This document shows, piece by piece, positions 1-62,530 of a DNA stretch of 62,530 nucleotides. How positions within the stretch are numbered: position 1 is the stretch's first letter; the number at the start of each line of letters is the position of its first letter. Made by a program: the position numbers and the translations under genes. The notes under the pieces are model-generated. The model had not been told where the DNA came from. It did no database searches and was given only the letters and a program-made list of their open reading frames with translations. Source of the DNA: a virus (lineage: Duplodnaviria > Caudoviricetes); the IMG/VR virus record IMGVR_UViG_3300044691_000381, positions 1 through 62,530 of that record; one strand, 5' to 3'.

Positions 1-127
1 TTCACCGGGGCGAGTGAGCCAAATCATAGCCAACGAATCCTCGAAGCTTCGCGCTCACCTGAAAGTGGCGTAAGGAACTTAGGAGTTCCCATGTTTCTAT
101 CCGCACAAGACCTCGTATTCTTCGGGC
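1..127. repeat. Terminal direct repeat, identical to 62404-62530 (circularisation overlap)
   Basis: Exact 127-nt identity of both ends; it cuts through the sigma-factor gene, which is continuous across the join. Confidence 0.97.
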
Positions 128-228
128 TGATCTGCTTCGTACTCGGCATGCTCCCTCCCATCGCTTACAACCTGAGATCCAAGCCGAAGCGTGATGAGCG
201 TGGGCGATTCAAAAAGATTGCAAAATGA
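91..228 (+). CDS. Small single-TM protein (45 aa)
   Basis: Read by hand: MFLSAQDLVFFGLICFVLGMLPPIAYNLRSKPKRDERGRFKKIAK; AGGAG SD at 81-85; ATGA overlap with terS. Confidence 0.7.
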   Translation: MFLSAQDLVFFGLICFVLGMLPPIAYNLRSKPKRDERGRFKKIAK

Positions 229-701
229 ATGACTTTGGTGCAAAGGTCAAGGCGGCAGAGCGTGAGGCCAAAGCGAAATCCAAGCCTTCTCAGAACAGAA
301 AGCGCACCGTCCCGAAGAATGCATGGAAAAAAGGGCAACCCGGCAACCCTGAAACGGTGTGGCAACCCGGTCAGAGTGGCAACCCTGGAGGCCGACCCAA
401 GAAGACGCCAATCACCGATGCGATGCGGGCGTATCTTCTGCTGCCGTATGACGGCAAGGATAAGAAATATAAGGGGTTGAGCAACGCCGATGTGTTAGCT
501 ATCCGACAGTTTGAGTTGGTCATAGAAGACGGTGACATGAGTGCGGCGAAAGAGATTGCCGATCGCGTAGAGGGTAAGGTTCCGCAGAGGCAGGAGCATG
601 GTGGGCCAGACGGAGGGGCAATCCCCTTCGTGAACGTCAGCCCGGCGGAGAACGAGAAGCGCATCATGGAGCTGATGGCGAGAACTGGCGGCGGGCAGTA
701 A
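225..701 (+). CDS. terS: Terminase small subunit (DUF5681-like)
   Basis: WKKGQPGNP / WQPGQSGNPGGRPK motifs, DRVEGK, C-terminal GPDGGAI; upstream of TerL. Confidence 0.85.
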   Translation: MNDFGAKVKAAEREAKAKSKPSQNRKRTVPKNAWKKGQPGNPETVWQPGQSGNPGGRPKKTPITDAMRAYLLLPYDGKDKKYKGLSNADVLAIRQFELVIEDGDMSAAKEIADRVEGKVPQRQEHGGPDGGAIPFVNVSPAENEKRIMELMARTGGGQ

Positions 702-740
702 TCGTGTGCAATACACACATCACCCGTGTACACTGCACAC

Positions 741-1058
741 ATGGGCTACGAATCAGTCAAAGCATGGGTTTGCGACGTTTGTGGGCATCGCTGGATTGCT
801 GGCGAGATTGTTCCAACGCACTGCGCATCGAGCAAGTGCCGCAGCCGTAAGTGGGATAGTAGTTCGGATCAGGCGATCGAGCAGGCACCACCTGAAGCAG
901 TTGGCGTTCAAATCCACATGCCCCAAGGAACGCTGATCGCATCACGTATGAGAGCGCACGATCGCAAGACCTGCCGAGTATACAAATGCGGTCTTTGCGC
1001 AGCTATTGGGAGTGAGGATGTCGTCTGCGCAGATCGATCTATCCGGCCTCACCGATGA
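741..1058 (+). CDS. Small zinc-finger protein
   Basis: CDVCGHRW..PTHCASSKCRSRKW and a second HxxxxCxxxxCxxC cluster. Confidence 0.65.
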   Translation: MGYESVKAWVCDVCGHRWIAGEIVPTHCASSKCRSRKWDSSSDQAIEQAPPEAVGVQIHMPQGTLIASRMRAHDRKTCRVYKCGLCAAIGSEDVVCADRSIRPHR

Positions 1059-2829
1059 AGAGAAGGCAGAACTTCGATGGAGGCTGGAGGAGCGCGAGCG
1101 GTACGCGGCGGCAACGGAGCAAGAGCAGCAAAAGATTCGGGAGACGGCGCGGCTGCAGGCTGACTTCACCGCCTTCGTCAAAGCCGCATGGCCGATCCTT
1201 GACCCGGGTAATACTCTTTCGTGGTCGTGGCACTACAACCTGATTGCGGAGTACCTGACGCTGGCGGCGGAGAAGAAGTGTCGGCGGCTGATCATCAACA
1301 TCCCGCCCCGGACACTCAAGTCCATCCTCATCACGGTGATGTTTCCGGTTTGGGTGTGGACGCGGTCGCCGCAAGCGTCGTTTGCTTGTGCCTCGTACGC
1401 CGACAAGCTCTCAACAGAGCACTCGGTAAAGCGTCGGCGGTTGATTGAGTCGGACTGGTTTCGCGGGCTATGGGGGGATCGGATCTGGCTGCAGAAGGAC
1501 CAGAACGAGAAGACTAAGTTTCAGAACAACTACCAGGCGCAGATGATTGCGACCTCGGTAGGCGGCACGGCAACCGGTCTAGGTGGTAACTTCCTCATCG
1601 TCGACGATGGATTGAAGCCGGATGAGGCAGTATCCGAGGCGGCGGTCACGGCGCTGCATGGGTGGTTCGATAACACCTGGCGATCACGGCTCAACAACCC
1701 GGCAGAAGATGTGATGATCATCGTCGAGCAGCGCATCGGGGAGCTGGACCTTACCGGCCACTGCGCCTCGGTCGACAAGGACCTTGTAGCAAAAGGGGAG
1801 AAGCCGCAATGGACCGTGCTTTGCATCCCCATGGAGGCGGATGAAGAGGCGGTCGATAAGAACACGCTGATGCAGCGGTTTGTCTTCCCCGTCTCGGGGA
1901 TGATCAAAGACCGGCCGCTGGGGGATGTGCTGCAGCCCAACCGGTTCCCGCCTGAGGTTGTGGCGGCATGGAAGATTCTGAGGATTACCTGGGCGACACA
2001 GTACCAGGGTAGGCCGTCACCGCTTGAAGGCAACATGATCAAGCGCAGCGACGTGATGTACTACGGCGGCCGCGATCCTGACACTGGGGATGCAGACGAA
2101 AGACTTCCAGAGAAGTTCGACCTCATCCTGACCAGCGTCGACGCAGCATTCAAAGACCTCAAGACGAGCGATTACGTCTGCGTGGGAACCATCGGAGTCA
2201 AAGGCCGAAAGCGGTACATTCTCGAGGTCGTCAACAAGCACCTCGACGCACCGGCAACGGAGACTGAGGCGCGGCGCCAGCGGGAGAAGTACAAGAGTTC
2301 TGCTGTTCTGATCGAGGACAAAGCCAACGGCTCCGCAGTCATCAAGAGCATGCGGCGCAATGTCTCAGGCGTGGTTCCGATCGAGCCTGAGGGTGGAAAG
2401 ATTTCCCGCTTCTTCGCGATGTGCGGGGAGTGGCAGGCGCACGACTGGTACCTGGACCGTACAGCAGCATGGGAAGACCAGACAGTAACACAGCTCACCA
2501 AGTTCCCTGGCGTCAAGAACGATGACATAGCTGACATGATTTCGCAGGCGGCAATATACCTGCGATCACACACCTCTGGCTTCCTCGCGTTGTGGAAGAA
2601 GGAAGTTGCAGAGTACAAGTTTGAGCCTAAGACGTTAGAGGCTGCCCAGATGGAGTCCTCCTCGACGTGGCAGGAGAAGACGGCACAAAAGCCGTTGGCG
2701 CCGAACTCTGAAGTTCCGAAGATTCAAGACGTCGCTGAGTGCCATGGATGTGGGAACAAGTATTTGAGCAAGGGCGCTGACGGCTACTGGAAATGCAATG
2801 TGTGTGGGAGGAGTTCGACGGATGCCTAA
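1018..2829 (+). CDS. terL: Terminase large subunit
   Basis: Walker A variant NIPPRTLKS, Walker B LIVDD, GGTATGLGG, RNase H-like SVDAAFKD, IEDKANG, NDDIAD; extra C-terminal CxxC..CxxC ribbon. Confidence 0.95.
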   Translation: MSSAQIDLSGLTDEEKAELRWRLEERERYAAATEQEQQKIRETARLQADFTAFVKAAWPILDPGNTLSWSWHYNLIAEYLTLAAEKKCRRLIINIPPRTLKSILITVMFPVWVWTRSPQASFACASYADKLSTEHSVKRRRLIESDWFRGLWGDRIWLQKDQNEKTKFQNNYQAQMIATSVGGTATGLGGNFLIVDDGLKPDEAVSEAAVTALHGWFDNTWRSRLNNPAEDVMIIVEQRIGELDLTGHCASVDKDLVAKGEKPQWTVLCIPMEADEEAVDKNTLMQRFVFPVSGMIKDRPLGDVLQPNRFPPEVVAAWKILRITWATQYQGRPSPLEGNMIKRSDVMYYGGRDPDTGDADERLPEKFDLILTSVDAAFKDLKTSDYVCVGTIGVKGRKRYILEVVNKHLDAPATETEARRQREKYKSSAVLIEDKANGSAVIKSMRRNVSGVVPIEPEGGKISRFFAMCGEWQAHDWYLDRTAAWEDQTVTQLTKFPGVKNDDIADMISQAAIYLRSHTSGFLALWKKEVAEYKFEPKTLEAAQMESSSTWQEKTAQKPLAPNSEVPKIQDVAECHGCGNKYLSKGADGYWKCNVCGRSSTDA

Positions 2830-3166
2830 CCTGCTAAAGACAATCCGCAACATCATTCGCCTCGCGTTTCAACTGTGCTCGCTCTGGTTGGAGCGTCGGC
2901 GCAATAAGGCTGTGGGCCTAGCTAATAAGTTGATCGTCCACTACCTCTACCGCGTGACCGGGAAAGAGAAGTGCCCGGCGTGCGGATCCAGAGCGAAGCA
3001 CGAGTATAAGTTCAACCCGGCATATCGGGCGGTGATTCATCGCTGCAAGGTATGCGTCGCAGAGTGGGGACAGAAGCCCCTTGTGATTGCGGACCAGTGG
3101 ATGCTTGTACCGCAGCAGCAACAGCCACAAACGCCGCGCGGGCCGGTGGGACACTACGATGCCTGA
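2822..3166 (+). CDS. Hypothetical Zn-ribbon protein
   Basis: CPACG...CKVC; overlaps terL stop. Confidence 0.6.
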   Translation: MPNLLKTIRNIIRLAFQLCSLWLERRRNKAVGLANKLIVHYLYRVTGKEKCPACGSRAKHEYKFNPAYRAVIHRCKVCVAEWGQKPLVIADQWMLVPQQQQPQTPRGPVGHYDA

Positions 3167-3276
3167 CTCCGCCGAGGATGGCAGCTAAAGTTTGAAGTTG
3201 ATCCCGCAAGTAGTCTTGGCGCGGGTACGGCCTGACGCTGGCAATAGCGTTGCTCCAACCGAAAGCGGAGCGAATC

Positions 3277-3579
3277 ATGAGAACACGTTGCAAGTTTCAG
3301 GTAGTCGGCGTAGAAGTCGTCAATCACGCACTTGGCGAGAACATCGAAAAGCCCGCAACGGAGCCGGGTGGTTACAAGTCGTACGAGTTCAAGCCCAGCG
3401 GTAAATTCGCACAGAACGTGCGTTTGGCCGCCGTCTACAACCCCGAAAGCGCGGAGGATGTCAGCTTCGCAGCTGCGACTCCAAGCGGAGAAGTGAAGAT
3501 CTACGTAAGCAACCCGGCGGTTGTCGGCACGTTCAAGCCCGGCGATTACTATTACGTTGACCTGATTCCCTGCGAATAG
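3277..3579 (+). CDS. Conserved phage hypothetical protein
   Basis: MRTRCKFQV...FAAATPSGEVKIYVSNPA...FKPGDYYYVDL; GGAG SD. Confidence 0.75.
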   Translation: MRTRCKFQVVGVEVVNHALGENIEKPATEPGGYKSYEFKPSGKFAQNVRLAAVYNPESAEDVSFAAATPSGEVKIYVSNPAVVGTFKPGDYYYVDLIPCE

Positions 3580-3605
3580 CGCCAGCAACCGGACCACTAA
3601 ACGTC

Positions 3606-3642
3606 AAAAAAGGTCGTTCCTTCGGGGGCGGCCTTTTTGTTT
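3606..3642 (+). terminator. Intrinsic terminator, probably bidirectional
   Basis: A6-GGTCGTTCC-TTCG-GGGGCGGCC-T5GT3, with a cUUCGg loop. Confidence 0.8.
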
Positions 3643-3654
3643 GAACAGGTGAAC

Positions 3655-5169
3655 ATGGCAGATTTCAGCGCGGGCAAGACGACATTGACGCCTTTCCGCG
3701 CTGGCGGATCGGGGGTAACCTCTGCAGGTTGGTTCTCACCTCTCCAGCCTCTGACGCCGGTGGCACCGCAAGGCACTCTCCCGCGGCAGTACCCCTACCC
3801 ATGGGGAGCGAACTACGACTGGACGCCGCGGTCGAATGAGCCGATCGGCTTCGACATCCTCCGGACGGTCGCTGACCCTGCGCTGGGTGGCTGGGATCTA
3901 CTCAGAAACGCCATAGAGCGCCGCAAGGACATCATGTGCGGGCATGAGTGGGAGATTCGGAAGAAGACGGAGCCTGGAGACACCAAGGGACGGCGGGCGG
4001 CGAAGAACGACAAGACGGCGGCCGAGCTCAACAAGTTCTTTCAGAAGCCGGACGGCATCAGGACGCATCGCCAGTGGATGCGGATGATTCTTGAGGACCG
4101 TTATGTCATCGATGCCGTTGCCGTCTACAACCAGAAGGAAGGCATCAAGGGCACGGTTGAGAAGGTAGAGAAAGGCGTCAAGCATAAGCAGGTGATTCAA
4201 CAGGGAAAAATCTCCCGCTTCATGGTGCTGGCCGGGGACACGATTACACGCTGCCTGGACATTCAGGGGCTCACCCCTCAACCGCCCGCAGTGGCTTACC
4301 AGCAGATAACCTACGGTTCGGTCTCGAACGACTTCACCACAAACGACCTGATTTACGTGATGTCGAATGAGCGGGCCAACCGCCGGTACGGATTCTCAAA
4401 GGTTGAGCAGGTCCTGAACACGATCACCTTGGGCCTCAGCCGGCAGCAGTTCCAGCGGGACTACTACAAAGAGGGCAACATCCCGCAAGCTCTGGCGTTC
4501 CTTGACCCTATGGTGACGCCGGATCAGATCACAGAGCATCAGAACGCCTTTGACGCGCGCTTCTCGGGGAACATCAAGGCCAAGTCTCACCTGACATTCT
4601 TGCCGGGCACCAAAGACGGTAAGCCTTCGATCATCTTCCCGAAAGAGGTTTTGCTCAAAGATGAGCTTGATGTCTGGCTGATGCAGATTGTCTGCGCAAC
4701 GTTCGGCGTGAGCGCCCAGCCGTTCCAGAAGCAGATGAACCGGGCCTCTTCCGAGGAAGCCAACGACGCCTCGCAGGAGCAGTCAGTCGAGCCAGAGCTT
4801 CGGGAGAACGAAGACCTTCTCAACTCGATGATTGCAGCCCTTGGTTATGGGGACGATTACGAATTTGCCTACCAGCAGCACCGGGAAGCCGATGTACTGA
4901 AGCAGGCCCAGGCCGACAACCTCCGCGTCGGCAAGTCAGAGACGATGAATGAGCAGCGCGAAGCGAGAGGCTTGGATCCAAGGCCGGAGCCGGAAGCGGA
5001 CATGCTTGGCGTCTTCTCCCAAACCATGGGATTTATCCCGCTAGGAGTGAACCCCAATGCAGATGCAAGCGATAGCGAAACCGACAAGCCTGACGCTGAA
5101 GCCGGGAAAGCTGGGGACGCCAAAAAGCCAGCCGGAAAAGGAAAAACTGAGAAAGTAGGCGAGAAATGA
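3655..5169 (+). CDS. Portal protein
   Basis: About 500 aa after terL; AYQQI, YGFSKVEQ, YYKEGNIP, IVCATFGVS portal-like motifs. Confidence 0.9.
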   Translation: MADFSAGKTTLTPFRAGGSGVTSAGWFSPLQPLTPVAPQGTLPRQYPYPWGANYDWTPRSNEPIGFDILRTVADPALGGWDLLRNAIERRKDIMCGHEWEIRKKTEPGDTKGRRAAKNDKTAAELNKFFQKPDGIRTHRQWMRMILEDRYVIDAVAVYNQKEGIKGTVEKVEKGVKHKQVIQQGKISRFMVLAGDTITRCLDIQGLTPQPPAVAYQQITYGSVSNDFTTNDLIYVMSNERANRRYGFSKVEQVLNTITLGLSRQQFQRDYYKEGNIPQALAFLDPMVTPDQITEHQNAFDARFSGNIKAKSHLTFLPGTKDGKPSIIFPKEVLLKDELDVWLMQIVCATFGVSAQPFQKQMNRASSEEANDASQEQSVEPELRENEDLLNSMIAALGYGDDYEFAYQQHREADVLKQAQADNLRVGKSETMNEQREARGLDPRPEPEADMLGVFSQTMGFIPLGVNPNADASDSETDKPDAEAGKAGDAKKPAGKGKTEKVGEK

Positions 5170-5447
5170 TCATCAACATCGGTTCGACTGTCAACAATGC
5201 GAGCATCTATGGGCCAGATAGCCCGTTTCCCGTGGACACGGTGATAGTGCCAGAGCCGGGAGAAGTAACTGGTTCGCGGTATAGGTTCGGCCTGAGCAGC
5301 GCAGACACGGCAGCGATGCTGCGGAAGCTCGCGGACGACATCGAGAGCAAGGCCGTCAGCATCCAGTCCACGGCCAAGTCGTACGAGCATTCAATCGAAG
5401 ACTTTGAACTGACCAGGCTGACGGTCGTTTACGGTGAGCCGCGATGA
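5166..5447 (+). CDS. Hypothetical protein
   Basis: ATGA-coupled to portal and to the next ORF. Confidence 0.6.
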   Translation: MIINIGSTVNNASIYGPDSPFPVDTVIVPEPGEVTGSRYRFGLSSADTAAMLRKLADDIESKAVSIQSTAKSYEHSIEDFELTRLTVVYGEPR

Positions 5448-5707
5448 ACGACGATCTACGCCAGCACCAGTACGACGCCCTCCGCAATGAGGACACCGCG
5501 CCATTCATCCGGAAGTACCTCCGAAAGCAGTTGCACGACAACCAAGGCGGTTCACTGGGCCACGAGATTGAGCAGAGGCGCACATACCCACAAGGGGAGT
5601 CCACCATACGGCGGTCCCCTAAGCCTCTCAAGCCTGCGCACCTTAGCGGGCGGCAGTTTGCGAAGCTGCGGAAGCAGGCGCAGAAGATTGTCAGAGCAAG
5701 TTCCTAA
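5444..5707 (+). CDS. Hypothetical basic protein
   Basis: ATGA-coupled ORF. Confidence 0.55.
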   Translation: MNDDLRQHQYDALRNEDTAPFIRKYLRKQLHDNQGGSLGHEIEQRRTYPQGESTIRRSPKPLKPAHLSGRQFAKLRKQAQKIVRASS

Positions 5708-5710
5708 ATT

Positions 5711-5857
5711 TGTGCGGCGGCGTGGATGGACACGCTGGGTAGGAAAGTCCCTGCGAGCGGTCTGCCGTCTTCCCGACGCAATTGCAGTTGATCGCGCAAA
5801 CGCGCTTTACGCATATCGGGCGACTCGCATAGCTGGTATCAAGCCCAGCCCGCACAA
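5711..5857 (+). ncRNA. tRNA-like structured RNA with expanded anticodon region
   Basis: 7-bp acceptor TGTGCGG/CCGCACA, D-like arm GCGTG-GATGGA-CACGC, T-like arm GCTGG-TATCAAGC-CCAGC, about 95-nt internal insert; no encoded CCA. Confidence 0.6.
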
Positions 5858-5870
5858 TTAGGTTGCCAAA

Positions 5871-5898
5871 GGGCCGGGTTGCCTCGGCCCCTCTTTTT
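5871..5898 (+). terminator. Intrinsic terminator
   Basis: GGGCCGGG-TTGC-CTCGGCCC followed by CTCTTTTT. Confidence 0.7.
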
Positions 5899-5977
5899 AC
5901 CCCTATGAAACATAGATTCGACCCTGACCCCGAAGACGGCGCGGACGCCCTGCGCTGGTGGAACGAAAGGCTGCCCG

Positions 5978-7720
5978 ATGAAACTTCTGAAGTTCAGCCA
6001 ACTGGCGAAGGTGGACGAGACGACCCACACCGTGGGGGGAATTGCAACCTCGGAAACCCCAGATAAGACCGGAGAGATCGCAGACTACAAAGCTTCGAAG
6101 AAGGCCTATCAGACTTGGTCTGCGGGGTTCAAGAAGACCACCGAGACTTCAGGGCAGGAAGAGTCTCTTGGCAACATCCGCAAGCAGCACACCCTTGAAG
6201 TTGCAGGGAAGACCATCGCGATCGACTACAACGATGCGGAGAAAACCATCTCCCTCGACACCACGCCAATCGATGACGTGATGTGGGAACAGATCAAGAA
6301 AGGCTTCTACACCGGCTTCTCGCACGGCGGAGATTACGCCTGGCGCCGTTGCGCTGAGTGCGAAACCGACATCCCTCAAGGAAACAACTGTCCATCCTGC
6401 AAGAAACAGGTCTACGTCCGATACGCGCCGATTCTCGCAGAGGTCAGCTATGTGGACAACGGCTGCAACCCGGACGCGACCTTCGCCTATGTGAAAGCGG
6501 ACGGAACTACCGAAATGCGGAAGTTTCAAGGAGCAGCTATGGAACAACTCAACATCCCCGAACTCGCCAAGCAGGTTGTGGCCGAGATGAAGAAGAACGA
6601 GCCGAAGTTCAAGAAGTTCGCCGGGGAAAGTCTCCCCTCCTCTGCCTTTCTGGTTGTCGGCAACGCCGATGACGCAGCAACGTGGAGCTACCCGGTGGAG
6701 TTCAGCGATCAGAAGGTGGCGAAGGCTCATGTCCGCTACGCGCTCTCGCAGAAGCTGGACAAGGCCGCTGCTGACCGCGTGGACGGGCTGGCGAAGAAGC
6801 ATGGACTCGACCCCGAGAAAGAGCGTGAGGGATTCGAGAAGGGCCGCGTCGCCTTGCACAACGCCATCCTGAAGACCATGGCCGGGAGCCTTGCGAAGAA
6901 CCTCTGGACCGTGGGGGATCTGGCCAACATCATCCAGACGCTCGCCTGGATGCACCAGGGCGTGGTCTACGAAGAGTTCTACGAAGAGGATTTGAAGTCA
7001 AAGTTGCCCGATAAGTTGCAGGGCAACATTGAGGATTTGATTCAGACCTTCCTCGCGATGGCTGAAGAAGAGACAGCAGAGCTTGCCGCTGCAATGACGG
7101 AACACAAGGAGACGATGCTTATGAGCACCACAGCAACCATGACCAAAGCGGCAAGCCCCGAACTCACGGAGCTCAAGAAACAGGCCGACGCACTGAACGC
7201 ACAAATCGCAATCTTGATGAAGGGCAAGAGCCCCGAAGGAGTCAAGGACAACGGAGAAGCTGGCGACGGCGAGCCTGAGTCCATCGACCCCATCAAGGAC
7301 CCCAAGCTGACCGGCAAGGCTGCCAAGGCTGAGACGGTTGACATCGCTGGGATGGTAAAGGCCGGTATCGAAGCCGGTCTGTCTGAGATCGTCAAGGCGC
7401 TCACCAAGGCCGCTGACGAGGACGACGACCATGTCAAGGGCTGCAAGTGCGACAAGTGCAAGGACGACAAGGCTGAGAAGGTGACCAAGGGCGTCGGCGA
7501 TCGCACCGCGGCTTCCAATGGCGCGTTCTTCGTTGGCTCTGCACCGGTGACCAAAGCGCAGGACGTGACCGGCGTTGTCGATACTCCTGTAGCCATCACC
7601 CCAGAGCTGATGGTGAAGGCGCGCAACGGCGATCCTGAAGCTGTCCGCGCACTCGCCAAGTCCGCACCCCCGACTACCGCAATCCCGACCACGCTTCAGG
7701 GAATGTTCGCCCCGCGCTAA
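5978..7720 (+). CDS. Prohead protease-scaffold fusion
   Basis: HK97-like protease N-terminus (GIATSETPDKTGE, RKQH, GFYTGFSHGG, EVSYVD) plus helical charged C-terminus; precedes capsid. Confidence 0.85.
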   Translation: MKLLKFSQLAKVDETTHTVGGIATSETPDKTGEIADYKASKKAYQTWSAGFKKTTETSGQEESLGNIRKQHTLEVAGKTIAIDYNDAEKTISLDTTPIDDVMWEQIKKGFYTGFSHGGDYAWRRCAECETDIPQGNNCPSCKKQVYVRYAPILAEVSYVDNGCNPDATFAYVKADGTTEMRKFQGAAMEQLNIPELAKQVVAEMKKNEPKFKKFAGESLPSSAFLVVGNADDAATWSYPVEFSDQKVAKAHVRYALSQKLDKAAADRVDGLAKKHGLDPEKEREGFEKGRVALHNAILKTMAGSLAKNLWTVGDLANIIQTLAWMHQGVVYEEFYEEDLKSKLPDKLQGNIEDLIQTFLAMAEEETAELAAAMTEHKETMLMSTTATMTKAASPELTELKKQADALNAQIAILMKGKSPEGVKDNGEAGDGEPESIDPIKDPKLTGKAAKAETVDIAGMVKAGIEAGLSEIVKALTKAADEDDDHVKGCKCDKCKDDKAEKVTKGVGDRTAASNGAFFVGSAPVTKAQDVTGVVDTPVAITPELMVKARNGDPEAVRALAKSAPPTTAIPTTLQGMFAPR

Positions 7721-7791
7721 ACCCTCCCCATCCCCCCGTCTCCTGCCGAGACCACAAAAAACATCACGCCGAACAGGCAGGAGACACCACC

Positions 7792-9363
7792 ATGAGCATG
7801 ACCGCCGACCTCCAGAACCTTGTGAAGGCGCTGCGCAAGGATGGCCCCACAACGGGCATCAGCAGCTCCTCAGACCTCAACTTCTACTACCTCGAACAGT
7901 GGGCGAAGGCGACCTACCCGGTCTTCTTCCCGCTGCTCGAGTCCACCCCCCGCGTCCACAACGAGTACAACGGCACTCGCGTGGGCGGGCCCGGCGTGAA
8001 CTGGAAGCAGATCACCTCGCTCAACATGCCAGGATCCGCGAGCGTGCCCGAAGGCAAGCGTGCCCCGTACATGGGGATGACCACGAAGAACATGTACACT
8101 CCGTTCCGCTTCCTGGGCGCGGAGAACTTTGTCACCTTCGTGGCGCAGGCTGAAGGTCTGGGCTTTGACGACAACCTCCGTCTCGCTCAGAACTCCGAAC
8201 TGCACGGGCTGCTGACGCAGGAAGAGAAACTTCTTCTGTATGGCAACTCCGGAACGGGAGCCGGCGGGAATGGCTACCAACTGGGAACGACCCCGACCCC
8301 GACTGCGACACTCACCGCTGCGGCCACCGGCATCACTGGAACCCCCACCATCGCCCTGTTCTGCGTTGCGTTGACTCCCTACGGAGCGGTGCAGGCGAAT
8401 ACCATCGGCGTGGCGCTGCCCTCGACCTTGACCGGCGCGGACAGTTCCACATTCACCCAAAACGGCGGCACGGCGGCTATCTCGGCCGTTTCGAACACGG
8501 TCACCATCTCAGCCGGCAATCGCGCTGTGACGGGGGCAGTCGCGGCCATTTCTGGCGCGGTGGCTTATGCCTGGTACGTCAACTCGACGGACACCACAAC
8601 GGCAAACGCGATCTTCTACGGCGTCACTTCGGTGAACTCTGTAGTGGTCACGTCTCTGCCAACCGTTCCGGCCGCTTCTCAGACGTTGGTAGGTTCCATC
8701 TACTACGCCGGAAAAGCCAATGGCGCGGGCGCAGGGAATCTGACCACCGACAACTCGGCCAATCCGCTTGATCCTGATGGCATTTTGACATCGGCTTTCG
8801 CGAACGCCGGGAACACCTCTGGTTTCGCAAGCTACGTCAAGGATCTTGGCGGCGCTGCGCTGACCGGGGACGGCACGGGCGGCATCGTTGAGTTCGACGC
8901 GGCGATTTACTCGGTGTGGAAGCAGTACAAGGCCAGCTTCAACTGCATCTACGCGGCTTCGAATCTGGCGCAGTCGATTGTGACCGCGACTCAGGTTCCC
9001 GGTGCAAACGGTGCGCAGCGCGTGACGTTCGAGACCGACAAGCAGGGCAGCATCACTGCCGGTTCGTTCGTCAACGGCTACCGCTCGAAGTTCTCGACGT
9101 CGCTCGAGCAGAAGCCGATTCCGGTCAAGTATCACCCCTACCTGCCGGATGGTGTGGTGCTGTTCGACATCACCGAAAACCCGTACCCCGCTGCCGGAAC
9201 AACCATTCCCGCAGTGCGGCGTGTTGTGACCCTGGAAGACCACTTTTCCATCAAGTGGCCCTACCGTGGGCTGCAGCATGAGTTCGGGGTGTACTCGTTC
9301 CTGGGCTTCCAGCATTATCTGCCCTGGACGATTGCGGTTCTGACCGGCGTCAAGGGTCAGTAA
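7792..9363 (+). CDS. Major capsid protein with Thr/Ala-rich inserted domain
   Basis: Strong SD, position after scaffold, strongly biased codons, followed by hairpins. Confidence 0.85.
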   Translation: MSMTADLQNLVKALRKDGPTTGISSSSDLNFYYLEQWAKATYPVFFPLLESTPRVHNEYNGTRVGGPGVNWKQITSLNMPGSASVPEGKRAPYMGMTTKNMYTPFRFLGAENFVTFVAQAEGLGFDDNLRLAQNSELHGLLTQEEKLLLYGNSGTGAGGNGYQLGTTPTPTATLTAAATGITGTPTIALFCVALTPYGAVQANTIGVALPSTLTGADSSTFTQNGGTAAISAVSNTVTISAGNRAVTGAVAAISGAVAYAWYVNSTDTTTANAIFYGVTSVNSVVVTSLPTVPAASQTLVGSIYYAGKANGAGAGNLTTDNSANPLDPDGILTSAFANAGNTSGFASYVKDLGGAALTGDGTGGIVEFDAAIYSVWKQYKASFNCIYAASNLAQSIVTATQVPGANGAQRVTFETDKQGSITAGSFVNGYRSKFSTSLEQKPIPVKYHPYLPDGVVLFDITENPYPAAGTTIPAVRRVVTLEDHFSIKWPYRGLQHEFGVYSFLGFQHYLPWTIAVLTGVKGQ

Positions 9364-9368
9364 AAGAT

Positions 9369-9425
9369 GCTCCCGTAAGGGGGCTTTCAAAGGGGAGGTC
9401 TTGGTGGCAGGACCTTGGCCTCCCC
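9369..9425 (+). terminator. Hairpin(s) after the capsid gene
   Basis: GCTCCC-GTAA-GGGGGC-TTT and GGGGAGGTC...GGCCTCCCC inverted repeats. Confidence 0.55.
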
Positions 9426-9466
9426 AATGAATTTTCAGCAGTAAGACAACTATTCAGGCGGTGCCC

Positions 9467-10330
9467 ATGCTCGATCTCACGACATTACCGAGCGTACAGG
9501 CATGGATCAACGGCGGAAGCGCAGACGTCGTCAACCTCCAGTCGTGCATCACCGCCGCCTCCGTAAACTTCCTCAGCCTCACTGGAAGAGGTTTGACCAA
9601 CGGGGAGGACACGCAGTCTCCCTTCAATCAACCCGTGGCCTACACCGAGATCTACGACGGCAACGGCTCACGACGGCAGATGACGCGCAACGCACCGGTT
9701 CAGTCGATTCAATCGGTCATGATCGCAGGGCAGCCAGTCCCGGCGTCGACAGGTTTTGGCGTTCCAGGCTATGCGATCGATGCGAATGCGAAGTCCATCA
9801 TCCTTCAGGGTGGCAGATGGCACGTACAGAATGGCTTCGATCATCAGAGCGGCTTTTACCAGGGGCAGCAGACAGTCACGCTTGCGTACACGGCGGGGTA
9901 CACGACCAAAGCCGTCACCGGGGAGTTGCAGACGATCCCCGCCGGCCTAACCTTGAGCGCCTCGAGTCTTTCGCAGGGGCTGAACTGGCTGGCGGATGGC
10001 GGAGTGAAGTACTTCTCTGACGGCACGCCGCTGACGCCATCTCTCATCTCTCCCACAGTTGGGCAGTATTACATCGTTTCGCCTGGCGTGTACCTCTTCA
10101 ACGCGGCCGATGCAGCAAGGCAGGTGTTGCTCTCCTACACCGCCGCGGGCACACCGGCAGACATCGTGCTGGCGATCAATCAAATGGTCGCACTGAACTA
10201 CAAGCGTCGGCAATGGGTTGGGATTCGTTCTCTGGCGATGAAGGACGTCGGATCGACCTCCTACACGATGGACCTTGACCCATCGATTACCCGGGTCATC
10301 GACCTCTACAAGCGGACGGCGATTCTCTAA
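9467..10330 (+). CDS. Head-tail adaptor protein
   Basis: DLTTL start, YTEIYDGNG, YTAGY, PADIVLA...VALNYK; position after capsid. Confidence 0.8.
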   Translation: MLDLTTLPSVQAWINGGSADVVNLQSCITAASVNFLSLTGRGLTNGEDTQSPFNQPVAYTEIYDGNGSRRQMTRNAPVQSIQSVMIAGQPVPASTGFGVPGYAIDANAKSIILQGGRWHVQNGFDHQSGFYQGQQTVTLAYTAGYTTKAVTGELQTIPAGLTLSASSLSQGLNWLADGGVKYFSDGTPLTPSLISPTVGQYYIVSPGVYLFNAADAARQVLLSYTAAGTPADIVLAINQMVALNYKRRQWVGIRSLAMKDVGSTSYTMDLDPSITRVIDLYKRTAIL

Positions 10331-10797
10331 TGTTCGCCCTTGACGTCGAGCAGGCAGTAACGGGCATCGAGGAGAAACGCTCCCTCCTGACCGACATGCT
10401 AGCGGAGCGCATCGACCGCGTGAACGCAATGATGGCCGAGAGGGTCAGAGGAAACCTCTCCGGTGCCGTACTCAACCGGCAGAGCGGAAAACTTCTGGAC
10501 ACGGTGCAGCAAGTCCCCACGCAACTCTCAGGCGACGAACTTTACGCCTCAGTTTCAGCCGGGGGGCCGGAAGCGCCTTATGGAATTTACTTCGAAGAGG
10601 GCGGCACGGAGTTCTACACCATCGCCCCCGTGAATGCGCGTGCGCTGGCGTTCATGATGGGCGGCCGCAAGATATTCGCCAAGATCGTGAACCATCCGCC
10701 TACTCCGAAGTTGCCGTGGTTCCAGCCTGAAGTCCTGACGGCGATGGACGAAATGCCTCAGCAGCTCAGGCAGGTCATCAGCGAGGTTCTGGCATGA
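10330..10797 (+). CDS. Neck / tail-completion protein (HK97 gp10-like)
   Basis: SGKLLDTV, APYGIYFEEGG, ARALAF..GG..IFAK.VNHP. Confidence 0.75.
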   Translation: MFALDVEQAVTGIEEKRSLLTDMLAERIDRVNAMMAERVRGNLSGAVLNRQSGKLLDTVQQVPTQLSGDELYASVSAGGPEAPYGIYFEEGGTEFYTIAPVNARALAFMMGGRKIFAKIVNHPPTPKLPWFQPEVLTAMDEMPQQLRQVISEVLA

Positions 10798-11240
10798 CGA
10801 ACACCGAGCAGATGATGACGGCGCTGTTCAACCTCGCTCTGACTCTGAAGGACTCGTCGACACCGTTCAAGGTGATGAGCCGGAGATTCAGGCACTTCAA
10901 CGACGTAGCGGCAGAGGACATGCCCGCATTCTTTCAGTTCCAGGCGCCAGGCCGAATGACGGAGGGCGGTGTACGAGCCCTTCCAGTGAAGCGGCAGAAG
11001 GTCTACTGGATCGTTTACCTTCCAGGAAGTCCGGACCTGAACACAACCGTTTCTCCTGCAATGAACCAGTATTACGACGCGCTCTCCAGCCTTCTCGTCT
11101 CTCCGATCCAAGGAAGGCCGAACACGTTAGGCGGGCTGGTCGCCAACTGCTACGAAGAGGGGCAGGGCATCAACGACGAAGGTCTGCTTGATACCCCATC
11201 CCTGATTTCAATCCCCATCACCATCCTCACAGGCTTTTAG
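10794..11240 (+). CDS. Tail terminator
   Basis: 148 aa before tail tube; PAFFQ, NTLGGLV motifs. Confidence 0.75.
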   Translation: MTNTEQMMTALFNLALTLKDSSTPFKVMSRRFRHFNDVAAEDMPAFFQFQAPGRMTEGGVRALPVKRQKVYWIVYLPGSPDLNTTVSPAMNQYYDALSSLLVSPIQGRPNTLGGLVANCYEEGQGINDEGLLDTPSLISIPITILTGF

Positions 11241-11272
11241 CTCCGACCTGACCCGGAAGCAAGGAGAAAACT

Positions 11273-12028
11273 ATGTCTCAGCTCAACGGAATCCAGTTCG
11301 GGTCAGGCGTTGTCTTTGCCACCCCCGTCGCAGGCAATCTCGCCACCAATCCCACGCCGGTTGAAGTCGGCATCATCCAGGACGTAAAGCTCACGCTGGG
11401 TGCCGAGATCAAGGAACTCTTCGGGCAGTATCAGTGGCCCGTCGACACCGCCGTCGGCAAGCGCACCGTCAAGGGCTCGTTCAACTTCGCGCAGATGTCG
11501 AACAGCTTCTTCAACCAGACATTCTTTGCTGATGCGGTGACCACCGGAACCATCTCCACCGCCTACAACGAGGCTGGAGCGATTCCGGCGACGACCACCT
11601 ACACGGTTACGGTCACGAACTCCGCGATGTTTGTGGGCGACCTCGGCGTTACCTACGCGCTCACCGGCAAGAAGTTCACCCACGTCACCACCGGCCCCAC
11701 GGTCGGGCAGTACACCTATGCTGCCGGCGTCTACACCTTCGCCGCGGCGGACGCGAGCGTTGCAGTGCTCATCAGCTACACCTACACCACTGCCACAGTC
11801 GGTACGACCCTCACGGTTGGCAATCACGTCATGGGTTATGGACCGATCGTGTCCCTGACCATCCCCTTGCTGTACCAGGGCGGCGCGGCATCGATCGTGC
11901 TCCCCAACTGCCGTCTGGGCAAGATCGACTTCACCACGAAGCTCGATGACTACCTCATGATGTCCACCGACTTCCAGGCCTTCGCTGGAGCAGGCGGGAA
12001 TCCCATCAACATCTACAACCTTCAATAA
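11273..12028 (+). CDS. Major tail tube protein
   Basis: FGSG, KELFGQYQWPV, KLDDY..DFQAF; AAGGAG SD. Confidence 0.85.
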   Translation: MSQLNGIQFGSGVVFATPVAGNLATNPTPVEVGIIQDVKLTLGAEIKELFGQYQWPVDTAVGKRTVKGSFNFAQMSNSFFNQTFFADAVTTGTISTAYNEAGAIPATTTYTVTVTNSAMFVGDLGVTYALTGKKFTHVTTGPTVGQYTYAAGVYTFAAADASVAVLISYTYTTATVGTTLTVGNHVMGYGPIVSLTIPLLYQGGAASIVLPNCRLGKIDFTTKLDDYLMMSTDFQAFAGAGGNPINIYNLQ

Positions 12029-12053
12029 TCCACGCAGTAAAAAGGAGTAATTC

Positions 12054-12395
12054 ATGCGGAAAGTCCTGTCACTTGACGGCATCGACTACACCCTGTCGAC
12101 CATCACCAATGAGGTCGCCAAAAGCTTTGGCGATTTCAAGTCGGAAGATGGAACGATGTATAAGGGCCGCGAGTTCAATACGGCCATCATCACAGCATCA
12201 CTCAAAGCTGGCGGTCACTCCGACGCCAGCGAGTTGATTTCTGCGCTGCCATATTTCATCGCTGACACGTTTGTTGCGCTGCGCGACGCCGCATACGAAG
12301 TCAACGGATTCAAGCCCGTCAAAACGGGGGAAGAGGCGCCGGGGGAGACTCCGGCGGAAGCGGTATCGACTGGCTCCTCGTCTACGGACGCCTAG
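12054..12395 (+). CDS. Tail assembly chaperone (gpG-like)
   Basis: Between tail tube and tape measure; contains slippery site. Confidence 0.8.
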   Translation: MRKVLSLDGIDYTLSTITNEVAKSFGDFKSEDGTMYKGREFNTAIITASLKAGGHSDASELISALPYFIADTFVALRDAAYEVNGFKPVKTGEEAPGETPAEAVSTGSSSTDA

Positions 12396-12688
12396 CCAGA
12401 GAGTTCCACCTCACTTACTCCCAGATCGACGCCATGTTGCTAACGGAGACCTGGGAGCGGCTTGAATATCTCGCCATCGAGCCATCCCAGGCCCACCTGC
12501 TCCTAGTCATCGCTCAGATGCTCGGGTATAAACACCAGAAAAACACCCAGAAAACCCAGCAACAATCGTCTCCCGGCGAGATCCAGGCGGCCCTTGGGTC
12601 ATTTCCAAAAGCCTCCTACGCCCACATGCCTGAGTGGATCAAAAACTCCCCGGGATTCCAGAAGCTGGTCGCTGAATTGAGGTCGTAA
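12054..12688 (+). CDS. Tail assembly chaperone gpGT (frameshift product)
   Basis: -1 frame continuation ends at TAA overlapping the tape measure ATG. Confidence 0.8.
12326..12332 (+). promoter_or_regulatory. -1 programmed frameshift site G-GGG-GAA
   Basis: In-frame GGGGGAA; the -1 frame is open from here (GRGAGGDSGGSGIDWLLVYGRLAREFHL...) into ORF 12434-12688. Confidence 0.85.
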
Positions 12689-15600
12689 TGGATAACGAGC
12701 TCAGTTTTACGACGCGGGTTGACCTCTCCGGCCTGAATGCGGGAGCCTCCGAAGCGCAAGTCATCCTGGAGAAGCTTTTAGAGACGACGGTCGGCGCAAT
12801 GGAACAGGAGGCGGCTGCTTTCAATGCCGTCTCTGAGGCTTTCGCGGAGTTCGATGCATTTCTAGAGCAGGGGGTAGCGGATAGCAACGCTTATGCAGCC
12901 TCCATCTCGGAGATTGCGGCTAGCTATGGGGCCAAGGCTCAGGCAGAGCAGGAATCCATAAACCTGATGCAGCAGGAGGCCGAGGCCTTCAATGCTGTTT
13001 CTTCAGCCTTTGCCGAGTTCGATTCATTGCTGGCGGCCGGAATCTCCGAAAACGAAGCGTATGCAGCGTCGCTGACTCAGATTTCCACGGGTTACGAGGC
13101 TCAGGTTGCGGCCCAGCAGGCCGCCGCCACCGCCGCCGCCGATGCCGCCGCGTCACAGGCAATTGCAGAGATAATGCTGCAGGCGCTTTCGCAACAGAGG
13201 ACCGATCAGGAGATCAAGTCTGCGGCGTTCATGCGGGGCATCTATGCCGAACGCGCTTCAGCCACGGCGTTTGCTGTCGAGTCCAACGCTTCCTATGCGG
13301 CTTCTGTCGCACAGGTAACCGCTGCCTACCAAAGCCTCACCGGCGTCCAGTCCGAGCAGGTGGCAGTTCAGGAAGCTTCCGCCAGCACTGGTGTAGCTTC
13401 ACTGGAAGCCGCCACAGCAGCCGAGACTGACTTCGCCACCACGGTAGAAGCAGCTAATGCCCAACTTGAGGCCCAGGGCGTCCTCTGGCTTCAGAATGCA
13501 CAAGCCGCAGAGGCTGTTGCCGCGCCCGTCGCAGTCATCACGGAAGCGAATGCGGCGGTTGGGGCAAGTGCCGTTGCGTCCGCCGATGAAGGCGTAGCCG
13601 CCTATGCAACTTTGGAGCAGGCCACCCAGGCCGTTGCCGATGCAACCATGCTCCTTGCTTCGGTTCAGGAGCAGTTTGGCCGACAGGCGGCTCTCGGCAA
13701 CGAATGGGCCATTTCCACCATCAAGCAATATGAAGTTGAGCTGGCTCAGGCGAATGAGGCCGTCCAGATTCTCTCTGCATCGCAGGCGGAAGAGACCGCA
13801 GTACTCTCCGAAAACACCGTAGCGGTAGCCGCGAACACCGCAGCGAACTACAGCCGCGCAGAGGCTTTGGGCGCCGCAAGGGTGGGCGCTGCGGCTACCA
13901 CGGGCTCTCTGGGCGGGATGGAGATGGGCCTGGCGCGGGTCGCCGCCGCCTCTTCGACGCTGGGGCCGATCCTTCAGGCGATCTTTCCCTTCGCTGCGAT
14001 CGCTGCCGGCGTGTTCATCGTCTACCAGTTGGGCGAGGCCTTCGAAAAAGCCTACGAGAAGGCTAGCCAAGCCGGTCAGGAGATGGCGCGCGCCTTCGAT
14101 GAGGCAAACGACAAGATCGATCTCCAGAACTCCGAACTTGATGTCCAGAACGACAAGCTCCAGCAGCAGATAGACAAGCTTGAGGGCAACCATAACAACG
14201 GGCTGAAGACGGCGCTGGATGAGGCAATCGTCTCTGCTGACAAACTGCAAAAGATGCTTGCGGGCGACACCGCGGAACTGGCAAAGCTCCTCAAGGAGCA
14301 TGACGTCACCGCCTTTCAGGGCGCAGTATTCAGTGTTGGTTCGACCACGGCGGTAGGCAAGGAACTCACCGAGGCTTCGAAGAAGAAAGAGTTGGACGAG
14401 GCGAATCTCCGCGACTCGCACACCGACAAGTTGACCGACATCGCTTCGCGCGCACCTGCGGCCAAAACAAAGGATGAAAAGGACGCAATACGGGCAGAAG
14501 AGACCAAAGCGCAGGACGAATACTACAAGGGCCTCCAGAAGATTCAGCAGCACTATATCGACTTCGTCAAATCGAAAAACGATGAGCAGCTGAAGCTTCA
14601 GCGGGAGAACAACAACGCTGTCAGGCTGGCCGCGCAGGGATTTGTCGAACGCGGAAACGCACCCGCAGACACCGACTACAGCCCCGGCGTTGCCCTTACC
14701 GGCGGGGAACTGAGCAACGCCCAGCGGAGAATGAAAACGCTGAAGGCCGAGCAGCTGCAGGGTTCGCTTGATGCCGAATTGGATCCCCTGAAAGCCGCGA
14801 AGGGACCGAAGGGGCCAAAAGGCCTCGACCCTGCACAGGCGCGGCTGAAGGAGATTGAGGAGCAATTCTCCGAACTCCAGGCGGCTACTGCCAGCATCCA
14901 CGCACGCCCCCTCAATCCAGAGGAAGCCCTTGCGTTCTGGAGTCCATTCCTCGCTGAATTTGAAAGCGGGAGCCAGCACTATAAGAAGCTTGTCGATCAG
15001 GCCAGCGACTACGAGCCTGGCAGCGCAATGTCCAAGAAGCTCCTGATTGAGGCTGGAAAACTATCCGGAGCGAACTCGGCATACAAAAAAGTTCTCGATG
15101 AGGTCAACAAGGGCAACGAGGCGAAGCACAAGGATACCTTCAAGGAACTGCTGACATACGACCCAAGCGCCGCGAAGCAGTTCGCGAGCGGGGCGGCCGA
15201 GTATCAAGTGGCACTGAAGGCTATCGCCAAGGACACCGACGAAGACCTCCGCGCCCAGAGCGAAATCGGCAAGAGTCAGATTGAGATCAGGAAAGAGTTT
15301 GCCAAGACAAACGATACCCTGACGCACACCGGAGAGGCTTGGGTCGCCTACACCAGAGAAGTCGCAAAGGGGCAGGAGATCCAGGCAGACAACGCCGCTA
15401 AGTTCCGCGCTGCCAACACGGCAATTGATGAGGCCGATGGGCGCATCACCCACCTCGCCGCCGTCGAGCGGAAGGCCAAGCAGGATGCTGAGGATTGGAC
15501 CGAAAAGATCAAGCTTCTGCGGGATGAACTGAAGGCCCTGCAGGCGCAAGCGCAGATCAAAATCGATCCAATCACCGGGCAGTCGGTCAACACCGACCCG

Positions 15601-16503
15601 AAGAATGCGCAGCAGCAACAGCAGGTTCAGAACAAGATTGCGCAGGCCGAGGGTGGGCAGGCCGTCAGCGGTGCCAACAATAATCAAGCGCAGGCACAAG
15701 CACTCGCCGCCCCATATCTTAAGGCGTTCGACCAGATCAATCAGGGATGGCTCAAGGTGCAGAGCGATCTGATCATGGGCAACAAGAACATCGCCCGCGA
15801 CTTTGTGCAGATGGGAGCGAACCTTGTTCAGGCTGGTGCGCAGGCGGCTGAGAAGTGGCTCGCAAAGCAGATCTCGACCTACATCCTGGATGTTGCGCGC
15901 CACCACATCGCAACCACCACGAAGACGGTCGCAACGACCGCCGCTACCACTGCGGAAACCACCGCTCAGACCACGGCGCTCGCCGCCCAGACCGCAGCAG
16001 TTACCACTGCGGTAGCAGCGCAGACCGCGGCTGTAGCGACAGGAGCGGCAGCACAGACTGCGGCGATTATTACGGCCACCACCGCAGCACAAACCGTAAC
16101 GGCAACAGCCGACGTCGCCGAAGCCTCAAGCTACGCAGCAGTCGCCGCAGCGGGCACGCTCGCCTACTATTCAGGCTTCGCACCAGAAATCGCACCGGAA
16201 ATGGCCGCTGCGCAATACGGAATCGGCATGGCATTTGCGGGAATGGCCGCTTTCGACACTGGTGGCGTCATCCCGGGATCAGGAGCAGTGCCAATCATCG
16301 GCCACGGTGGAGAGCGCGTCTTGACGCCGGGCCAGACCAACACATTCGAGAACTTCGTCTCAAACATGACCAACAACTCGCAGGGTGGAAACAGCACCGT
16401 GAATGCGAGCGTTCAGCAGAACTTCCACGGTGCCAAAGCCTCATCCGCAAGGGAGACGCAGGCCTCGATAAAAAACCTGATGCGGCGAGGAAAACTCGCC
16501 TAG
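12688..16503 (+). CDS. Tape measure protein
   Basis: 1271 aa, Ala/Gln-rich helical, internal hydrophobic segment, C-terminal FDTGG...HGGERVL. Confidence 0.93.
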   Translation: MDNELSFTTRVDLSGLNAGASEAQVILEKLLETTVGAMEQEAAAFNAVSEAFAEFDAFLEQGVADSNAYAASISEIAASYGAKAQAEQESINLMQQEAEAFNAVSSAFAEFDSLLAAGISENEAYAASLTQISTGYEAQVAAQQAAATAAADAAASQAIAEIMLQALSQQRTDQEIKSAAFMRGIYAERASATAFAVESNASYAASVAQVTAAYQSLTGVQSEQVAVQEASASTGVASLEAATAAETDFATTVEAANAQLEAQGVLWLQNAQAAEAVAAPVAVITEANAAVGASAVASADEGVAAYATLEQATQAVADATMLLASVQEQFGRQAALGNEWAISTIKQYEVELAQANEAVQILSASQAEETAVLSENTVAVAANTAANYSRAEALGAARVGAAATTGSLGGMEMGLARVAAASSTLGPILQAIFPFAAIAAGVFIVYQLGEAFEKAYEKASQAGQEMARAFDEANDKIDLQNSELDVQNDKLQQQIDKLEGNHNNGLKTALDEAIVSADKLQKMLAGDTAELAKLLKEHDVTAFQGAVFSVGSTTAVGKELTEASKKKELDEANLRDSHTDKLTDIASRAPAAKTKDEKDAIRAEETKAQDEYYKGLQKIQQHYIDFVKSKNDEQLKLQRENNNAVRLAAQGFVERGNAPADTDYSPGVALTGGELSNAQRRMKTLKAEQLQGSLDAELDPLKAAKGPKGPKGLDPAQARLKEIEEQFSELQAATASIHARPLNPEEALAFWSPFLAEFESGSQHYKKLVDQASDYEPGSAMSKKLLIEAGKLSGANSAYKKVLDEVNKGNEAKHKDTFKELLTYDPSAAKQFASGAAEYQVALKAIAKDTDEDLRAQSEIGKSQIEIRKEFAKTNDTLTHTGEAWVAYTREVAKGQEIQADNAAKFRAANTAIDEADGRITHLAAVERKAKQDAEDWTEKIKLLRDELKALQAQAQIKIDPITGQSVNTDPKNAQQQQQVQNKIAQAEGGQAVSGANNNQAQAQALAAPYLKAFDQINQGWLKVQSDLIMGNKNIARDFVQMGANLVQAGAQAAEKWLAKQISTYILDVARHHIATTTKTVATTAATTAETTAQTTALAAQTAAVTTAVAAQTAAVATGAAAQTAAIITATTAAQTVTATADVAEASSYAAVAAAGTLAYYSGFAPEIAPEMAAAQYGIGMAFAGMAAFDTGGVIPGSGAVPIIGHGGERVLTPGQTNTFENFVSNMTNNSQGGNSTVNASVQQNFHGAKASSARETQASIKNLMRRGKLA

Positions 16504-16511
16504 GAGAAACC

Positions 16512-16670
16512 ATGCATTGCTCAGTCCATCCGCAATTCCATCCGTTTTGTCCGCAGTGCATCGTCCTCAGCCGGGAACCAGTGCCTGAACCGGTAGCCGA
16601 GCCAGAAGCGAGCAATGGAACGACAGAAACCGCTGTGAGGTTCGATGACTCTGCCGATATTTCCCTCTAA
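16512..16670 (+). CDS. Small Cys/His protein
   Basis: AGGAG SD; MHCSVHPQFHPFCPQC... Confidence 0.5.
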   Translation: MHCSVHPQFHPFCPQCIVLSREPVPEPVAEPEASNGTTETAVRFDDSADISL

Positions 16671-17394
16671 TGTCAGAGGATTGACCTATCCGGTCACCAA
16701 AACACCGGGATTCAACACCGTCGTCCAGAGCGCGCCGAACCTCTTAGCGACCACCGTTGCGCAAACCTACAACCCTGCGTGGACGTGGGAACTTATTTAT
16801 GAGTTTCTGAAGGAAGACCCGAACGACTTACTCTCTGGCTCGACTTACACCGACTACAGGCTGTTCCAGGGCTTTCTCCTTCAGGCACAGGGGCAGGCTA
16901 ACTCGTTTTTGTTCGATGACCCGACCGACGATTACGTGGGTCCGGCTCTGATTTTGGGGAGTCCAAACCCCCACGCTCAATTGCAACTCGTCAACGACGG
17001 GGCAGGGAATTACTACTCGCCGATTCAACGAAACTTCGGCGGGCAGTTCTACGAGGACATCACCGACCTGAACGGCGCGATCGCGGTGTATGCCAATGGC
17101 ATCCTCCAGAACAGTGTTTCGGGGGGCACGGCGGGTGCCTACACTATCGTCGGGCCCGGGCTGGCGCTTCCAGGTTCTTCCTATATGGGACTTGTCATCA
17201 AGTGGGCAGCAATGCCTACGGGTCCGATCAATGCACAATTCAACTTCTACTTCAGGGTGCGGTTTCCTGAAGACAAGACCGGCATCTCTCAATTCTCCAG
17301 TCAGCATTGGACGATTGGCGGATCATTCGGCGGAAGCGGCTCTTCTTCCGCGATGTCGATCATGCTGACTTCATCGCGGCCGGTGCAGGTATGA
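16645..17394 (+). CDS. Distal tail protein (DUF2460-like)
   Basis: LPIFP..GLTY..TKTP.F.T, QGQANSFLFDDPTD, FYFRVRF. Confidence 0.85.
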   Translation: MTLPIFPSNVRGLTYPVTKTPGFNTVVQSAPNLLATTVAQTYNPAWTWELIYEFLKEDPNDLLSGSTYTDYRLFQGFLLQAQGQANSFLFDDPTDDYVGPALILGSPNPHAQLQLVNDGAGNYYSPIQRNFGGQFYEDITDLNGAIAVYANGILQNSVSGGTAGAYTIVGPGLALPGSSYMGLVIKWAAMPTGPINAQFNFYFRVRFPEDKTGISQFSSQHWTIGGSFGGSGSSSAMSIMLTSSRPVQV

Positions 17395-18305
17395 AGCAGG
17401 TCACCGGGGGCAACGGGCAGGATACGACAGCCGCCGTCGTGGCGCATCTTGCCGCGCATAAAGATCTGAAGCTCGCGAACCTCTACCTGATCGGCGAGGC
17501 CGACGACCCCGCGGCGCTGTGGCTGACCGACTATGAGTCGCCGCTGCTGTGGTCGGCGTGGGGAACGTTCCTGACGACGGTGATCACGCGCGGCACGGTG
17601 TCCAGCAAGATCGGCCTCGAGGCGGAGAGCCTCGACCTGACCTGGTCGCCGAAGAACGAGGTGCTGACGACGTCGATCGCGACGGCCAGCCCGTACCAGT
17701 TGGCGCGCATGGGCTACTACGACAACAAGCGCGTGCGGGTGTGGCGCTGCGTGATGCCGACTGCGGGAGACGCCAACACCTTTGGCGCGTATGAGCTCTT
17801 CGGCGGGTTCGTCGGGCAGTCCGAGCCGACGCGCGGGTCGATCAAGTTTTCGGTCAACAGCTACATGTATGTGCTGGATCAGAAGGTGCCGAGCGGCGTG
17901 ATCGAGGTGACGGATACGCTGGCGAGTTATACCGGGTTCAAGCCTCCAAACACTTTCGGGGTGATTCCGCAGTTCGCCATCTTCGCCGGCAGCACGACGA
18001 ACGTCCTGGTGTGCGATCAGGTGACGCCGAACGCGCTGGGGATTCCGGGCAACGATGTTCTGAACGATGCGTTCGCTGTCTTCAACGGCGGCGCGGGCGC
18101 GACCCTGCAGGGGCAGTACAGCATCATCGGACGCAACACGACATTTATCGACGGGCACGGCAACCATCACACGCAGCTGCAGCTGATGGCGCCGCTGGAG
18201 TGGGCACCGACGCCGGGAGTGGATACGTTCTTTATCGCCGCTGCGCCGAATATGCAGGGGGCAAAGGGATTTCCGTTTGTGCCGAGTGCGGAGACAGCAT
18301 TATGA
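17391..18305 (+). CDS. Baseplate hub (DUF2163-like)
   Basis: WLTDY, LFGG.VG, C-terminal GFPFVPSAETAL. Confidence 0.85.
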   Translation: MKQVTGGNGQDTTAAVVAHLAAHKDLKLANLYLIGEADDPAALWLTDYESPLLWSAWGTFLTTVITRGTVSSKIGLEAESLDLTWSPKNEVLTTSIATASPYQLARMGYYDNKRVRVWRCVMPTAGDANTFGAYELFGGFVGQSEPTRGSIKFSVNSYMYVLDQKVPSGVIEVTDTLASYTGFKPPNTFGVIPQFAIFAGSTTNVLVCDQVTPNALGIPGNDVLNDAFAVFNGGAGATLQGQYSIIGRNTTFIDGHGNHHTQLQLMAPLEWAPTPGVDTFFIAAAPNMQGAKGFPFVPSAETAL

Positions 18306-18658
18306 GCAAACTTCATCAAATGGCAGACGGAATGTATGCCTTTCATTGTCCCGGCTGTGGATCTTCCCATCAGGTTACAGTGGAAGGCACACGCAATGGC
18401 TCTTTGGCAAAGTGGGGATGGAACGGCTCGATAGATAAGCCGACCTTCTCCCCGAGCATCCTGATCAGGTCAGGTCACTATGCCGACGGCCTCAGCGGCC
18501 AGTGCTGGTGTACCTATAACGCTGCTCGTCCGAATGAGCCGGCATCATTTGTCTGTTCTGTCTGTCATTCCTTCGTTGCCGACGGGAGGATTCAATTCCT
18601 CGGCGACTGCACGCATGCGCTTGCTGGCCAGACGGTTGAAATTCCGGAGTGGGAATGA
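18302..18658 (+). CDS. DUF6527-like Zn-binding protein
   Basis: FHCPGC..H, WGWNG..DKPTFSPSI, CHSFV.DGRIQFL.DC.H.LAGQTV. Confidence 0.8.
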   Translation: MSKLHQMADGMYAFHCPGCGSSHQVTVEGTRNGSLAKWGWNGSIDKPTFSPSILIRSGHYADGLSGQCWCTYNAARPNEPASFVCSVCHSFVADGRIQFLGDCTHALAGQTVEIPEWE

Positions 18659-19113
18659 TCAGCCGCGAATATGCCGTCGAGACTGCGCTGGCCTGGAAGG
18701 GCACGCCCTACATCAAAGGCGCGCGCATCCAGGGCGTGGGGTGCGACTGCGAGACGCTGCTCGAGGCTTACCTGATCGCCATCGGCGCGGCGAAGAGCTT
18801 CGAGCATCTGCCGCTGTTCCAGCAGGACTGGTTTTGTCACACCACGGAGGAACGCTACCGCGATGAGCTGGCGAAGTATGCGGCCTGTACCTGGGAGGGC
18901 CGCTGCATCGGCACGCCGCCGGCGCTGCCCGGTGATATTGCGATCTACCGCGTTGTAGGCAGCAAGGTCTACAACCACGGCGGCATCATCACCGGCTGGC
19001 CGAAGGCGATTCATGCTTATGGCGACAGGGGCGTCTGCGAGGCGCGGCCGGCGCTGCATCCGCTGACGGCGTATCAGGAGATGGCCGTGTTTAGCCCGTG
19101 GGAAAAGCGATGA
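18655..19113 (+). CDS. NlpC/P60 tail-tip peptidase
   Basis: W.GTPY, GVGCDC, PGDI, NHGGI, IHA. Confidence 0.9.
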   Translation: MISREYAVETALAWKGTPYIKGARIQGVGCDCETLLEAYLIAIGAAKSFEHLPLFQQDWFCHTTEERYRDELAKYAACTWEGRCIGTPPALPGDIAIYRVVGSKVYNHGGIITGWPKAIHAYGDRGVCEARPALHPLTAYQEMAVFSPWEKR

Positions 19114-19182
19114 AGCAGATCCTCCGCCTGCGGCGAAGGATGACAACCAAGTAAAGCTCTTTTGTTGTGAGGATTTTTCTTT

Positions 19183-22100
19183 ATGATGTCCGGCAAAAAT
19201 CAATCCGGCCAGGCCCCCACCGCGTTCGGCTCCATGCTGCAGGCCTCCACCTACGGGATGACCATTCCGGTGATCTACGGCCGCACCATCTCGCCCGCGC
19301 TCGCCATCTGGGCGAACAACCTGCGCCAGGCCGGATCCTCGAAGAAGTTCAAGCAGCTGAAGAAGGGCATCACCGCCTACTGCGAGAATATCGATTTCCT
19401 GCTCGGCAAGAATCCGATTCTGGGCACGCTGCAGTTCTACGTCAACAACGGCAAATATCCGCTGAACTTTGTTGCCTATTCGTTTGGCGCAGGGCTCTCC
19501 AGCAGGGTTCAGGTCGGTAATTTCGCGGGGTTACCCGATCCGAACTTCTATGCCGTGATCGGCGTCACCGTCGCGCAGACTTACACTGTGACCTTCGATG
19601 ATTATGGCGGGAGCGGACCGCGGACCCTTACGGGGAGCCACGAGATACCGCTATGGAATGAAGCCGTCTCCGGCCCCGATCCGACGCAAAACTCGGGGTA
19701 TCGCAATTGGCCTTATACCTATAGCTGGAAGCCCGGCGATGGCCCCTACGTCACCGTGAATACCTTCCTTGACGCCCTTCTGCTGAAGACGGTCACGATC
19801 CACTATGCTCAGCTCTCCTCTGCCACGATACCGGATACGCCGCTGAGCAAGCTGCGTCTGCACTGGGAGGCCCGGCTGGGCGATGGCGATGAGTACGACG
19901 GCAACATCCAGGGCACCTCCACGCCGCTCTCCACCCAGCAGATCATCTACGACGAGTACGCCGGCATCGGTTCGGCCTCGATCGACCTGGGCTCCAGCGG
20001 GACCATTCCTTCCATCAAGCCGGAGCTGCAGGGCAAGTTCGGCCTCTACCCCTCGGGCGACTGCGACTTCGTGGACATCATTGAAGACATCCTCAAGTCC
20101 GGAATCACGCAGGCAGGCATTGGCGGATCGGTCGGTTTTGGCGCGACCCAGCATGGGGTGGGCTGCTTCGATTATCCCGGCTGCATCCAGCAGAAGTCGT
20201 GGGGGGACACGGAATCTTTCACGAGAGCGCCTATCCCCTACAACCTCCCGGTGACTCTGGGTAACTTTCTCGTTGTTGTTGCTGCGACCAATGGAATAGG
20301 CGGAGCGGCGCTCAGTGTCTCCGACAGCTCCGGAAACACGTGGACGCCAGTCTTCAGCGGGGCCCCGAGTAATCAGGTGTGGTATGCCCAGGCGAATGCG
20401 AGCGGCCCCTGCACCGTTACCGTGACCGGGCAGTCTTTCGATTGGAGCACGATGCTGCTTGAGATTGCCGGAGTGGATACCTTCGACTCCGTCTCCATCG
20501 GCGCAAGCGGCACGGCGAGCATGACGACGACGAATGCACCGGGGCTCCCAGCCTATCTGCTGGCCTTTGGCCTTTATCCGGGTGCTTCTTTCTCGCAACC
20601 GGCAATACCGCAATGGAGTGTCCTGACTGCGAAAACCTATCTTGGCGTAAACCCCGCGGGCTATTCCGTGCAGGAGCGTTCCGTTCAATCGCCTGGAACG
20701 TATGCGATCTCGATTCCGTCCGCATCTCTCGCCGCGCAGTGCATCCTCGCGTTCAAATGCGTGCAGCCGCCGAGCAATCCCAAGCCTCTGGTTGACTTTC
20801 TCGATCAGCCCTCCGCCGACCTGACGCGCAAGCAATGCCGCGCCGCGGGGCTGTGGGGTTCGCTGTCGATGGCCTCGCAGAAGGCGGCTTCGGAGTGGAT
20901 TGGCGACCTGGTGACGGCGGCGAACTGCGCTCCGGTGTACTCCGGGTTCCGGCTGAAGCTGATTCCGCGCAGCGAGGTCTCGGCCGTGGGCAACGGCGCC
21001 GTCTATATCGCGCCGACTGCTTCCGGTCCGGTGGCGGATCTCGACGCGGATCGCGGCGACTTCATCGGCACCACGCCGATTCAATGCGTGCGGACCGCGC
21101 GTACGGACCTGGACACGGTGCTGCAGATGCAGCATCTGAACCGCAACTCCGATTACCAGCAGGTGGTGACGGCGGAGGCGGACCCGGCCAGCATCGCGCT
21201 CTATGGCACGCGCAAGAAAGATCCCATCGTCAACAATGCGATTCAGGATGTCGCGGTGGCGCAGCCGATCCTGCGCATCATGACGCGGCGGCAGAACTAT
21301 GTCGATCCGCTGGCCTACAAATTCAAGCTGAATGCGCGGTGGGGGCTGCTGGAGGCGATGGATCTGGTGACCATCACCGATCGCCAGCAGGGCATCTTCA
21401 AAGTGCCGGTGCGGCTGAAGAGCGTGGAGGAGGACGACAAGTACGAAAACGACTGCGAGGCGGAGCCGTTTATCTATGGCATCAGCGCGCCCCAGACCAT
21501 CGCGGTGACGAACCCGACATCCTACCGTCCGGGGACGAACGAGCAAGTCGTGATTGGCGTCAATTATCCCATCATCTTTGAGCCGACGCCACGCCTGGCC
21601 CATCAGACGAGTCCGGCGCAGATATGGTGCGTCGTCTCCGACTCTGACCCGAACTATGGTGGTTGCATACCCTATCTGTCGACCGATGGAGGACGGAGTT
21701 ACAGCCCAGTCAGCGATAGCCCGATCATCGGATCAGCTCTGCAGGGCGGGGTTACGGTAGATTGGCCGGCAAATACTGATCCAGATACAACAGACGACTT
21801 GGCCATATTTTTTCAGTCGACGTTGCCTGCCGGCGTTACTATTCCCAGCTATACCGCCGCCCAACGAGATAAGTTCCAATACCCTGCCTATGTTGGTTTT
21901 TCTCCGCATGCCACAAGCACTGCAGCCTTTACGGCCGGCGATTCTGCGCAGATAACAGAACTTGACGTCCTGTTCTCAGGGGCGACGCTCAACAACGCTC
22001 TTCCGAGTGACGCAACCATTCTCAACATCTTCCCCATGATCTACATGGAGACCCTGACAGCAGACTTTGGTTCGCCAGCAGTGGCGCAAGCTTACTATGG

Positions 22101-22836
22101 CACCGGAATGACGCCTACAAGCGGGGGGCTCAACCTGTTTGGTCCATTTACGGGGCCCTTTCCTGCCACTATTGGTTCAGCCACGCCGCCTAACATTGGC
22201 ACTTCTTTGACTGGGGCCGAGATTCGCTACAGGCTAACCCTACCGACTACCGGGGCTGCTGCATGCACTGGACATATCAGAGGTGTGGGGTGGGCGATCT
22301 TTTACAACAGCGCTGCGCCGATTATCGATCCGCTGGTGCTCGCACCCTTCGGTGCACCGGCGGGTTCTGGATGGGGATGGGCTGTACCTGGCACTGTTAC
22401 CCTCGGGCAGGTCGGAACTGGAACCAACGGGTCCATTGTGGCTAACGGCGCCGTCGCTCCTCCGGGAATGGGCTACGAGATTATCTCCTACAACAAGGCC
22501 ACTATGCATGGCCTCGGCGACTGGACGATCAATGCAACGGGGACAGGTAATGCTATTCGTCGCGGTGTAGATGCTGCTCCGGCCCCGGGAGTGGGAATGG
22601 ATCACCCGCCTGAGTCCCCGTTCGCGCTTCTCGATCCCGGCGGCGGAGGTCTCGTCAAAATCAACATGGACCCTGTCTGGATCGGAACGCAATTGTTGTT
22701 CAAATTCCTTCCCTTTAATACCTTTGGCGGCGTGACAGCGTTACTCGCCAATTGCCAAGCTTTCCCCTACACACCCACCGGCATCCCCGGCAACATCGGC
22801 CCGGCAACTGGCGGCATTCTGGTGAACGGAACATAA
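19183..22836 (+). CDS. Central tail / host-specificity protein (RcGTA gp15-like)
   Basis: YGMTIPVIYG, LEAMDLVTITD, YLSTDGG.SY, FKFLPFNTFG; 1217 aa after NlpC. Confidence 0.85.
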   Translation: MMSGKNQSGQAPTAFGSMLQASTYGMTIPVIYGRTISPALAIWANNLRQAGSSKKFKQLKKGITAYCENIDFLLGKNPILGTLQFYVNNGKYPLNFVAYSFGAGLSSRVQVGNFAGLPDPNFYAVIGVTVAQTYTVTFDDYGGSGPRTLTGSHEIPLWNEAVSGPDPTQNSGYRNWPYTYSWKPGDGPYVTVNTFLDALLLKTVTIHYAQLSSATIPDTPLSKLRLHWEARLGDGDEYDGNIQGTSTPLSTQQIIYDEYAGIGSASIDLGSSGTIPSIKPELQGKFGLYPSGDCDFVDIIEDILKSGITQAGIGGSVGFGATQHGVGCFDYPGCIQQKSWGDTESFTRAPIPYNLPVTLGNFLVVVAATNGIGGAALSVSDSSGNTWTPVFSGAPSNQVWYAQANASGPCTVTVTGQSFDWSTMLLEIAGVDTFDSVSIGASGTASMTTTNAPGLPAYLLAFGLYPGASFSQPAIPQWSVLTAKTYLGVNPAGYSVQERSVQSPGTYAISIPSASLAAQCILAFKCVQPPSNPKPLVDFLDQPSADLTRKQCRAAGLWGSLSMASQKAASEWIGDLVTAANCAPVYSGFRLKLIPRSEVSAVGNGAVYIAPTASGPVADLDADRGDFIGTTPIQCVRTARTDLDTVLQMQHLNRNSDYQQVVTAEADPASIALYGTRKKDPIVNNAIQDVAVAQPILRIMTRRQNYVDPLAYKFKLNARWGLLEAMDLVTITDRQQGIFKVPVRLKSVEEDDKYENDCEAEPFIYGISAPQTIAVTNPTSYRPGTNEQVVIGVNYPIIFEPTPRLAHQTSPAQIWCVVSDSDPNYGGCIPYLSTDGGRSYSPVSDSPIIGSALQGGVTVDWPANTDPDTTDDLAIFFQSTLPAGVTIPSYTAAQRDKFQYPAYVGFSPHATSTAAFTAGDSAQITELDVLFSGATLNNALPSDATILNIFPMIYMETLTADFGSPAVAQAYYGTGMTPTSGGLNLFGPFTGPFPATIGSATPPNIGTSLTGAEIRYRLTLPTTGAAACTGHIRGVGWAIFYNSAAPIIDPLVLAPFGAPAGSGWGWAVPGTVTLGQVGTGTNGSIVANGAVAPPGMGYEIISYNKATMHGLGDWTINATGTGNAIRRGVDAAPAPGVGMDHPPESPFALLDPGGGGLVKINMDPVWIGTQLLFKFLPFNTFGGVTALLANCQAFPYTPTGIPGNIGPATGGILVNGT

Positions 22837-22838
22837 AA

Positions 22839-25184
22839 ATGGCGACTGAGAAGAATTTCCAAGGGGCAGATCCAGCGGCACCAGCAGGGGCCAGAAATGT
22901 AACCTGGCAGGTTGACCCTGCGACCGCGGGCACCGATGCGACTACAGGCCAGCCGTACTTCAACACGTCGGCCTACATGCCCGACATGGTGGGGGATACC
23001 GGCTCGGGCGGGAAGGACGGGCTTGTTCCAGCTCCTCCAGCGGGTTCGGCGGCTGCGGGTAAGTTCCTGAAGGCGGATGGGACGTTTGCTGTGCCAACGC
23101 CGACGGGCGCTGCCGGTGGGGATCTCTCGGGCACCTACCCGAACCCCACTGTCGTCAAGATCAATGGAACCTCGCTCGCCGGGCTTGCGACCGGGCTGCT
23201 GAAGAATACGACGGGCACAGGTGTACCTTCCATTGCGGTAGCGGCCGACATTCCAAACATCGCCGAGTCTCAGGTAACCAACCTTGTGACGGACCTTGCG
23301 GCGAAGGTGCCTACGAGCACGACGGTTAACGGTCATCCGCTGTCATCCAACGTCGTGGTGTCGGCCTCTGACCTGACGATCGGGCTGCTGGCAGTAGCGC
23401 AGGGAGGAACCGGAACGGCTTCGCCTGGAATCGTGGCTGGGACGAATGTGACCGTTACAGGGACTTGGCCTAATCAGACCGTCAGTGCCTCCGGCGTCAG
23501 CGGTGGTGGTGGTTATGTGCCCGCACTCTTATTGGCTCCACCGGCACTCGGTGCATGGACCTGGTTCAATCAAGGATCGGCCACGGCTACCTACAGCAAC
23601 AGCATGCTGACAATAGTTGCACCAGCCTCAGCCTCTTTTTCACTTCGTGGACTTACCCAGCCGCTTACCTCAACGCCCTATCAGTTCGCAGCTACCTTCA
23701 GACCGTTCATCATGGCTGATGGGCACAGCTATGCGGCAGGTATATGCCTGCGAAATGGCGCTGGAAATTTAATCTTTATGTATTTAGGCAGCTTCGGAAC
23801 AGGAGGTGCACTGCGCATAGGTGTGAGCCGGTATACCAATCCCACTACGTTTTCAGCTAACGTAATTGATATTGCCAACCCCAATCTTAGCGAGAACGGA
23901 AACATCTCTTTCCAGATTCAAGAAACAGCCACTACGCGCACTTATCGTTGGTCAAGCGATGACGGTAATAGTTGGTTCACGCTTGCAAGTGAAGCTGTAG
24001 GCAGTTTTCTTACTCCAACACAAGTAGGCATAGTTGCTGACTCAGAAAACGCGGCATCTGCTGCAGCAAACACGCTGGTTGGATGGAGTCTCAACTATCC
24101 CACAGGCTTTTCTGTCAATAGCAGTGGCGGTGGTGGAGGTGGGGGATTCGCTAATCCCATGACCACAGCAGGTGACTTGATCGAAGGTGGCTCAGGGGGA
24201 TCGGCTGGTAGGTTACCAGTAGGCACCGCAGGACAAGTTCTTACTGTTGTAGCCGGTGTTCCGGCCTGGGCTGCGTCTGGCGGCGGTGGCTTTGCGCCTG
24301 CAAACACATATTTTGTTGGGCTTTCAGGATGCCCGTACACTACAATTGCTGCGGCTATCGCAGCCATCAACGGAGGCGCAGCACCTACAGAGAGCACTCA
24401 AGCGGTCATCTTTATCTACCCCGGCCTATACACGATGACCTCTGTAATCACAGTGCCGCAATGGGTTTCTGTCGTCGGCGTCCAAAGCAATTTCCCTGTC
24501 ATTCTCCAAAACAATACGACGGACATCTTTACGTGTGCTGGCTTCAATCAGTTTGAAAATCTAACAATTGCCCAAGGGAGTGCGATTAACACATGGGTCT
24601 TCAATGTCGGGAATAACTCCGATGTGAATATCATGCGGTGCGCGATGTGGCCGACCCTCGGCACCGCAGGTAGTTACAATCAAGGCTTTCTCTTTGCTAG
24701 TGGGGCTAACTGGGCAAGACTTTCCGCAAAGAATTGCACTATCAATAATGGGATGACCAACAACAACACCGGAGGATGGTTTGGTGGTTCTCAGTATTGC
24801 GTGGTGCTCATCAACACTTCGGCTGCGGTTCGTTTCTGCGATGCCTGGTTTCAGGAGTGCTTTTTTGATTGCTACCAACTTACAGCATTTGGTGGCGGAT
24901 TCCAACTTCTGAACGTGCAGGATGTCAGGATTGAGCGTTGCACACTTCGCGGTGCAAATACATGGAACACAAGTATTCGATGCACCTATGTGGCTGGCGT
25001 CACCGGAACTCCCCAAGTCGAAGTGCGCCACTGCTACACGACAGGCGGCGTGAGTGTTTTCAACGATGCGAACACGAACATTATCATCATCAACTCTGAT
25101 TGTTCAGGATGGGCCTCCAGCGGCACATCAACGATCCACAATAGCTACACGGGAGCCGCATATAACCCGCTGGGGCCGATCTAG
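22839..25184 (+). CDS. Tail fibre / receptor-binding protein
   Basis: GLVPAP..GKFLKADG, AGGDLSGTYPNPTV, VAQGGTG fibre motifs; lectin-like middle; C-terminal beta-helix (YTTIAAAI..IYPGLY). Confidence 0.85.
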   Translation: MATEKNFQGADPAAPAGARNVTWQVDPATAGTDATTGQPYFNTSAYMPDMVGDTGSGGKDGLVPAPPAGSAAAGKFLKADGTFAVPTPTGAAGGDLSGTYPNPTVVKINGTSLAGLATGLLKNTTGTGVPSIAVAADIPNIAESQVTNLVTDLAAKVPTSTTVNGHPLSSNVVVSASDLTIGLLAVAQGGTGTASPGIVAGTNVTVTGTWPNQTVSASGVSGGGGYVPALLLAPPALGAWTWFNQGSATATYSNSMLTIVAPASASFSLRGLTQPLTSTPYQFAATFRPFIMADGHSYAAGICLRNGAGNLIFMYLGSFGTGGALRIGVSRYTNPTTFSANVIDIANPNLSENGNISFQIQETATTRTYRWSSDDGNSWFTLASEAVGSFLTPTQVGIVADSENAASAAANTLVGWSLNYPTGFSVNSSGGGGGGGFANPMTTAGDLIEGGSGGSAGRLPVGTAGQVLTVVAGVPAWAASGGGGFAPANTYFVGLSGCPYTTIAAAIAAINGGAAPTESTQAVIFIYPGLYTMTSVITVPQWVSVVGVQSNFPVILQNNTTDIFTCAGFNQFENLTIAQGSAINTWVFNVGNNSDVNIMRCAMWPTLGTAGSYNQGFLFASGANWARLSAKNCTINNGMTNNNTGGWFGGSQYCVVLINTSAAVRFCDAWFQECFFDCYQLTAFGGGFQLLNVQDVRIERCTLRGANTWNTSIRCTYVAGVTGTPQVEVRHCYTTGGVSVFNDANTNIIIINSDCSGWASSGTSTIHNSYTGAAYNPLGPI

Positions 25185-25205
25185 TGCTTATCGACTTAGT
25201 TCGCA

Positions 25206-25352
25206 TTACACCTCTTCCCAGCCTTCGGGAGGCCAGCGGTTGCAGGTATAGCACTGCGAAAGCCTAGCGCCTTGGCTGTTTTTGTAGTGGCGGATCTTGT
25301 GTCGGAAGATGACGGCGTGAAAGGCGAGACCAATACGGCGGAATAAGTTCAT
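25206..25352 (-). CDS. Small hypothetical protein (48 aa)
   Basis: Read by hand: MNLFRRIGLAFHAVIFRHKIRHYKNSQGARLSQCYTCNRWPPEGWEEV; GAGGA SD. Confidence 0.55.
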   Translation of the reverse strand: MNLFRRIGLAFHAVIFRHKIRHYKNSQGARLSQCYTCNRWPPEGWEEV

Positions 25353-25418
25353 GTGTCCTCATCTCTAGTGTCCGAAGGCCTACCACCCTACCATCCTCCA
25401 CACCGCAAACCAAGCGGG

Positions 25419-26903
25419 CTAGTGCGTGGCGGGATCAGTGAGACGGAACACGTGATAGGTTCCGTCCGTTTTGAGTGGATAGACCTTCCATCCAAGGCCC
25501 CGCAGTTCTGAAACAAGATAGAACGTGGGCGGCCAGTCATCGAACAGGATGAGATACTGGGCACCGCTTTGCCGGGCAAGATCCGCAACGGCTGTACTGC
25601 GCAGTCTTCCCGCGCTCGGCAGGGTGAACGCTCGGTTGAGCGGGATCGCAGAGGGCGTCTTCAGCCCAACCATATCGACGACGCGGAAATGTGTCGCATA
25701 AGCGATATAGCCAGCATCGTGCACGAGGAGAGTTGAGTCGGGTTGCAAGTTGCGCGTGCACCACGTCGCCACGTCGTGCACGCCGTCGCCGAACCGTCGG
25801 CAATCGCGCACGTAGAAGTTGACCGCGACAACCGCAAAGACGAGCGAATAGACGAGAGAGAGGTATAAAAGTCGCCGTGCGCGGCGATCGGTGCGCAGGC
25901 GATCACCGAGAGCCCAGATGAAAATCGGGATCAGAATGACGGGATACCGGCTGCGGTTCCAGCCCATCGCTCCGGGAAACTGCAGGTAGATTGAGAGGTA
26001 AAAGGCACCAATGAATAGCAGCATTCCCCGTCCCAGCATGGTCCGAAAAAGCTGCCGGCCAGCCACGCACAGTAACCCAGCGCTGAGCAGGAAGCCAAAA
26101 AAAGAACTGGACTCCACGACAATCTTCGCAATCCATCGCCATCTTGACTCGGCGAAAAAAGCCTGTTTCGCGATCCCGGTCTGCGGGAACGGCAAACCTG
26201 TTGCATGGAAATACCATGCTGCACAGAGAGCAATCGGCAGTAGCGCTAAGGCGAAGACGATCACGATGCGCGATGACCCGCTGCGTTTGAGATGCAGCCT
26301 GCCCACGAGGATCAGAACGACAATCCCCGCGAACGGCAGTAGGTCTGGCCGAATGCTCGCGGTAGCGCCAGCGGCGGCTGCTGCCCACGGCCACCAGCGC
26401 GGGCTGTCGGACGCGAGAGCAAGCGTCCATGCGATACCGGCAAGCGCCCACGACGTCTCAAGACCGTTCAGCAAGTGATAGGGCACGTAGGACGCCGTAA
26501 GGCCAAGCAGGAAGAGCAAAGTGCCGTCGCGGCGAGAGAGATGGAAAGCGCGGGCCATCCGGAGCAGACCTAAGCAATAGAAGAGGACGCCAAGCCAGCA
26601 AGCGAAATCGAGTGCGGCAATAGGTTGCAACGCAAAGAGAAGCAAGTAGACCAGGCCAAGGAACGGCGCGCTGGTCGCCCCAAAGAGTGGAGAAATTCCA
26701 GGATAGTTGCGGTCGTATCCGGAATGCAGGACTTGAGCCGAGTGGAGGGTAATGTAACCGTCATCGAGAGGGAAGACGGGCACTGAACGCAGCGCGTGGA
26801 TGAGAATGAAGCACAAAGCCACGAAAGCTACGGCTAAGCCATAATCCTTGCTCGCCTGCAACACTGTAGGCCGTGCGGGCGCTGGCATAGTGACCGTACT
26901 CAC
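25419..26903 (-). CDS. Polytopic membrane glycosyltransferase, GT-C-like (moron)
   Basis: DDGYI after TM1, GATS, GLET, IRPD, many TMs, C-terminal HDAGYIAY..VVDMVGL. Confidence 0.75.
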   Translation of the reverse strand: MSTVTMPAPARPTVLQASKDYGLAVAFVALCFILIHALRSVPVFPLDDGYITLHSAQVLHSGYDRNYPGISPLFGATSAPFLGLVYLLLFALQPIAALDFACWLGVLFYCLGLLRMARAFHLSRRDGTLLFLLGLTASYVPYHLLNGLETSWALAGIAWTLALASDSPRWWPWAAAAAGATASIRPDLLPFAGIVVLILVGRLHLKRSGSSRIVIVFALALLPIALCAAWYFHATGLPFPQTGIAKQAFFAESRWRWIAKIVVESSSFFGFLLSAGLLCVAGRQLFRTMLGRGMLLFIGAFYLSIYLQFPGAMGWNRSRYPVILIPIFIWALGDRLRTDRRARRLLYLSLVYSLVFAVVAVNFYVRDCRRFGDGVHDVATWCTRNLQPDSTLLVHDAGYIAYATHFRVVDMVGLKTPSAIPLNRAFTLPSAGRLRSTAVADLARQSGAQYLILFDDWPPTFYLVSELRGLGWKVYPLKTDGTYHVFRLTDPATH

Positions 26904-27004
26904 AGGGAAACTCCGCGGTTCAAGTGAAGGACAACTTTTGTCTGTATAGAGCTACCACCCTACCACCCAAGATTCAACAATTCCAGCAAATTTCAGGAGT
27001 TTCC

Positions 27005-29155
27005 ATGAAAAAGCTACTCTACGCAGCGGCTTGCGCCTTCCTGTGCCTCCCCGCGCTCGCCCAGACGAAGTGGTACGTCCGCCCTGATGGAGGCACCCGG
27101 TACTCTTCCAGCGCTACAAACGGGCAATGCAACGGCAAGTTTGACGCTTCCTACGCCTCGACTGGGGGTACGGGAACCAATCAAAACTGCGCCTTCAATG
27201 ACCCTCGCTACCTCTGGACAGACAAGAGCGGAAGCCCGCGCGCCTGGGTGATTGCAGGCAGCGATATTGCGACCATTCGCGGCGGCCCTTGGCGCATTGG
27301 CTCCGACACCGACGGAACCGTGAACGGTTCATGGTGCCCTGACGGCAATCAGATGTGCTACCCGCCTGACCCTCCGGCTGGTACAGCATCGGCCCATACG
27401 ATCATTCAGGGCGAGAACTGCATCAACGGTTGCCCATCCGTAAGCGGAATCGGACCCGACACCACGAAACTCGTGGAACTCTATGGAGGTTTCGGACTCT
27501 ACAAAGTCATACAGCAGAGTTCCGCGCACGTGACATGGAAGGGCTTCGGCGTCACCCGGCACAGCGACTGTATCCAGCATGGTCAGCCAGCTTTGCCTTC
27601 AGTCTGTAACAGAAATCCACCATTCTCCGATTACGCGGTTGGTGGCATCAACACCGGCCCGACTACGGACGACGTGCTCTTTCAAGATATGTGGGTGCAT
27701 GGGTTCCCCGATAGAGGAGTCTTGGGAGCGATCGGCGGAACGGTTACCGCTGAACGCGTGCAGATCAGCTACAACGGAATGGCAGGTTGGGACTTCGACG
27801 ACGGCAACCAAACCCCCAGCGCCAACAACCCGACGTGGAACTTCCTCGATTCGATCATAGAGTTTTCAGGGTGCAATCAGGAGTACCCATACACCCACGC
27901 GATTCCGGTCTCAAGCTGCTACTCACAGAGCACCGGAGGCTATGGTGATGGTGTTGGGACTCCTCCGGGTACCGCGCTCAATATCAACGTGAAGAACTCC
28001 ATCTCCCGATACAACACGCAAGACGGGATGGACCCGGGCCACGTCGATACGGGAGCATCTACGCTGAGCGTCACCAATTCTCAGTTCTACGGCAACGGCG
28101 GCCAGCAGTTCAAGTGGGGATACAACTTCACTTCCGCAACGTTTACAAATAACCTCGTCGTGGGCAACTGCAACCGCATGTCGGCTCCCCTTGCCGGGGC
28201 ACCCTCAACCTATAACGCAAACCTAAGCGATTTCTGCCGTGCAGGCTCGACGATCTCATGGAACCTTCGCGACGGGCAGACCGGGAATCTCTCCAATAAC
28301 ACCATCTTCTCCTATGGGCCTGTGGCGTTTGTGCTCGGCTGCTCCACTGTTGGTGGATGTCCGCATTCGACGACGACCATTCAGGGAAACATCATTCTCG
28401 GCTATGACAACCAGTCGATCTACAACAATGGCGGTCAGGCTGGGGGGCCGGGCTTCCTGTACTGCCAGGACAATACGACGAATGGCACAGGGGTCAACTG
28501 CGCTCAGATGGGAATCATCAACCGGAGCAACAACACTCTCTTTGGACTCCGCAGCGCCACGCTGGCACCAACTGAGATCGGGAGCGACCCCAGGTTTGTG
28601 GGCGAGGCCCCTCCGTTCATCAACACCTCACCGCTGGCCTTGACATTGGCTCAGGCAACGGCAAACGAGCAGAGCCTGGATGTCTACTCGGCAACCTTCC
28701 CAGTATTGAGCGCTGGCAGCCCCTCAGCAGGGCAGGGAGCTACGAGTACCAGCACCGTGCAACCGCCTCCCCCACCGCCTCCAGCCGTTATCCCAACCAC
28801 GCCGACGATCACATGGGGCAACCCGGCCTCGATCGTCTACGGAACCGCACTTTCCAGTACGCAACTCAACGCCAAGGCATCCATCCTCGGCTCGTTTACC
28901 TATTCTCCCGCGGCCGGAACTGTGCCTGCCGTTGGAACGGATACGCTCTCGGTCACCTTTGTGCCTACCGACACAACAGACTTCACCAACGCCACGGCAA
29001 GCGTGCAGATTGTGGTAACAGCGCCCGTCGTCATTCCGCCGCCGCCGCCTCCAGTGCCGACGCCGAAGGCCTTCACCTTTACCATCACCCACTCCGAGAC
29101 CATCACCTGTACGCCTACCTTATCCGGCAACGCCTACAAGTGGACCTGTAAATAG
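27005..29155 (+). CDS. Secreted parallel beta-helix protein with Pro linkers and Ig-like repeat (moron)
   Basis: Signal peptide MKKLLYAAACAFLCLPALA-Q; WYVRPDGG; Asn/Gly-rich repeats; TPTITW.NPASIVYGTALSSTQLNA..GSFTYSPAAGTV module. Confidence 0.8.
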   Translation: MKKLLYAAACAFLCLPALAQTKWYVRPDGGTRYSSSATNGQCNGKFDASYASTGGTGTNQNCAFNDPRYLWTDKSGSPRAWVIAGSDIATIRGGPWRIGSDTDGTVNGSWCPDGNQMCYPPDPPAGTASAHTIIQGENCINGCPSVSGIGPDTTKLVELYGGFGLYKVIQQSSAHVTWKGFGVTRHSDCIQHGQPALPSVCNRNPPFSDYAVGGINTGPTTDDVLFQDMWVHGFPDRGVLGAIGGTVTAERVQISYNGMAGWDFDDGNQTPSANNPTWNFLDSIIEFSGCNQEYPYTHAIPVSSCYSQSTGGYGDGVGTPPGTALNINVKNSISRYNTQDGMDPGHVDTGASTLSVTNSQFYGNGGQQFKWGYNFTSATFTNNLVVGNCNRMSAPLAGAPSTYNANLSDFCRAGSTISWNLRDGQTGNLSNNTIFSYGPVAFVLGCSTVGGCPHSTTTIQGNIILGYDNQSIYNNGGQAGGPGFLYCQDNTTNGTGVNCAQMGIINRSNNTLFGLRSATLAPTEIGSDPRFVGEAPPFINTSPLALTLAQATANEQSLDVYSATFPVLSAGSPSAGQGATSTSTVQPPPPPPPAVIPTTPTITWGNPASIVYGTALSSTQLNAKASILGSFTYSPAAGTVPAVGTDTLSVTFVPTDTTDFTNATASVQIVVTAPVVIPPPPPPVPTPKAFTFTITHSETITCTPTLSGNAYKWTCK

Positions 29156-29156
29156 G

Positions 29157-29182
29157 CAACAGAAAAGCCCTCCGAAGAGGGC
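29157..29182 (-). terminator. Minus-strand intrinsic terminator
   Basis: On - strand GCCCTC-TTCG-GAGGGC-TTTTCTGTTG. Confidence 0.65.
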
Positions 29183-29272
29183 CATCTGAGCGCCCGATAG
29201 GAGACTTTCTAGATCATCCCGTCAAGCTAGGCTTTTGCTTGAACCAAGCATACCACCGAATAAGAGGACAAC

Positions 29273-29746
29273 ATGGACAGAGCTCTAATTGAGAATCTGA
29301 TAGAGAAGCACGAAGGGCGGCGGCACGGCGTCTACAAGGACACATTCGGCAACCTGACTATCGGCGTCGGCTGGAATCTTGAGGATGCCGATTCGGAGAC
29401 GATCTGCGAACACTTCGGACTGAGACTGTCCGACTTGAGGTGTGGACTCGCCACCCTCACCGATTCTCAGATCAGCCAAGTGTTCGACTACCAGGTGACG
29501 GCCGTAATTTCTGCGGCCATGAGCATCTTCCCAAACTTCGTCAACATGCCGGATGGCGTTCAGGCTGTGGTGTGCGACCTCATCTTCAATATGGGAGAGA
29601 CGCGCTTCCGGAAGTTTGTCAGCACCATTGCAGTGCTGAAGGCTGGGGACTGGAAGCAGGCTGCAAACGACCTCACAAGTTCTCTGTGGTTCCATCAGGT
29701 AGGGCACCGGGCAACGGAGGATGTTGCGCTACTGAGATCGGCGTAG
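29273..29746 (+). CDS. Endolysin (GH24, T4-lysozyme-like)
   Basis: Catalytic E-x8-D-x5-T (HEGRRHGVYKDTFGNLTIGVG), FNMG, W..QVG.RA. Confidence 0.92.
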   Translation: MDRALIENLIEKHEGRRHGVYKDTFGNLTIGVGWNLEDADSETICEHFGLRLSDLRCGLATLTDSQISQVFDYQVTAVISAAMSIFPNFVNMPDGVQAVVCDLIFNMGETRFRKFVSTIAVLKAGDWKQAANDLTSSLWFHQVGHRATEDVALLRSA

Positions 29747-29843
29747 AGACCAGGAACACCCACGTTTGGAATACCTTCGCATCCGAGAACCACGCATAGG
29801 GCCCCGCACGAAAATCCAAAATAAGAAATAAGAGGGCCCGCCC

Positions 29844-30221
29844 ATGTCAGAAGGGGAAGTAGCACAACTGCGCCGCGATATTGCCTCACTATCTGCCAAA
29901 GCCGACACACAACATGAAGCCAACCAAAAAGACCGAGAGGCTGACCGCAAGATATTCCAAGCGGCTATGCAGCAGCAGCGCGACGACTTTCAGAAGGCCA
30001 TCAACGCGCAATTCCTGGAACACGTCGCTCTTGAAACAAAGGTGGAGGTGGGGAATACGCTGCTGAGGCTTGCGGTGGGTTCGGGGCAGGCGGGGGAAGG
30101 CCGGGTGGGTGTACTCGAGAAGACCGTTGAAACCCTGAAACAGTTCCGCTGGCAGACGCTGGCGATCATATCGTTCCTGCTGCTGCTGGCGGAGAACCTG
30201 AAGGACTTTTTCAAGCACTAG
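29844..30221 (+). CDS. Coiled-coil protein with C-terminal TM (lysis cassette)
   Basis: Coiled coil then WQTLAIISFLLLLA. Confidence 0.65.
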   Translation: MSEGEVAQLRRDIASLSAKADTQHEANQKDREADRKIFQAAMQQQRDDFQKAINAQFLEHVALETKVEVGNTLLRLAVGSGQAGEGRVGVLEKTVETLKQFRWQTLAIISFLLLLAENLKDFFKH

Positions 30222-30229
30222 GAGGCGCG

Positions 30230-30484
30230 ATGACCATCAACTGGAGTCAGGTTTGGGACTATCTCTACGGCAATCGAGTAGCCATCGGCGGCGGCGCGAT
30301 GCTGGCGCTTACGGCTGCGATCAAGACCGCCCCAACTCCCGCTTCTGTGATAGGTAAGTGGCTCTACGACTTCTTTCATCAGGTTTTCAACATCACGAAT
30401 ACCCGCCTGAATACGACCCCAACGTTGACGCCTCCGGCGATTAATGAAGAGGCCAAAAACCCTATAACTCCCCCGGCGAAGTAA
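30230..30484 (+). CDS. Putative holin
   Basis: Small hydrophobic protein, AGGAGG SD, beside endolysin. Confidence 0.55.
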   Translation: MTINWSQVWDYLYGNRVAIGGGAMLALTAAIKTAPTPASVIGKWLYDFFHQVFNITNTRLNTTPTLTPPAINEEAKNPITPPAK

Positions 30485-30525
30485 CCGAGGGGACCGCAGC
30501 ACCCGCGAAAGCGGAGGAGAGCACC

Positions 30526-30972
30526 ATGTCTTTTTTTAGCAAGATCGTAGCCGCCGAGCACTCCACCGTAGCCTGGCTGGAGAAGGAGCTTATCGCGTTG
30601 GAAAAGCAGGCGCCCACCATTGAACGCGTCATCGACGCTGGTCTGACTTACGTTGGGCCCGTGTTGCAGATCGGCCTGACGGCTATTGGCGATGCGCCGG
30701 AAGCTGCGTTGGTCGCCGCCGTTATTTCGAAGGCGCAGATTGCCCTCAAGGCCGCGAGCGCGTTGGTTACAGATTTCGGGCCTACCCCCACGGCGGCGAG
30801 CATGTTCTCCGCAGTTTCCAGCGACCTCGGATCCCTATTGTCAGCCGCCCAGGTCAAGAACGCCACGACCATCGCCACCGTCACGAAGGCTGTCAGCGAA
30901 GTCGGCCTGCTCGCGTCGGCGGTACAGACTGCGGCAACCGCTGTGGTTGCTGCTGCGGCTCCGGCTGCCTAG
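30526..30972 (+). CDS. Ala-rich amphipathic protein (lysis region)
   Basis: GGAGGAG SD, Ala-rich helices. Confidence 0.65.
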   Translation: MSFFSKIVAAEHSTVAWLEKELIALEKQAPTIERVIDAGLTYVGPVLQIGLTAIGDAPEAALVAAVISKAQIALKAASALVTDFGPTPTAASMFSAVSSDLGSLLSAAQVKNATTIATVTKAVSEVGLLASAVQTAATAVVAAAAPAA

Positions 30973-30973
30973 C

Positions 30974-31693
30974 ATGACCCGCGCTCTCCAGTTGGCTCAT
31001 CTAGCCCTGCTCATCGCCGCTACAGCCCTCATAGGCGTAGTGGCATGGCAGGGCTTCGTGATTTCCAGGCACGTCGAAGCCACGATCAACAGCCTGAACA
31101 ACACGCTGACGAACATCAACCGACCATGCAAGGGTAAAGCCGGTCCCGACGCGTGCGGAACCCTGGCGCAACTAAATAAGACCGTCATCGACATCGGCAA
31201 CATCACAGTCACCGCTCAGACGCAGGTAAAGCAATCGGCCACGCTGATCGCTCAGTATGGCCAAATGTTGAACGGCATCGCTCAGGATATCCACGGGGAG
31301 ATGGGCGAGGCACAGAAGGCTACCGCAGCATTGACGGGCACGGCTCAGGCAGCCACGAAGACGCTCGGGACGGCGGATTCCCTCATCTCTTCAGAGCAGC
31401 CGCGTGTAGACGCCATTCTGGCGCAAACAGACACCGTTTTAGAGAGTGGAAACGAAGCTGTCAGGCGCTTCGATGCGATGCTGGCGGATCCGAACTTGGC
31501 TTTGACGATGAAGAACGTCGAGGGCATCACGGCTACGACAAACCACATGCTCTTCACGGCGGATGCGGTCGAGACCAAGGCGACGAAGAGCTATCTCCAC
31601 CCGTCCACAAATCCGGCCGCACGCACATGGGAGGCGGTAAAGCCATTTATCTACCCGGCGGCTCAGGTCGGGGCTGCAATCGCACTTCACTAA
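30974..31693 (+). CDS. N-terminal TM plus periplasmic coiled coil (spanin-like candidate)
   Basis: TM LALLIAATALIGVVAW, long heptad region with a Cys pair; last late gene. Confidence 0.6.
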   Translation: MTRALQLAHLALLIAATALIGVVAWQGFVISRHVEATINSLNNTLTNINRPCKGKAGPDACGTLAQLNKTVIDIGNITVTAQTQVKQSATLIAQYGQMLNGIAQDIHGEMGEAQKATAALTGTAQAATKTLGTADSLISSEQPRVDAILAQTDTVLESGNEAVRRFDAMLADPNLALTMKNVEGITATTNHMLFTADAVETKATKSYLHPSTNPAARTWEAVKPFIYPAAQVGAAIALH

Positions 31694-31760
31694 TTTCGGA
31701 GAGGAAGGGAGGTCGCGGAGAATCGCCAGAGCTGGCGGAGGAGATCATCCCTCCGTCGTT

Positions 31761-32117
31761 TTACCTCAGATCCAATACGCGCTCTACATCAAAGCCCCTG
31801 AGTTCTCCAACCCCTGACCATGACATGGAACCGTAAATGTTCGGGCTTTCGGGCGCGGCACCCGTGAGAATCATCGTCCCCCTATATCTCCCCGTCGAGA
31901 ACTTGAGGCATTCGCGAACATTAGAGAGCGTGTCAACGAGGCGCGTATCGATGGAATAGCGGATCATTCCCGGCAGCGTTATCTTAGTGCCGTCAGGGTA
32001 CTCGACTTCCTTGAAGTCACATTGAACCGTAAGTTCCCCATCTGGGGCGGATGCGATCAACTCGTTATCGGTGTTCCAGAAATGCACTTCCTGCAGGTCT
32101 TCCCGAACTCGTGCCAT
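31761..32117 (-). CDS. Hypothetical protein
   Basis: GAGGAG SD; end of leftward arm. Confidence 0.65.
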   Translation of the reverse strand: MARVREDLQEVHFWNTDNELIASAPDGELTVQCDFKEVEYPDGTKITLPGMIRYSIDTRLVDTLSNVRECLKFSTGRYRGTMILTGAAPESPNIYGSMSWSGVGELRGFDVERVLDLR

Positions 32118-32302
32118 TATCTCCTCGATTCAACCGCGTTGACTACAGCGTTGGTTAACCGCAACTGACAATTCAGGCAGTTCGACTCCTGATGTGACTT
32201 GCAGGTCAGGGCCAACTGTCTAAGCAGATCCTTTTCAATCGCATCGTTGTAAACAAGCTTTCCATTCTCGAATAACATGATGACTCCAGTTGCCCATCGC
32301 TA

Positions 32303-32539
32303 TCAGGCGGTGGGCTTTTGTTGTTTAAGTTCCATCTCGCGTTCCATGCGAGCCTCATACGCCATCGGGCCTTCGCGCAAGACGATCTCTGTTGACTTAT
32401 GAGGATGGTCGGCGCATCGCCGATGGAGTTCACCTGGCGACATCTTCTCAGCCCAATGTCCATCAAAAGGAATCTCGACAAAAACGTTTCGTGAGAATTG
32501 TGTCGCAAGCGCTCCGCATACTTCGCAGACGCCGAGCAT
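32303..32539 (-). CDS. Hypothetical Zn-binding protein
   Basis: CEVCG...CADH. Confidence 0.55.
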   Translation of the reverse strand: MLGVCEVCGALATQFSRNVFVEIPFDGHWAEKMSPGELHRRCADHPHKSTEIVLREGPMAYEARMEREMELKQQKPTA

Positions 32540-32556
32540 GTCGCGCTGTTCCTGTG

Positions 32557-32931
32557 TCAGACTTTCAATGCCGGTGAACTTAATCGCTCCTCCGCCTGGT
32601 AGAACTCCGTCTCTTCGGAATATGCAAACGCCTCGTTATTTCTGGCCTTGGCCTCATGCGCACACTTGTCAGAGGCTTCCTCTGTGGTGAATACGCCGCA
32701 CACGCTGATTGTGTCATTGCCGTTGTTGGTGAGAGCGACCCAAACCTTCATCGGAGGCTCTATCTCTATCCCATCAGCAGTTACGTTGCATGGGGCATAT
32801 CCAGTGTCGGTATGCGTCCATACTTCATATAGCCCGTTGCGAACCCCAAGGCCCACCAAATCGCGAACATGGCGCAACTCTCGACCGCACTTATCGCAGG
32901 GCTTTACGTTCTGATCTAGTTCCACCATCAC
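32557..32931 (-). CDS. Hypothetical protein
   Basis: Coupled ORF, CDKCG. Confidence 0.6.
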   Translation of the reverse strand: MMVELDQNVKPCDKCGRELRHVRDLVGLGVRNGLYEVWTHTDTGYAPCNVTADGIEIEPPMKVWVALTNNGNDTISVCGVFTTEEASDKCAHEAKARNNEAFAYSEETEFYQAEERLSSPALKV

Positions 32932-33176
32932 AGATCCCTCTCAGCCTTCATAACAGCCTTCACTGCCGCCTCCAGAAGCGGTCGCCTCTCTGGAACGACC
33001 CCTACCCTCCACTCATCATCCAGCAATGCTTTCAGCGCCACAAGCAACTCTTCCGAAGCGGCGAATAAAGCTGCATGCCGCGGATAGAACGCTGTGCCCA
33101 CCGACCCATAAGCGGCTGTGATGGTGTAACCCACTAGTTCGGCTTGCTCGGCTGTGAGGCATTCAATCATCGGCAT
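32928..33176 (-). CDS. Hypothetical protein
   Basis: A.LFAASEELLVALKALL phage motif. Confidence 0.65.
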   Translation of the reverse strand: MPMIECLTAEQAELVGYTITAAYGSVGTAFYPRHAALFAASEELLVALKALLDDEWRVGVVPERRPLLEAAVKAVMKAERDL

Positions 33177-33179
33177 AGG

Positions 33180-33608
33180 CTACTCCTTTGCGTCCAGAGC
33201 GGCGAGGATGCGGTCGGTAAGAAGTTCAGCCGCATTGCGATCCCAAGACTGATATCTCGGAAGACCGGCATCCAAGGAATTGATGACCTTCTCCCGCCGT
33301 GGGTCTACCGGCTTGGGGATGAGTGAGGCGTTGCGGTTACCGATGAATATCGCAAGCGCGTCCAGTGTCGCCATGATATTTGAACCATTTCTCTGGCGAT
33401 CTGAAATCTGGTAATCGATGAAGTTGGTAGCCTCGTCAAAGGTGGCTTTATCCCACGGCACCTGCAGGAAGGGAGCGGCGGCTCTGGCCATTTCCATGTA
33501 GACGGCCTTAGCTTCGGATGCAATCTCGCTCCACTTGTAACCCGATCTGTCCGAACTTGCCCATATTCTCTTCGCTGCTGCTTCTATCTGTTCGTCGGTA
33601 AGGTTCAT
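33180..33608 (-). CDS. Hypothetical protein
   Basis: LTDEQIEAAAK..MARAA motif; GAGGAG SD. Confidence 0.7.
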   Translation of the reverse strand: MNLTDEQIEAAAKRIWASSDRSGYKWSEIASEAKAVYMEMARAAAPFLQVPWDKATFDEATNFIDYQISDRQRNGSNIMATLDALAIFIGNRNASLIPKPVDPRREKVINSLDAGLPRYQSWDRNAAELLTDRILAALDAKE

Positions 33609-33655
33609 GCTCTCCTCTTTCTCGCTCCGCTACAGTACCACTAACCCAACAGGTT

Positions 33656-34201
33656 TTAGTCACGGTAGACCGCATGGGGGAAATTCAGTTTCGCGAACTC
33701 TCCGAATAGCTCAATCGCCTTCATGTCGACGGCCCGTGCCGCCGCTTCGGGTGACTTGTGGTTCCCACAGTGATATTCGATGCCATTGGCGACAACCCTC
33801 CCGCGATATCTAGCTTGGCTCTGACGCCAACTAACACCCTTGAATCCCGAGGTGTTTATTCGTCTTTTGCCGCGATTAGCCCCGTTCTGGGAAACGGTCG
33901 CTAGGCGAAGGTTGCCATTAAAGTTGTGGAGTTTGATCCCGTTGCGATGGTCAACGTCCAGCTCGTCCGGAGGATTTGTCAGGACTCGATGCATCAATAT
34001 CAGGCCGCATGGGCCACCCTCGGATATACGTCTGTTTCGGGCGACATAGCCGTTCGAAGTGACGTGCCAAGCAAAAAACGCTAAGCGATCTGCACGCTCT
34101 TTATTTACCAGCGTGAATCGTTCTCTCGGTAAAGGTATGTAGGCTATCGACGGCCCGATCACGTGAATAGGATTTCGTTTTGGAATGAACTGATTAGCCA
34201 T
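33656..34201 (-). CDS. HNH-AP2 homing endonuclease
   Basis: MHR..VDHRNGIKLHN..NLR.AT.SQN, SGFKGVSW, A.ELFGEFAKLNF. Confidence 0.9.
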   Translation of the reverse strand: MANQFIPKRNPIHVIGPSIAYIPLPRERFTLVNKERADRLAFFAWHVTSNGYVARNRRISEGGPCGLILMHRVLTNPPDELDVDHRNGIKLHNFNGNLRLATVSQNGANRGKRRINTSGFKGVSWRQSQARYRGRVVANGIEYHCGNHKSPEAAARAVDMKAIELFGEFAKLNFPHAVYRD

Positions 34202-35603
34202 CGGCTCTCCTGTCGTGGTAATAGCCATCCAAATATGGCTGCCCTTGGGAGGAACTAGTTGGGTCTTCCCAGCGAAGAATGTTGCCCCTATAGCGGCACT
34301 CACACGTCTTGGTGATGCCCTGCCTGTTCTTCGAAATAATCATGTGCCCTATCCCCTTGAGTGCCTCATCGGATTTGTCGAAGAGTTCGGGCCGGTGCAG
34401 GAATGCCACGATATCCGCATGGTTCTTCACCTTCCCCGACCCTGCAATGTCCGTGATCCTCGGGGTTGGGTCGGTACGCTTCGCCGCCTCCTGCGTCAAC
34501 TGGACAAGCAAAACGACCGGAACGCCTAGTTCTTTGGCTATCTTCTTTGCCATTTTCGCCTGTCGCCCAACAATCTCCTCTGGATTGACGCCCCTCTCGT
34601 AGACGTCAGTGTTTTCGGTGTGGCTCAACTGGTCGATCACTATGAGGTCTAAGCCCGTCGGATGGCCTTCGGCAAGCTTCTGGCGCTTCAGCTTGGCGCA
34701 CTTGGCCTTGATGCGGGTCATGGTCATCTCTGGCGTCTCGTCGAGGTACAGCGGGGCGGCGGCGAGCTGGGCGCGGCACTCGAGAATAAGAGACTGGTCG
34801 CGAGGCCCAAGGTTCCCATCTCGGATGGCGCGGTGGTCTACCTCGGTGGCTGCGGATATCATTCTCCGGACCGCGGCTCCACGGCCATCCTCGAGAGGGA
34901 AGTAGGCTGTGACCTTTCCGAGGACCACCGACGTGTAATAGACCGCGTTGCAGGCCCACGCCGTCTTCCCGGAACTCGCCATGGCTGCCAGCACAATCAA
35001 TTCTCCCGGCTGCAGCCCTCCGGTGCACTCATCCCACTGCGTCCAGCCCAACATGAGGCCCCCGGTGGTTGCCATGGCCTCAAGAGCCTCTGAGTCGTCC
35101 CCCTGGGAGGCGAGGTAGGCGCCGACGTGCTCCATGTCGGCGTCCGGCGAATCTTCCGCGAGGTCCTTGAACTCCTCGATGACGCGCTCTAAAAGGTGCT
35201 GGTCGTCTTCCTGCTCATCGCTGGCGTCTGACTCTGCCCGGTTTGCCAGAAGCATGACGGCGCGGAGCCGGGCCTTCTTGCGGAGGAGTTTGACGTAGCT
35301 GCTGATATCGAACTTGCGCGGGACGCCTTCTGTGAGTGCAAGGATGTACTGGAGGCCGCCGACGGCATCAAGTTCCCGCCGCCGCTCAAGTTCTTCAATT
35401 ACGAGGGATGAATCGACCACCGACGTACTCTTGGCGAGATGCAAGATAACCGCGTAGATGCGCTTGTGGGAGTCGAGGGCAAAGTCGGTGACTCGTAGGC
35501 TCTCCTGAGCGAGTACCAGCGCCTCTGGCTCCAGCATGACCGCGCCAAGGGTCGCTACTTCGATGTGTCCGCTCTTTGGGAGTGGCAATTCTTGCGTGCT
35601 CAT
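34194..35603 (-). CDS. dnaB: Replicative DnaB-like helicase (divergent)
   Basis: DnaB N-domain (E.ATLG, DF..SHKRIY, VGGLQY), GGLQPGELIVLAA..SSGKT, LE, IVID, KNRQG. Confidence 0.9.
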   Translation of the reverse strand: MSTQELPLPKSGHIEVATLGAVMLEPEALVLAQESLRVTDFALDSHKRIYAVILHLAKSTSVVDSSLVIEELERRRELDAVGGLQYILALTEGVPRKFDISSYVKLLRKKARLRAVMLLANRAESDASDEQEDDQHLLERVIEEFKDLAEDSPDADMEHVGAYLASQGDDSEALEAMATTGGLMLGWTQWDECTGGLQPGELIVLAAMASSGKTAWACNAVYYTSVVLGKVTAYFPLEDGRGAAVRRMISAATEVDHRAIRDGNLGPRDQSLILECRAQLAAAPLYLDETPEMTMTRIKAKCAKLKRQKLAEGHPTGLDLIVIDQLSHTENTDVYERGVNPEEIVGRQAKMAKKIAKELGVPVVLLVQLTQEAAKRTDPTPRITDIAGSGKVKNHADIVAFLHRPELFDKSDEALKGIGHMIISKNRQGITKTCECRYRGNILRWEDPTSSSQGQPYLDGYYHDRRADG

Positions 35604-35989
35604 TCGGCTCTTTCGAGCCATTGGCTGAGTGCATCGCGCAGTTCGCTTGCCTGCTTCTTGGTAAGGATTACCGATTGCTGATAGCCGCCACGCAAATGGA
35701 CACGGAGCCACGGACGCCACTTCCCCTTCTCTGGCCTGTCGTCTCTTCCATTGCGTGTAATATGATCAGGAATCGCCGCGATTCCCAAACATCCTCTATG
35801 CTCATCGGAATTTGAGGGCAACACATGGCTCCCTTGGTATCGGACTGTGCAACTCCCGCATGTACAGGGCTTTGAATCGTCCTGCTCGTAGATGCCTTTC
35901 CGAATTTTCTTGATGCGCCCGCACCTCGGCAAATGATCGTCGCCGAAACCGAAGATGCTGCAATAAATACTCATGCCATTTCCTCCCAT
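35600..35989 (-). CDS. Hypothetical protein
   Basis: MSIYCS...PWLRV..VILTKKQ..LRDAL..WL. Confidence 0.65.
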   Translation of the reverse strand: MGGNGMSIYCSIFGFGDDHLPRCGRIKKIRKGIYEQDDSKPCTCGSCTVRYQGSHVLPSNSDEHRGCLGIAAIPDHITRNGRDDRPEKGKWRPWLRVHLRGGYQQSVILTKKQASELRDALSQWLERAE

Positions 35990-36038
35990 CGCAAGGGGTT
36001 GGGGGCGGCGAGTGGATTGGACCCGCCGCCGGGGTGAG

Positions 36039-36731
36039 CTACATCAACTGGATTGCTTCTTTGGCCTTCGCTATCTGCTGGCTTTCAGTGAGGGGCTTCT
36101 TGGCCGGAGGAGTGGGCTTTGGAGCGACTACGACCTTTGCGCTGCGGCGAGCGGCCTGGGCTTCTAACTCGTCCTCTTCCTCGTCGTCCTCGTCGTCTTC
36201 GTCGTCCTCTTCTTCGCCAAGGGGCAGATCCTCTTGGTCGTCGTCCTCTGCGCCCGTGCCGGCGAAATTGAGGTCGCCCTGCGCTTCTTCAAACGCAGCC
36301 CAGAAGTTCGCCGTCTTGTGGTCGAACGTCCATTCGTGAATCTCTTTGCGCCCCGGAAAGTAGGCAGAGAATGAGAGCGTAACGACCGCATCCTCATCGC
36401 CCTTGCCGGTGCGGGTCATCACGAAGCTGGACAGCGTGGCGTCCATGATGGGGGAGAAGAATCTACGGCCCTTCGGGGTCGGGAACATCTCCACCGTCGC
36501 ATTCTCCAGCCGCACATCGAACTTCTGCATGGTGGCGAGGTTGCCGGTCTTGATGAGGTTGGTGTAGGCGTTCTGGACCCATTCGGGCATCCCGTTGAGG
36601 GCGTCATCGCCATCTGAGAGGATGATGTCGACTTTGAAGTGATGGCGCTTTTCTTCTCCTCTTCGGAGCAGTGCGGCGTCGCGGAGGGTGAGTTTGACTC
36701 GCTTACCTTTGTCTATGAATACGTTGGGCAT
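36039..36731 (-). CDS. Hypothetical protein with long acidic tract
   Basis: EEEDDEDDEDDEEEDELE; GGAG SD. Confidence 0.75.
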   Translation of the reverse strand: MPNVFIDKGKRVKLTLRDAALLRRGEEKRHHFKVDIILSDGDDALNGMPEWVQNAYTNLIKTGNLATMQKFDVRLENATVEMFPTPKGRRFFSPIMDATLSSFVMTRTGKGDEDAVVTLSFSAYFPGRKEIHEWTFDHKTANFWAAFEEAQGDLNFAGTGAEDDDQEDLPLGEEEDDEDDEDDEEEDELEAQAARRSAKVVVAPKPTPPAKKPLTESQQIAKAKEAIQLM

Positions 36732-36768
36732 AGTGCATTTCTCCGATCTGGTGAGAGGTGCGTGGGGG

Positions 36769-37086
36769 TTAGGATGCGACGGTAGTTTCTTCGCGGGCTG
36801 ATTCCATCAGCATCGCTAGATTCAATGACTTCTCTAAAACGCAGGATTGGCAGATATTGATTTCGGTCATGAGTTCAGGCTCCTCATCGCCCATGACCTT
36901 CACGCAATCCGGCTCTGGTGCCATTACTTCGGCCAAGGCGAGATTGCCGCCGAATATCTGGGCAAGGCCCATGACACCGTTTGCCGCACGAGGGCTGATC
37001 ATTGCCATCGAGAAGCGGACGACGTACCACAAGGGTGCGATCTTTCCTTCACATACTGCACACGGCTTCAATTCGGATAACTTCAT
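36769..37086 (-). CDS. Hypothetical Zn-binding protein
   Basis: CAVC...CQSC. Confidence 0.65.
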   Translation of the reverse strand: MKLSELKPCAVCEGKIAPLWYVVRFSMAMISPRAANGVMGLAQIFGGNLALAEVMAPEPDCVKVMGDEEPELMTEINICQSCVLEKSLNLAMLMESAREETTVAS

Positions 37087-37128
37087 GCTGGCCTCACGTT
37101 CGGTTGATAGTGCGCTGCGGTTTAGGGT

Positions 37129-37707
37129 TTAGAAATCTTCCTGTAAAGCAAGGACTCCGGTAGTTGGTAACTGTGGACGAGGGAAATTCGTTCGCGCGAA
37201 CTCGCCAAAGTGTTCAATGGCGGCTTCATCGTAGGCTTTGGCGGCCTCAATCTCTTGCTCGATTGGATAGAATCCGAGATTGATCAACTTTCCGTTGACG
37301 CGAATCATCGAGCGGCAATATTGGGTATCTCCGAACCGGGTCACGCCTTTGTACTTGCGCGTAGCGTGGGTGGACTGATTCATCGAGTTTTGGTGAGCTG
37401 TAGCTATACGAATTTGCGATCTTCGGTTATCGAGCGTCTTCGCATATCGATGATCAACGGTTTTGCCTAGTGGTGATTGGAGAAGCTGACGCGCCATGAA
37501 CACGGTCCGTTGCTTCCCATCCACAACCTCAGTGCGACCCGCATAGAACTTGCCTGGCGTTAGCTGCAAGGCCTGCCAAGTCCACTGAGATAGCAATTCG
37601 GCATCATCACGGTCGACCAACGCGTATAAGCCTTGAGTGAGTTGGATGTATGCGATTGAAGGACCGGCTGGGATGATTGCAGGGCGAATTGTTCGTGGTC
37701 TTCCCAT
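37129..37707 (-). CDS. HNH-AP2 homing endonuclease (second copy)
   Basis: LTQG..ALVD, VDH...TLDNRR, YKGV, AAKAYDEAA.EHFGEFA.TNF. Confidence 0.9.
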   Translation of the reverse strand: MGRPRTIRPAIIPAGPSIAYIQLTQGLYALVDRDDAELLSQWTWQALQLTPGKFYAGRTEVVDGKQRTVFMARQLLQSPLGKTVDHRYAKTLDNRRSQIRIATAHQNSMNQSTHATRKYKGVTRFGDTQYCRSMIRVNGKLINLGFYPIEQEIEAAKAYDEAAIEHFGEFARTNFPRPQLPTTGVLALQEDF

Positions 37708-37711
37708 TGGC

Positions 37712-38131
37712 TTACCACTCCTCTCTTGCTGGCATAGGCGCATCCAGAAGGGCCAACTGCCCCACTGGACGTATGAAAATCTCTGTGCGTGGATTGGTGC
37801 GGTCTCTGACCTTATAGGCGTGCAGGGCTGTTACCTTGTGGTCGCTGTCGATGACGCCAGCTTTCACAATGGAATCGAGGATGCACTTTCCGTAGTTGTC
37901 GACGTCGCCCCGCTCATTGCTCCCCTGGTAGACCACATAGGCGACTTCGAACCAATTGGCAATGAGCGACCGCCCACCGGCGCAGATGCCGACAGCGCGC
38001 CACCATTCCTTAGCTTCCTTCGAGGGGTACGCCATCACCGTAGCGATGCCATTGATGGTCGCAACGCGGTGCTTCATGTAGTGGTTTACGCTGGGCGGGG
38101 TAAGTGGAACTGTAACTCGCAGGGTCGACAC
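37712..38131 (-). CDS. rusA: RusA-like Holliday junction resolvase
   Basis: PPSVNHY, DVDNYGKCILDSI..AGVIDSD. Confidence 0.9.
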   Translation of the reverse strand: MSTLRVTVPLTPPSVNHYMKHRVATINGIATVMAYPSKEAKEWWRAVGICAGGRSLIANWFEVAYVVYQGSNERGDVDNYGKCILDSIVKAGVIDSDHKVTALHAYKVRDRTNPRTEIFIRPVGQLALLDAPMPAREEW

Positions 38132-38200
38132 GGGGCTGCCTCAAATGGATGAAGATGGGTGAATCCATGAGACTGGCGTGAGCCTGTTAGTAGGTGGGAG

Positions 38201-38401
38201 TTATAACGATACGTCGATTAGTTGTGGCTGTTTCTCTATTTTACTTCCCGAGAGCGTCCTATCGTTACAATCGCGGTGAAATATTAAAGATCCTATGGCA
38301 TGCCACTTATCGTTGCGTCCTATCTTCTTACGGCACCTGGCGCACGATCGCTCACCTTTGACCGGCAGAGGTTGCGAGCAGCAAGGGCATACTTCCTTCA
38401 T
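38201..38401 (-). CDS. Small Zn-finger protein
   Basis: CPCC, CARC..H.DC. Confidence 0.55.
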   Translation of the reverse strand: MKEVCPCCSQPLPVKGERSCARCRKKIGRNDKWHAIGSLIFHRDCNDRTLSGSKIEKQPQLIDVSL

Positions 38402-38799
38402 CTCTCCCCCATCAGCAGCAACAATGTGTAGTTCATGGACGGCTCCCGCAAACTTCATTTGCATATCGTGTGGCCTTGCGACTCTGGCGCCTGAATGCAG
38501 CCTCATACTCTTTGCGCGTGTCATGCTGCGCATAGCCGTCTTCATGGTAATTGCGGCGGTAATCATGGAATTCGTCGTAGTACAACTGCCACCAAAGCCG
38601 CCGTCGGAATAGAAGCGTGAACCTGTTCTTATCGCGCCGCATCATTTCGTCTCCGTTGGTTCTGATTTAGGTGATGGAAATATCTTGCTCATAATCCACT
38701 TAGCCGCAGACTTGCTCCAGTGGTCAAATAATGCGGAAATAAGAATCCCCACCTCAATGCCGAGGCAGAATCCCATTGCGAAAACAATCATTATCAAAA

Positions 38800-39837
38800 T
38801 CATGGACGGCTGCTCCCCTCTGGAGAGAGTAAGGATATCTGTGCGCGAAGTTGAAGTACGTAGCGAATTTCATAACATCCCTGACACTTGCAATTGTCAG
38901 AGTATTCAAATAAGTCCCTGAAATCATCCTCGGTGACTTGACTCCAATCTTTACCCTTCATCTCTCCATCGTCTTCGAACAGATTGCGGGTATAAAAAGG
39001 TTTTTCCTCCCAATGTTTCAACTCCTCCATTGCTAGGCGTAGGGCTTCCTGGGAGGCTGCTAGTTGGCGTTCGCGGCAATGAAGGACGGCTCTAACCTTG
39101 TCCAATTCCGAGTAAAGGTCGTCAGTCCTGAATGCCGAATCTTTGGCTTCGTAAATCTCTTGTTTCGCGATGTCGTCAAGCGGAGGCAATCTCCCTCCAT
39201 CCGCGCATTTCTCGCAGACTATCTGTTTCCCCGGCGTGGTGCCCGTGGTTGGGATAGTGAATGACTTCTTGCCGTAGAGTTTGACTGAGCACGTCGCGCA
39301 CTCGGAATTGGCATAGAAGGGCGAGGCCAATCCCCCTCCATCCGCTACTGGCTGCGGTATAAGGGAGGGATCACACTTGATGAATCTCTCTACGGCACCC
39401 ATGATTATCCCGTCTTCCTGAACGGCCCCGAGCAGATATTGCAGCATTCTCTTCTGAAACTCCCCCTCGTCTTCAATGAAGTCCCGCAGAACCTCGCAGA
39501 AGGCGTTGTGGTAGATGCGGATTACGAAGTCCGGAGGCTGTGACTGAAGCCACGTATCGAACTTGTCTATGTCGGCTGGCGTGCCCCCTCCATCCTCTTG
39601 GAGTGACTCTGCGGGGGCGGATTTGAGTTTTGGCAACTTGGCGCGTGCATCAGCCCATGCTTCGGCTTCAGTTTCGCCGCCGCCAATAGCACGGTCGTTG
39701 CGATATTCCCCGGTCCACAGCGTCCAGCCCTCTTCCATCGCTCTCCATCCGCCCCAATGCTTAGCGCTTGCTTTGGGGTAAGCCTGCCGCACTGCCTGCT
39801 CGTCCCCCATCCCATCTTCTACGCCCTTAGTTTTCAT
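38800..39837 (-). CDS. Mosaic hypothetical protein
   Basis: 345-aa coupled ORF with CxxC pairs. Confidence 0.65.
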   Translation of the reverse strand: MKTKGVEDGMGDEQAVRQAYPKASAKHWGGWRAMEEGWTLWTGEYRNDRAIGGGETEAEAWADARAKLPKLKSAPAESLQEDGGGTPADIDKFDTWLQSQPPDFVIRIYHNAFCEVLRDFIEDEGEFQKRMLQYLLGAVQEDGIIMGAVERFIKCDPSLIPQPVADGGGLASPFYANSECATCSVKLYGKKSFTIPTTGTTPGKQIVCEKCADGGRLPPLDDIAKQEIYEAKDSAFRTDDLYSELDKVRAVLHCRERQLAASQEALRLAMEELKHWEEKPFYTRNLFEDDGEMKGKDWSQVTEDDFRDLFEYSDNCKCQGCYEIRYVLQLRAQISLLSPEGSSRP

Positions 39838-40169
39838 GCTTTTGGCTCCTGTGCTTCCTCATGTGGCTGCGAGAGTTTTGCTATTGCTTCATCAAAGGCC
39901 CGCAGAACTTCAGCGTGAGTGCGGGCGTCATTGAAGTGCTGGAAGCTCCACGGATACGAAACTTTCTCCAATGCCGTCTGGCATCCGCTGACAATTTCGC
40001 GATCTTGCGTGGTCGCTAGAACGGCACCAGCAGAGCACCAGCAGACAGCGTTGGGGCTTGTTGCCCTGCACGGCCTGCGAGACTGGGTTCGGGCTGTCTG
40101 TCGCTGCGTCCACCGCTCTCTTGGCGTAATCTTCTTTCGCGCGGCCCTCAATGTTTCCAAGATCGTCAT
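39834..40169 (-). CDS. DUF6197-like protein
   Basis: L.AAR..I...WTQ, CWCSAGA, FND..RTHAEVL..FD.AI. Confidence 0.7.
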   Translation of the reverse strand: MTILETLRAARKKITPRERWTQRQTARTQSRRPCRATSPNAVCWCSAGAVLATTQDREIVSGCQTALEKVSYPWSFQHFNDARTHAEVLRAFDEAIAKLSQPHEEAQEPKA

Positions 40170-40214
40170 TTCTCAAATCTCCTTTTGTTATTCCCCAGCT
40201 ATGGGTTCAGGGGG

Positions 40215-40523
40215 TTAGCGTTCCATCTTGGGAATCCATGTCTTCAACCACTGCCGCAGGCCGATCTTGGTGGTTCCCTCAAACCAATCTTTGATGATTG
40301 CGAATTGCATAAACGCACCGCGAAAGTTGCCAGCGTCATCAATCCAGATGTTGATTGCTCCGTTATGGCCTGCGGCGGTTCCCGCTCGATTGTCGCGAAT
40401 GACTCTCATCGCTCCCTCGACCGTTCTAAATCCGCCAGCCTCTATTGATTTCTGCGAAACTCCCGGTAATCCAGTCAGTATCATTTCTTTCCCCTCCCTC
40501 TCAACCTCTCGATATACAACCAT
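40215..40523 (-). CDS. Hypothetical protein
   Basis: ORF within operon. Confidence 0.55.
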   Translation of the reverse strand: MVVYREVEREGKEMILTGLPGVSQKSIEAGGFRTVEGAMRVIRDNRAGTAAGHNGAINIWIDDAGNFRGAFMQFAIIKDWFEGTTKIGLRQWLKTWIPKMER

Positions 40524-40800
40524 TGCAGTGCTCTCGCGTGTCTAGTTTCATCAGCCGCCCCTCCTTGTTAGCAATCAGGGAAAGCACTGCAATCGTCATA
40601 TACCTCGATATAACCTCTGTAAGCTACCTTCTGGTTCATTTAGGGCTGGCCGTGCTTCTACTCACTCCGGAAGGAATCAGCTAACTCCCGGTACATCTCC
40701 TCAGCCTCGGCTAGTTCTTGCTTGTCGGGCAGCTTAGGTGCTGGTGGGGGTGCAGGCCCCAGGCACCGCTCAAACTGTGCGACAAACCTCTGCCAGCGCG

Positions 40801-41157
40801 TCATGGCTTCACCTTGGGAGGGACGCTCTTTGGATTGTGCTCAAGCACTAAATGGCAGTGAATGCATTTCGTCAGAAGGTTGCTGGCGAGATCCCCGTTA
40901 TTCCTCTTGGCCCGAATGTGCGCCAAGTGACCGGAGTTCCATTCGCCGCGCTCGAAGACAACCGCCGACAGGCAGATAACGCCATCACCGAGATCATGCT
41001 GGCAGCGGTAGCCGTCGCGCTCGAATACTTCACGGCGAACCGCCTCCATGTCTTTGCCGACAACGCGCACGATGCCAAGCTTTCCCGGTTTACCAGAGCG
41101 CTTCTTTCTATGCTTCGACACCTTGCGGATGGGCTTGGAGATGCGGAAGAGGTTCAT
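40801..41157 (-). CDS. HNH nuclease (NinG/McrA-like)
   Basis: VFERDGYRC, HLAHI, NLLTKCIHCH. Confidence 0.8.
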   Translation of the reverse strand: MNLFRISKPIRKVSKHRKKRSGKPGKLGIVRVVGKDMEAVRREVFERDGYRCQHDLGDGVICLSAVVFERGEWNSGHLAHIRAKRNNGDLASNLLTKCIHCHLVLEHNPKSVPPKVKP

Positions 41158-42083
41158 GGGATACGGTCAACCTCGACGTTGAGGAGGCTCTTGATGTCCT
41201 CTTCTGATTTGCCCTTGTGTTCATCGAGGAAGGCTTTGCGCTGGGCTCCGTCCCACTCGAGGATGTCGAAGGCCTGGTCGTAGGGCGTGGGATCAGCGGT
41301 AACGGCCGGCGGAAGCTCTGCACCCATTACACCTTCAATCACATCGTTGGGCCGGATGCGCTGCGTCCCCATCTCTGCGGCGGCGTCGAGGTCCGCAGCC
41401 TGCTCCATCTCGAAGCTGACCGGCATGTATTTCAGAACCTGCAACAGGGGAATCTTGCGCCCGTACGCCTCCATCCCCTCCGGGGACTTGTAGGAGTAGT
41501 GCTTGTCGCCGGACTTATTGAAGCGCGATCGATGCTCCAGAATCTCCTCCATCGACCAAACATCGATGACCGGATACTCGGCACCGCGGACCTTGCCGCA
41601 GGCGTAGAAATGGGTGACCTTGTCCGCGCGCGAACCCTTCTTCTCATGCTCGATTCCCGGCCGTGAGCCATAGTAGGCTTTGAAGTAGTCGCCATCGCGC
41701 ACAACATCCGTCCAGACGTCTGCGGCTTTAGTGCGGTGCATGAGCGACATTAGGCCTTTCCAGCCAGGTACGAAGGTGCACTCGCCCTTGAAGGGGATGA
41801 GGTAGGCCTGGCCGCCGACGCCGAGCTGCAGGCCCAGAGACGCCGAGGTCATCAGGCACGCCAGAATGCTCATCGGGTCACACTCGAAGAGTTTGGGGTT
41901 GCGGCGAATCTCCATCATCGCCAACTGCCCGAACCGCTGCGTCATGGTGGGATTCTGGATGAGCCGCTGAATGCGCGGCATCTCTGCTTTGATCATGCCG
42001 CTGATGACATCCTGCGGGCTCTGCGGCTTCTTCTCGATGCCCGTTACTTGCTTGAGTGCTGCGGTGCTGCTGGTGGGTGCCAT
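41154..42083 (-). CDS. recT: RecT single-strand annealing protein
   Basis: NPKL.ECDPMSIL..L..A.LGL..GQAYLIPF, F.PGWKG, LKYMP.S.E. Confidence 0.93.
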   Translation of the reverse strand: MAPTSSTAALKQVTGIEKKPQSPQDVISGMIKAEMPRIQRLIQNPTMTQRFGQLAMMEIRRNPKLFECDPMSILACLMTSASLGLQLGVGGQAYLIPFKGECTFVPGWKGLMSLMHRTKAADVWTDVVRDGDYFKAYYGSRPGIEHEKKGSRADKVTHFYACGKVRGAEYPVIDVWSMEEILEHRSRFNKSGDKHYSYKSPEGMEAYGRKIPLLQVLKYMPVSFEMEQAADLDAAAEMGTQRIRPNDVIEGVMGAELPPAVTADPTPYDQAFDILEWDGAQRKAFLDEHKGKSEEDIKSLLNVEVDRIP

Positions 42084-42109
42084 TCGGGTGGTGCCTCCTG
42101 TTTCTTGGG

Positions 42110-43318
42110 TTAGTAGGAAATCGAAACGTTGGGGACCTTGCCATGCGCGATCGCAGTGACGACAAGCATTGCCGCCCCTTCGGTGAGTCCGGTGGTTATA
42201 AGCGCGACCATGGCGGCGCGGTTGATGCTGGCGCGGTGCTTCTTGTTGGCCTCGCGCTTGACAGCAGCTTCTTCCTCGATGCGCTTGGCCTCAGCAACTC
42301 GCCGGCGCTCAGCTTCGATGGCTGCTTGCTTATCGGCCTCAGCCTTGCGCTCCGCTGCTGCCATTTCTTCCGCGTGGCGCTCCTCAGCGGCTACGCGGGC
42401 AGCCTCAGCTTCGATACGCTCGTATTCCGCCTTCGCCGCTTCACGCTTTTGCCGAGTCTCCTCCGCCACCCGTGCGCGCTCTGCGGCTTCGATCGCATCC
42501 AGTCTCGCAGCCTCAGCTCTCGCCGCTCTGACCTCCGCCTCTGCCTTCTCTTGCTGGATGCGGTCATGTACCGCCTTAGCCGCCCGCTCAACCGCCGCCG
42601 CCTCTTCCATTGCCCGCGCTTCCGCTACGGCTTTGGCCTCTGCGGCAGCCTGAGCCTTGATGCGCTCCTCGCGCTCCGCCTGCAACCGCTCCGCCTCGAG
42701 CTTTTGGAGGCGGGCAAGTTCTGCCTGTTCTTCTTGGCGGACCCTGATTGCATGGGCGGCGGCGGAGAGACGCGAGAGGCACCCCAGGGAGGCGCGGCCG
42801 TATCGTTCCTTGAACTCTTGTGGGTTGCGCGCGACGTACTCTTCAACGCGCTTCATCTGGATGTCGATATCCTCGAGCGTGTTCGCCGGCAGCATGTTAG
42901 CCATCTCGTTGACGGCATCTTCATGCGCCTGGACGCGGGACTTCTCCGCATCTTCCCACTCGGTAAGCGGGCGGCGGGTGTCGTCCCGAAGCTGGTCGAG
43001 TTCATCGCGCATCCGCTTGCGCTCTGCGTCAATCTGGCCAACCTGGGCCTTCACCTCACAGACAAGTTCTTTGCCGAGGTCATCCAGCCGGACCTTTGAG
43101 GATGCAACCTTGCGGGCCAGCGATGAGATTGCCTTGCGTCCGCGCTCCGTCGATATGTCTGGAACGTGGAGGGCAACCTCAGAGCGGATCTTGTCGAGGA
43201 TTTGGTCGAGCCCGTTGGGCTGGAACAGGGCGAGAGCGTTCGGCTTGCCGATCAGGGCTAGCTCGACGACGTCTGGCGCGGATGTTTCGGTGGCTGTTGC
43301 TTCGTAAGTCAATTCCAT
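42110..43318 (-). CDS. Long Ala/Glu/Arg coiled-coil protein of the recombination module
   Basis: PDIST..GRKAI.SLA.KVASSK..LD..GKEL, RRPLTEWE, C-terminal IA.GKVPNVSISY. Confidence 0.8.
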   Translation of the reverse strand: MELTYEATATETSAPDVVELALIGKPNALALFQPNGLDQILDKIRSEVALHVPDISTERGRKAISSLARKVASSKVRLDDLGKELVCEVKAQVGQIDAERKRMRDELDQLRDDTRRPLTEWEDAEKSRVQAHEDAVNEMANMLPANTLEDIDIQMKRVEEYVARNPQEFKERYGRASLGCLSRLSAAAHAIRVRQEEQAELARLQKLEAERLQAEREERIKAQAAAEAKAVAEARAMEEAAAVERAAKAVHDRIQQEKAEAEVRAARAEAARLDAIEAAERARVAEETRQKREAAKAEYERIEAEAARVAAEERHAEEMAAAERKAEADKQAAIEAERRRVAEAKRIEEEAAVKREANKKHRASINRAAMVALITTGLTEGAAMLVVTAIAHGKVPNVSISY

Positions 43319-43327
43319 TGACGCTCC

Positions 43328-44341
43328 TTATTTCGTTCGAAGTACGCGGGTGGTTGTGGTTTCGGTAAACAGTTCGGCGATGTCTGGATGTTCGGCGCGG
43401 AGTAGCTTGACGGCGATGCGGTTGGTCTGCTGACTGTTCCAGGTGACAGCCGGTTTTCCATCGGGCCCGAGGATGGCGAACTTCTGGGAGTCGCCCTCGA
43501 CGCCATTTTCTGAGGCTGCGTTGGCCAAAGATGTCTTGACGGCGATCTCCAGACCCTCCCGCGTGGCCTCGAGGCGCTTCTGTGCTTCTTTCACGCCTTT
43601 GAGGATGCCCAACTGCTTCCATACCTCTTCATTGCCGGCCCATGCGAAGCCCTCGAAGCGAGACAGCACTTTGCTGGCATCTTCTGAGGACTTGATACCC
43701 GGCGGGACGCTCGCAATGACATGGTTGAACCAGAAGTCGACGGCTGCCTTGCGGATGTAGGCAATGATCTGGTCGTCGCGGTCGACCTCGTACACGCGGA
43801 GGTCGTCGGCGCCGATGAGCGCTCCCACCTTTGTGTGAGTCCGTCCGGTGACCATGAGGCCGAACTGGAACTGCGCGCCATAGTAAGCGGGGAATTCGTC
43901 GCTTCCTTCGATCCCCCAATCACCAGCGGCGCGCGGATGGACGGTCTTTATGTCGCCGTTGGCAACAGTACCCCCTCCATCCATCACGTATTCGAAGTCG
44001 ATCTCAGCACGAAGGAATGGGAACTCTTTGTCGACGTGGATCTGGTTGCGGTCAATCACCCAGACGTCGTGCTCCTCCTGCAACATCTCAATGACCATCG
44101 GTTCCAGCTTCTTACCGCGGCGGAGAACCTTGTCGCGCTCCTCGGAGGACTCTTCCTGCCAGTCCGTCGTCTTCTCTTGCCAAAGTTCATAGGCTGTCTT
44201 CCAGGGGGAGATTCCGAGGATGGCCGCTATGTCGGAGCCACCCAGAAATCCTTTGCGGTTCATCTTCTCAGGCGCGGGGTGTCCATTCTTTACTTTTCGC
44301 AGAAGGTCTATGGTTTGCTGGTCTACGTCTAACGCTGGCAT
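43328..44341 (-). CDS. YqaJ-like (lambda Exo family) exonuclease
   Basis: GGSDIAAILGISPWKTAYELW.EK, G..LE, A.ID, DIKT, Y.AQ.Q. Confidence 0.93.
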   Translation of the reverse strand: MPALDVDQQTIDLLRKVKNGHPAPEKMNRKGFLGGSDIAAILGISPWKTAYELWQEKTTDWQEESSEERDKVLRRGKKLEPMVIEMLQEEHDVWVIDRNQIHVDKEFPFLRAEIDFEYVMDGGGTVANGDIKTVHPRAAGDWGIEGSDEFPAYYGAQFQFGLMVTGRTHTKVGALIGADDLRVYEVDRDDQIIAYIRKAAVDFWFNHVIASVPPGIKSSEDASKVLSRFEGFAWAGNEEVWKQLGILKGVKEAQKRLEATREGLEIAVKTSLANAASENGVEGDSQKFAILGPDGKPAVTWNSQQTNRIAVKLLRAEHPDIAELFTETTTTRVLRTK

Positions 44342-44352
44342 GGTGATCCTTT

Positions 44353-44607
44353 CTAAAGCGTCATGAAGCTTGCATCCCCCGGCGCGGCGCCGAGCTTGCG
44401 AAGAATGGTTGGCTCAACCGTGGGAGAGAAGGGCTGGGCGTTCTGCTGGGTGATGTAGCGCAACAGGATCCTTGCCTCTGGGTTCGCTCTCAGCTTGCGA
44501 AACGCTTCCCGCTCCAAGCGCGATACCTCGGCCTGAGAGATTCCCAATCGGAGCGCTACTACTTCCTGACTACGTACGGCGACTTCGCGGACGCGGCGGG
44601 ATTCCAT
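44353..44607 (-). CDS. Stand-alone sigma-70 region 4 HTH protein
   Basis: SQEVVA.RLGISQ.EVSRLEREAFRKLR. Confidence 0.75.
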   Translation of the reverse strand: MESRRVREVAVRSQEVVALRLGISQAEVSRLEREAFRKLRANPEARILLRYITQQNAQPFSPTVEPTILRKLGAAPGDASFMTL

Positions 44608-44942
44608 CAGCGAGCCTCCGCCGCAGTGGCGTTGGCTATGGCCAGGTCGAGGGCATAGAGAACTTGTTCGTGGGTGGCGTGGTCGTTGTAGTACGGGAAA
44701 TTTCTCGCGTAGGCAGGAAAAAAGGGCTCAAACTGGTCCATAAGGCTGTAGACGCCGGGGACATTGAGCACCTTCTGCATCGCGCCTTCCATGCACCAGC
44801 ACGTAGCCTCCGGATCATTGCCATACAGGGCTAAGACCGCGCGCTGCGACCTCTTGGCGTATACCTTCTTGCACCAATTCTTCTTCGGCGTCAGCAGATT
44901 TCGCGTGGCCCGCAGTGTTTTCAAAACGTTGACCTTTCTCAT
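44607..44942 (-). CDS. DUF6197-like protein (paralogue of 39834-40169)
   Basis: CWCMEGA, YND.ATHEQVL.ALD.AI. Confidence 0.7.
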   Translation of the reverse strand: MRKVNVLKTLRATRNLLTPKKNWCKKVYAKRSQRAVLALYGNDPEATCWCMEGAMQKVLNVPGVYSLMDQFEPFFPAYARNFPYYNDHATHEQVLYALDLAIANATAAEAR

Positions 44943-45181
44943 TGCGGTCCCTTTCGTATGCATGCGTCTAACTGCTCCTCACGCGTCTCAAGCTCATTGA
45001 AGGTCTTGCGTAACTCCCACTCGTATCTGGAGTAGTGCTTGGCTTCTTTGCCTTCGGCGTCCATCTGCTCCCACCTCTTGAGCCACTTGGCGCGCTGCTC
45101 TGGCGGGATGCGGGTGAAGATGGGCCGGTTGGTTTGGGAGTCGTAGGCGATCGCCGGAAGTAATCTGAGGTCTACGCTCAT
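44939..45181 (-). CDS. Hypothetical protein
   Basis: GGAGG SD, coupled. Confidence 0.55.
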   Translation of the reverse strand: MSVDLRLLPAIAYDSQTNRPIFTRIPPEQRAKWLKRWEQMDAEGKEAKHYSRYEWELRKTFNELETREEQLDACIRKGPQ

Positions 45182-45459
45182 CGCGACCTCCATCGCCGGA
45201 ACAGGCGGATACTGTCGAGAGCCAGGGAGCCCACACCAACCAACGTGAGGCCGGAGAGCACGATCAGGATTGCCAGCACTGCGAAGCGAAAGCCGTCAGT
45301 AGCGTTCATAGTCGGCCTCCTCTTCTGGTGAAGGTGCAGCAAGAGGGCCGAGGAAGCGCGTTACGGCAAAGTCCCTTACCTGCTCCTCATGCTCTGAGGC
45401 CCACAGGATCGCAACGCAGAGGAGAAGCATGAAGCCGCAGCCGGAGATGCCGTAGTAGT

Positions 45460-45726
45460 TCACGATTGCACCTCATGGCGGATAATCTCCCGGATCACGT
45501 CTTCTAGCGTGGGCGGGTTAGGAGGATTGAGAGTTGTTTTCTCCTTTGGAGTGGAGGCTAATCCAAACTCATTCAAGCACCCGTGGCACCAGTCTTGACG
45601 GAACGACTTGAACCACGCATCCGATCCGACGTATTCGCCTACGCCAGCGGACACGCACTTTATGGCTTTGCGGTCGGAAAACTCGCTCTTGCATCGGTCA
45701 CACGCGTAGGTGGTTTTAGTGCTCAT
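45460..45726 (-). CDS. Small Zn-binding protein
   Basis: CDRC...CHGC. Confidence 0.6.
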   Translation of the reverse strand: MSTKTTYACDRCKSEFSDRKAIKCVSAGVGEYVGSDAWFKSFRQDWCHGCLNEFGLASTPKEKTTLNPPNPPTLEDVIREIIRHEVQS

Positions 45727-46034
45727 TTCAACCTCTTCTGTTCTGCGGCCTCATGCCGCCATTCATCGCGGTCCCGACTACCAGCGGGCTCCGGTGCCAG
45801 ATCATCGAAGAGTTTGTCGAAGCAAGGGCCACAAGTCCCCGAGATGAGGATTTCGCGGTCAGCCTCGGGAACGGACGGCATTACATTCTGAATGAGGCCG
45901 CCGCCAGTCCACGCTAGCCACTCAGATTCGGGGATATTGAAGGTCTTCTTGCCGTGGCACATCTCGCATTCTGTTACCACCACGACGCAATAGACCCCAT
46001 CCTTCATGCGCTCATCAATCGCTTGGTAACTCAT
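45723..46034 (-). CDS. Small Zn-binding protein
   Basis: CEMC..W..GGLIQNVMP...DREILISGTCGPCFDKLF. Confidence 0.7.
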   Translation of the reverse strand: MSYQAIDERMKDGVYCVVVVTECEMCHGKKTFNIPESEWLAWTGGGLIQNVMPSVPEADREILISGTCGPCFDKLFDDLAPEPAGSRDRDEWRHEAAEQKRLK

Positions 46035-46203
46035 GCGGCCTCCTGGTGAGCCGCCGCGACGACTTCGACGATGGAAGTTTTGGCGACGGTTAGATGGGTG
46101 TATCCGGTGACACTCAGAGGGCCTGGATCGGCCAGCGCCGCATCGATCAACTGGCGGATGAGGACGAGCCGGTTGTGGCGCATGTTTTGGGCTATGGTCT
46201 GGT

Positions 46204-46822
46204 TCACAGCGACACCTCGATTCGAGCGGCGCGAAGCTCTCGTGAGCGCTGGCGAGCTTTAGGTGTGCGCGTGGAGTCGGGATGCTTGATGCTGAATCCC
46301 CAGAGAGCGGCGTAAGCCTTATCCAGCTTCATCAGGCGGTGACGCTTTGCCTTGATGTAACCGAAGGAGCGAGGAACCCCTACAGAGCAGGTGCCTCCTA
46401 GCCGCATGACTTCTGCGTTTTGGATGAACTGGTAGATGCTCATGCTGCCAACCTTTCCGGCAGTCCAAGTTCTTCGCAGATCATCTCGCCAGCGCAATCA
46501 AAACAGTGATTACCTGCCTGGGCCTCGTCCTTGCCGCACTCCCAGCACAATGCGGATTCTTCTTCGCAAGCTGCCGCCGTGAATCCTGGGTGTAGGTCGC
46601 CGAGGTCTATGTCGTATTCGCCGATCATGCGACCCTCCGCATATCCTCAAGCTCCCCGCAAAGGGTTATTGCCGTCAGGAGTGTTTCGCTATCCATTTCC
46701 AGTGATACCTCCATGCGGGCGTCGATTATGACTATGGCCGCGCTCGCGTCACGGAAGGCGTGCCAGAAAGCCGAGTTGAGCATCATGTAGGCGTTGATTT
46801 GCTTGGCTTGAAGTGTGGTCAT
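46204..46822 (-). CDS. Three small coupled early ORFs (46204-46443, 46440-46628, 46625-46822)
   Basis: ATGA overlaps and typical early-gene ends. Confidence 0.55.
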
Positions 46823-47093
46823 TTATTCGGCCTCCGAGAGAATGCGCAGTGCTGCGAGAAAAACGACAAACCAGATGAGGACCACGGAAGCCACGAGATG
46901 GGAATCCATTTAGCGGTCTCCTTTTCTGACCCAAAGAGTGGGAAGGCAGAACAGACCGGCGATGACGATCCAGCCGAGGACGATGTGGTTGAATGTCATC
47001 GCGCACCTGCCTTCGTGATCACTTTGAGTTCGCGGCTGGATCGCAGATAGATGGAGAGCTTCTTGGCGGAAGGCTGGCGGCTGTTGTCGATTC

Positions 47094-47342
47094 TCATCGT
47101 GCACCTCCAGCGGCAGCCATCTTGCCGTCGGCTACCGGCTTGGGTTCCACGGCTCCGGTGCCATGGCAGAAAGAGCAGGGGATGTGAAAGGTTGCGTACC
47201 CGCAGGAGTAGTTCTTGCGTGCGAAGCGGGTGGGAATCTCAGCAACGACCTTGCCGCTGCCCTTGCAGTTGCCGCAGACCTTGCGGGTGGACTGGATGTT
47301 GGCAATCTCGCGCTCACTGAGGACTGGAGTTTTAGTCGCCAT
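47094..47342 (-). CDS. DnaJ-type Zn-finger mini-protein
   Basis: CGNCKGSG and CSFCHGTG; GGAGG SD. Confidence 0.7.
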   Translation of the reverse strand: MATKTPVLSEREIANIQSTRKVCGNCKGSGKVVAEIPTRFARKNYSCGYATFHIPCSFCHGTGAVEPKPVADGKMAAAGGAR

Positions 47343-47542
47343 TAGCGGCCTCCCTCTGCGGTGAGAAGGTTGGGAAGCTGCACCATCTCTTCGGGAGTGA
47401 TCGGCGAGAGCCAGTCGTGAACCGCGTGCGCCGCATCGTTGGGGCAGCGCCGGCAGGGGGCGGGATCGCCCAATTTGAAGGGTCCAGGTACGAAGGGATG
47501 TGTTCCGAGGTGAACCCGCGTAATGCGAGGGTTATTTGGCAT
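47342..47542 (-). CDS. First gene of leftward early operon (His/Cys mini-protein)
   Basis: AGGAGG SD; HPF...CRRC....H.VH. Confidence 0.65.
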   Translation of the reverse strand: MPNNPRITRVHLGTHPFVPGPFKLGDPAPCRRCPNDAAHAVHDWLSPITPEEMVQLPNLLTAEGGR

Positions 47543-47572
47543 CGTTATCGACCTCCTACAGCCGATGACGAC

Positions 47573-47602
47573 ACTCTAGTCTCAACTAGTGTGCAAAGTC
47601 AA
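47573..47602 (-). promoter_or_regulatory. Leftward early promoter (PL-like)
   Basis: TTGACT-N18-TAGAGT with ACTAGT inside the spacer. Confidence 0.7.
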
Positions 47603-47614
47603 CTTAAATTAGTT

Positions 47615-47632
47615 TCATACACTAGTGTATGA
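47615..47632. promoter_or_regulatory. Perfect 18-bp palindrome, putative operator
   Basis: TCATACACTAGTGTATGA. Confidence 0.7.
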
Positions 47633-47664
47633 CTAGAATCAACCCGAAGGGTGCTATTGTGAAT

Positions 47665-47874
47665 CTCGGGTTCCCCGCATAAGTGGGTTGAGCCTCGCCG
47701 GGCCGCTCCCGTTGTGCTCCCGAGGGCGCACTCCTACCGCGGGGGCGGTTCCGGCACACTAAAGATTGTGATGGGGACGGGATTTCATGGAGTCCAAGGC
47801 CACCGTCTCAAAAGAGCCAATAAAGCTGCCCATTGCAAACAGAAAGGCCCTCCGAAGAGGGTCTTTCTGTTTGC
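47665..47874 (+). ncRNA. Candidate structured sRNA
   Basis: Extended -10 TGcTATTGT (47652-47660), nested GC-rich stems, ends at terminator; no convincing ORF. Confidence 0.4.
47835..47874. terminator. Bidirectional intrinsic terminator
   Basis: 18-bp arms GCAAACAGAAAGGCCCTC / GAGGGTCTTTCTGTTTGC, loop CGAA (TTCG on -). Confidence 0.85.
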
Positions 47875-47898
47875 CCGGCCACCCAGCCGGGGAGCGCA

Positions 47899-48267
47899 CT
47901 ACTTCTTAGTATTCCATTCAGGCAGGCCCAGTAACTCCTCTTTGCCGGCCACGGTCAGGCTGCCAACTTTTAGCGCGATCCTGATGCCCACTTCAACATT
48001 CGACGCGGCGCGCTTCTTTCCTATGGCGACGCCGCCATCCATGAGGATCTTCTGCAGGTCTACCTTCGGCATGGGATTGCCATGTTCTTCCAGAACGGTC
48101 CGTATGGCAACCAGCGGCCTAACATTGTAGAAGCGGGTTGCCGGGGAGTCCGCCAGCCCTTCGGACAGCGCCTCGAATCTGTTGAGGGCTGCCAGCGCGG
48201 CCTTGCGGGGCTTGAGTTGTGCTTTCAGTTGCTCGATCTCTAGTTCCAGGGTTTCGCGTGAGTTCAT
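47899..48267 (-). CDS. Coiled-coil plus winged-helix protein (paralogue 2), putative regulator
   Basis: DSPATRFY..AIR.VLEEHG.PM.K.DL.KILMDGG...LLGLPEW; AGGAGG SD. Confidence 0.75.
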   Translation of the reverse strand: MNSRETLELEIEQLKAQLKPRKAALAALNRFEALSEGLADSPATRFYNVRPLVAIRTVLEEHGNPMPKVDLQKILMDGGVAIGKKRAASNVEVGIRIALKVGSLTVAGKEELLGLPEWNTKK

Positions 48268-48302
48268 TGTCGTTGTCGCCCTCCTACAGGGGACGTACCG
48301 AT

Positions 48303-48710
48303 CTACTTCTTGTTCGCCCACTCAGGAAGGCCGATAAGCTCGTCGTCAGCTATTTTTGCTTTCTTATCTTTGCCCGACCGCGTGATGTTGTTGTTCCTGG
48401 CATTGATCTTGATTGACAGGTCGATGTCGCTCTCAGGGGTCTCGTTTCCGTCTGCCGCGCCGCCGTCAAGCAATATCTTTCGCAGTTCGGCCTTCTTCAT
48501 CGGCTTGCCGTGCTCTTCAAGGATTTCCCGGATCGAGGCTTTGTGTTTCTTCTTGTAGAAGCGGGTCGAGGGGGAGTCGGGCAGTTCTTCGACCTCCCCC
48601 TTTTTGAGGACTGCACGAGCGGCCTTCTTACGCTTTAGCAGAGATGCGATCTGCTCCATTTGAGCTTCCAACTCCTCGATCTCCCGGTCCAACATTTCGC
48701 TTGAATCCAT
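48303..48710 (-). CDS. Coiled-coil plus winged-helix protein (paralogue 1), putative repressor
   Basis: DSPSTRFY..SIREILEEHGKPMKKAELRKILLDGG...LIGLPEW; resembles HARE-HTH/RpoE N-domain. Confidence 0.75.
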   Translation of the reverse strand: MDSSEMLDREIEELEAQMEQIASLLKRKKAARAVLKKGEVEELPDSPSTRFYKKKHKASIREILEEHGKPMKKAELRKILLDGGAADGNETPESDIDLSIKINARNNNITRSGKDKKAKIADDELIGLPEWANKK

Positions 48711-48714
48711 AGTT

Positions 48715-49221
48715 TTACAAGATCGCCCGAATGGCGTGTCCTTCCATCGGCTCCAATTTTTCAGATATGCGCTCGATGAGTTTCAATTCTTCCCCGTACG
48801 TCCAGAGAAGATCGCAGGTGTAATGTCTACCGAGTCCGAGTCTACCAATAACCTTCTCGATTACGGAAAGAAGAATTTGCCACCGCAGTTTTGCGTGGTC
48901 CTCACGCATGATCTCGAACATGGTCGCCATCTCAGAGTCCTCCGATTGAACGATTCTGGCATGGTTGGCGAAACATACGAACTGCCGTGAGTTCCAAAAT
49001 ATATTCAAGAGGTCGTCCTTCGATAGATGCACGTCCTGCCTAGAGGCTGGGTCTTTGCCGGAACGTATGCCGTGGAGTGTTACCCGTCCAGATTCACTGA
49101 GCGGGCGTGTCTCGCGGAGAAATGTTTCAACGGTGATGCCCCTTCGGTGGAAGCGGGATATGGAAGAGGAGGCTAAGGCTCCGGCCAGGAGAGCGGCTGC
49201 TCCGGAATAGATCGAATTCAT
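48715..49221 (-). CDS. Membrane-anchored helical protein (partner of 7-TM)
   Basis: ATGA overlap with 7-TM stop; weak N-terminal hydrophobic anchor, helical body. Confidence 0.75.
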   Translation of the reverse strand: MNSIYSGAAALLAGALASSSISRFHRRGITVETFLRETRPLSESGRVTLHGIRSGKDPASRQDVHLSKDDLLNIFWNSRQFVCFANHARIVQSEDSEMATMFEIMREDHAKLRWQILLSVIEKVIGRLGLGRHYTCDLLWTYGEELKLIERISEKLEPMEGHAIRAIL

Positions 49222-49976
49222 GAGGTTAGGGACCTTTCGTGTCGTGACGGTTCGTGGAGGTGGCTCCGGTACTTGCGGAGAGCCGTCTTCAGGAGTTCCG
49301 TCTGGGCGGGGTCCCACTGATGACTAGCGACTTGGTAATTGGAGGAGATGAACCAAAGTACGAGGGAGATGAGGTAAGTGATTTCGGTGACGTGGGTGAC
49401 TCGGACCGCCAGATGCGTCCTGATGGCGGTATCAACTGCCCCAGAGCGGGCAATCGCATAGAGCGAAAACCCGAGGTAAACCAGTAGCAGCCGGGTATCT
49501 TTTGCGGAGTCGACCATCCAAGCATAGAGCGGTGCCGCTGCCAGCATCAGGCAAAACCAGTACAGTGCGACGTGATCGACCGCAAGAAACCACTTCCATC
49601 CCGGATCGATGTTGCTGGTGAGGGGGAAGCGCAGCGTCAGAATCGCGATTGCAAGCATGCAGCCAGCGAAGACCTGGAGGAGAACAGGATTCCTGTCCGG
49701 GATGCCGGTCTTGCGGATCGCCTGGAAGAGGGCCACCACGAGATAGATATGGGCGGCATAATCAACAAACCACCCTACCCAGCAGGCCGCGTGGTAGACC
49801 TGCCATGGAGCCAAGCGAGCCACAGCGAAGAGCCAGATGGAATTGCCGACCACCGCCCCTAGATATGCCGCCAACGCGATGTTGCGGCGCCTATAGGCCC
49901 ACAGGCCGACAGTAAGTTGACCGAGTACGACAGCAAGCCAGATGCAAAGCTGGAGGTGGGTGATTTTAGTATGCAA
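49218..49976 (-). CDS. 7-transmembrane protein, putative peptide receptor
   Basis: Seven hydrophobic segments by eye, short cytoplasmic tail, no enzymatic domain; TTG start. Confidence 0.8.
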   Translation of the reverse strand: MHTKITHLQLCIWLAVVLGQLTVGLWAYRRRNIALAAYLGAVVGNSIWLFAVARLAPWQVYHAACWVGWFVDYAAHIYLVVALFQAIRKTGIPDRNPVLLQVFAGCMLAIAILTLRFPLTSNIDPGWKWFLAVDHVALYWFCLMLAAAPLYAWMVDSAKDTRLLLVYLGFSLYAIARSGAVDTAIRTHLAVRVTHVTEITYLISLVLWFISSNYQVASHQWDPAQTELLKTALRKYRSHLHEPSRHERSLTS

Positions 49977-50009
49977 GGCGCCCCCGGATGGAAGCGCCCT
50001 GCACGGGGT

Positions 50010-50201
50010 CTACTTCTTGTGAGGCTTGACCGGCAAAGGTGCCGGCGCCTTGTGGGAACCGCAGGCGGGGGGACACGGAGTTGGAACTCCTACCGGGCCT
50101 TGTGCGAGAAGAGACGCATCGTTGCGCGTGGCAACATGCATAGACGCAAACAGGGCCAGAACAAGAACAAAGGCGAAGAATAAAGCCAGACGAGTTTTCA
50201 T
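50010..50201 (-). CDS. Small secreted peptide precursor
   Basis: AAGGAG SD; Sec-type signal MKTR-LALFFAFVLVLALFA; core LLA-QGPVGVPTPCPPAC. Confidence 0.8.
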   Translation of the reverse strand: MKTRLALFFAFVLVLALFASMHVATRNDASLLAQGPVGVPTPCPPACGSHKAPAPLPVKPHKK

Positions 50202-50299
50202 TGAAAGCTCCTTTGGCGCGTGAATGCGCTACACAGAGCTTACGAAGGGAAAGGTGCTGGCAATAGAGAGCAGGCGAGGTAACTTTGCTGCGAACCAGA

Positions 50300-50328
50300 A
50301 CAGTAACCAAAGTCATAGGAAAAGACAA
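50300..50328 (-). promoter_or_regulatory. Putative sigma70 promoter of the peptide/7-TM operon
   Basis: TTGTCT-N17-TACTGT. Confidence 0.55.
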
Positions 50329-50479
50329 GAGGAATTTCCGATGACACGGAAGTCCTTTGTCTACTACACGACGATGAGGTAAATGGGGACCGGGTGAGAC
50401 ATAGCTGGAACTGGCTGTGGAAAAAACCAATGGGGGAACGCATCGCATGAAGGCCAAATCACTGTCAGAGCAATTTCTG

Positions 50480-50500
50480 CCAGTGGCAGTTTGAGTGGCA
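50480..50500. repeat. Integrase arm-type repeat, copy 1
   Basis: CCAGTGGCAGTTTGAGTGGCA, identical at 50744-50764. Confidence 0.8.
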
Positions 50501-50624
50501 CCTCCAGCCTGTACTCGGTGCACCTTATGCGCTTCTATGCAATTCAGACGTTTTGCGGAAGTTCTTGTCTTTATTGGTCTATGCGGCTTTATGCGTCTCG
50601 GTGCAAAGCTAGCGTACATGGCTT

Positions 50625-50687
50625 GCAGCGGACTTAAAATCCGCAGGGAGCAATCCCATGAGGGTTCAAGTCCCTCTCCGGGCACCA
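50625..50687 (+). mobile_element. attP core: 3' portion of tRNA-Leu(TAA)
   Basis: Anticodon arm GCGGA-CTTAAAA-TCCGC, long variable arm, GAGGGTTCAAGTCCCTC, TCCGGGCACCA; 5' acceptor and D-arm missing; beside integrase 3' end. Confidence 0.92.
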
Positions 50688-50712
50688 ACAAACTAAAGGT
50701 GCTTAGCTCCAT

Positions 50713-51795
50713 TTAGCCAGCCCTTCCGATCTTCTTGGAATTCCCAGTGGCAGTTTGAGTGGCAGTTCCAATTGAAACCACGTTTCGGAGTGCTGGCGCT
50801 GTCAGTATCTTCTCGACCTCGATCTGTTTATGGTCTGGGCAGAGGTGCGCATACTGTGCCGTGATGGAGATGGTCTTATGTCCGGCGAGTTCTTGGATTG
50901 TCTTCAGGGGAACCCCGGCAATCGCCAGCCATGAGCAGAACGTGTGCCGGTTGCAGTGCCAGACGTAATCCTCGATCTCAGCCGTCTCCATTGCCGGATG
51001 GAACCATGAGCGGGTATCGAAGTTGGCGCCCTGCCGGGGGAAGACTCGCTCTTTCCGCTTGGGTGTTACGCGGGCCTTGCGTGTGGCCAGAATCTCTTTC
51101 ACCTGGGAGTTCATCATCACGGTACGATCGTCGCCATTCTTTGTCGCAGTTAGGTTGATTTCATCGCGCTCAAAGTCTACCTGCCACCACTCCACGGTGT
51201 ACTGCTCAGTGAGGCGCATTCCGGAGAGCACCGAAACCGCGAACTCTTCCTTGTGGGGATCTTTGATGGCAGCGTACAGGTCGGCATATTCGGAGCGGGA
51301 GAGGAAGCGCTTGCGGCCCTTTGCTTGCGGACGTTGGTGGATTAGACGAGCCGTGTTCATCTTCACCTTCCCCAACCGTATGCCTTCTTTGTAGGCCAAG
51401 GAGACAAAGGCCTTGTAATGGTTGAAGGTGCTGTCACTGACGTCGCGCGCCTTGATCCAATCGCTGATCTCATCGGGGCCGATCTCATCGGCAATGCGCG
51501 TACCGAGCCCGTCCTTCAGCAGTGCGGCCTTAGTCACATAGTCCCGAACCGACTTGTTGTGTTCGCGCGCATAGGCAAGCGCCAGGTCTGCCAAGTCTCC
51601 AACCGTCACCTTCTTCCTCCGCAGCTCGGGAAGCTTATCTCCCGTGAGGAGTTCCGTACGGCGCTTCCGGTAGAGTTTGCCTGCGTCGGTCTTGGTGCCA
51701 GCGCGCTCCCGCCGCCGCTTGCCATGATCGAAATACTGACACCACCAGATACCGCTGCCTACCGGGCATTCGTAAACGCCCCGCTCTTTAGCCAT
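50713..51795 (-). CDS. int: Tyrosine integrase
   Basis: SGMRLTE, TKNG, HCNRHTFCSWL, LAGHKTISITAQYAH. Confidence 0.96.
   Translation of the reverse strand: MAKERGVYECPVGSGIWWCQYFDHGKRRRERAGTKTDAGKLYRKRRTELLTGDKLPELRRKKVTVGDLADLALAYAREHNKSVRDYVTKAALLKDGLGTRIADEIGPDEISDWIKARDVSDSTFNHYKAFVSLAYKEGIRLGKVKMNTARLIHQRPQAKGRKRFLSRSEYADLYAAIKDPHKEEFAVSVLSGMRLTEQYTVEWWQVDFERDEINLTATKNGDDRTVMMNSQVKEILATRKARVTPKRKERVFPRQGANFDTRSWFHPAMETAEIEDYVWHCNRHTFCSWLAIAGVPLKTIQELAGHKTISITAQYAHLCPDHKQIEVEKILTAPALRNVVSIGTATQTATGNSKKIGRAG
50744..50764. repeat. Integrase arm-type repeat, copy 2 (inside int 3' end)
   Basis: 21-bp direct repeat of 50480-50500. Confidence 0.8.
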
Positions 51796-51804
51796 GGGTT
51801 TCTC

Positions 51805-52020
51805 CTAAGCGGACACCATATCAGAATGCATAATCTCGGCGGCGACGCGCTTGACGTCTTCGCTGGGGATGAGGACGCGCCGACCCTTGCGGCGGGTTCG
51901 CAGCTTGCCATCGCTGATGAGGTAGTCGATTGCCCGGACCGACATAGCCAGGGAGCTCGCGGCTTCGTAGCGGGAATAGAAGAACTTTTCGAAGGCTACA
52001 ACCTTTGCACGCTGCTGCAT
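51805..52020 (-). CDS. xis: Excisionase (HTH_17-like)
   Basis: YSRYEAA.SL.MS.RAIDYLI.DGKL.TRRKGRRVLIP; directly upstream of int. Confidence 0.85.
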   Translation of the reverse strand: MQQRAKVVAFEKFFYSRYEAASSLAMSVRAIDYLISDGKLRTRRKGRRVLIPSEDVKRVAAEIMHSDMVSA

Positions 52021-52055
52021 GGACTTGCTCCGAGGAAGAATTTGGTTGAGTGACG

Positions 52056-52085
52056 ACTATGGTACTTTTGGACACTAGTTGTCAA
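52056..52085 (-). promoter_or_regulatory. xis/int promoter
   Basis: TTGACA-N18-CATAGT, ACTAGT next to -35. Confidence 0.7.
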
Positions 52086-52101
52086 TCTATTTTTAAACTA
52101 G

Positions 52102-52131
52102 TTGACTAAATAGTGTTAGCTGGGTTAGTGT
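52102..52131 (+). promoter_or_regulatory. Rightward early promoter (PR-like)
   Basis: TTGACT-N18-TAGTGT, ACTAGT overlapping -35. Confidence 0.7.
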
Positions 52132-52156
52132 TTGGCTTCCGACACAGGAGCGTCCC

Positions 52157-52306
52157 TTGTTCTTCAATCTCGTCCTCTGCCTTGCAGTGTGTTTGCTCGT
52201 CACCTCACCCCTAACCTTCCACAAAGCCCGCATTCTCAAAGACAAACTGGTCGACTGGATCGAGCGCAAGCAGTTCGAGAGGCTTGTAGACCGGGTGGGC
52301 CGATGA
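52157..52306 (+). CDS. Small N-terminal TM protein (49 aa), first rightward gene
   Basis: Read by hand: AGGAG SD, TTG start, ATGA overlap with next gene. Confidence 0.55.
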   Translation: MFFNLVLCLAVCLLVTSPLTFHKARILKDKLVDWIERKQFERLVDRVGR

Positions 52307-52698
52307 GCGCCACGCCAGAGCTGCCCGAAATAACCTGCCCGTACTGTCGCAAGCCTGCCGAGCTTGGCGGTGGGAAATGGTTTTGCGCACCCTGCAAAGC
52401 TTGGGTGAGAGCCTACCCCAACAGCCCCACTCAGAAACCCATGGGGCGGCTGGCGAAGGAAAGACTTCACAGCATGCGCGTCCGAGCCTATGCAGCCTTC
52501 GACAGCGTGTGGCAGATGGTTTCTGGGGTGCAAGGTTGGCCGGAGGCGCGCGCACGGAAAGCGGCGTACTGGTGGCTGGCGCAGGAGCTGGGACTCCATC
52601 AGAGCGAGTGCCAAATCTCCTTCTTCAACGAGTTCAATACCCAACGGGTGATTGACATCTGCATGGCTGTGGGTGGGAAGAAGGACGTGGCGGCGTGA
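52303..52698 (+). CDS. DUF3268-like zinc-finger protein
   Basis: CPYC..C.PC.AWV..P.GRLA..L..R..A..AFD..W, AY.WLA.ELG. Confidence 0.8.
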   Translation: MSATPELPEITCPYCRKPAELGGGKWFCAPCKAWVRAYPNSPTQKPMGRLAKERLHSMRVRAYAAFDSVWQMVSGVQGWPEARARKAAYWWLAQELGLHQSECQISFFNEFNTQRVIDICMAVGGKKDVAA

Positions 52699-53369
52699 AC
52701 AGGCGTCCTTGGACTCCGGGAGAATTGGAGATCGTTCGCCGCGAGTATGCGAACACGCGGACGGATGCAATCGCGAAGCGGCTAGGGCGATCACTGACGA
52801 ATGTCTATCAAGCGGCTTATCGGCTGGGGATATTCAAGAGCGGAGAATATCTCGCTAGTCCGGACGCGTGCAGGCTAAGACGAGATTTCACGCCAGCCTC
52901 GATAGCGAAGCGCTTCAAGCCGGGGCAGGTACCGGCGAATAAGGGTCTGCGTCGACCGGGTTGGGCACCGGGCCGCATGAAAGAGACGCAATTTGGCAAG
53001 GGTCAGATGCCGCACAATTGGCATCCCGTCGGGCATGAGCGCCTGACGAAAGAAGGCTATCTACAGCGCAAGATGGCCGACACCGGGAACACCGTGGAGG
53101 ACTATGTCGAGGTTCACCGGCTGCTATGGGAAGAGCGTCATGGCCCGATTCCTTCCGGCCTCGTGCTCGTCTTCAAAGATCGCAACAAAACGAACATTGT
53201 CCTCGAAAACCTCGAACTGATCACCCGCCGCGAACTTATGGCTCGCAACTCCATTCACCGTCTCCCGAAGGAGTTGGCAGACTTGATCCAACTCAACGGC
53301 GCACTGAAACGAAAGCTGAGGACTCTTAGTGAAAAACAAAATGTCGGATCTTCGCAACCATCTCTTTGA
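52695..53369 (+). CDS. HNH endonuclease
   Basis: FKPGQVPANKG, VHRLLWEE.HGPIP, FKD.NK.N..LENL. Confidence 0.88.
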   Translation: MNRRPWTPGELEIVRREYANTRTDAIAKRLGRSLTNVYQAAYRLGIFKSGEYLASPDACRLRRDFTPASIAKRFKPGQVPANKGLRRPGWAPGRMKETQFGKGQMPHNWHPVGHERLTKEGYLQRKMADTGNTVEDYVEVHRLLWEERHGPIPSGLVLVFKDRNKTNIVLENLELITRRELMARNSIHRLPKELADLIQLNGALKRKLRTLSEKQNVGSSQPSL

Positions 53370-53580
53370 AACTCTCGAAGCGCTCAAGGATGAAGAGAAA
53401 CCCATGGATATTGCGCGTGCGAAGGCTATCAGCGAGGTCGCCCAAACGCTCATCAACTCTGCAAAGGTGGAGTTGGAATTCATGGAAGCGACCGGCGAGA
53501 TTGAAACAGGGTTCTTTGATGCTCGGCTGGATGCCAAACCGCAACCATTGAGACTGCCAGGAGAGAGAAAGACAGCATGA
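53329..53580 (+). CDS. Conserved phage protein following HNH
   Basis: DLRNHLFETLE.L, RAKAI.EVAQ.LINSAKVE. Confidence 0.75.
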   Translation: MKNKMSDLRNHLFETLEALKDEEKPMDIARAKAISEVAQTLINSAKVELEFMEATGEIETGFFDARLDAKPQPLRLPGERKTA

Positions 53581-53582
53581 CC

Positions 53583-53765
53583 CTACTCCTCCTCCACCCA
53601 AGTAAGGTCTCTAGTCGGCACTCGGTAGCGATTCAGGAGAGTTCCTTTGAGTTCAAGGTTCACCTCGGAGCCGTCCGCACTCACAGCCCACACCGTCCAG
53701 ACCGATTTGGAGGTTCCGGGAATTACCTTATCGCCCACCTTCGGGATGCGCTGCTTCTTTGCCAT
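53583..53765 (-). CDS. Small beta-barrel-like hypothetical protein
   Basis: MAKKQRIPKVGDKVIPG..; AGGA SD. Confidence 0.7.
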   Translation of the reverse strand: MAKKQRIPKVGDKVIPGTSKSVWTVWAVSADGSEVNLELKGTLLNRYRVPTRDLTWVEEE

Positions 53766-53768
53766 AAG

Positions 53769-54068
53769 TTACTTCCTAAGCTTTCTATACTCCTCCGGCG
53801 TAAGCGCAAGCCACACGCCCCCCGGCCTTCCCATTCGAATCTCCCGCTCGAGCTGGCTACGTGCCTCGACGGTCCGGTCTTCTCCCCATCGTGCCTGCAT
53901 CTCGAGGATCTTGTCGGGTGTGGCGAAGATGAGTTTGAGGGGCAGGGAAGTACGGCAGTCCTCCTCAAGGAAGCTGATGCGGTAGCCATCACGAAGCATG
54001 AAGTTCATAAGGACGCGGTGTTGGTTGGTTCGTTTGATAGCGCCCTGAGAACAGAAGTGTGCACCCAT
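53769..54068 (-). CDS. Hypothetical protein
   Basis: HRVLMNF..FLEED.RT.LP.KL.F...GGVWL.LT.EEY.KL. Confidence 0.75.
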   Translation of the reverse strand: MGAHFCSQGAIKRTNQHRVLMNFMLRDGYRISFLEEDCRTSLPLKLIFATPDKILEMQARWGEDRTVEARSQLEREIRMGRPGGVWLALTPEEYRKLRK

Positions 54069-54109
54069 GGTGGGATTTTAGGCGGTCTGGTTGTGGAGGT
54101 GAAAGGGTA

Positions 54110-55168
54110 ATGGGAAGAGAAACGAATATCAGTTGGACAGACAGCACTTGGAATGCGATTCGCGGTTGCTCGCGCGTCAGCGAAGGATGCAGGCATTGCT
54201 ATGCAGAATCCATCGCGCACCGTTTCAGCGGGCCGGGCTTGGCATACGAAGGGCTCGTGCAACTCGACGCATCCGGCAAGTCTACGGGCAAGTGGAACGG
54301 GCAAATAAAGTTCCTAGAAGCACACCTGCTCGACCCGCTGAAGTGGAAGGAACCGCGTCGCATCTTCGTCAACTCGATGAGTGATCTGTTCCATGAGAAC
54401 GTCACCGACGAGATGCGCGACAAGATTTTTGCCGTGATGGCGCTTTGTCCGCAGCACACCTTTCAGGTGCTGACGAAGCGGCCGGAGAGGATGCTGGCTT
54501 ATCTGAGCGACGACAATCCGCGGTACACCATCCGAAGAATCTTCGATGCAGCCGAGAAGATCGATGCAGAGAATGGTTATGTCTTCGACTGCGATATCTA
54601 TAAACCGCTGTCGAACGTTCACCTGGGCGTATCAGTGGAGGATCAGAAAACGGCTGACCTGCGCATCCCGCTGCTGCTGCAGACGCCGGCGGCGGTTCGG
54701 TTCATCAGCGCGGAGCCGTTGTTGGGGCCAGTGAATCTGGGGGCGCTCAAGTTGGACGGGCCGAATGCGTGGACGACCCACGAATGCAAGCTTGACGGGC
54801 TGAGCGTGCGCAGCAATGGGTCGCCTGCGTTGGGCTGGGTGATCGTAGGCGGCGAGAGTGGGGCTGGGGCGCGTCCGATGCATCCGGACTGGGCGCGGAG
54901 TCTGCGCGATCAGTGCAAGGCCGCTGGCGTGCCGTATTTTTTCAAGCAGTGGGGGGCGTGGACGCCCGGCGAGAATGTCGATCGGGTGACGGGAACCGTC
55001 GACACGGCTGTCTGGTTCAACAATGAGTGGCTGATTGGCATGGAAACACTTTCCAATGACGAAGGCCACGTTGACGACCAGCCTGACCTATACCGCGTCG
55101 GCACAAAGGCCGCTGGCTGTCTTCTGGACAGTGTCGAGCATCATGAGTTCCCGGCGGTGCCAGCGTGA
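54110..55168 (+). CDS. Phage Gp37/Gp68 (DUF5131) protein
   Basis: WTD.TWN..GC.RVSEGC.HCYA, IFVNSMSDLFH, LTKRPE, SAEPLLG, GGESG, FFKQWG. Confidence 0.93.
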   Translation: MGRETNISWTDSTWNAIRGCSRVSEGCRHCYAESIAHRFSGPGLAYEGLVQLDASGKSTGKWNGQIKFLEAHLLDPLKWKEPRRIFVNSMSDLFHENVTDEMRDKIFAVMALCPQHTFQVLTKRPERMLAYLSDDNPRYTIRRIFDAAEKIDAENGYVFDCDIYKPLSNVHLGVSVEDQKTADLRIPLLLQTPAAVRFISAEPLLGPVNLGALKLDGPNAWTTHECKLDGLSVRSNGSPALGWVIVGGESGAGARPMHPDWARSLRDQCKAAGVPYFFKQWGAWTPGENVDRVTGTVDTAVWFNNEWLIGMETLSNDEGHVDDQPDLYRVGTKAAGCLLDSVEHHEFPAVPA

Positions 55169-55428
55169 TTGTTTCGGCTCGCCAGAAGCCAGTTGAGCAG
55201 TTGCCTGAATGGGCGCTGTGCTGCGACACGATGCGACAAGAGCACATGACCGAAGAGAAGCTTGGCAGCATCCTGAAAGTCGAGTCGGAATCAGCGTTCT
55301 CGGGTGAGGCCGAATGTCACCACTGTCATCGAATAACCCCGAATATCAGGGTTTTACTATCCACCAGCCGCCCAAAGCTTGCGATCCCAGTGGACAACTA
55401 CGACTTTGATGAGGGGGAATCAGAATGA
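55165..55428 (+). CDS. Hypothetical protein
   Basis: Coupled ORF with CC and CHHC. Confidence 0.55.
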   Translation: MIVSARQKPVEQLPEWALCCDTMRQEHMTEEKLGSILKVESESAFSGEAECHHCHRITPNIRVLLSTSRPKLAIPVDNYDFDEGESE

Positions 55429-55634
55429 GCCGCCCCCGCAAAGTCCTCTCTTCCCGACCGCAGATGAGTTTAGCCGAGATTGCCGAGGAATTGGGCACGA
55501 CCAAGAGCGCCGTAAATATGTGCCTGGTCCGCGCCCTGAAAAAGCTCCGCTCTCAGGGACTCGTAATCAAGATGCAAGAACTTGCGGATGACCTTGACCG
55601 CAACCGAAAGGGAAGTGCGCACTATGAGACCTAG
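55425..55634 (+). CDS. Stand-alone sigma-70 region 4 HTH protein
   Basis: MSLAEIAEELGTTKSAVNMCLVRALKKLR. Confidence 0.8.
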   Translation: MSRPRKVLSSRPQMSLAEIAEELGTTKSAVNMCLVRALKKLRSQGLVIKMQELADDLDRNRKGSAHYET

Positions 55635-56046
55635 AAAGAAGATCCTCTGTGTGGATTGCAATGAGCAGACTCTCTCGGTTCGCAAGTTCTTCCTTGAGAC
55701 GCGCGGCTTCCGTGTGGTTCCAATGGCGACCTCAGACGAAGCGCTCGCGATTCTCGAGCGGGCACTCCCGTACTCCATCGACCTGATGATCTGCGAGCTT
55801 TTGATGCCGCAGATGGACGGCAATGAGTTGGTGAGGCGCGCCAAGCAACTGCGTCCCGAACTGGCAGCAATGGTCATCTCCAGTGGGGTCGGTGCGCTCG
55901 AGTTCGCCAAGCATGCCGACGTGTTCCTTGCAAAGGGCTGTAGCTCCCCGACTGAAATATACGGCTTCGCGCGTCGCTTAGTGGCACGCAAACCGGGTCC
56001 AAAACCAGCTTCTCATTCAGGGTCCCAGGCTGGGAGGGTGGCGTGA
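55624..56046 (+). CDS. Single-domain response regulator (pseudo-receiver, D-to-E)
   Basis: ILCVDCNE, DLMICELLMPQMDG.EL, MVISS, FLAKG. Confidence 0.88.
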   Translation: MRPRKKILCVDCNEQTLSVRKFFLETRGFRVVPMATSDEALAILERALPYSIDLMICELLMPQMDGNELVRRAKQLRPELAAMVISSGVGALEFAKHADVFLAKGCSSPTEIYGFARRLVARKPGPKPASHSGSQAGRVA

Positions 56047-56576
56047 GGGACACTGGCTTATTCGAATCTGACGCGGACACGGCGCAACTCTCGCCATGCC
56101 GCACTTGGCGGTACACGCTCAACCGGGAGTGGGCGGACGGGACCTGCGTCGGCTTCCTGATGTTCAACCCGAGCACGGCGGACGAGAATCTCGACGACCC
56201 TACCATCCGGAAGTGCCGCGGCTTCGCGCTGCGCTGGGGATACGGCCGCATGGTCATCGTCAACCTCTTCGCCATCCGTGGCAGCGATCCGCGCATCGTG
56301 CGCCGCGTGGGTGACCCCGTGGGGCCAATGAACAACTATCACATCGTCGACGCGACGAAGGAGTGCAGGGAGTTGGTTTGCGCGTGGGGATGCGGCGGCC
56401 ACATGAAAGGCGATCTACTCAAGCGCCCCGGCGCCGTGCTGAAACTCTTGGAGCAAGAGCGATGCGCCATGCCGATAACATGCCTCGGCTACAGCGCAGA
56501 TGGCAGCCCACGGCATCCGTTGATGCTTGCCTATGACACGCCACGGGAACCCTATCGCACGGCGGTGTCAGCGTGA
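56043..56576 (+). CDS. DUF1643 protein
   Basis: RY.L.R.W, MFNPSTAD..DDPTIRKC, NLFA.R, AWG, PRHPL. Confidence 0.9.
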   Translation: MRDTGLFESDADTAQLSPCRTWRYTLNREWADGTCVGFLMFNPSTADENLDDPTIRKCRGFALRWGYGRMVIVNLFAIRGSDPRIVRRVGDPVGPMNNYHIVDATKECRELVCAWGCGGHMKGDLLKRPGAVLKLLEQERCAMPITCLGYSADGSPRHPLMLAYDTPREPYRTAVSA

Positions 56577-56678
56577 GCGATCCGGCGCCGCAATACCTGA
56601 TACCTCCTCCAGTAGAGTTTGACCTTCCGCTGGAGTGGCTACTGACTGACGAAGATTTAGAAAGCGTAGGGGACGTAG

Positions 56679-57572
56679 ATGGGCAGGATTAGAACAATAA
56701 AACCCGAGTTCCACTCCCATGAGGAGTTGTCAGCGTTGCCAGCGGAGACACACCTCCTCGCCGGTGCCCTCACCAACTACGCCGACGATGAGGGATATTT
56801 CAACGCCAACCCTGGACTCGTCAGGGCCGGCACACATCCTCTGCGGGACGATCCAACACCAATAAGAGCGCAACTCGACCAACTGGAAGCCATGGGGTAC
56901 ATCGAGATTCATTCGTGTGCGGACGGCAAGATGATCGGGCGAATCGTCAACTTCAACTCACACCAAAAGGTGTCACACCCCTCAGAATCAAGGCTAAAAC
57001 ATAGATTCAATGAAGGCTCACGGAAACCTCCGGAGAATTTCGGGAAAGCTCCGGAGCCTCTCCGCCCTGATCAGGGAACAGGGAATGGAATTGAACAGGG
57101 AACAGGGAACAGGGAAGCGTCCACCGCTGTCGCGGTTCCCGCCAGCCCCACGTTCATCGCGCTACCCCTCACAGGGAAGAAGTTTCACATCATCACCCAG
57201 GCCGACGTAGCGGTCTACGAGCAATCGTACCCAGCGGTCGACGTGCGCCAGCAGCTGCGGGAGGTGTGCGTGTGGCTCGACGCTCACCCGGACAAGTGCA
57301 GCCAGTCGGTGAACGGATCCAAGCAACGAATCGCCCGGTGGCTAGGCAAAGAGCAGGACAAGGGAGGAAGTACTCATGGAAACACCAACGGGAAACAGCG
57401 CAATTTCGCAGACATCGCCAACACAAGCCGCGGCGCTCTCGAACTCCTCGGCGATATGGATACTCCAGCGTATCTCGGCGGGGGAGGCGCTCAAGCCCGG
57501 CCCCACGCTGGACAAGTTCTCGAAGGCGCTGATGGTTCAGCTTTGGCAGCAGACGCTCGACGAGATCGGTGA
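56679..57572 (+). CDS. Replication initiator
   Basis: MGRIRTIKPEF, NYADDEG, NF..HQK..HP, C-terminal YPAVDV..QL...WL. Confidence 0.85.
   Translation: MGRIRTIKPEFHSHEELSALPAETHLLAGALTNYADDEGYFNANPGLVRAGTHPLRDDPTPIRAQLDQLEAMGYIEIHSCADGKMIGRIVNFNSHQKVSHPSESRLKHRFNEGSRKPPENFGKAPEPLRPDQGTGNGIEQGTGNREASTAVAVPASPTFIALPLTGKKFHIITQADVAVYEQSYPAVDVRQQLREVCVWLDAHPDKCSQSVNGSKQRIARWLGKEQDKGGSTHGNTNGKQRNFADIANTSRGALELLGDMDTPAYLGGGGAQARPHAGQVLEGADGSALAADARRDR
57072..57116 (+). repeat. CAGGGAA x5 inside initiator gene (possible origin iterons)
   Basis: Five copies in 45 nt. Confidence 0.55.
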
Positions 57573-58023
57573 GGCGCGGTTTGATGAAGCGTTCCGCCTG
57601 GCGCTGAATGCGTCGGTGTACCGGCCAGACATCGCAGAGATTCGCCGCTTCGCCGGCCTCGTCACTGCGGCACCGCTCGAGCAGGAGGCCAAGGCTGAAC
57701 TCACGAAACTCATCTGCCTCATGCGTCATCACGGCTGGAAACTAACGAATCGCGGTAAGCCGGAGAAAGAGCCGCCGGTCCTGTCAGACATTGTGGCGGG
57801 CACGATTTGCGATATCGGAGACGGCGACAAAATGGAAGGCTTCAAGGTCGTATGGCGCCACCCCGCGTTAGATCTCACGCGCCCAGGGGTTGAGTTGGAT
57901 GAGTTGGAATCCTTCCGGGCAGTCGCAGGAGAAAAGATTGAGCGCAAGTGGGTGGAGTTTTACACGCGGCGCAAGGCTGAGGGATTCAAGAGGCATCATG
58001 AGTTCCCGGCGGTGTCGGCATGA
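57376..58023 (+). CDS. Putative helicase loader / replication accessory protein
   Basis: GGAGG SD; W...L......F..A.......YRPDIAEIR; overlaps initiator 3' end. Confidence 0.6.
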   Translation: METPTGNSAISQTSPTQAAALSNSSAIWILQRISAGEALKPGPTLDKFSKALMVQLWQQTLDEIGEARFDEAFRLALNASVYRPDIAEIRRFAGLVTAAPLEQEAKAELTKLICLMRHHGWKLTNRGKPEKEPPVLSDIVAGTICDIGDGDKMEGFKVVWRHPALDLTRPGVELDELESFRAVAGEKIERKWVEFYTRRKAEGFKRHHEFPAVSA

Positions 58024-58418
58024 TCTGCAAGTCGATCAATCTTGGAGTGTCGGGCTCCTGTGTAAAGGCGGCTGCTGACCTGGTAACCAAACAACTCACT
58101 GCCGAGAGCGGCCGTCCAGCTGCAACTGCACTCGAAAGCGATTCCGCTGTCTGGTTTGAGGAGAACGGTGCAATCACTTCGTTCCTGGTTTGGCGTGAGT
58201 GGGAAGAGGAGAACGCACTATTCATCGTCTTGGCCTGGACAGAGCCAAAACGCCGAAGCCAAGGGCGTTACCGGAAGCTATTCAACCTGGTGAAGGAAGA
58301 TGCGAAACGGATGGGCATTTCACGCCTGATCCGTGGAATCGCCCCAACCGACACACTATCGCGTGAGGTTCACGAGGGCATGGGCATGAAGCCGGTGATG
58401 TTTGAGGTGACGGTATGA
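58020..58418 (+). CDS. GNAT acetyltransferase
   Basis: WTEPKRRSQGRYRKLF..A..MG motif A. Confidence 0.75.
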   Translation: MICKSINLGVSGSCVKAAADLVTKQLTAESGRPAATALESDSAVWFEENGAITSFLVWREWEEENALFIVLAWTEPKRRSQGRYRKLFNLVKEDAKRMGISRLIRGIAPTDTLSREVHEGMGMKPVMFEVTV

Positions 58419-58792
58419 GCGCGGTAAAGAAGAGCGAAGCGCTCAAGGGAGTGCCGGTCACGTCAATCGAAGCGGTTGTAGACCGCGCCATGGAGTACCT
58501 CCCAACCAGTCTGGACTTAGCCCTTCCCGAGCATCGCATGAGGGTGCGGGAGTGGATGGTACGGATTTGCCATGTCGTCGTCACGGAGAACGCGGATTCG
58601 TTCGCCGCGGCGGCGCAGAGCGCTATCCAAGAGGCGGCAGCGCTGGTGATCAACCCCGACTATCACCGCGAGAAGAAGCGTGGGATGGAGAGGCGCAAGG
58701 CGGCGCGCGCACTTCGTCAGACTGTCGAAAAGCCGAAGACGAGAGCGGAAGTGGCGTTTCATCGCCTCGATGATGCAGCGGTAAAGATGTGA
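58415..58792 (+). CDS. Hypothetical protein
   Basis: Coupled ORF, GAGG SD. Confidence 0.6.
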   Translation: MSAVKKSEALKGVPVTSIEAVVDRAMEYLPTSLDLALPEHRMRVREWMVRICHVVVTENADSFAAAAQSAIQEAAALVINPDYHREKKRGMERRKAARALRQTVEKPKTRAEVAFHRLDDAAVKM

Positions 58793-58880
58793 TCAACACG
58801 CGGCATGACTAAAACCTGCACGACTTGTTGTACTGTGAGCGGCACAGGAGGCAGAAGAAAGTCTCCAAAAGGATTCACCC

Positions 58881-59363
58881 ATGAGTCACAAGCACCGCGA
58901 CGAAGAGTTCAACGACGACATCCTCCGCGAGATCCTGCGCACCGAGCAGGAAGAGTTGCACGTCCTGCGCAAGATCGAACACGACCTTCACCGACCAACC
59001 CCAACCAGCGTCATGTTTCAGGAGATCACCATGCTTTCTGCATCAGCCGGCAACACTCTTGTCTACACAGGAACACTCTCTCCCTCGGGATCCGCATTCC
59101 CCGCAGGCACAACCTTTGCGCTCGCGACCAGTGACCCGACGGTAATCCCGACCGTCGATGCCACCGGCCTGATCGTTACGATTCCTCTGCCGGCAACCTT
59201 CGTGGACGACCCAGCGAATCCCCTCACCGTGACTTATACGGCGAGCGGCATCACGCCTGAGCCATCCACATCCCCAACATCGTTGACGGCCGCAATCACG
59301 CCGACTGTGCCGACGCCACCAACTCCCACGCCCACCGGCATCACTTTCGCGCAGACGACCTAG
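58881..59363 (+). CDS. Coiled-coil leader plus Thr/Pro-rich Ig-like protein
   Basis: AAGGA SD; second SD and in-frame ATG at 59031. Confidence 0.75.
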   Translation: MSHKHRDEEFNDDILREILRTEQEELHVLRKIEHDLHRPTPTSVMFQEITMLSASAGNTLVYTGTLSPSGSAFPAGTTFALATSDPTVIPTVDATGLIVTIPLPATFVDDPANPLTVTYTASGITPEPSTSPTSLTAAITPTVPTPPTPTPTGITFAQTT

Positions 59364-59446
59364 CACCAAAATCACAGAATCACACAATTGAGCAAGTTCA
59401 AGCGCCGACGGCTCCCATAGCGTCGGCACTTCAAAAAGGAAGGAAC

Positions 59447-59692
59447 ATGGAACTCAATCCGAACCACCCAGTAACGCGAATGACTCACGATCAGTGGCAC
59501 AAGATCGTGGGCGTTCTAATGCTCAAATTCGGCGTGACCGACGTTGAAATCGAGAGCGACGATGTGGTCCGTCTTGGCGATAACGAAAAGGCTGTGGTCG
59601 CCGATTGTCGCGGGGGAAGATTCATCATTCGAGTAGTTGGCATGGACGAAGCACGGAAACTCGCACATAGAGAGGGAGGCTTGCCGGTATGA
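59447..59692 (+). CDS. Hypothetical protein
   Basis: AAGGA SD; ELNPNHPVT..HDQWHKI. Confidence 0.7.
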   Translation: MELNPNHPVTRMTHDQWHKIVGVLMLKFGVTDVEIESDDVVRLGDNEKAVVADCRGGRFIIRVVGMDEARKLAHREGGLPV

Positions 59693-60186
59693 GCGACAGC
59701 AGATTGGACGCATTAGAGGAACGGGTCAGAGCGCTTGAACTGAAGAATTCCCGCCTTGGACCGAAACCTGAGGATCCAGCAGAACGAAAGCGCCTCACCG
59801 AGCAGATCGTCGGCTCCGTGCGCGAACGGACGGCCGCTATCGAGAAGGAACCGCCGCCGCCTACGGACTGGAGTGCGCGTGTTTTGGCTGATGGATCGCC
59901 GGTCACCGAGGACCACAAGGAGCTGAAGCCCAACGGGCAACAGAAAGACTACGTGGTACTGACTGCCGAGGAGCGTTCCAAGGGATTCGTGCGTCCGGTG
60001 CGGCGTTCCTATAAGCATTTGCCGTGTGGCAGTGTAACCACGATGGGGCAAAGCATCGCGGAGACGTATGCGCGGGAGCCACGCTTCTACTCTGGAACCT
60101 TCTGTTGCCATTGTGCCGCGCATCTCCCGGTTGGCGAGGATGGGCAGTTTGTTTGGATCGATGACGGCACGAAGGTAGGTACATGA
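59689..60186 (+). CDS. Conserved phage Zn-binding protein
   Basis: YVVL..EER.KGFVRPVR.SY.H..CG..T.M..IAETYAR.P.FY.GTFC..C. Confidence 0.8.
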   Translation: MSDSRLDALEERVRALELKNSRLGPKPEDPAERKRLTEQIVGSVRERTAAIEKEPPPPTDWSARVLADGSPVTEDHKELKPNGQQKDYVVLTAEERSKGFVRPVRRSYKHLPCGSVTTMGQSIAETYAREPRFYSGTFCCHCAAHLPVGEDGQFVWIDDGTKVGT

Positions 60187-60851
60187 GCATACGCGGGACT
60201 AGCGCGAAGCATAGGTGTCCACCGCGCTGCCACCTATGCCCGCTGATCGACGGCGACCTGATGCCATTGTGCATGGGGTCTGCGGCAATGGCATCAGGTC
60301 CGCGTGATCGAAGCCGTTGCACGTGCAAAGTCCAAGAGCGAGATCGAAGGCGCGATATTGACCAAATTGGGGAAACCGTAAGGAGTTTGCTGAGGCGGGT
60401 CCGGGAACTTGAGAAGCAGCTAGGGGAAAAGAGTTGATGAACCTCACCGGCCAGCGCATCGAGCCATGGAACGGCGTCGAGCGGCCCCAGAAGCGGCGCC
60501 AGGATCCCGAGACCTGCCACTGCGGTAAGCCAGCGCTCTACCGTCACCCCATCAAGCACCACGTCGGCTACTGCAAGGACCATCACCAAGAGGCCGTCAA
60601 GGTCACTACCGGAACAAGGCACAAGAGCGAACGATAATCAGGAGAGAACAATGGGATACAACGATTTGAGTGAATGCACCTTGACGCAGGATGAGCGCGT
60701 GGCCGAGAAGGACCGCATCGTCTCGCGACTCACCGGAATTCAGGATGAGATGACGCCGAAAGAGCGGGAGTTCGTAACGAAGATGCACGATTACAACTGG
60801 GTCAGCGTCAAGCAACTGTTCTGGCTCCGCGATATCAATGAGAAGTATTAG
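60183..60851 (+). CDS. Three small ORFs (60183-60437, 60434-60637, 60651-60851)
   Basis: Coupled or SD-bearing; first two Cys-rich. Confidence 0.55.
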
Positions 60852-61104
60852 CTCGGTACCTTCTGAGTTACGTGTTCAGTAATCGCACGCGTCGTGGTAT
60901 ATTCAAACCCGAACAGTAGCAGACAACTGAAACCAAACGTTGCTCCCCGCTAAGAGCCGGAGCAATTGTTACGAGGAAGCCGCTCGAATCAGGCTCGATC
61001 TTAGCGATGTACACCCGACCCACCCCCTAAATACCCTACCCCCACCAACAGGGCTCGCGCCCAGTAAGACGGTATCACCCAATCCCATTCAATTGAGGTT
61101 CTGG

Positions 61105-61473
61105 ATGATTGCACGTCCTGCTGCCAAGTTTGATCGTCCTCGTGTGCATGTGAGCCAGAGGTCGAGGCCCCACGAGAAGCGATGCGTGCTGATTATACCC
61201 ACCAGCGACGCTGCCTCTATCGATCCAAAACAGGCCGTGCCGGAGCGCGATGGTCTCAGCTACTACACCAGGGGCAAGGTTGTGGATGCCGTATCTCGTG
61301 GGGAGATGCGCTGGGTTGACAGATTCCACAATGCTGCGACGTTCACCGAAACCGCCTCCGGCACATGGCAGAAGACCCAAAGCGGCCCAGTCTGCACGAT
61401 GCAGTTGAGGGTGGGATTCAAGGGCCGTCACGTACCGGCCGGGCAAAGAGAGCCGGAGTTGGTGCTGGCGTGA
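61105..61473 (+). CDS. Hypothetical protein
   Basis: GAGG SD before ATG 61105. Confidence 0.6.
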   Translation: MIARPAAKFDRPRVHVSQRSRPHEKRCVLIIPTSDAASIDPKQAVPERDGLSYYTRGKVVDAVSRGEMRWVDRFHNAATFTETASGTWQKTQSGPVCTMQLRVGFKGRHVPAGQREPELVLA

Positions 61474-61907
61474 GAGCCAAGCGCCCACTCTTTGGTTGGT
61501 CCGTCGAAACGCCATCTAAGTCCGCAATATCCAAGCCCACTACCGGTCCAACGTGGAACGACGCCGACAACATACCCGATCCCAAAGCCCGCAGCATGGA
61601 CGAACAGGTAGAGATGCGCTGCAAGACCAAGCGTCTGGCCGACTGCGAGCTGCCTGAAGGATTCAGGTTAGTCACCAAGACGCCCCGGCAGTACTGGATT
61701 GACTCTCAGTTGCGATGGGGCTTCGAACTTGCATTTGGGGAACATCGGCACATAGCGCGGTATATCCAGCAGGTAGCCGATGACGTGCAGATGCAGTGGG
61801 CAATCGCTGACTTCACCGCAGAGCTGATGTTCAACGGCGTGTCGCTCAACCCAAACAGGAAGCGGCACGAGACCGCGCGCAAGGAAGCGCGTCCATGTCT
61901 GGTTTAG
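61470..61907 (+). CDS. Hypothetical protein
   Basis: GTGA overlap; overlaps sigma start. Confidence 0.55.
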   Translation: MRAKRPLFGWSVETPSKSAISKPTTGPTWNDADNIPDPKARSMDEQVEMRCKTKRLADCELPEGFRLVTKTPRQYWIDSQLRWGFELAFGEHRHIARYIQQVADDVQMQWAIADFTAELMFNGVSLNPNRKRHETARKEARPCLV

Positions 61908-62476
61908 AGGCTGTGGACGACACGGCCCATCTGATCGAATCTCAACTTGAGACCGTAAAGCGTATCGCCGGTCACATTTTCCACAAAGTCAAGGGGAAGG
62001 TGGAGTACGACGACCTTATTGGAGCTGGAAATCTCGCACTCGTGCAGTGCATTGGATCATACGATCCCTCCCGCGCCTCCCTAAAGACATTCGTCTCGCG
62101 CAGGGTATTCGGCGCAATGATTGACTTCCTGAGGCTGGAAGACCCCGCATCGCGTAACCGGCGGAAGGAACTCGGACCATCTTTCCAAATCTCGCAGCAA
62201 TTTGCAGACGAGGCAGACGAGACCGGGCTGAAGCTTTCAGAACTGCATTCATGTTTCATTGATCCACAAGCGGCCGCGATTCGATCAAACCTCTTTGATT
62301 CGCTGAATGCTTATCCCACGGACAATCCCCGTGACCGTACGGTGCTTGTGATGGCTTTTGTTGAAGATAAGCGTCAGGAAGAGATAGCGAAAGAGTTAGA
62401 CGTTTCACCGGGGCGAGTGAGCCAAATCATAGCCAACGAATCCTCGAAGCTTCGCGCTCACCTGAAAGTGGCGTAA
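61895..62476 (+). CDS. FliA/WhiG-like RNA polymerase sigma factor (regions 2 and 4)
   Basis: DDLIGAG.LAL....YDPSR..LKTF..RRVFGAMIDFLR.ED..SR; QEEIAKELDVSPGRVSQI. Confidence 0.9.
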   Translation: MSGLEAVDDTAHLIESQLETVKRIAGHIFHKVKGKVEYDDLIGAGNLALVQCIGSYDPSRASLKTFVSRRVFGAMIDFLRLEDPASRNRRKELGPSFQISQQFADEADETGLKLSELHSCFIDPQAAAIRSNLFDSLNAYPTDNPRDRTVLVMAFVEDKRQEEIAKELDVSPGRVSQIIANESSKLRAHLKVA

Positions 62477-62530
62477 GGAACTTAGGAGTTCCCATGTTTC
62501 TATCCGCACAAGACCTCGTATTCTTCGGGC
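62404..62530. repeat. Terminal direct repeat, identical to 1-127
   Basis: Exact identity. Confidence 0.97.

Follow-up and report, generated by a model that had tools for sequence, protein, structure and literature searches.

The best candidate for the lysogeny repressor that this 62.5-kb soil phage record seems to lack is, judged from its sequence, a small protein (A) with a coiled coil and a winged helix, which is encoded next to its paralogue (B) in a cassette beside attP. The window, i.e., the whole stretch of 62,530 nucleotides, was analysed with this question in view, and we give a probability of roughly 45% to the reading in which A, as a dimer, represses the early and xis promoters and B is a DNA-blind modulator, with the binding of A to DNA as a predicted step. 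A and B would then be the arm that acts on DNA in a portable lysogeny cassette next to attP. A would form a coiled-coil dimer or oligomer, the two flexibly tethered H1/HARE-type winged helices of which grip ACACT/AGTGT half-sites, and these putative half-sites lie, as palindromes or as inverted repeats of variable spacing, across the -35, the spacer and the -10 of the leftward early promoter (47573-47646) and of the xis-int/divergent promoter (52056-52116). In the lysogen, A would silence the early lytic operon and excision, and would thus take the part of CI, with neither XRE HTH nor S24 autocleavage domain, whereas B would most likely tune A by mixed oligomers or by competition for a common partner such as protein X of the cassette. 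DNA binding by A, repression, the interaction of A and B, a role of the membrane protein and SOS independence are what we infer from the findings below.

The phage genome and its lack of a classical repressor

The record carries an exact 127-bp terminal repeat, is classed in IMG/VR under direct terminal repeats, and has the temperate markers tyrosine integrase, HTH_17 excisionase-like gene and tRNA-like attP. To regard it as a complete temperate genome, as in the preliminary description, is reasonable on the basis of the repeat, int, xis and attP, notwithstanding a CheckV completeness that is given as only 71. Acidobacteria are a dominant phylum of soils; their temperate phages are, to our knowledge, almost unstudied, and we know of nothing on the lysogeny control of these phages.

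That the genome encodes no XRE-HTH or S24 protein had been claimed before and is borne out at the level of HMMs. In a six-frame search of the whole record, the S24 peptidase family (PF00717) gave no match at E <= 1, with a control that was positive in 12 of 14 known genomes, and PF01381 gave two matches of 19 and 17.9 bits, both below the 23-bit cut-off and both located in sigma-70 region-4-like HTHs (44353-44607, 84 aa, and 61895-62476). No CI/Cro/LexA-type protein was named by Pfam scans of 75, 23 and 39 ORFs or by a PHROGs scan of 72 ORFs, and thus the search that could have uncovered a real CI/LexA repressor elsewhere in the record found none. A and B themselves have no HTH_3-type match in Pfam at E <= 1, and as A has neither HTH_3 nor S24, it is not expected to undergo RecA-driven self-cleavage. 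The GTTC-N7-GTTC direct repeat, which we take to be the LexA motif of Acidobacteria, has 2 matches in the window versus 2.1 expected, and neither of them lies at the two promoters discussed below. The phage also encodes a FliA/WhiG-like sigma factor, besides two sigma region-4-like HTH proteins, and a 69-aa HTH protein is located at 55425-55634.

Two paralogues of a rare winged-helix family

47899-48267, minus strand: paralogue A, 122 aa from an ATG (a 140-aa form extended to a GTG is possible), coiled coil and winged helix
48303-48710, minus strand: paralogue B, 135 aa, fold as in A, coiled coil one heptad longer, longer wing

The two minus-strand ORFs of 122 and 135 aa are found as had been described, and their paralogy is far beyond chance (61 of 137 positions identical in pairwise BLASTP, 45%, E 1e-35); the common motifs quoted earlier read as written, and so does the divergent stretch, which is GNETPESDIDLSIKIN in A versus GKKRAASNVEVGIRIA in B. 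The coiled coils differ by exactly seven residues, i.e., one heptad. A recent tandem duplication was rejected, as A and B are not sisters but fall into different subclades of a quick tree, which has many open forks while the careful tree search is unfinished, and as single-gene relatives without B seem to exist. Among contigs from three soil DNA runs, one low-depth joint (depth 2.1) leads from 48248 to 48717 and skips B. A predicted complex of A and B, computed with alignments, scored 0.21 versus a mark of 0.32, for which the controls were not folded, and weighs neither for nor against an interaction. B matches the PADLOC candidate PDC-S09 weakly (E 1.1e-5), and its NTP_transf_2/Polbeta and MntA-type matches (E 0.0015-0.004, below the cut-offs) were taken as noise on the winged-helix region.

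The family of A and B is rare, with 103 clusters among 1.84 billion representatives, and its members start with a coiled coil, which a flexible linker joins to a winged helix nearest to linker histone H1 and HARE-HTH. An AF2 model of B from 71 sequences (pLDDT 89.4; a model from only 4 sequences had been poor, pLDDT 56) shows helices at 3-38, 56-67, 73-82 and 92-105 plus a wing, with a canonical winged helix of the order H1-b-H2-H3-wing in residues 56-132. The linker (39-55) is of low confidence, with pLDDT below 50 at 40-42 and block means of 61-71 for residues 31-50. The top structural neighbour is linker histone H1.8 (7kbf_K, Z 9.1, rmsd 2.4, 75 residues aligned), followed by 8x6g_E, an 84-residue chain of an S. 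aureus RNA polymerase complex (Z 8.6), 9j8o_n (Z 8.1) and H5 (1hst_A, Z 8.0); the value of 8x6g_E is level with H1/H5 and near many other winged helices at Z 7-8, and Z values of 8-9 are close to what unrelated small winged helices reach. Foldseek gave no match in the PDB at E <= 0.001.

At the profile level, the family matches the GH1 globular domain 1ghc (E 0.0085) across the turn, H3 and the wing, and finds P0061, P0083, P0087 and P0094 at E 3e-7 to 2.5e-4. These four of the ten distant matches tested are HARE-HTH proteins according to Pfam (37.9-228 bits; a fifth has 24.4 bits), which points to homology of the family to certified HARE-HTH members. B itself has 15.7 bits to HARE-HTH (PF05066; E 0.02), below the gathering threshold of 25.9 bits, and A has no match; sub-threshold matches to it occur in 11 of 71 members (E <= 0.1, the best 0.0012), and PF05066 is found on 28% of the members of one Atlas look-alike cluster. 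Neither A nor B reaches any Pfam threshold. Pfam Linker_histone has no match in A, B or the 71 members, nor have H-NS, Lsr2 and MvaT, and WH_Rok (PF23159) matched one of the 71 (E 0.0072). The earlier call of a coiled coil plus a HARE-HTH-like winged helix therefore agrees with the AF2 model, the structural neighbours and the profile links.

The two paralogues differ in the part of the domain that would face DNA. The family motif GKKR..N.R.S precedes and opens helix 3, and turn plus H3 is the most conserved stretch of the family; positions 89, 90, 91 and 95 are K/R, K/R, R/K and N in 57, 53, 60 and 53 of 71 members, respectively. A keeps the basic motif GKKR..N and has a net charge of +4 in turn and H3, where the median of the family is +3. 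At the four positions, B has N, E, T and D, giving the acidic motif GNET..SD.D, and its net charge of -3 is the lowest among the 71 aligned members, equalled only by P0001; these two are the only net negative ones. The acidic motif is confined to the clade of B and is also carried by P0106, which stands outside the 71-member alignment. In place of the KKR..N of the family, the surface of B is acidic, so that B probably cannot hold DNA, and this charge difference of -3 versus +3 lends support to the idea that the second paralogue does not bind DNA. B has thus lost the positive charge needed for DNA and is a candidate DNA-blind modulator.

The cassette at attP

47820-47905, minus strand: two hairpins directly past the A stop, with an 18-bp stem at 47835-47874 (inverted repeat I3, 94%)
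48715-49224, minus strand: protein X, about 169 aa (ORF open to 49317), with a soluble domain behind a weakly hydrophobic N-terminus
49218-49976, minus strand: 252-aa multi-pass membrane protein, the first of the large cassette genes, 5 hydropathy peaks above threshold plus weaker ones
50010-50201, minus strand: small protein, 63 aa, signal-like hydrophobic N-terminal segment, proline-rich tail with CPPAC
50612-50684, plus strand: tRNA-like attP core (Rfam RF00005, 29.9 bits versus a gathering score of 29, E 2e-4)
50480-50506 and 50744-50770, no strand assigned: direct repeats CCAGTGGCAGTTTGAGTGGCA.. on both sides of the attP core (family D5, 27 nt, 93%)
50713-51795, minus strand: tyrosine integrase (PF00589 E 1.4e-23; phrog_1 E 4.6e-55)
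51805-52020, minus strand: excisionase-like HTH_17 protein, 71 aa (PF12728 E 1.6e-5, 25.5 bits, just below the 27-bit cut-off)

The preliminary description was right about the pair of paralogues but missed the cassette with membrane proteins around it, which has the order signal-peptide protein, multi-pass membrane protein, protein X and, last, the winged-helix genes. Protein X has no match in Pfam, PHROGs, PADLOC or NCBIfam; it is a conserved partner gene of the winged-helix genes, with BLASTP E 5e-7 to the gene at the same position in the provirus G001 and with 18 relatives, three of them on contigs with lengths (46243, 5026 and 1347 bp) equal to those of contigs with family members. The membrane protein has 29% identity (E 1e-17) to the G001 gene at the equivalent position; its Atlas look-alikes are Acidobacteriota clusters without a name. 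Also the small protein has a counterpart of 51 aa that opens the G001 cassette and holds CPPC, a likeness seen by eye only. Upstream of the cassette, no promoter, autoregulatory site or AGTGT cluster was found.

Downstream, the hairpins are a terminator that separates the cassette from the early operon. Their RNA fold has -44.5 kcal/mol (z -4.1), is matched in stability by none of 200 shuffles and is terminator-like. A is co-directional with the early operon that is its proposed target. On the other side, the attP core has a UAA anticodon loop and a long variable arm as in the Leu type, with an unpaired 5' acceptor strand, and ARAGORN reports no whole tRNA there; contigs from another soil run match attP only at about 50629-50674 and are unlike it on either flank. 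The direct repeats around the core are probable arm sites of the integrase.

Promoters and a recurring half-site

47342-47542, minus strand: gene that opens the leftward early operon, encoding 66 aa, no family
47571-47646, minus strand: early promoter/operator region, TTGACT-18-TAGAGT (47602-47573), 4 ACACT/AGTGT half-sites in 70 bp
52056-52116, no strand assigned: xis-int/divergent promoter region, TTGACA-18-CATAGT on the minus strand, 3 ACACT/AGTGT half-sites

The first early gene is followed by genes of zinc-ribbon proteins, YqaJ exonuclease, RecT, RusA and DnaB. Only two sigma-70-like promoter matches exist on the minus strand of 47300-52400, and both bear ACTAGT, the word that had been proposed as binding site. 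Its six copies in the window versus 4.5 expected are at the level of chance (27 of 100 shuffles reach six), but the arrangement as two pairs within 40 bp is non-random (p about 8e-5 by simulation). As the count is that of chance and the word is absent from the regulatory region of G001, ACTAGT was rejected as an operator word, and it is the half-site ACACT/AGTGT that is conserved instead. The 10-mer ACACTAGTGT, with 2 mismatches allowed, is likewise not enriched in the window (11 versus 12 expected).

The early region holds an 18-bp perfect palindrome, TCATACACTAGTGTATGA, at 47615-47632, which is intergenic and the longest of the window, and a box TTTGCACACTAGTTG at 47597-47583; the xis-int region has two boxes ..ACTAGTTG at 52067-52081 and 52090-52104, and the 15-bp box common to both regions agrees in 14 of 15 positions. 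The spacing of the half-sites varies (0, 4, 12 and about 35 bp). Across three regulatory regions taken together, two of the window and one of G001, ACACT/AGTGT is the most enriched of 512 strand-symmetric pentamers, with counts of 4, 3 and 4 in 101-138 bp as compared to about 0.85 per kb genome-wide; CACTA and AACTA come next among the pentamers shared by these regions. The clusters at the xis and early promoters are the densest of that pentamer in each of the two genomes, and among 500 shuffles each, an equally dense cluster occurred 5 times for the window and never for G001. The half-site was found post hoc in the window, and G001 is the only test genome.

Comparison with other proviruses

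G001 is an otherwise unrelated provirus that has the same cassette, located at the end opposite its integrase. At E <= 1e-3 in tblastn, only five window proteins match it, namely A and B, the membrane protein, an 84-aa holin-like protein and a fifth with a match of 20 residues, the latter taken for chance. The excisionases are unalike (E 6), and the alignment of the integrases is limited to the surroundings of a short catalytic-domain stretch (E 0.007). A has 37% identity (E 2e-19) to its sole homologue in G001, and the winged-helix protein is the only DNA-binding protein detectably common to both phages. Half-site clusters at the xis and early promoters of two unrelated phages with this cassette argue for control of phage promoters and not of the cassette only, and the common cassette and clusters support, at the level of sequence, the idea that one paralogue binds promoter DNA.

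G001 has a single winged-helix gene and no B. The gene directly after it encodes an HTH_3 protein (E 1.2e-13), and by eye only, another small protein (5607-5816) looks XRE-like; with XRE-type proteins present, the cassette is not required there as the sole repressor. The G001 cassette adjoins packaging genes rather than early genes. In G002, an Edaphobacter provirus, a family member lies at the end without an AGTGT cluster, and the early promoter holds a different palindrome, CGACAAATTTGTCG. The winged-helix gene is at the prophage end beside att in all three genomic contexts that were read, all from the viral collection, and the neighbours on the inner side differ, being early genes in the window, XRE and terminase genes in G001 and late genes in G002. 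Related-locus searches gave nothing usable with query A1 in genome, viral or metagenome contigs, with P0020 in genome contigs, and with P0001, P0023, the integrase, P0062 and P0011 in viral contigs. Locus L007, found with query A4 in metagenome contigs, has no visible family member among its ORFs and was taken for a chance match. By tblastn, A had no match among GenBank phages and P0020 none among plasmids.

Taken with the fold, the lack of CI/LexA and the ideas of a promoter-binding and a DNA-blind paralogue, the earlier reading as repressor and co-regulator thus finds support in part, with the ACTAGT element among the points to be corrected. Several observations weigh against A as the repressor: the G002 promoter, the XRE-type proteins and the packaging-gene neighbours in G001, the uneven spacing of the half-sites and their post hoc discovery, the lack of a promoter or autoregulatory site ahead of the cassette, the shared direction of A and its proposed target operon, and the strong conservation of turn and H3.

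Alternative explanations

A strong rival, though on the whole an unlikely one, is that the cassette is an accessory module of the moron type at the prophage end and that the lysogeny repressor is a different, unrecognised protein. The membrane protein could then serve superinfection exclusion, defence or envelope modification, and the winged-helix proteins would regulate only the cassette or act as a small nucleoid-associated silencer like Rok or H-NS, with B as an H-NST-like antagonist of truncated function. The place at the prophage end next to att in three of three contexts is the usual one of morons, the inner neighbours are different each time, G001 owns XRE-type candidates, B has the weak match to PDC-S09, and the DNA-facing motif is conserved family-wide; immunity repressors usually diversify in their recognition stretch, and the H1 and HARE-HTH domains known to us are no classical operator readers. 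An oligomerising helix, a flexible linker and a C-terminal winged helix in 110-140 aa are also the architecture of Rok-type silencers, and Rok of Bacillus subtilis prefers AACTA/TACTA (PMC6212790); CACTA and AACTA rank next to ACACT/AGTGT among the pentamers shared by the regulatory regions. However, WH_Rok matched a single family member, the region upstream of the cassette is devoid of an AGTGT cluster, the window offers no other repressor candidate of a known type, and the same half-site clusters at the xis and early promoters of two unrelated phages point to control beyond the cassette.

It is also conceivable, but improbable, that the cassette is a portable signal-responsive lysis-lysogeny switch, in which a secreted peptide with a proline/cysteine motif and the multi-pass membrane protein would, via X, set the amount of free A at the ACACT/AGTGT operators, with B as a built-in DNA-blind decoy that fixes the threshold. 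Such an SOS-independent and possibly cell-to-cell-communicating immunity module would move as a unit among unrelated Acidobacteria phages. Very improbable is that A activates the early and xis promoters, or serves them as an architectural factor, after infection or on induction, with B as the antagonist that keeps the prophage silent. The 18-bp palindrome, upstream of the better promoter (TTGACT-18-TAGAGT) at about -49 to -66, is at a typical activator position, and on the circular form of the phage genome xis-int precedes the cassette and no terminator is seen between the two, so that early expression from the xis promoter is possible; but the other sites overlap the spacer and the -10 of both promoters, a strong terminator stands between A and the early operon, and B would not be the general silencer, since G001 and apparently also the single-gene relatives do without it. 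Most doubtful is the explanation that A and B read no DNA sequence and bind RNA polymerase or methylated DNA, after the manner of the HARE-HTH domain in the polymerase delta subunit or of HARE-HTH modules reported to sense modified DNA, in which case ACACT/AGTGT would belong to a host regulator or a phage sigma factor. The likeness to the polymerase-bound chain in 8x6g (Z 8.6), the discussion of HARE-HTH as a 6mA sensor in the literature and the sigma factor and sigma-like HTH proteins of the phage fit this, yet the sigma-like proteins have no detectable counterpart in G001, where the half-site recurs, and a dimerising coiled coil with a basic turn and H3 is what a binder of inverted repeats needs.

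Relation to known regulators

Should A prove to be the repressor, the folds of prophage immunity would gain a coiled-coil protein with an H1/HARE-type winged helix, a type not known to us as a phage repressor, and a natural pair of a repressor and a DNA-blind paralogue would be at hand; the cassette and the ACACT/AGTGT half-site could then flag such prophages and operators in soil metagenomes, where CI-based searches fail. The membrane and secreted parts of the cassette also offer a testable route of prophage induction that would be independent of SOS. In open-access full texts, no phage repressor with HARE-HTH or with a coiled coil and winged helix was described, nor a repressor of an Acidobacteria prophage. 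HARE-HTH (PF05066) occurs in the RNA polymerase delta subunit, which the 84-residue chain of 8x6g presumably is, in ASXL and in Mrr-type restriction enzymes. With it, the family of A and B seems to have in common the winged helix with the same order of helices and strands and a wing end of the C-terminal G(L)P.W type, but it differs by the N-terminal coiled coil ahead of the domain, by its own basic motif GKKR..N.R.S and by the setting in a prophage lysogeny cassette. Linker histones H1/H5 are the best structural matches (Z 8.0-9.1) and are linked by the profile match to 1ghc, but A and B are bacterial or phage proteins with a coiled coil instead of basic tails and without a Pfam Linker_histone match.

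In the way they may work, A and B resemble silencers of the Rok/H-NS type, where paralogue pairs and antagonists defective in DNA binding are a recurring theme, as a helix predicted to oligomerise at the N-terminus is tied by a flexible linker to a small DNA-binding domain at the C-terminus. In Rok, DNA is contacted by basic side chains together with residues at the N-terminus of helix 3 (PMC6212790). A significant sequence link to Rok is missing, the three contexts of the A/B family that were read are all prophage-borne, and the candidate sites cluster at two promoters and not over AT-rich islands.

Repressors of the phage Mu type combine a winged helix with a leucine zipper, are not cleaved in the SOS response and have dominant-negative variants; in A and B, the domain order is reversed with the coiled coil first. 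With lambda CI and LexA, A would share the job of a dimeric early-promoter repressor encoded in a lysogeny module, but it has another fold, is part of a cassette with membrane proteins and lacks HTH_3 and S24. Like in lambda, where cI-rex is followed by PL, the gene of A is followed by a terminator and then by a co-directional early promoter.

Genome layout and search for a repressor

The 62,530-bp window, an IMG/VR virus record, has an exact terminal repeat of 127 bp, and a codon-usage gene call together with family scans gives the following gene layout:

~90-31,700, rightward: structural/lysis block (DUF5681 small-terminase-like protein, TerL, portal, tail proteins, lysozyme)
47,542 down to 31,761, leftward: early block (zinc-ribbon proteins, YqaJ exonuclease, RecT, RusA, DnaB, several HNH endonucleases)
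47.9-52.1 kb: lysogeny region
52.1-62.5 kb: mixed block (DUF3268, HNH, DUF5131, 69-aa HTH, receiver domain, DUF1643, replication initiator, FliA/WhiG-like sigma factor)

The preliminary description had noticed two paralogous proteins of 122 and 135 aa, here called A and B, and no XRE-HTH or S24 protein in the genome, and this is borne out. Both are real ORFs with 45% identity (E 1e-35), a six-frame search of the window with PF00717 (S24) gave zero matches at E <= 1, the two PF01381 matches are sub-threshold and lie inside sigma region-4-like HTHs, and Pfam and PHROGs scans of all called ORFs of about 40 aa or more name no CI/Cro type. A, B and the other candidates for DNA-binding proteins are:

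47899-48267 (-): A, 122 aa
48303-48710 (-): B, 135 aa
51805-52020: HTH_17 excisionase-like protein
44353-44607 (-): 84-aa sigma-r4-like HTH
55425-55634: 69-aa sigma-r4-like HTH
61895-62476 (+): sigma factor

The winged-helix family

A word-indexed search found just two relatives of A and B. When 1.84 billion cluster representatives were searched with a HMMER profile, 103 matched at E <= 1e-3, of which 29 reached E <= 1e-10 and 3 reached E <= 1e-30; nearly all family members have 110-140 aa and a common layout. The family alignment of 71 sequences comprises 67 of the 103 matches plus A, B and the members P0001 and P0002, with fragments, fusions and the 25 weakest matches left out. With this alignment, B is predicted (pLDDT 89.4) as a long helix (3-38), a low-confidence linker and a winged helix with H1 (56-67), H2 (73-82), H3 (92-105) and a wing. 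Foldseek, proposed earlier as a check, gave no significant match for the model when used alone. An all-against-representatives comparison of structures ranked linker histone H1.8 first (Z 9.1), ahead of a chain of 84 residues from an S. aureus RNA polymerase complex (Z 8.6) and of H1 and H5 (Z 8.1 and 8.0), with many further winged helices at Z 7-8. At the sequence level, the family profile matches the GH1 globular domain with E 0.0085, 11 of the 71 members have weak HARE-HTH matches, and four of ten distant profile-search matches exceed the Pfam HARE-HTH cut-off, one of them (138 aa, HARE-HTH at 61-121) with an N-terminal stretch before the domain that resembles the family's. The earlier HARE-HTH-like assignment is thus right at the superfamily level; neither A nor B itself reaches the Pfam threshold. 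Comparisons can also be drawn with the repressor of Mu, with H-NS antagonists and with the delta subunit. One family member comes from Edaphobacter albus, proteins in the Atlas that resemble A or the membrane protein encoded nearby are mostly from Acidobacteriota, and the phage host is probably an acidobacterium.

Divergence of B from A

Conservation within the family peaks in the turn that precedes H3 together with the beginning of H3, GG..(I)GKKR..(H)N.R.S; of the 71 sequences, 57, 53, 60 and 53 have K/R, K/R, R/K and N at positions 89, 90, 91 and 95 (B numbering), respectively. At these positions A carries K, K, R and N, and B carries N, E, T and D. Turn and H3 together have a net charge of +4 in A and -3 in B, against a family median of +3; B's value is the lowest of all 71 and recurs only in P0001. 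B's motif is also present in P0106, the third representative of the clade of B, which lies outside the alignment. The coiled coil of B exceeds that of A by exactly one heptad, and B also has an insertion in the wing. A maximum-likelihood tree, from a quick search only, assigns the two to separate subclades of a broad clade (SH-aLRT 87), with B and its orthologues on a long stem. The metagenomic member P0008 (178 aa) combines a coiled coil and a canonical winged helix with a second winged helix that has no KKR motif, and is a natural fused version of the A/B arrangement. In another soil run, a low-depth contig connects 48248 with 48717 and skips B, which suggests that single-gene relatives exist. 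B thus looks like a maintained, DNA-blind derivative.

The cassette beside attP

The integrase gene is followed by a tRNA-like element with 27-nt direct repeats on both sides, and contigs from another run match the window here only within 50629-50674; the region is the attP core.

50713-51795: int
50612-50684: tRNA-like element, downstream of int (Rfam tRNA model, 29.9 bits; anticodon loop UAA)
Past attP, all (-), in this order: 63-aa signal-peptide-like protein with CPPAC, 252-aa multi-pass membrane protein, X (about 169 aa), B, A

After A come two strong hairpins (-44.5 kcal/mol, z -4.1) and the early promoter region. The provirus G001 (45.9 kb, CheckV 98% complete) has its integrase at one end and the same cassette at the opposite end:

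51-aa signal-type protein with CPPC
membrane protein, 29% identical to the window's (E 1e-17)
X counterpart (E 5e-7)
single winged-helix gene (P0026), then an HTH_3 protein

Three contigs bearing relatives of X match in length (46,243, 5,026 and 1,347 bp) contigs that bear winged-helix family members. We infer that they are identical, which suggests that X moves along with the winged-helix gene. In the Edaphobacter provirus G002, the family member is the last gene at the boundary, and the sequence upstream of it is cut off.

Promoters and shared elements

Only two sigma-70-like matches lie on the minus strand of 47300-52400:

47602-47573 (-): TTGACT-18-TAGAGT, predicted promoter ahead of the early operon
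52085-52056 (-): TTGACA-18-CATAGT, predicted promoter ahead of xis-int

A 15-bp box, TTTG(C/G)ACACTAGTTG, is common to both promoter regions. The ACTAGT sites pointed out earlier do form pairs at both (six sites in all, with two pairs inside 40 bp; p ~8e-5), but their total count is at chance, and as a shared operator word ACTAGT fails, since ACTAG is absent from the regulatory region of G001 and the shared element is the half-site ACACT/AGTGT. When all 512 strand-symmetric pentamers were counted in the window's early and xis regions and the xis/early region of G001, ACACT/AGTGT was the most shared (4, 3 and 4 copies), followed by CACTA (3, 3 and 2). Against a genome-wide rate of 0.83-0.88 per kb, these clusters are the densest of this pentamer in each genome, reached by 5 of 500 shuffles for the window and 0 of 500 for G001.

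By tblastn (E <= 1e-3), only five window proteins match G001: A and B, the membrane protein, an 84-aa holin-like protein and one with a chance-like 20-residue match. The likeness of X is detected in pairwise comparison only, the integrases are alike only over a short part of the catalytic domain, and the excisionases are unalike (E 6). Of the DNA-binding proteins, only the winged-helix protein is detectably conserved between the two phages, so it would be the most economical candidate binder of ACACT/AGTGT. The half-sites are spaced by 0, 4, 12 or ~35 bp, a variation that the model's long, flexible linker could accommodate. G002 has no ACACT/AGTGT cluster and a different palindrome at its early promoter, so that it either has another specificity or counts against the half-site model.

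The window's longest perfect palindrome, TCATACACTAGTGTATGA, is intergenic in the early region; by itself it is only suggestive, because an 18-mer palindrome is arithmetically expected ~0.24 times per 62.5 kb. That of G001, TCACGTATACGTGA, lies between the winged-helix gene and the next XRE gene (44169-44182; ~4169-4182 of locus L010), mirroring the window, where it likewise comes after gene A. A 20-nt leader with a ribosome-binding site (CTGTAGGAGG.CGA.AACGA, coding strand) is 90% identical before gene A (48270-48289) and the first early gene (47542-47561).

Possible functions

The reading we favour, with a probability of roughly 0.45, is that A represses the early and xis promoters and B modulates it without binding DNA. 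A less probable but strong rival is that the cassette is an accessory unit with the winged-helix proteins as local regulators or as a Rok-like silencer pair, a comparison drawn from the architecture and DNA contacts of Rok (PMC6212790). An activator role, or roles that are non-sequence-specific or consist in binding RNA polymerase, carry smaller weight still. In literature searches at the level of listings and abstracts, neither a phage repressor of HARE-HTH or coiled-coil/winged-helix type nor any work on repressors of Acidobacteria prophages turned up.

The SOS independence proposed earlier is plausible only in a limited sense: the window has no S24 domain at E <= 1, and the LexA-box motif taken for Acidobacteria matches twice against 2.1 expected, neither time at the two promoters. 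An antirepressor route is conceivable, and the cassette's membrane and secreted components hint at a possible signal input.

Other genes of the window

The 84-aa sigma-r4-like protein, barely more than its HTH (PF04545, E 7e-6), is a candidate alternative regulator in the early operon beside one of two DUF6197 paralogues (39834-40169 and 44607-44963, both (-); E 4e-11 and 1e-10). Four HNH-endonuclease-type genes are scattered at 33656-34201, 37129-37707 and 40801-41157 (-) and 52695-53369 (+), one with an AP2-like domain and one with an N-terminal HTH-like stretch. Divergent from xis are genes of a DUF3268 zinc-finger protein (52303-52698 (+), E 1.9e-16) and a DUF5131 protein (54110-55168 (+), E 1e-92), and two small genes without family (60 and 79-99 aa; 53583-54068 (-)) are wedged between rightward genes. 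At 55425-56046 (+), the 69-aa HTH (sigma-70 region-4/LuxR-like) runs into the beginning of a stand-alone receiver domain of 140 aa (PF00072, E 2.4e-9), a pair that looks like a phage-carried response regulator, split and reversed. The FliA/WhiG-like sigma factor (TIGR02479, E 1.2e-26) lies just ahead of the terminal repeat and the packaging genes and probably serves late transcription.

Follow-up and report, generated by a model that had tools for sequence, protein, structure and literature searches.

The locus described here raises the question of what a temperate soil phage does with an operon that combines a putatively exported small protein, a membrane protein with seven helices (7-TM), a helical partner and two DNA-binding-like proteins. 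The operon lies across attP from int in the window analysed here, the whole stretch of 62,530 nucleotides of IMG/VR virus record IMGVR_UViG_3300044691_000381. A preliminary description of this DNA interpreted the operon as a peptide communication system placed where a temperate phage keeps its immunity functions. Our analysis confirms the observation and supports the interpretation in part: the cassette is a genuine but unexplained operon, and its role in peptide communication stands as a proposal.

Organization, setting and distribution of the cassette

The five genes form a compact minus-strand operon at positions 47899-50201, where the preliminary description had placed all of its ORFs, and encode, from 5′ to 3′, a 63-aa signal-peptide protein, the 252-aa 7-TM protein, a 168-aa helical partner and two paralogues of 135 and 122 aa. 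Start/stop overlaps or short gaps join the genes into a self-contained unit with a strong terminator and a weak, conserved promoter. The intrinsic terminator reported at the operon end (47835-47874, minus strand) is borne out: its 18-nt arms (47835-47852 and 47857-47874) are 94% complementary and are followed by a T-rich tail, with a 4-nt loop between them and a scan match at 47861-47848, and the hairpin is kept in loci L002, L003 and L006. The proposed promoter, TTGTCT-N17-TACTGT, holds in some respects only. Its -35-like hexamer TTGTCT (50328-50323, minus strand) and, at N17 spacing, its -10-like hexamer TACTGT (50300-50305, minus strand) are present and, spacing included, invariant in the three phages that carry the cassette (alignment A2), but they agree with the consensus at 7/12 positions and are absent from the list returned by the sigma-70 scan. 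A moron layout would combine this clear terminator with a candidate promoter that is conserved in 3/3 phages and weak by consensus. The -35-like hexamer falls inside the right arm of an imperfect 40-bp palindrome (50323-50362, minus strand), likewise conserved in 3/3 phages in alignment A2, whose inner hairpin and T-rich tail make up a terminator-like scan match at 50351-50336; this element may be an operator or, alternatively, a terminator of int transcription.

The attP region (50480-50770, plus strand) comprises a tRNA-like core (50612-50684) between two 27-nt direct repeats (50480-50506 and 50744-50770, family D4), which are candidate integrase arm sites. The core scores 29.9 bits against the Rfam tRNA model (gathering score 29), and ARAGORN finds no tRNA in it. 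One soil contig has only positions 50629-50686 in common with the window, with unlike flanks on both sides.

The gene order of the cassette recurs in two other IMG/VR phages (L002 and L003) and in three metagenome contigs, and it is kept wherever a locus extends far enough (the small-protein gene in 4/4 loci, the partner in 6/6 and a winged-helix gene in 4/4). For the 7-TM protein dN/dS is 0.22-0.29; the partner has values of 0.24-0.43 and the winged-helix proteins of 0.16-0.35, so that, as judged from these alignments, the three larger gene types (0.16-0.43) are under purifying selection. Since all loci belong to one lineage, with 7-TM proteins at least 46% identical, the co-occurrence of the genes may reflect shared descent, and conservation within the group is a biased measure because all three cassette phages were found by searching for the cassette. 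Among these three phages the integrases and att fragments differ, yet the cassette is retained together with the ~195 nt that precede it. In L003, the gene for an extra secreted protein of 254 aa is inserted at the same operon position. A more distant related provirus found through its RecE (G006; RecE 48% identical), from a record that is 69% complete and differently organised, has neither the 7-TM nor the winged-helix genes, and the cassette therefore looks accessory.

Similar trios in Acidobacteriaceae, to which the preliminary description pointed, did not turn up in species-representative genomes, which gave 0 matches; one relative, 26% identical, is named from an Acidobacteriaceae metagenome-assembled genome. 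A distant relative lies on a 494.7-kb contig that is probably chromosomal. The host is probably diderm, and the available leads point to Acidobacteriota, whose envelope is of the diderm type.

The membrane proteins and the predicted exported small protein

The gene of the 7-TM protein (49218-49976, minus strand) begins with TTG. Its AlphaFold2 model (mean pLDDT 76.9) and its hydrophobic segments agree on seven membrane helices and a C-terminal amphipathic helix (residues 7-29, 33-55, 58-88, 97-113, 125-155, 161-187, 194-211 and 223-240), with a predicted N-out/C-in topology. Searches retrieved 34 close homologues and, among 1.84 billion proteins, 36 representatives, yet no match in Pfam, PDB or BFVD and no transporter, enzyme or exclusion family. 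The seven hydrophobic segments and the lack of an enzymatic domain that had been claimed for this protein are accordingly upheld. Neither a kinase nor any other known domain was found in the small protein, the 7-TM protein or the partner (Pfam, NCBIfam, PHROGs, PADLOC), none of which has a family match in PDB either; PADLOC likewise gave 0 matches for paralogue B, and no match of the five cassette proteins to PHROGs falls below E 0.049.

The top structural matches of the 7-TM model are all GPCRs or rhodopsins (VIA-align Z 9.8-11.9, rmsd 3.8-5.1, 176-204 residues), although a Z of at most 11.9 falls under the bar of ~13 for helical bundles, and Foldseek returns nothing at E ≤0.001 (best E 0.13, TM 0.44). 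We take the model to represent a generic GPCR/rhodopsin-like helical bundle, which resembles those proteins in having seven similarly arranged helices, N-out/C-in as modelled, but shows no sequence relation to them. Three more specific assignments found no support. A microbial rhodopsin would have a retinal lysine, but there is no K in helix 194-211 and the nearest basic residues are at 192 and 230. The 7TMR-DISM family (PF07695) is matched by just 1/35 family members (E 0.011) and not by the window protein, and the name 'RnfA subunit', which JGI gives to one homologue, finds no Pfam match in the window protein, 72% identical to it. Within the family, the inner half is more conserved than the outer (mean entropy 0.95 vs 1.25; Mann-Whitney p = 0.0019), most of all in the cytoplasmic loops (RRN, KTGIP, DSAKD) and the C-terminal helix. 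In the wider family W208 is the only invariant residue, and neither an enzyme-typical residue set nor polar catalytic residues are conserved.

These observations bear on one alternative, that the cassette is a lysogenic conversion module apart from phage conflict or regulation, which, controlled by regulators of its own, acts on the physiology of the host envelope (stress tolerance or the handling of ions, metals or lipids). The moron-like layout, the secreted 254-aa insertion in L003, of a kind found in cargo hot spots, and the probably chromosomal relative are in keeping with it, as is the best BFVD row, a lysoplasmalogenase (E 0.03, TM 0.49). That row is not significant, however, and the lack of a transporter or enzyme family match and of conserved catalytic residues, together with the unsupported RnfA name, makes this reading quite unlikely.

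The partner gene (48715-49221, minus strand) starts with an ATG that overlaps the TGA of the 7-TM gene as ATGA. The partner has an N-terminal anchor rich in Ala and Gly, after which comes an all-helical domain predicted to be cytoplasmic; it has ten homologues including the window copy (alignment A6), matches no family or PDB entry and gives nothing above noise in Pfam. Of its earlier portrayal as an ATGA-coupled, membrane-anchored helical protein, the coupling and the all-helical build stand (AlphaFold2 model, pLDDT only 52.2), whereas the anchor of the window copy shows only weak hydrophobicity (at most 1.32).

At the head of the operon, the 63-aa small protein (50010-50201, minus strand; ORF and hydrophobicity) has the features of the Sec-signal precursor that had been described, namely a basic N-terminal end together with a hydrophobic core of 15 residues, with cleavage assessed by eye. 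Beyond the signal it is Pro-rich, and both a Cys-x3-Cys motif and the basic C-terminus are conserved. Orthologues occur in L002, L003 and L004; all four indels in its gene in alignment A2 are multiples of 3, and dN/dS reaches 0.29-0.75 at a dS of just 0.25-0.41. Its best-conserved part is conserved as nucleotides and not as protein. A block at 50166-50252 (minus strand), spanning ~50 nt at the end of the 5′ leader, Shine-Dalgarno sequence included, and the first 12 codons, is identical at 86/87 positions in the window, L002 and L003, the sole change being a start ATG to GTG, although the 7-TM proteins of those three phages are only 46-73% identical. This is the best-conserved stretch of the cassette (88-97% vs 30-70% elsewhere). 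A predicted hairpin sequestering the Shine-Dalgarno sequence folds no better than shuffled sequences (z -0.94), and the block permits no covariation. A second hairpin, between the genes (49977-50009, minus strand), has a loop that varies between GGCGC/GCGCC arms that do not (A2 columns 414-448); abutting the TTG start of the 7-TM gene, it suggests translational coupling.

According to the peptide communication hypothesis, the 63-aa precursor would be secreted and processed and would accumulate outside the cells; the 7-TM protein would sense it at the inner membrane, and the winged-helix pair would bias lysis versus lysogeny. The expectation of a secreted-peptide gene beside 7-TM homologues is borne out in 4/4 loci with upstream sequence. 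Further points in favour of the hypothesis are the fast evolution of the mature small protein (dN/dS up to 0.75), the greater variability of the outward half of the 7-TM protein and its GPCR-like seven-helix model. Intercellular signalling itself is made less likely by the periplasm, where Sec export stops in a diderm host, leaving a ~4 kDa product with no evident outer-membrane route, and by a cassette that holds no exporter, maturation protease or importer. Even phages whose 7-TM proteins are only 46% identical share the Cys-x3-Cys motif and the C-terminal end of the small protein, the latter being the same in 4/4 orthologues, which leaves no obvious specificity groups. With a fold match that is generic for helical bundles and a peptide gene conserved best at the nucleotide level, we judge communication between cells highly improbable.

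Arbitrium (AimP/AimR/AimX) offers the natural comparison. In Bacillus phages it relies on a TPR/RRNPP receptor and a short mature C-terminal peptide, re-imported by the oligopeptide permease of a monoderm host. The cassette resembles it in having a small signal-peptide ORF beside candidate regulators in the lysogeny-side region. It differs in its receptor candidate, a membrane protein, and in its probably diderm host, and nothing in it points to a short mature peptide from the C-terminus that falls into specificity classes. As the preliminary description held, nothing TPR-like is encoded: with E values up to 1 allowed, neither Pfam nor PHROGs gives a TPR or RRNPP family match for any of the five proteins. 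If the cassette signals at all, it is thus unrelated to arbitrium, there being no TPR receptor.

Winged-helix-like paralogues and the promoters around the cassette

Paralogue A (135 aa; 48303-48710, minus strand) and paralogue B (122 aa, counted from an ATG preceded by a GGAGGG ribosome site; 47899-48267, minus strand) each combine an N-terminal coiled coil with a C-terminal HARE-HTH-like winged helix (alignment A5). That they are paralogues (51% identical) and winged-helix-like agrees with the earlier claim of two DNA-binding-like proteins, while the HARE-HTH assignment is sub-threshold: PF05066 gives 15.4 bits for A and 12.2 bits for B against a cut-off of 25.9, and only 2/10 members of the family match it, with E no better than 0.02. 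Apart from the C-terminal ~70 residues of the two paralogues, nothing in the phage genome matches PF05066. Paralogue B also has an Atlas feature score of 0.92 to a cluster with HARE-HTH in 28% of its members, and residues 47-117 of its Atlas model align to a 71-aa HARE-HTH cluster with a TM of 0.78 (hit-normalised) or 0.50 (query-normalised) at a mean pLDDT of 0.57. DNA binding by these proteins is accordingly putative; not all HARE-HTH domains bind DNA, and the cassette proteins differ from them by the added N-terminal coiled coil. Neither paralogue bears the signature of a repressor family, be it HTH_3, S24 or another. A minimal nucleotidyltransferase (MNT, PF01909) was considered and rejected: paralogue A alone matches PF01909 (19.3 bits, cut-off 21), PDC-S09 (PADLOC, E 1.1e-5) and MntA (E 0.0026), and P0074 and P0075, which are closest to paralogue A, lack the D-x-D of the catalytic motif (G-S ... 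D-x-D), as does paralogue B. The number of copies varies, with a single winged-helix gene in L002, L003 and L006. The gene of paralogue A is absent from some relatives, and a soil contig joins across it; the type of paralogue B is present in all four loci that extend to the winged-helix gene.

Two divergent early promoter regions enclose the cassette. Just downstream of it, the promoter scan identified an early leftward promoter-like site, TTGACT-18-TAGAGT (47573-47602, minus strand), which embeds the palindrome CTAGT-N4-ACTAG and whose -35 is conserved in 4/4 loci. Its motif CACTAGTTG recurs at 52073-52081 and, with one mismatch, at 52096-52104, and a divergent promoter region at 52056-52125 bounds the cassette on the other side. 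Phage-specific operator-like motifs are shared by the two flanking regions in 3/3 phages: L002 and L003 have a GACATAAT-type motif at both, which the window does not have. None of these motifs occurs in the promoter of the cassette itself.

The immunity-type position claimed for the cassette is thereby confirmed, and no CI/Cro-type repressor was found among the 47 other ORFs scanned, all outside the late region that makes up about half of the genome. A lambda-type immunity operon would account for both results, with one or both winged-helix proteins as the prophage repressor of the early promoters, sharing a transcript with a membrane exclusion pair in the way that cI shares one with rexA-rexB; fast divergence and variable copy number of the paralogues would likewise suit immunity genes. 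The divergence does not, however, follow the operators. Despite their common GACATAAT-type motif, L002 and L003 differ in their winged-helix proteins by a dN of 0.56, compared with 0.40 and 0.52 between each of them and the window, and operator type goes with the kind of first early gene present rather than with the winged-helix gene. This pattern suits regulators of the cassette better than it does the prophage repressor. Taken with a cassette promoter free of the operator-like motifs and paralogues free of repressor signatures, this renders an immunity operon decidedly improbable.

The same evidence weighs on kinase-free signalling from envelope to DNA inside a single cell, in which the 7-TM protein, modulated by the periplasmic small protein, would sense the state of the envelope or of the physiology and, through the tethered partner, would hold or release the winged-helix proteins, so that phage transcription would change at the lysis-lysogeny decision or on induction. 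Its logic would be akin to the membrane sequestration of regulators seen in Mlc-PtsG, BlaR1-BlaI and anti-sigma factors. Sensor-like membrane parts and DNA-binding-like outputs do share one operon, with a winged-helix gene in the 4/4 loci that extend to it, a conserved cytoplasmic face on the 7-TM protein, shared operator-like motifs on both sides in 3/3 phages and no CI/Cro-type repressor among the 47 other ORFs scanned. Against this, variation in the winged-helix proteins does not follow that of the operator-like motifs, the HARE-HTH matches are sub-threshold in a family of domains not confined to DNA binders, and the repressor scan covered ORFs outside the late region. We regard such signalling as unlikely.

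A possible envelope module of the lysogen

The reading that we tentatively prefer, possible rather than probable, is that of a self-regulated envelope module, expressed in the lysogen and serving exclusion or abortive defence in a RexAB-like manner. The cassette would be an autonomous moron-type operon that, once integrated, sits at one end of the prophage and reads inward from att. Its first three genes would yield a tightly co-translated, three-part inner-membrane module in which the Sec-exported, Pro-rich small protein is located in the periplasm and the tethered helical partner binds the 7-TM protein at its conserved cytoplasmic face, while one or two winged-helix proteins would regulate their own operon through the conserved palindrome or the leader. 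The fast-evolving outer face of the 7-TM protein and the exported protein would meet an incoming phage or an envelope perturbation, and the conserved inner face would pass the event on to the cytoplasmic partner. Acting in this way, the module would provide the lysogen with superinfection exclusion or abortive defence, as lambda RexAB or Sbash gp30/31 do.

Known systems supply some parallels to this scheme. Lambda rexA-rexB is co-transcribed with the gene of a DNA-binding protein, and T4 Imm and Sp and P22 SieA are small exported or membrane proteins with which a resident phage acts at the envelope, although these last show no homology to the cassette and have no dedicated winged-helix proteins. 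Lysogenically expressed defence pairs of a membrane and a cytoplasmic protein are described in one published account (PMC6426596). RexA/RexB and gp30/gp31 of mycobacteriophage Sbash, each a prophage-expressed membrane channel with a cytoplasmic sensor, are encoded near the integration or immunity region by operons in which a polytopic membrane protein is joined by a cytoplasmic one, and gp31 has its invariant residues in a cytoplasmic loop (PMC6426596). The 7-TM protein is likewise most conserved on its cytoplasmic side. According to that source, there are 4 TM helices in RexB and in gp31, and RexA and gp30 are DUF4747 proteins (PMC6426596). The cassette departs from this plan in its seven helices, a partner with no DUF4747 or Pfam match, an extra exported protein and winged-helix proteins that are not of CI type. 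The 7-TM protein and the partner have no sequence or PADLOC match to RexAB or Sbash gp30-31, nor the 7-TM protein any in PHROGs.

Several results favour the envelope module. The cassette is self-contained, with conserved promoter hexamers, a strong terminator and linked genes, and lies across attP from int, a common place for lysogen-expressed accessory and defence genes. It is kept with its upstream ~195 nt although the integration modules differ, and looks accessory in being missing from the distant RecE-related provirus. The 7-TM protein conserves its cytoplasmic loops rather than enzyme-typical residues, and the divergence of the winged-helix proteins fits cassette regulators. Other results go against it: no defence or exclusion family shows homology, the partner model is poor, and the cassette is kept in 3/3 close relatives, whereas defence morons are usually sporadic. 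The incomplete and differently organised record of the cassette-free provirus weakens the case for an accessory gene set, and it is not obvious why exclusion would require two DNA-binding-like proteins or a leader invariant in its nucleotides.

A more ambitious reading, which we hold to be very unlikely, is that of a receptor circuit in the phage of a diderm soil bacterium, with a GPCR-like 7-TM protein, an exported ligand or co-receptor, and a tethered helical adaptor that would link the conserved cytoplasmic face of the receptor, with no kinase involved, to coiled-coil/winged-helix DNA binders controlling transcription of the phage or of the cassette, the invariant leader being the control point. 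If true, in its boldest form the exported protein would report kin prophages, and the cassette would be a membrane-sensed analogue of arbitrium.

Gene content, linkage and leader of the cassette

The cassette forms a minus-strand operon (47899-50201) in which every element of the preliminary description was found where it had been placed. Its first gene (50010-50201) encodes a 63-aa peptide whose N-terminus is basic and whose hydrophobic core is 15 residues long, and is followed by an ORF of 252 aa containing seven hydrophobic segments (the 7-TM protein, 49218-49976), by a 168-aa partner (48715-49221) whose ATG overlaps the preceding TGA, and by two winged-helix-like paralogues, A (135 aa, 48303-48710) and B (122 aa, 47899-48267), with a mutual identity of 51%. 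The terminator at 47835-47874 was confirmed with an 18-bp stem. The promoter proposed at 50328-50300 (TTGTCT-N17-TACTGT) is weak, matching 7 of 12 consensus positions and absent from the promoter-scan list, but its hexamers and spacing are invariant in the three cassette-bearing phages.

Close homologues of the 7-TM protein number 34 (46-92% identity), all of them metagenomic and none with a Pfam domain, and further carriers are two IMG/VR phages, L002 (59.5 kb) and L003 (61.9 kb), and the short metagenome contigs L004-L006. The peptide gene lies upstream of the 7-TM gene in all four loci with enough DNA, the partner gene lies downstream in 6/6 loci, and a winged-helix-like gene comes after the partner in each of the four loci that reach far enough. 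On six more contigs this linkage is suggested by lengths that agree across the three homologue lists. All cassette loci belong to one lineage; the co-occurrence of the genes is real, but common ancestry may account for it instead of a functional tie. No match to the 7-TM protein or paralogue B was found among GenBank phages, which places these genes in no cultured phage, and scans of genome contigs returned no 7-TM relatives; single distant relatives used as queries yielded either no locus or three loci that the family profile did not recognize.

Pairwise dN/dS ratios lie at 0.22-0.29 for the 7-TM gene; those of the partner and winged-helix genes are 0.24-0.43 and 0.16-0.35, respectively. The peptide gene behaves as coding sequence, with all four indels among three full copies being multiples of three, and its orthologues keep the signal peptide, a Cys-x3-Cys motif and a basic C-terminus. 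A relative of the 7-TM protein with 26% identity is named from an Acidobacteriaceae metagenome-assembled genome, Atlas taxa agree and the matching runs are soil metagenomes, which gives us no more than a lead towards an Acidobacteriota-type diderm as host; another of the 30 or so distant relatives lies on a 494.7-kb contig. The preliminary description had proposed the cassette as a candidate intercellular communication system built on a secreted peptide. The main objection to this proposal is topological: in a diderm host a Sec signal carries its product to the periplasm only, and the cassette encodes no exporter, maturation or uptake function. The conserved motifs of the peptide, moreover, fall into no obvious specificity classes, and we hold intercellular signaling to be very improbable.

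The best-conserved stretch of the entire cassette is an 87-nt block (50252-50166) that takes in the terminal ~50 nt of the leader with its Shine-Dalgarno sequence and reaches 12 codons into the peptide gene, with 86 of 87 positions identical in three phages whose 7-TM proteins share 46-73% identity. The low dS of the peptide gene (0.25-0.41, versus 0.77-2.2 next door) agrees with this invariance. In one soil run, depth rises to 70-98 over the stretch, versus 8-30 in most flanking bins (one reaches 58), because several variant contigs share it. A leader hairpin sequestering the Shine-Dalgarno sequence can be drawn, with a stability no better than that of shuffled sequences (z -0.94) and with covariation that cannot be shown; Rfam recognized nothing in the leader, and a search for further copies returned L002 and L003 only. 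The block may be under constraint because it acts as an RNA switch, is targeted by antisense RNA or binds a protein. The -35 hexamer further upstream is overlapped by an imperfect palindrome of 40 bp (50362-50323), which is conserved.

The interval from the peptide stop codon to the TTG start codon of the 7-TM gene contains a hairpin in which the arms are invariant and the loop varies. This hairpin, the ATGA overlap and the gap of 4 nt before the gene for paralogue A suggest that the first four genes are translationally coupled. The junction varies among carriers: in L002 the 7-TM frame (6001-6849) extends to 282 aa, overlapping the partner gene by 92 nt without an ATGA overlap, and in L003 a 3-nt gap takes its place. 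The lone winged-helix gene of L003 is followed, ahead of the terminator region, by an extra 254-aa ORF (2729-3493) with a signal-peptide-like N-terminus and no PADLOC match, indicating that this site takes further cargo.

The membrane protein, its partner and the winged-helix-like paralogues

Neither the peptide, the 7-TM protein nor the partner matches any entry in Pfam, PHROGs, NCBIfam or PADLOC. A 7-TM profile search of 1.84 billion representatives recovered no more than 36 proteins (E 0.001 or better). With lengths of 200-270 aa throughout, they form a small stand-alone family. Pfam searches with 35 of its members returned nothing, one member reaching 7TMR-DISM at E 0.011; in the PDB, sequence searches yielded only noise, whether run with the profiles of the 7-TM protein, the partner and the winged-helix proteins or with the winged-helix domain alone. 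The name RnfA carried by one homologue (P0011) was rejected; the window protein, 72% identical to it, has no Pfam match.

In the AF2 model of the 7-TM protein (pLDDT 76.9, pTM 0.71), seven membrane helices are followed by an amphipathic helix at the C-terminus. Foldseek found no PDB or BFVD match to it at E 0.001 or better, the best BFVD row, a lysoplasmalogenase, being non-significant (E 0.03). Exhaustive structural alignment places GPCRs and rhodopsins at the top with Z scores of at most 11.9, a level that the tool calls common for helical bundles, and the protein, with no lysine in TM7, is not a rhodopsin. W208 is the sole invariant residue across the wider family, and catalytic-looking residues are not kept. 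The positive-inside rule predicts an N-out/C-in topology, in which the cytoplasmic loops and C-terminal helix would be the most conserved parts and the outer half the least conserved (entropy 0.95 inside vs 1.25 outside, p = 0.0019).

The partner combines an Ala/Gly-rich N-terminal anchor with an all-helical body, in a poor AF2 model (pLDDT 52.2). Its assignment to a DUF4760 cluster was discarded, with an Atlas feature score of 0.84, under the 0.9 line, and no support from Pfam. Complex prediction for the 7-TM protein, the partner and paralogue B, the last of which was scored, gave 0.00 in both of two runs made without controls and speaks neither for nor against a complex.

Each paralogue consists of an N-terminal coiled coil and a C-terminal domain of ~70 residues, and these two domains are the sole HARE-HTH (PF05066) matches in the phage, both under the cut-off; the Atlas model of a paralogue likewise resembles HARE-HTH clusters. 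A nucleotidyltransferase or PDC-S09 identity for paralogue A was rejected because the similarity is confined to a local motif missing from its own closest relatives. The paralogues represent two types, with type B alone in most loci, and one soil contig joins across gene A. Upstream of paralogue B, a 20-nt stretch with a ribosome-binding site (48270-48289) is 90% identical to one upstream of the first early gene (47542-47561), a likeness that may be a recombination scar or denote shared translational control.

Integration site and operator-like motifs

The record is complete-looking, with 62,530 bp and direct terminal repeats. Its late region lies on the plus strand and includes a TerL-like ORF (1006-2829) with a best identity of 33.5% to GenBank phages; the early operon, on the minus strand, carries RecE-like, RecT-like, HNH, RusA and DnaB-like genes. 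On the same strand, Pfam and PHROGs identify a tyrosine integrase gene (int, 50713-51795) and an HTH_17 excisionase-like gene (xis, 51805-52020). Just 3′ of int lies a tRNA-like stretch (50612-50684; Rfam 29.9 bits, gathering score 29) that ARAGORN did not call as a tRNA, flanked by 27-nt direct repeats (50480-50506 and 50744-50770), one of them within the 3′ end of int, that are probably arm-type integrase sites. We read this arrangement as a putative attP in which the core derives from a tRNA and the repeats serve as arm-type sites; one soil contig has only the stretch at 50629-50686 in common with the window, its flanks differing on both sides. The cassette starts ~150 nt past this region. 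Runs matching 47500-52100 comprise two soil DNA runs, whose contigs are uninformative on expression, and no RNA run.

In L002, a different repeat pair (5369-5387, 5528-5546), tRNA fragment and integrase (414 aa) are found, which indicates that the integration module was swapped and the cassette stayed. In a more distant provirus, G006 (RecE 48% identical; record 69% complete), the cassette is lacking and int-xis directly abuts the early operon, which fits accessory status for the cassette. The early region of this provirus also encodes a 298-aa protein (L016 1575-2471) that consists mostly of STLTGG(D/Y)G repeats in tandem. Lysogenic conversion is in our estimation a fairly improbable role for the cassette.

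Only the cassette, attP, int and xis lie between an early-left promoter-like site (47602-47573) and a divergent promoter region (52056-52125), and the two regions share a motif, CACTAGTTG (47571-47597, 52067-52116). The corresponding regions of L002 (3798-3833, 7911-7943) and of L003/G005 (L021 (G005) 3791-3806; L020 2805-2822) share palindromes of the GACATAAT type instead. These phage-specific motifs look like the left and right operators of heteroimmune phages. Among the 47 other ORFs scanned with PHROGs and/or Pfam, a set that lies outside the late half of the genome, no CI/Cro-type family was found, and the only HTH matches came from the excisionase-like gene and from a gene of the early operon that encodes an 84-aa protein (44353-44607; Sigma70_r4 25.9 bits against a cut-off of 24.1, HTH_3 weak). 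These observations speak for the immunity position claimed for the cassette, and would suit an operon devoted strictly to immunity. The winged-helix proteins, however, do not follow operator type: dN is 0.56 between L002 and L003, despite their common operator type, and 0.40 and 0.52 between these phages and the window. None of the operator-like motifs was found in the cassette promoter region. What does change with operator type is the first early-left gene (window 47342-47542; L002 8007-8219; L003 3847-4080; L006 1842-2090), which is of one type in L002, L003 and L006 and of another in the window, where the likeness ends after ~11 residues. The correspondence with the motifs, seen in the window, L002 and L003, makes the gene a candidate Cro-like or immunity determinant. 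With three phages compared, the pattern is only a hint that the paralogues may not be the prophage repressor of the early promoters, and a strict immunity operon appears decidedly improbable.

Candidate function and significance

We rate the cassette as a candidate prophage accessory or guard operon. Our leading, though tentative, reading is that of an autonomous lysogen-side operon encoding an inner-membrane module for superinfection exclusion or abortive defense, comparable to RexAB or Sbash gp30/31. The exported small protein, the 7-TM protein and the tethered partner would form this module, its variable outer face would meet incoming phage or envelope perturbation, its conserved inner face would relay the event to the partner, and the winged-helix proteins would regulate their own operon.

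These systems consist of a prophage-expressed membrane protein with a conserved cytoplasmic loop and a cytoplasmic sensor (PMC6426596). The cassette resembles them in pairing a membrane protein with a partner and in the conserved cytoplasmic side of the 7-TM protein, but differs in having no DUF4747, seven helices rather than four and no PADLOC match. The cassette is not a member of either family. A within-cell, kinase-free signaling route to phage transcription, in which the winged-helix-like proteins would act as its DNA-binding output, is unlikely. That the cassette constitutes a categorically new receptor-type circuit seems very improbable. The parts of the cassette are orphans and the 7-TM family is tiny, and within the part of the literature that our searches reached, no phage cassette of such make-up was found described.

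If the exclusion or defense reading is correct, the cassette would represent a system of 7-TM protein, exported peptide and tethered adaptor whose parts lie outside current defense catalogues, contributed by phages from a soil phylum that has received little study. Should it instead be a sensor that feeds into DNA-binding proteins, the cassette would amount to kinase-free 7-TM signaling in a bacterial virus and would broaden the modes of decision in temperate phages. Either way, the 36-representative family, the nucleotide-invariant leader and the inner/outer conservation asymmetry of the 7-TM protein provide experimental handles.
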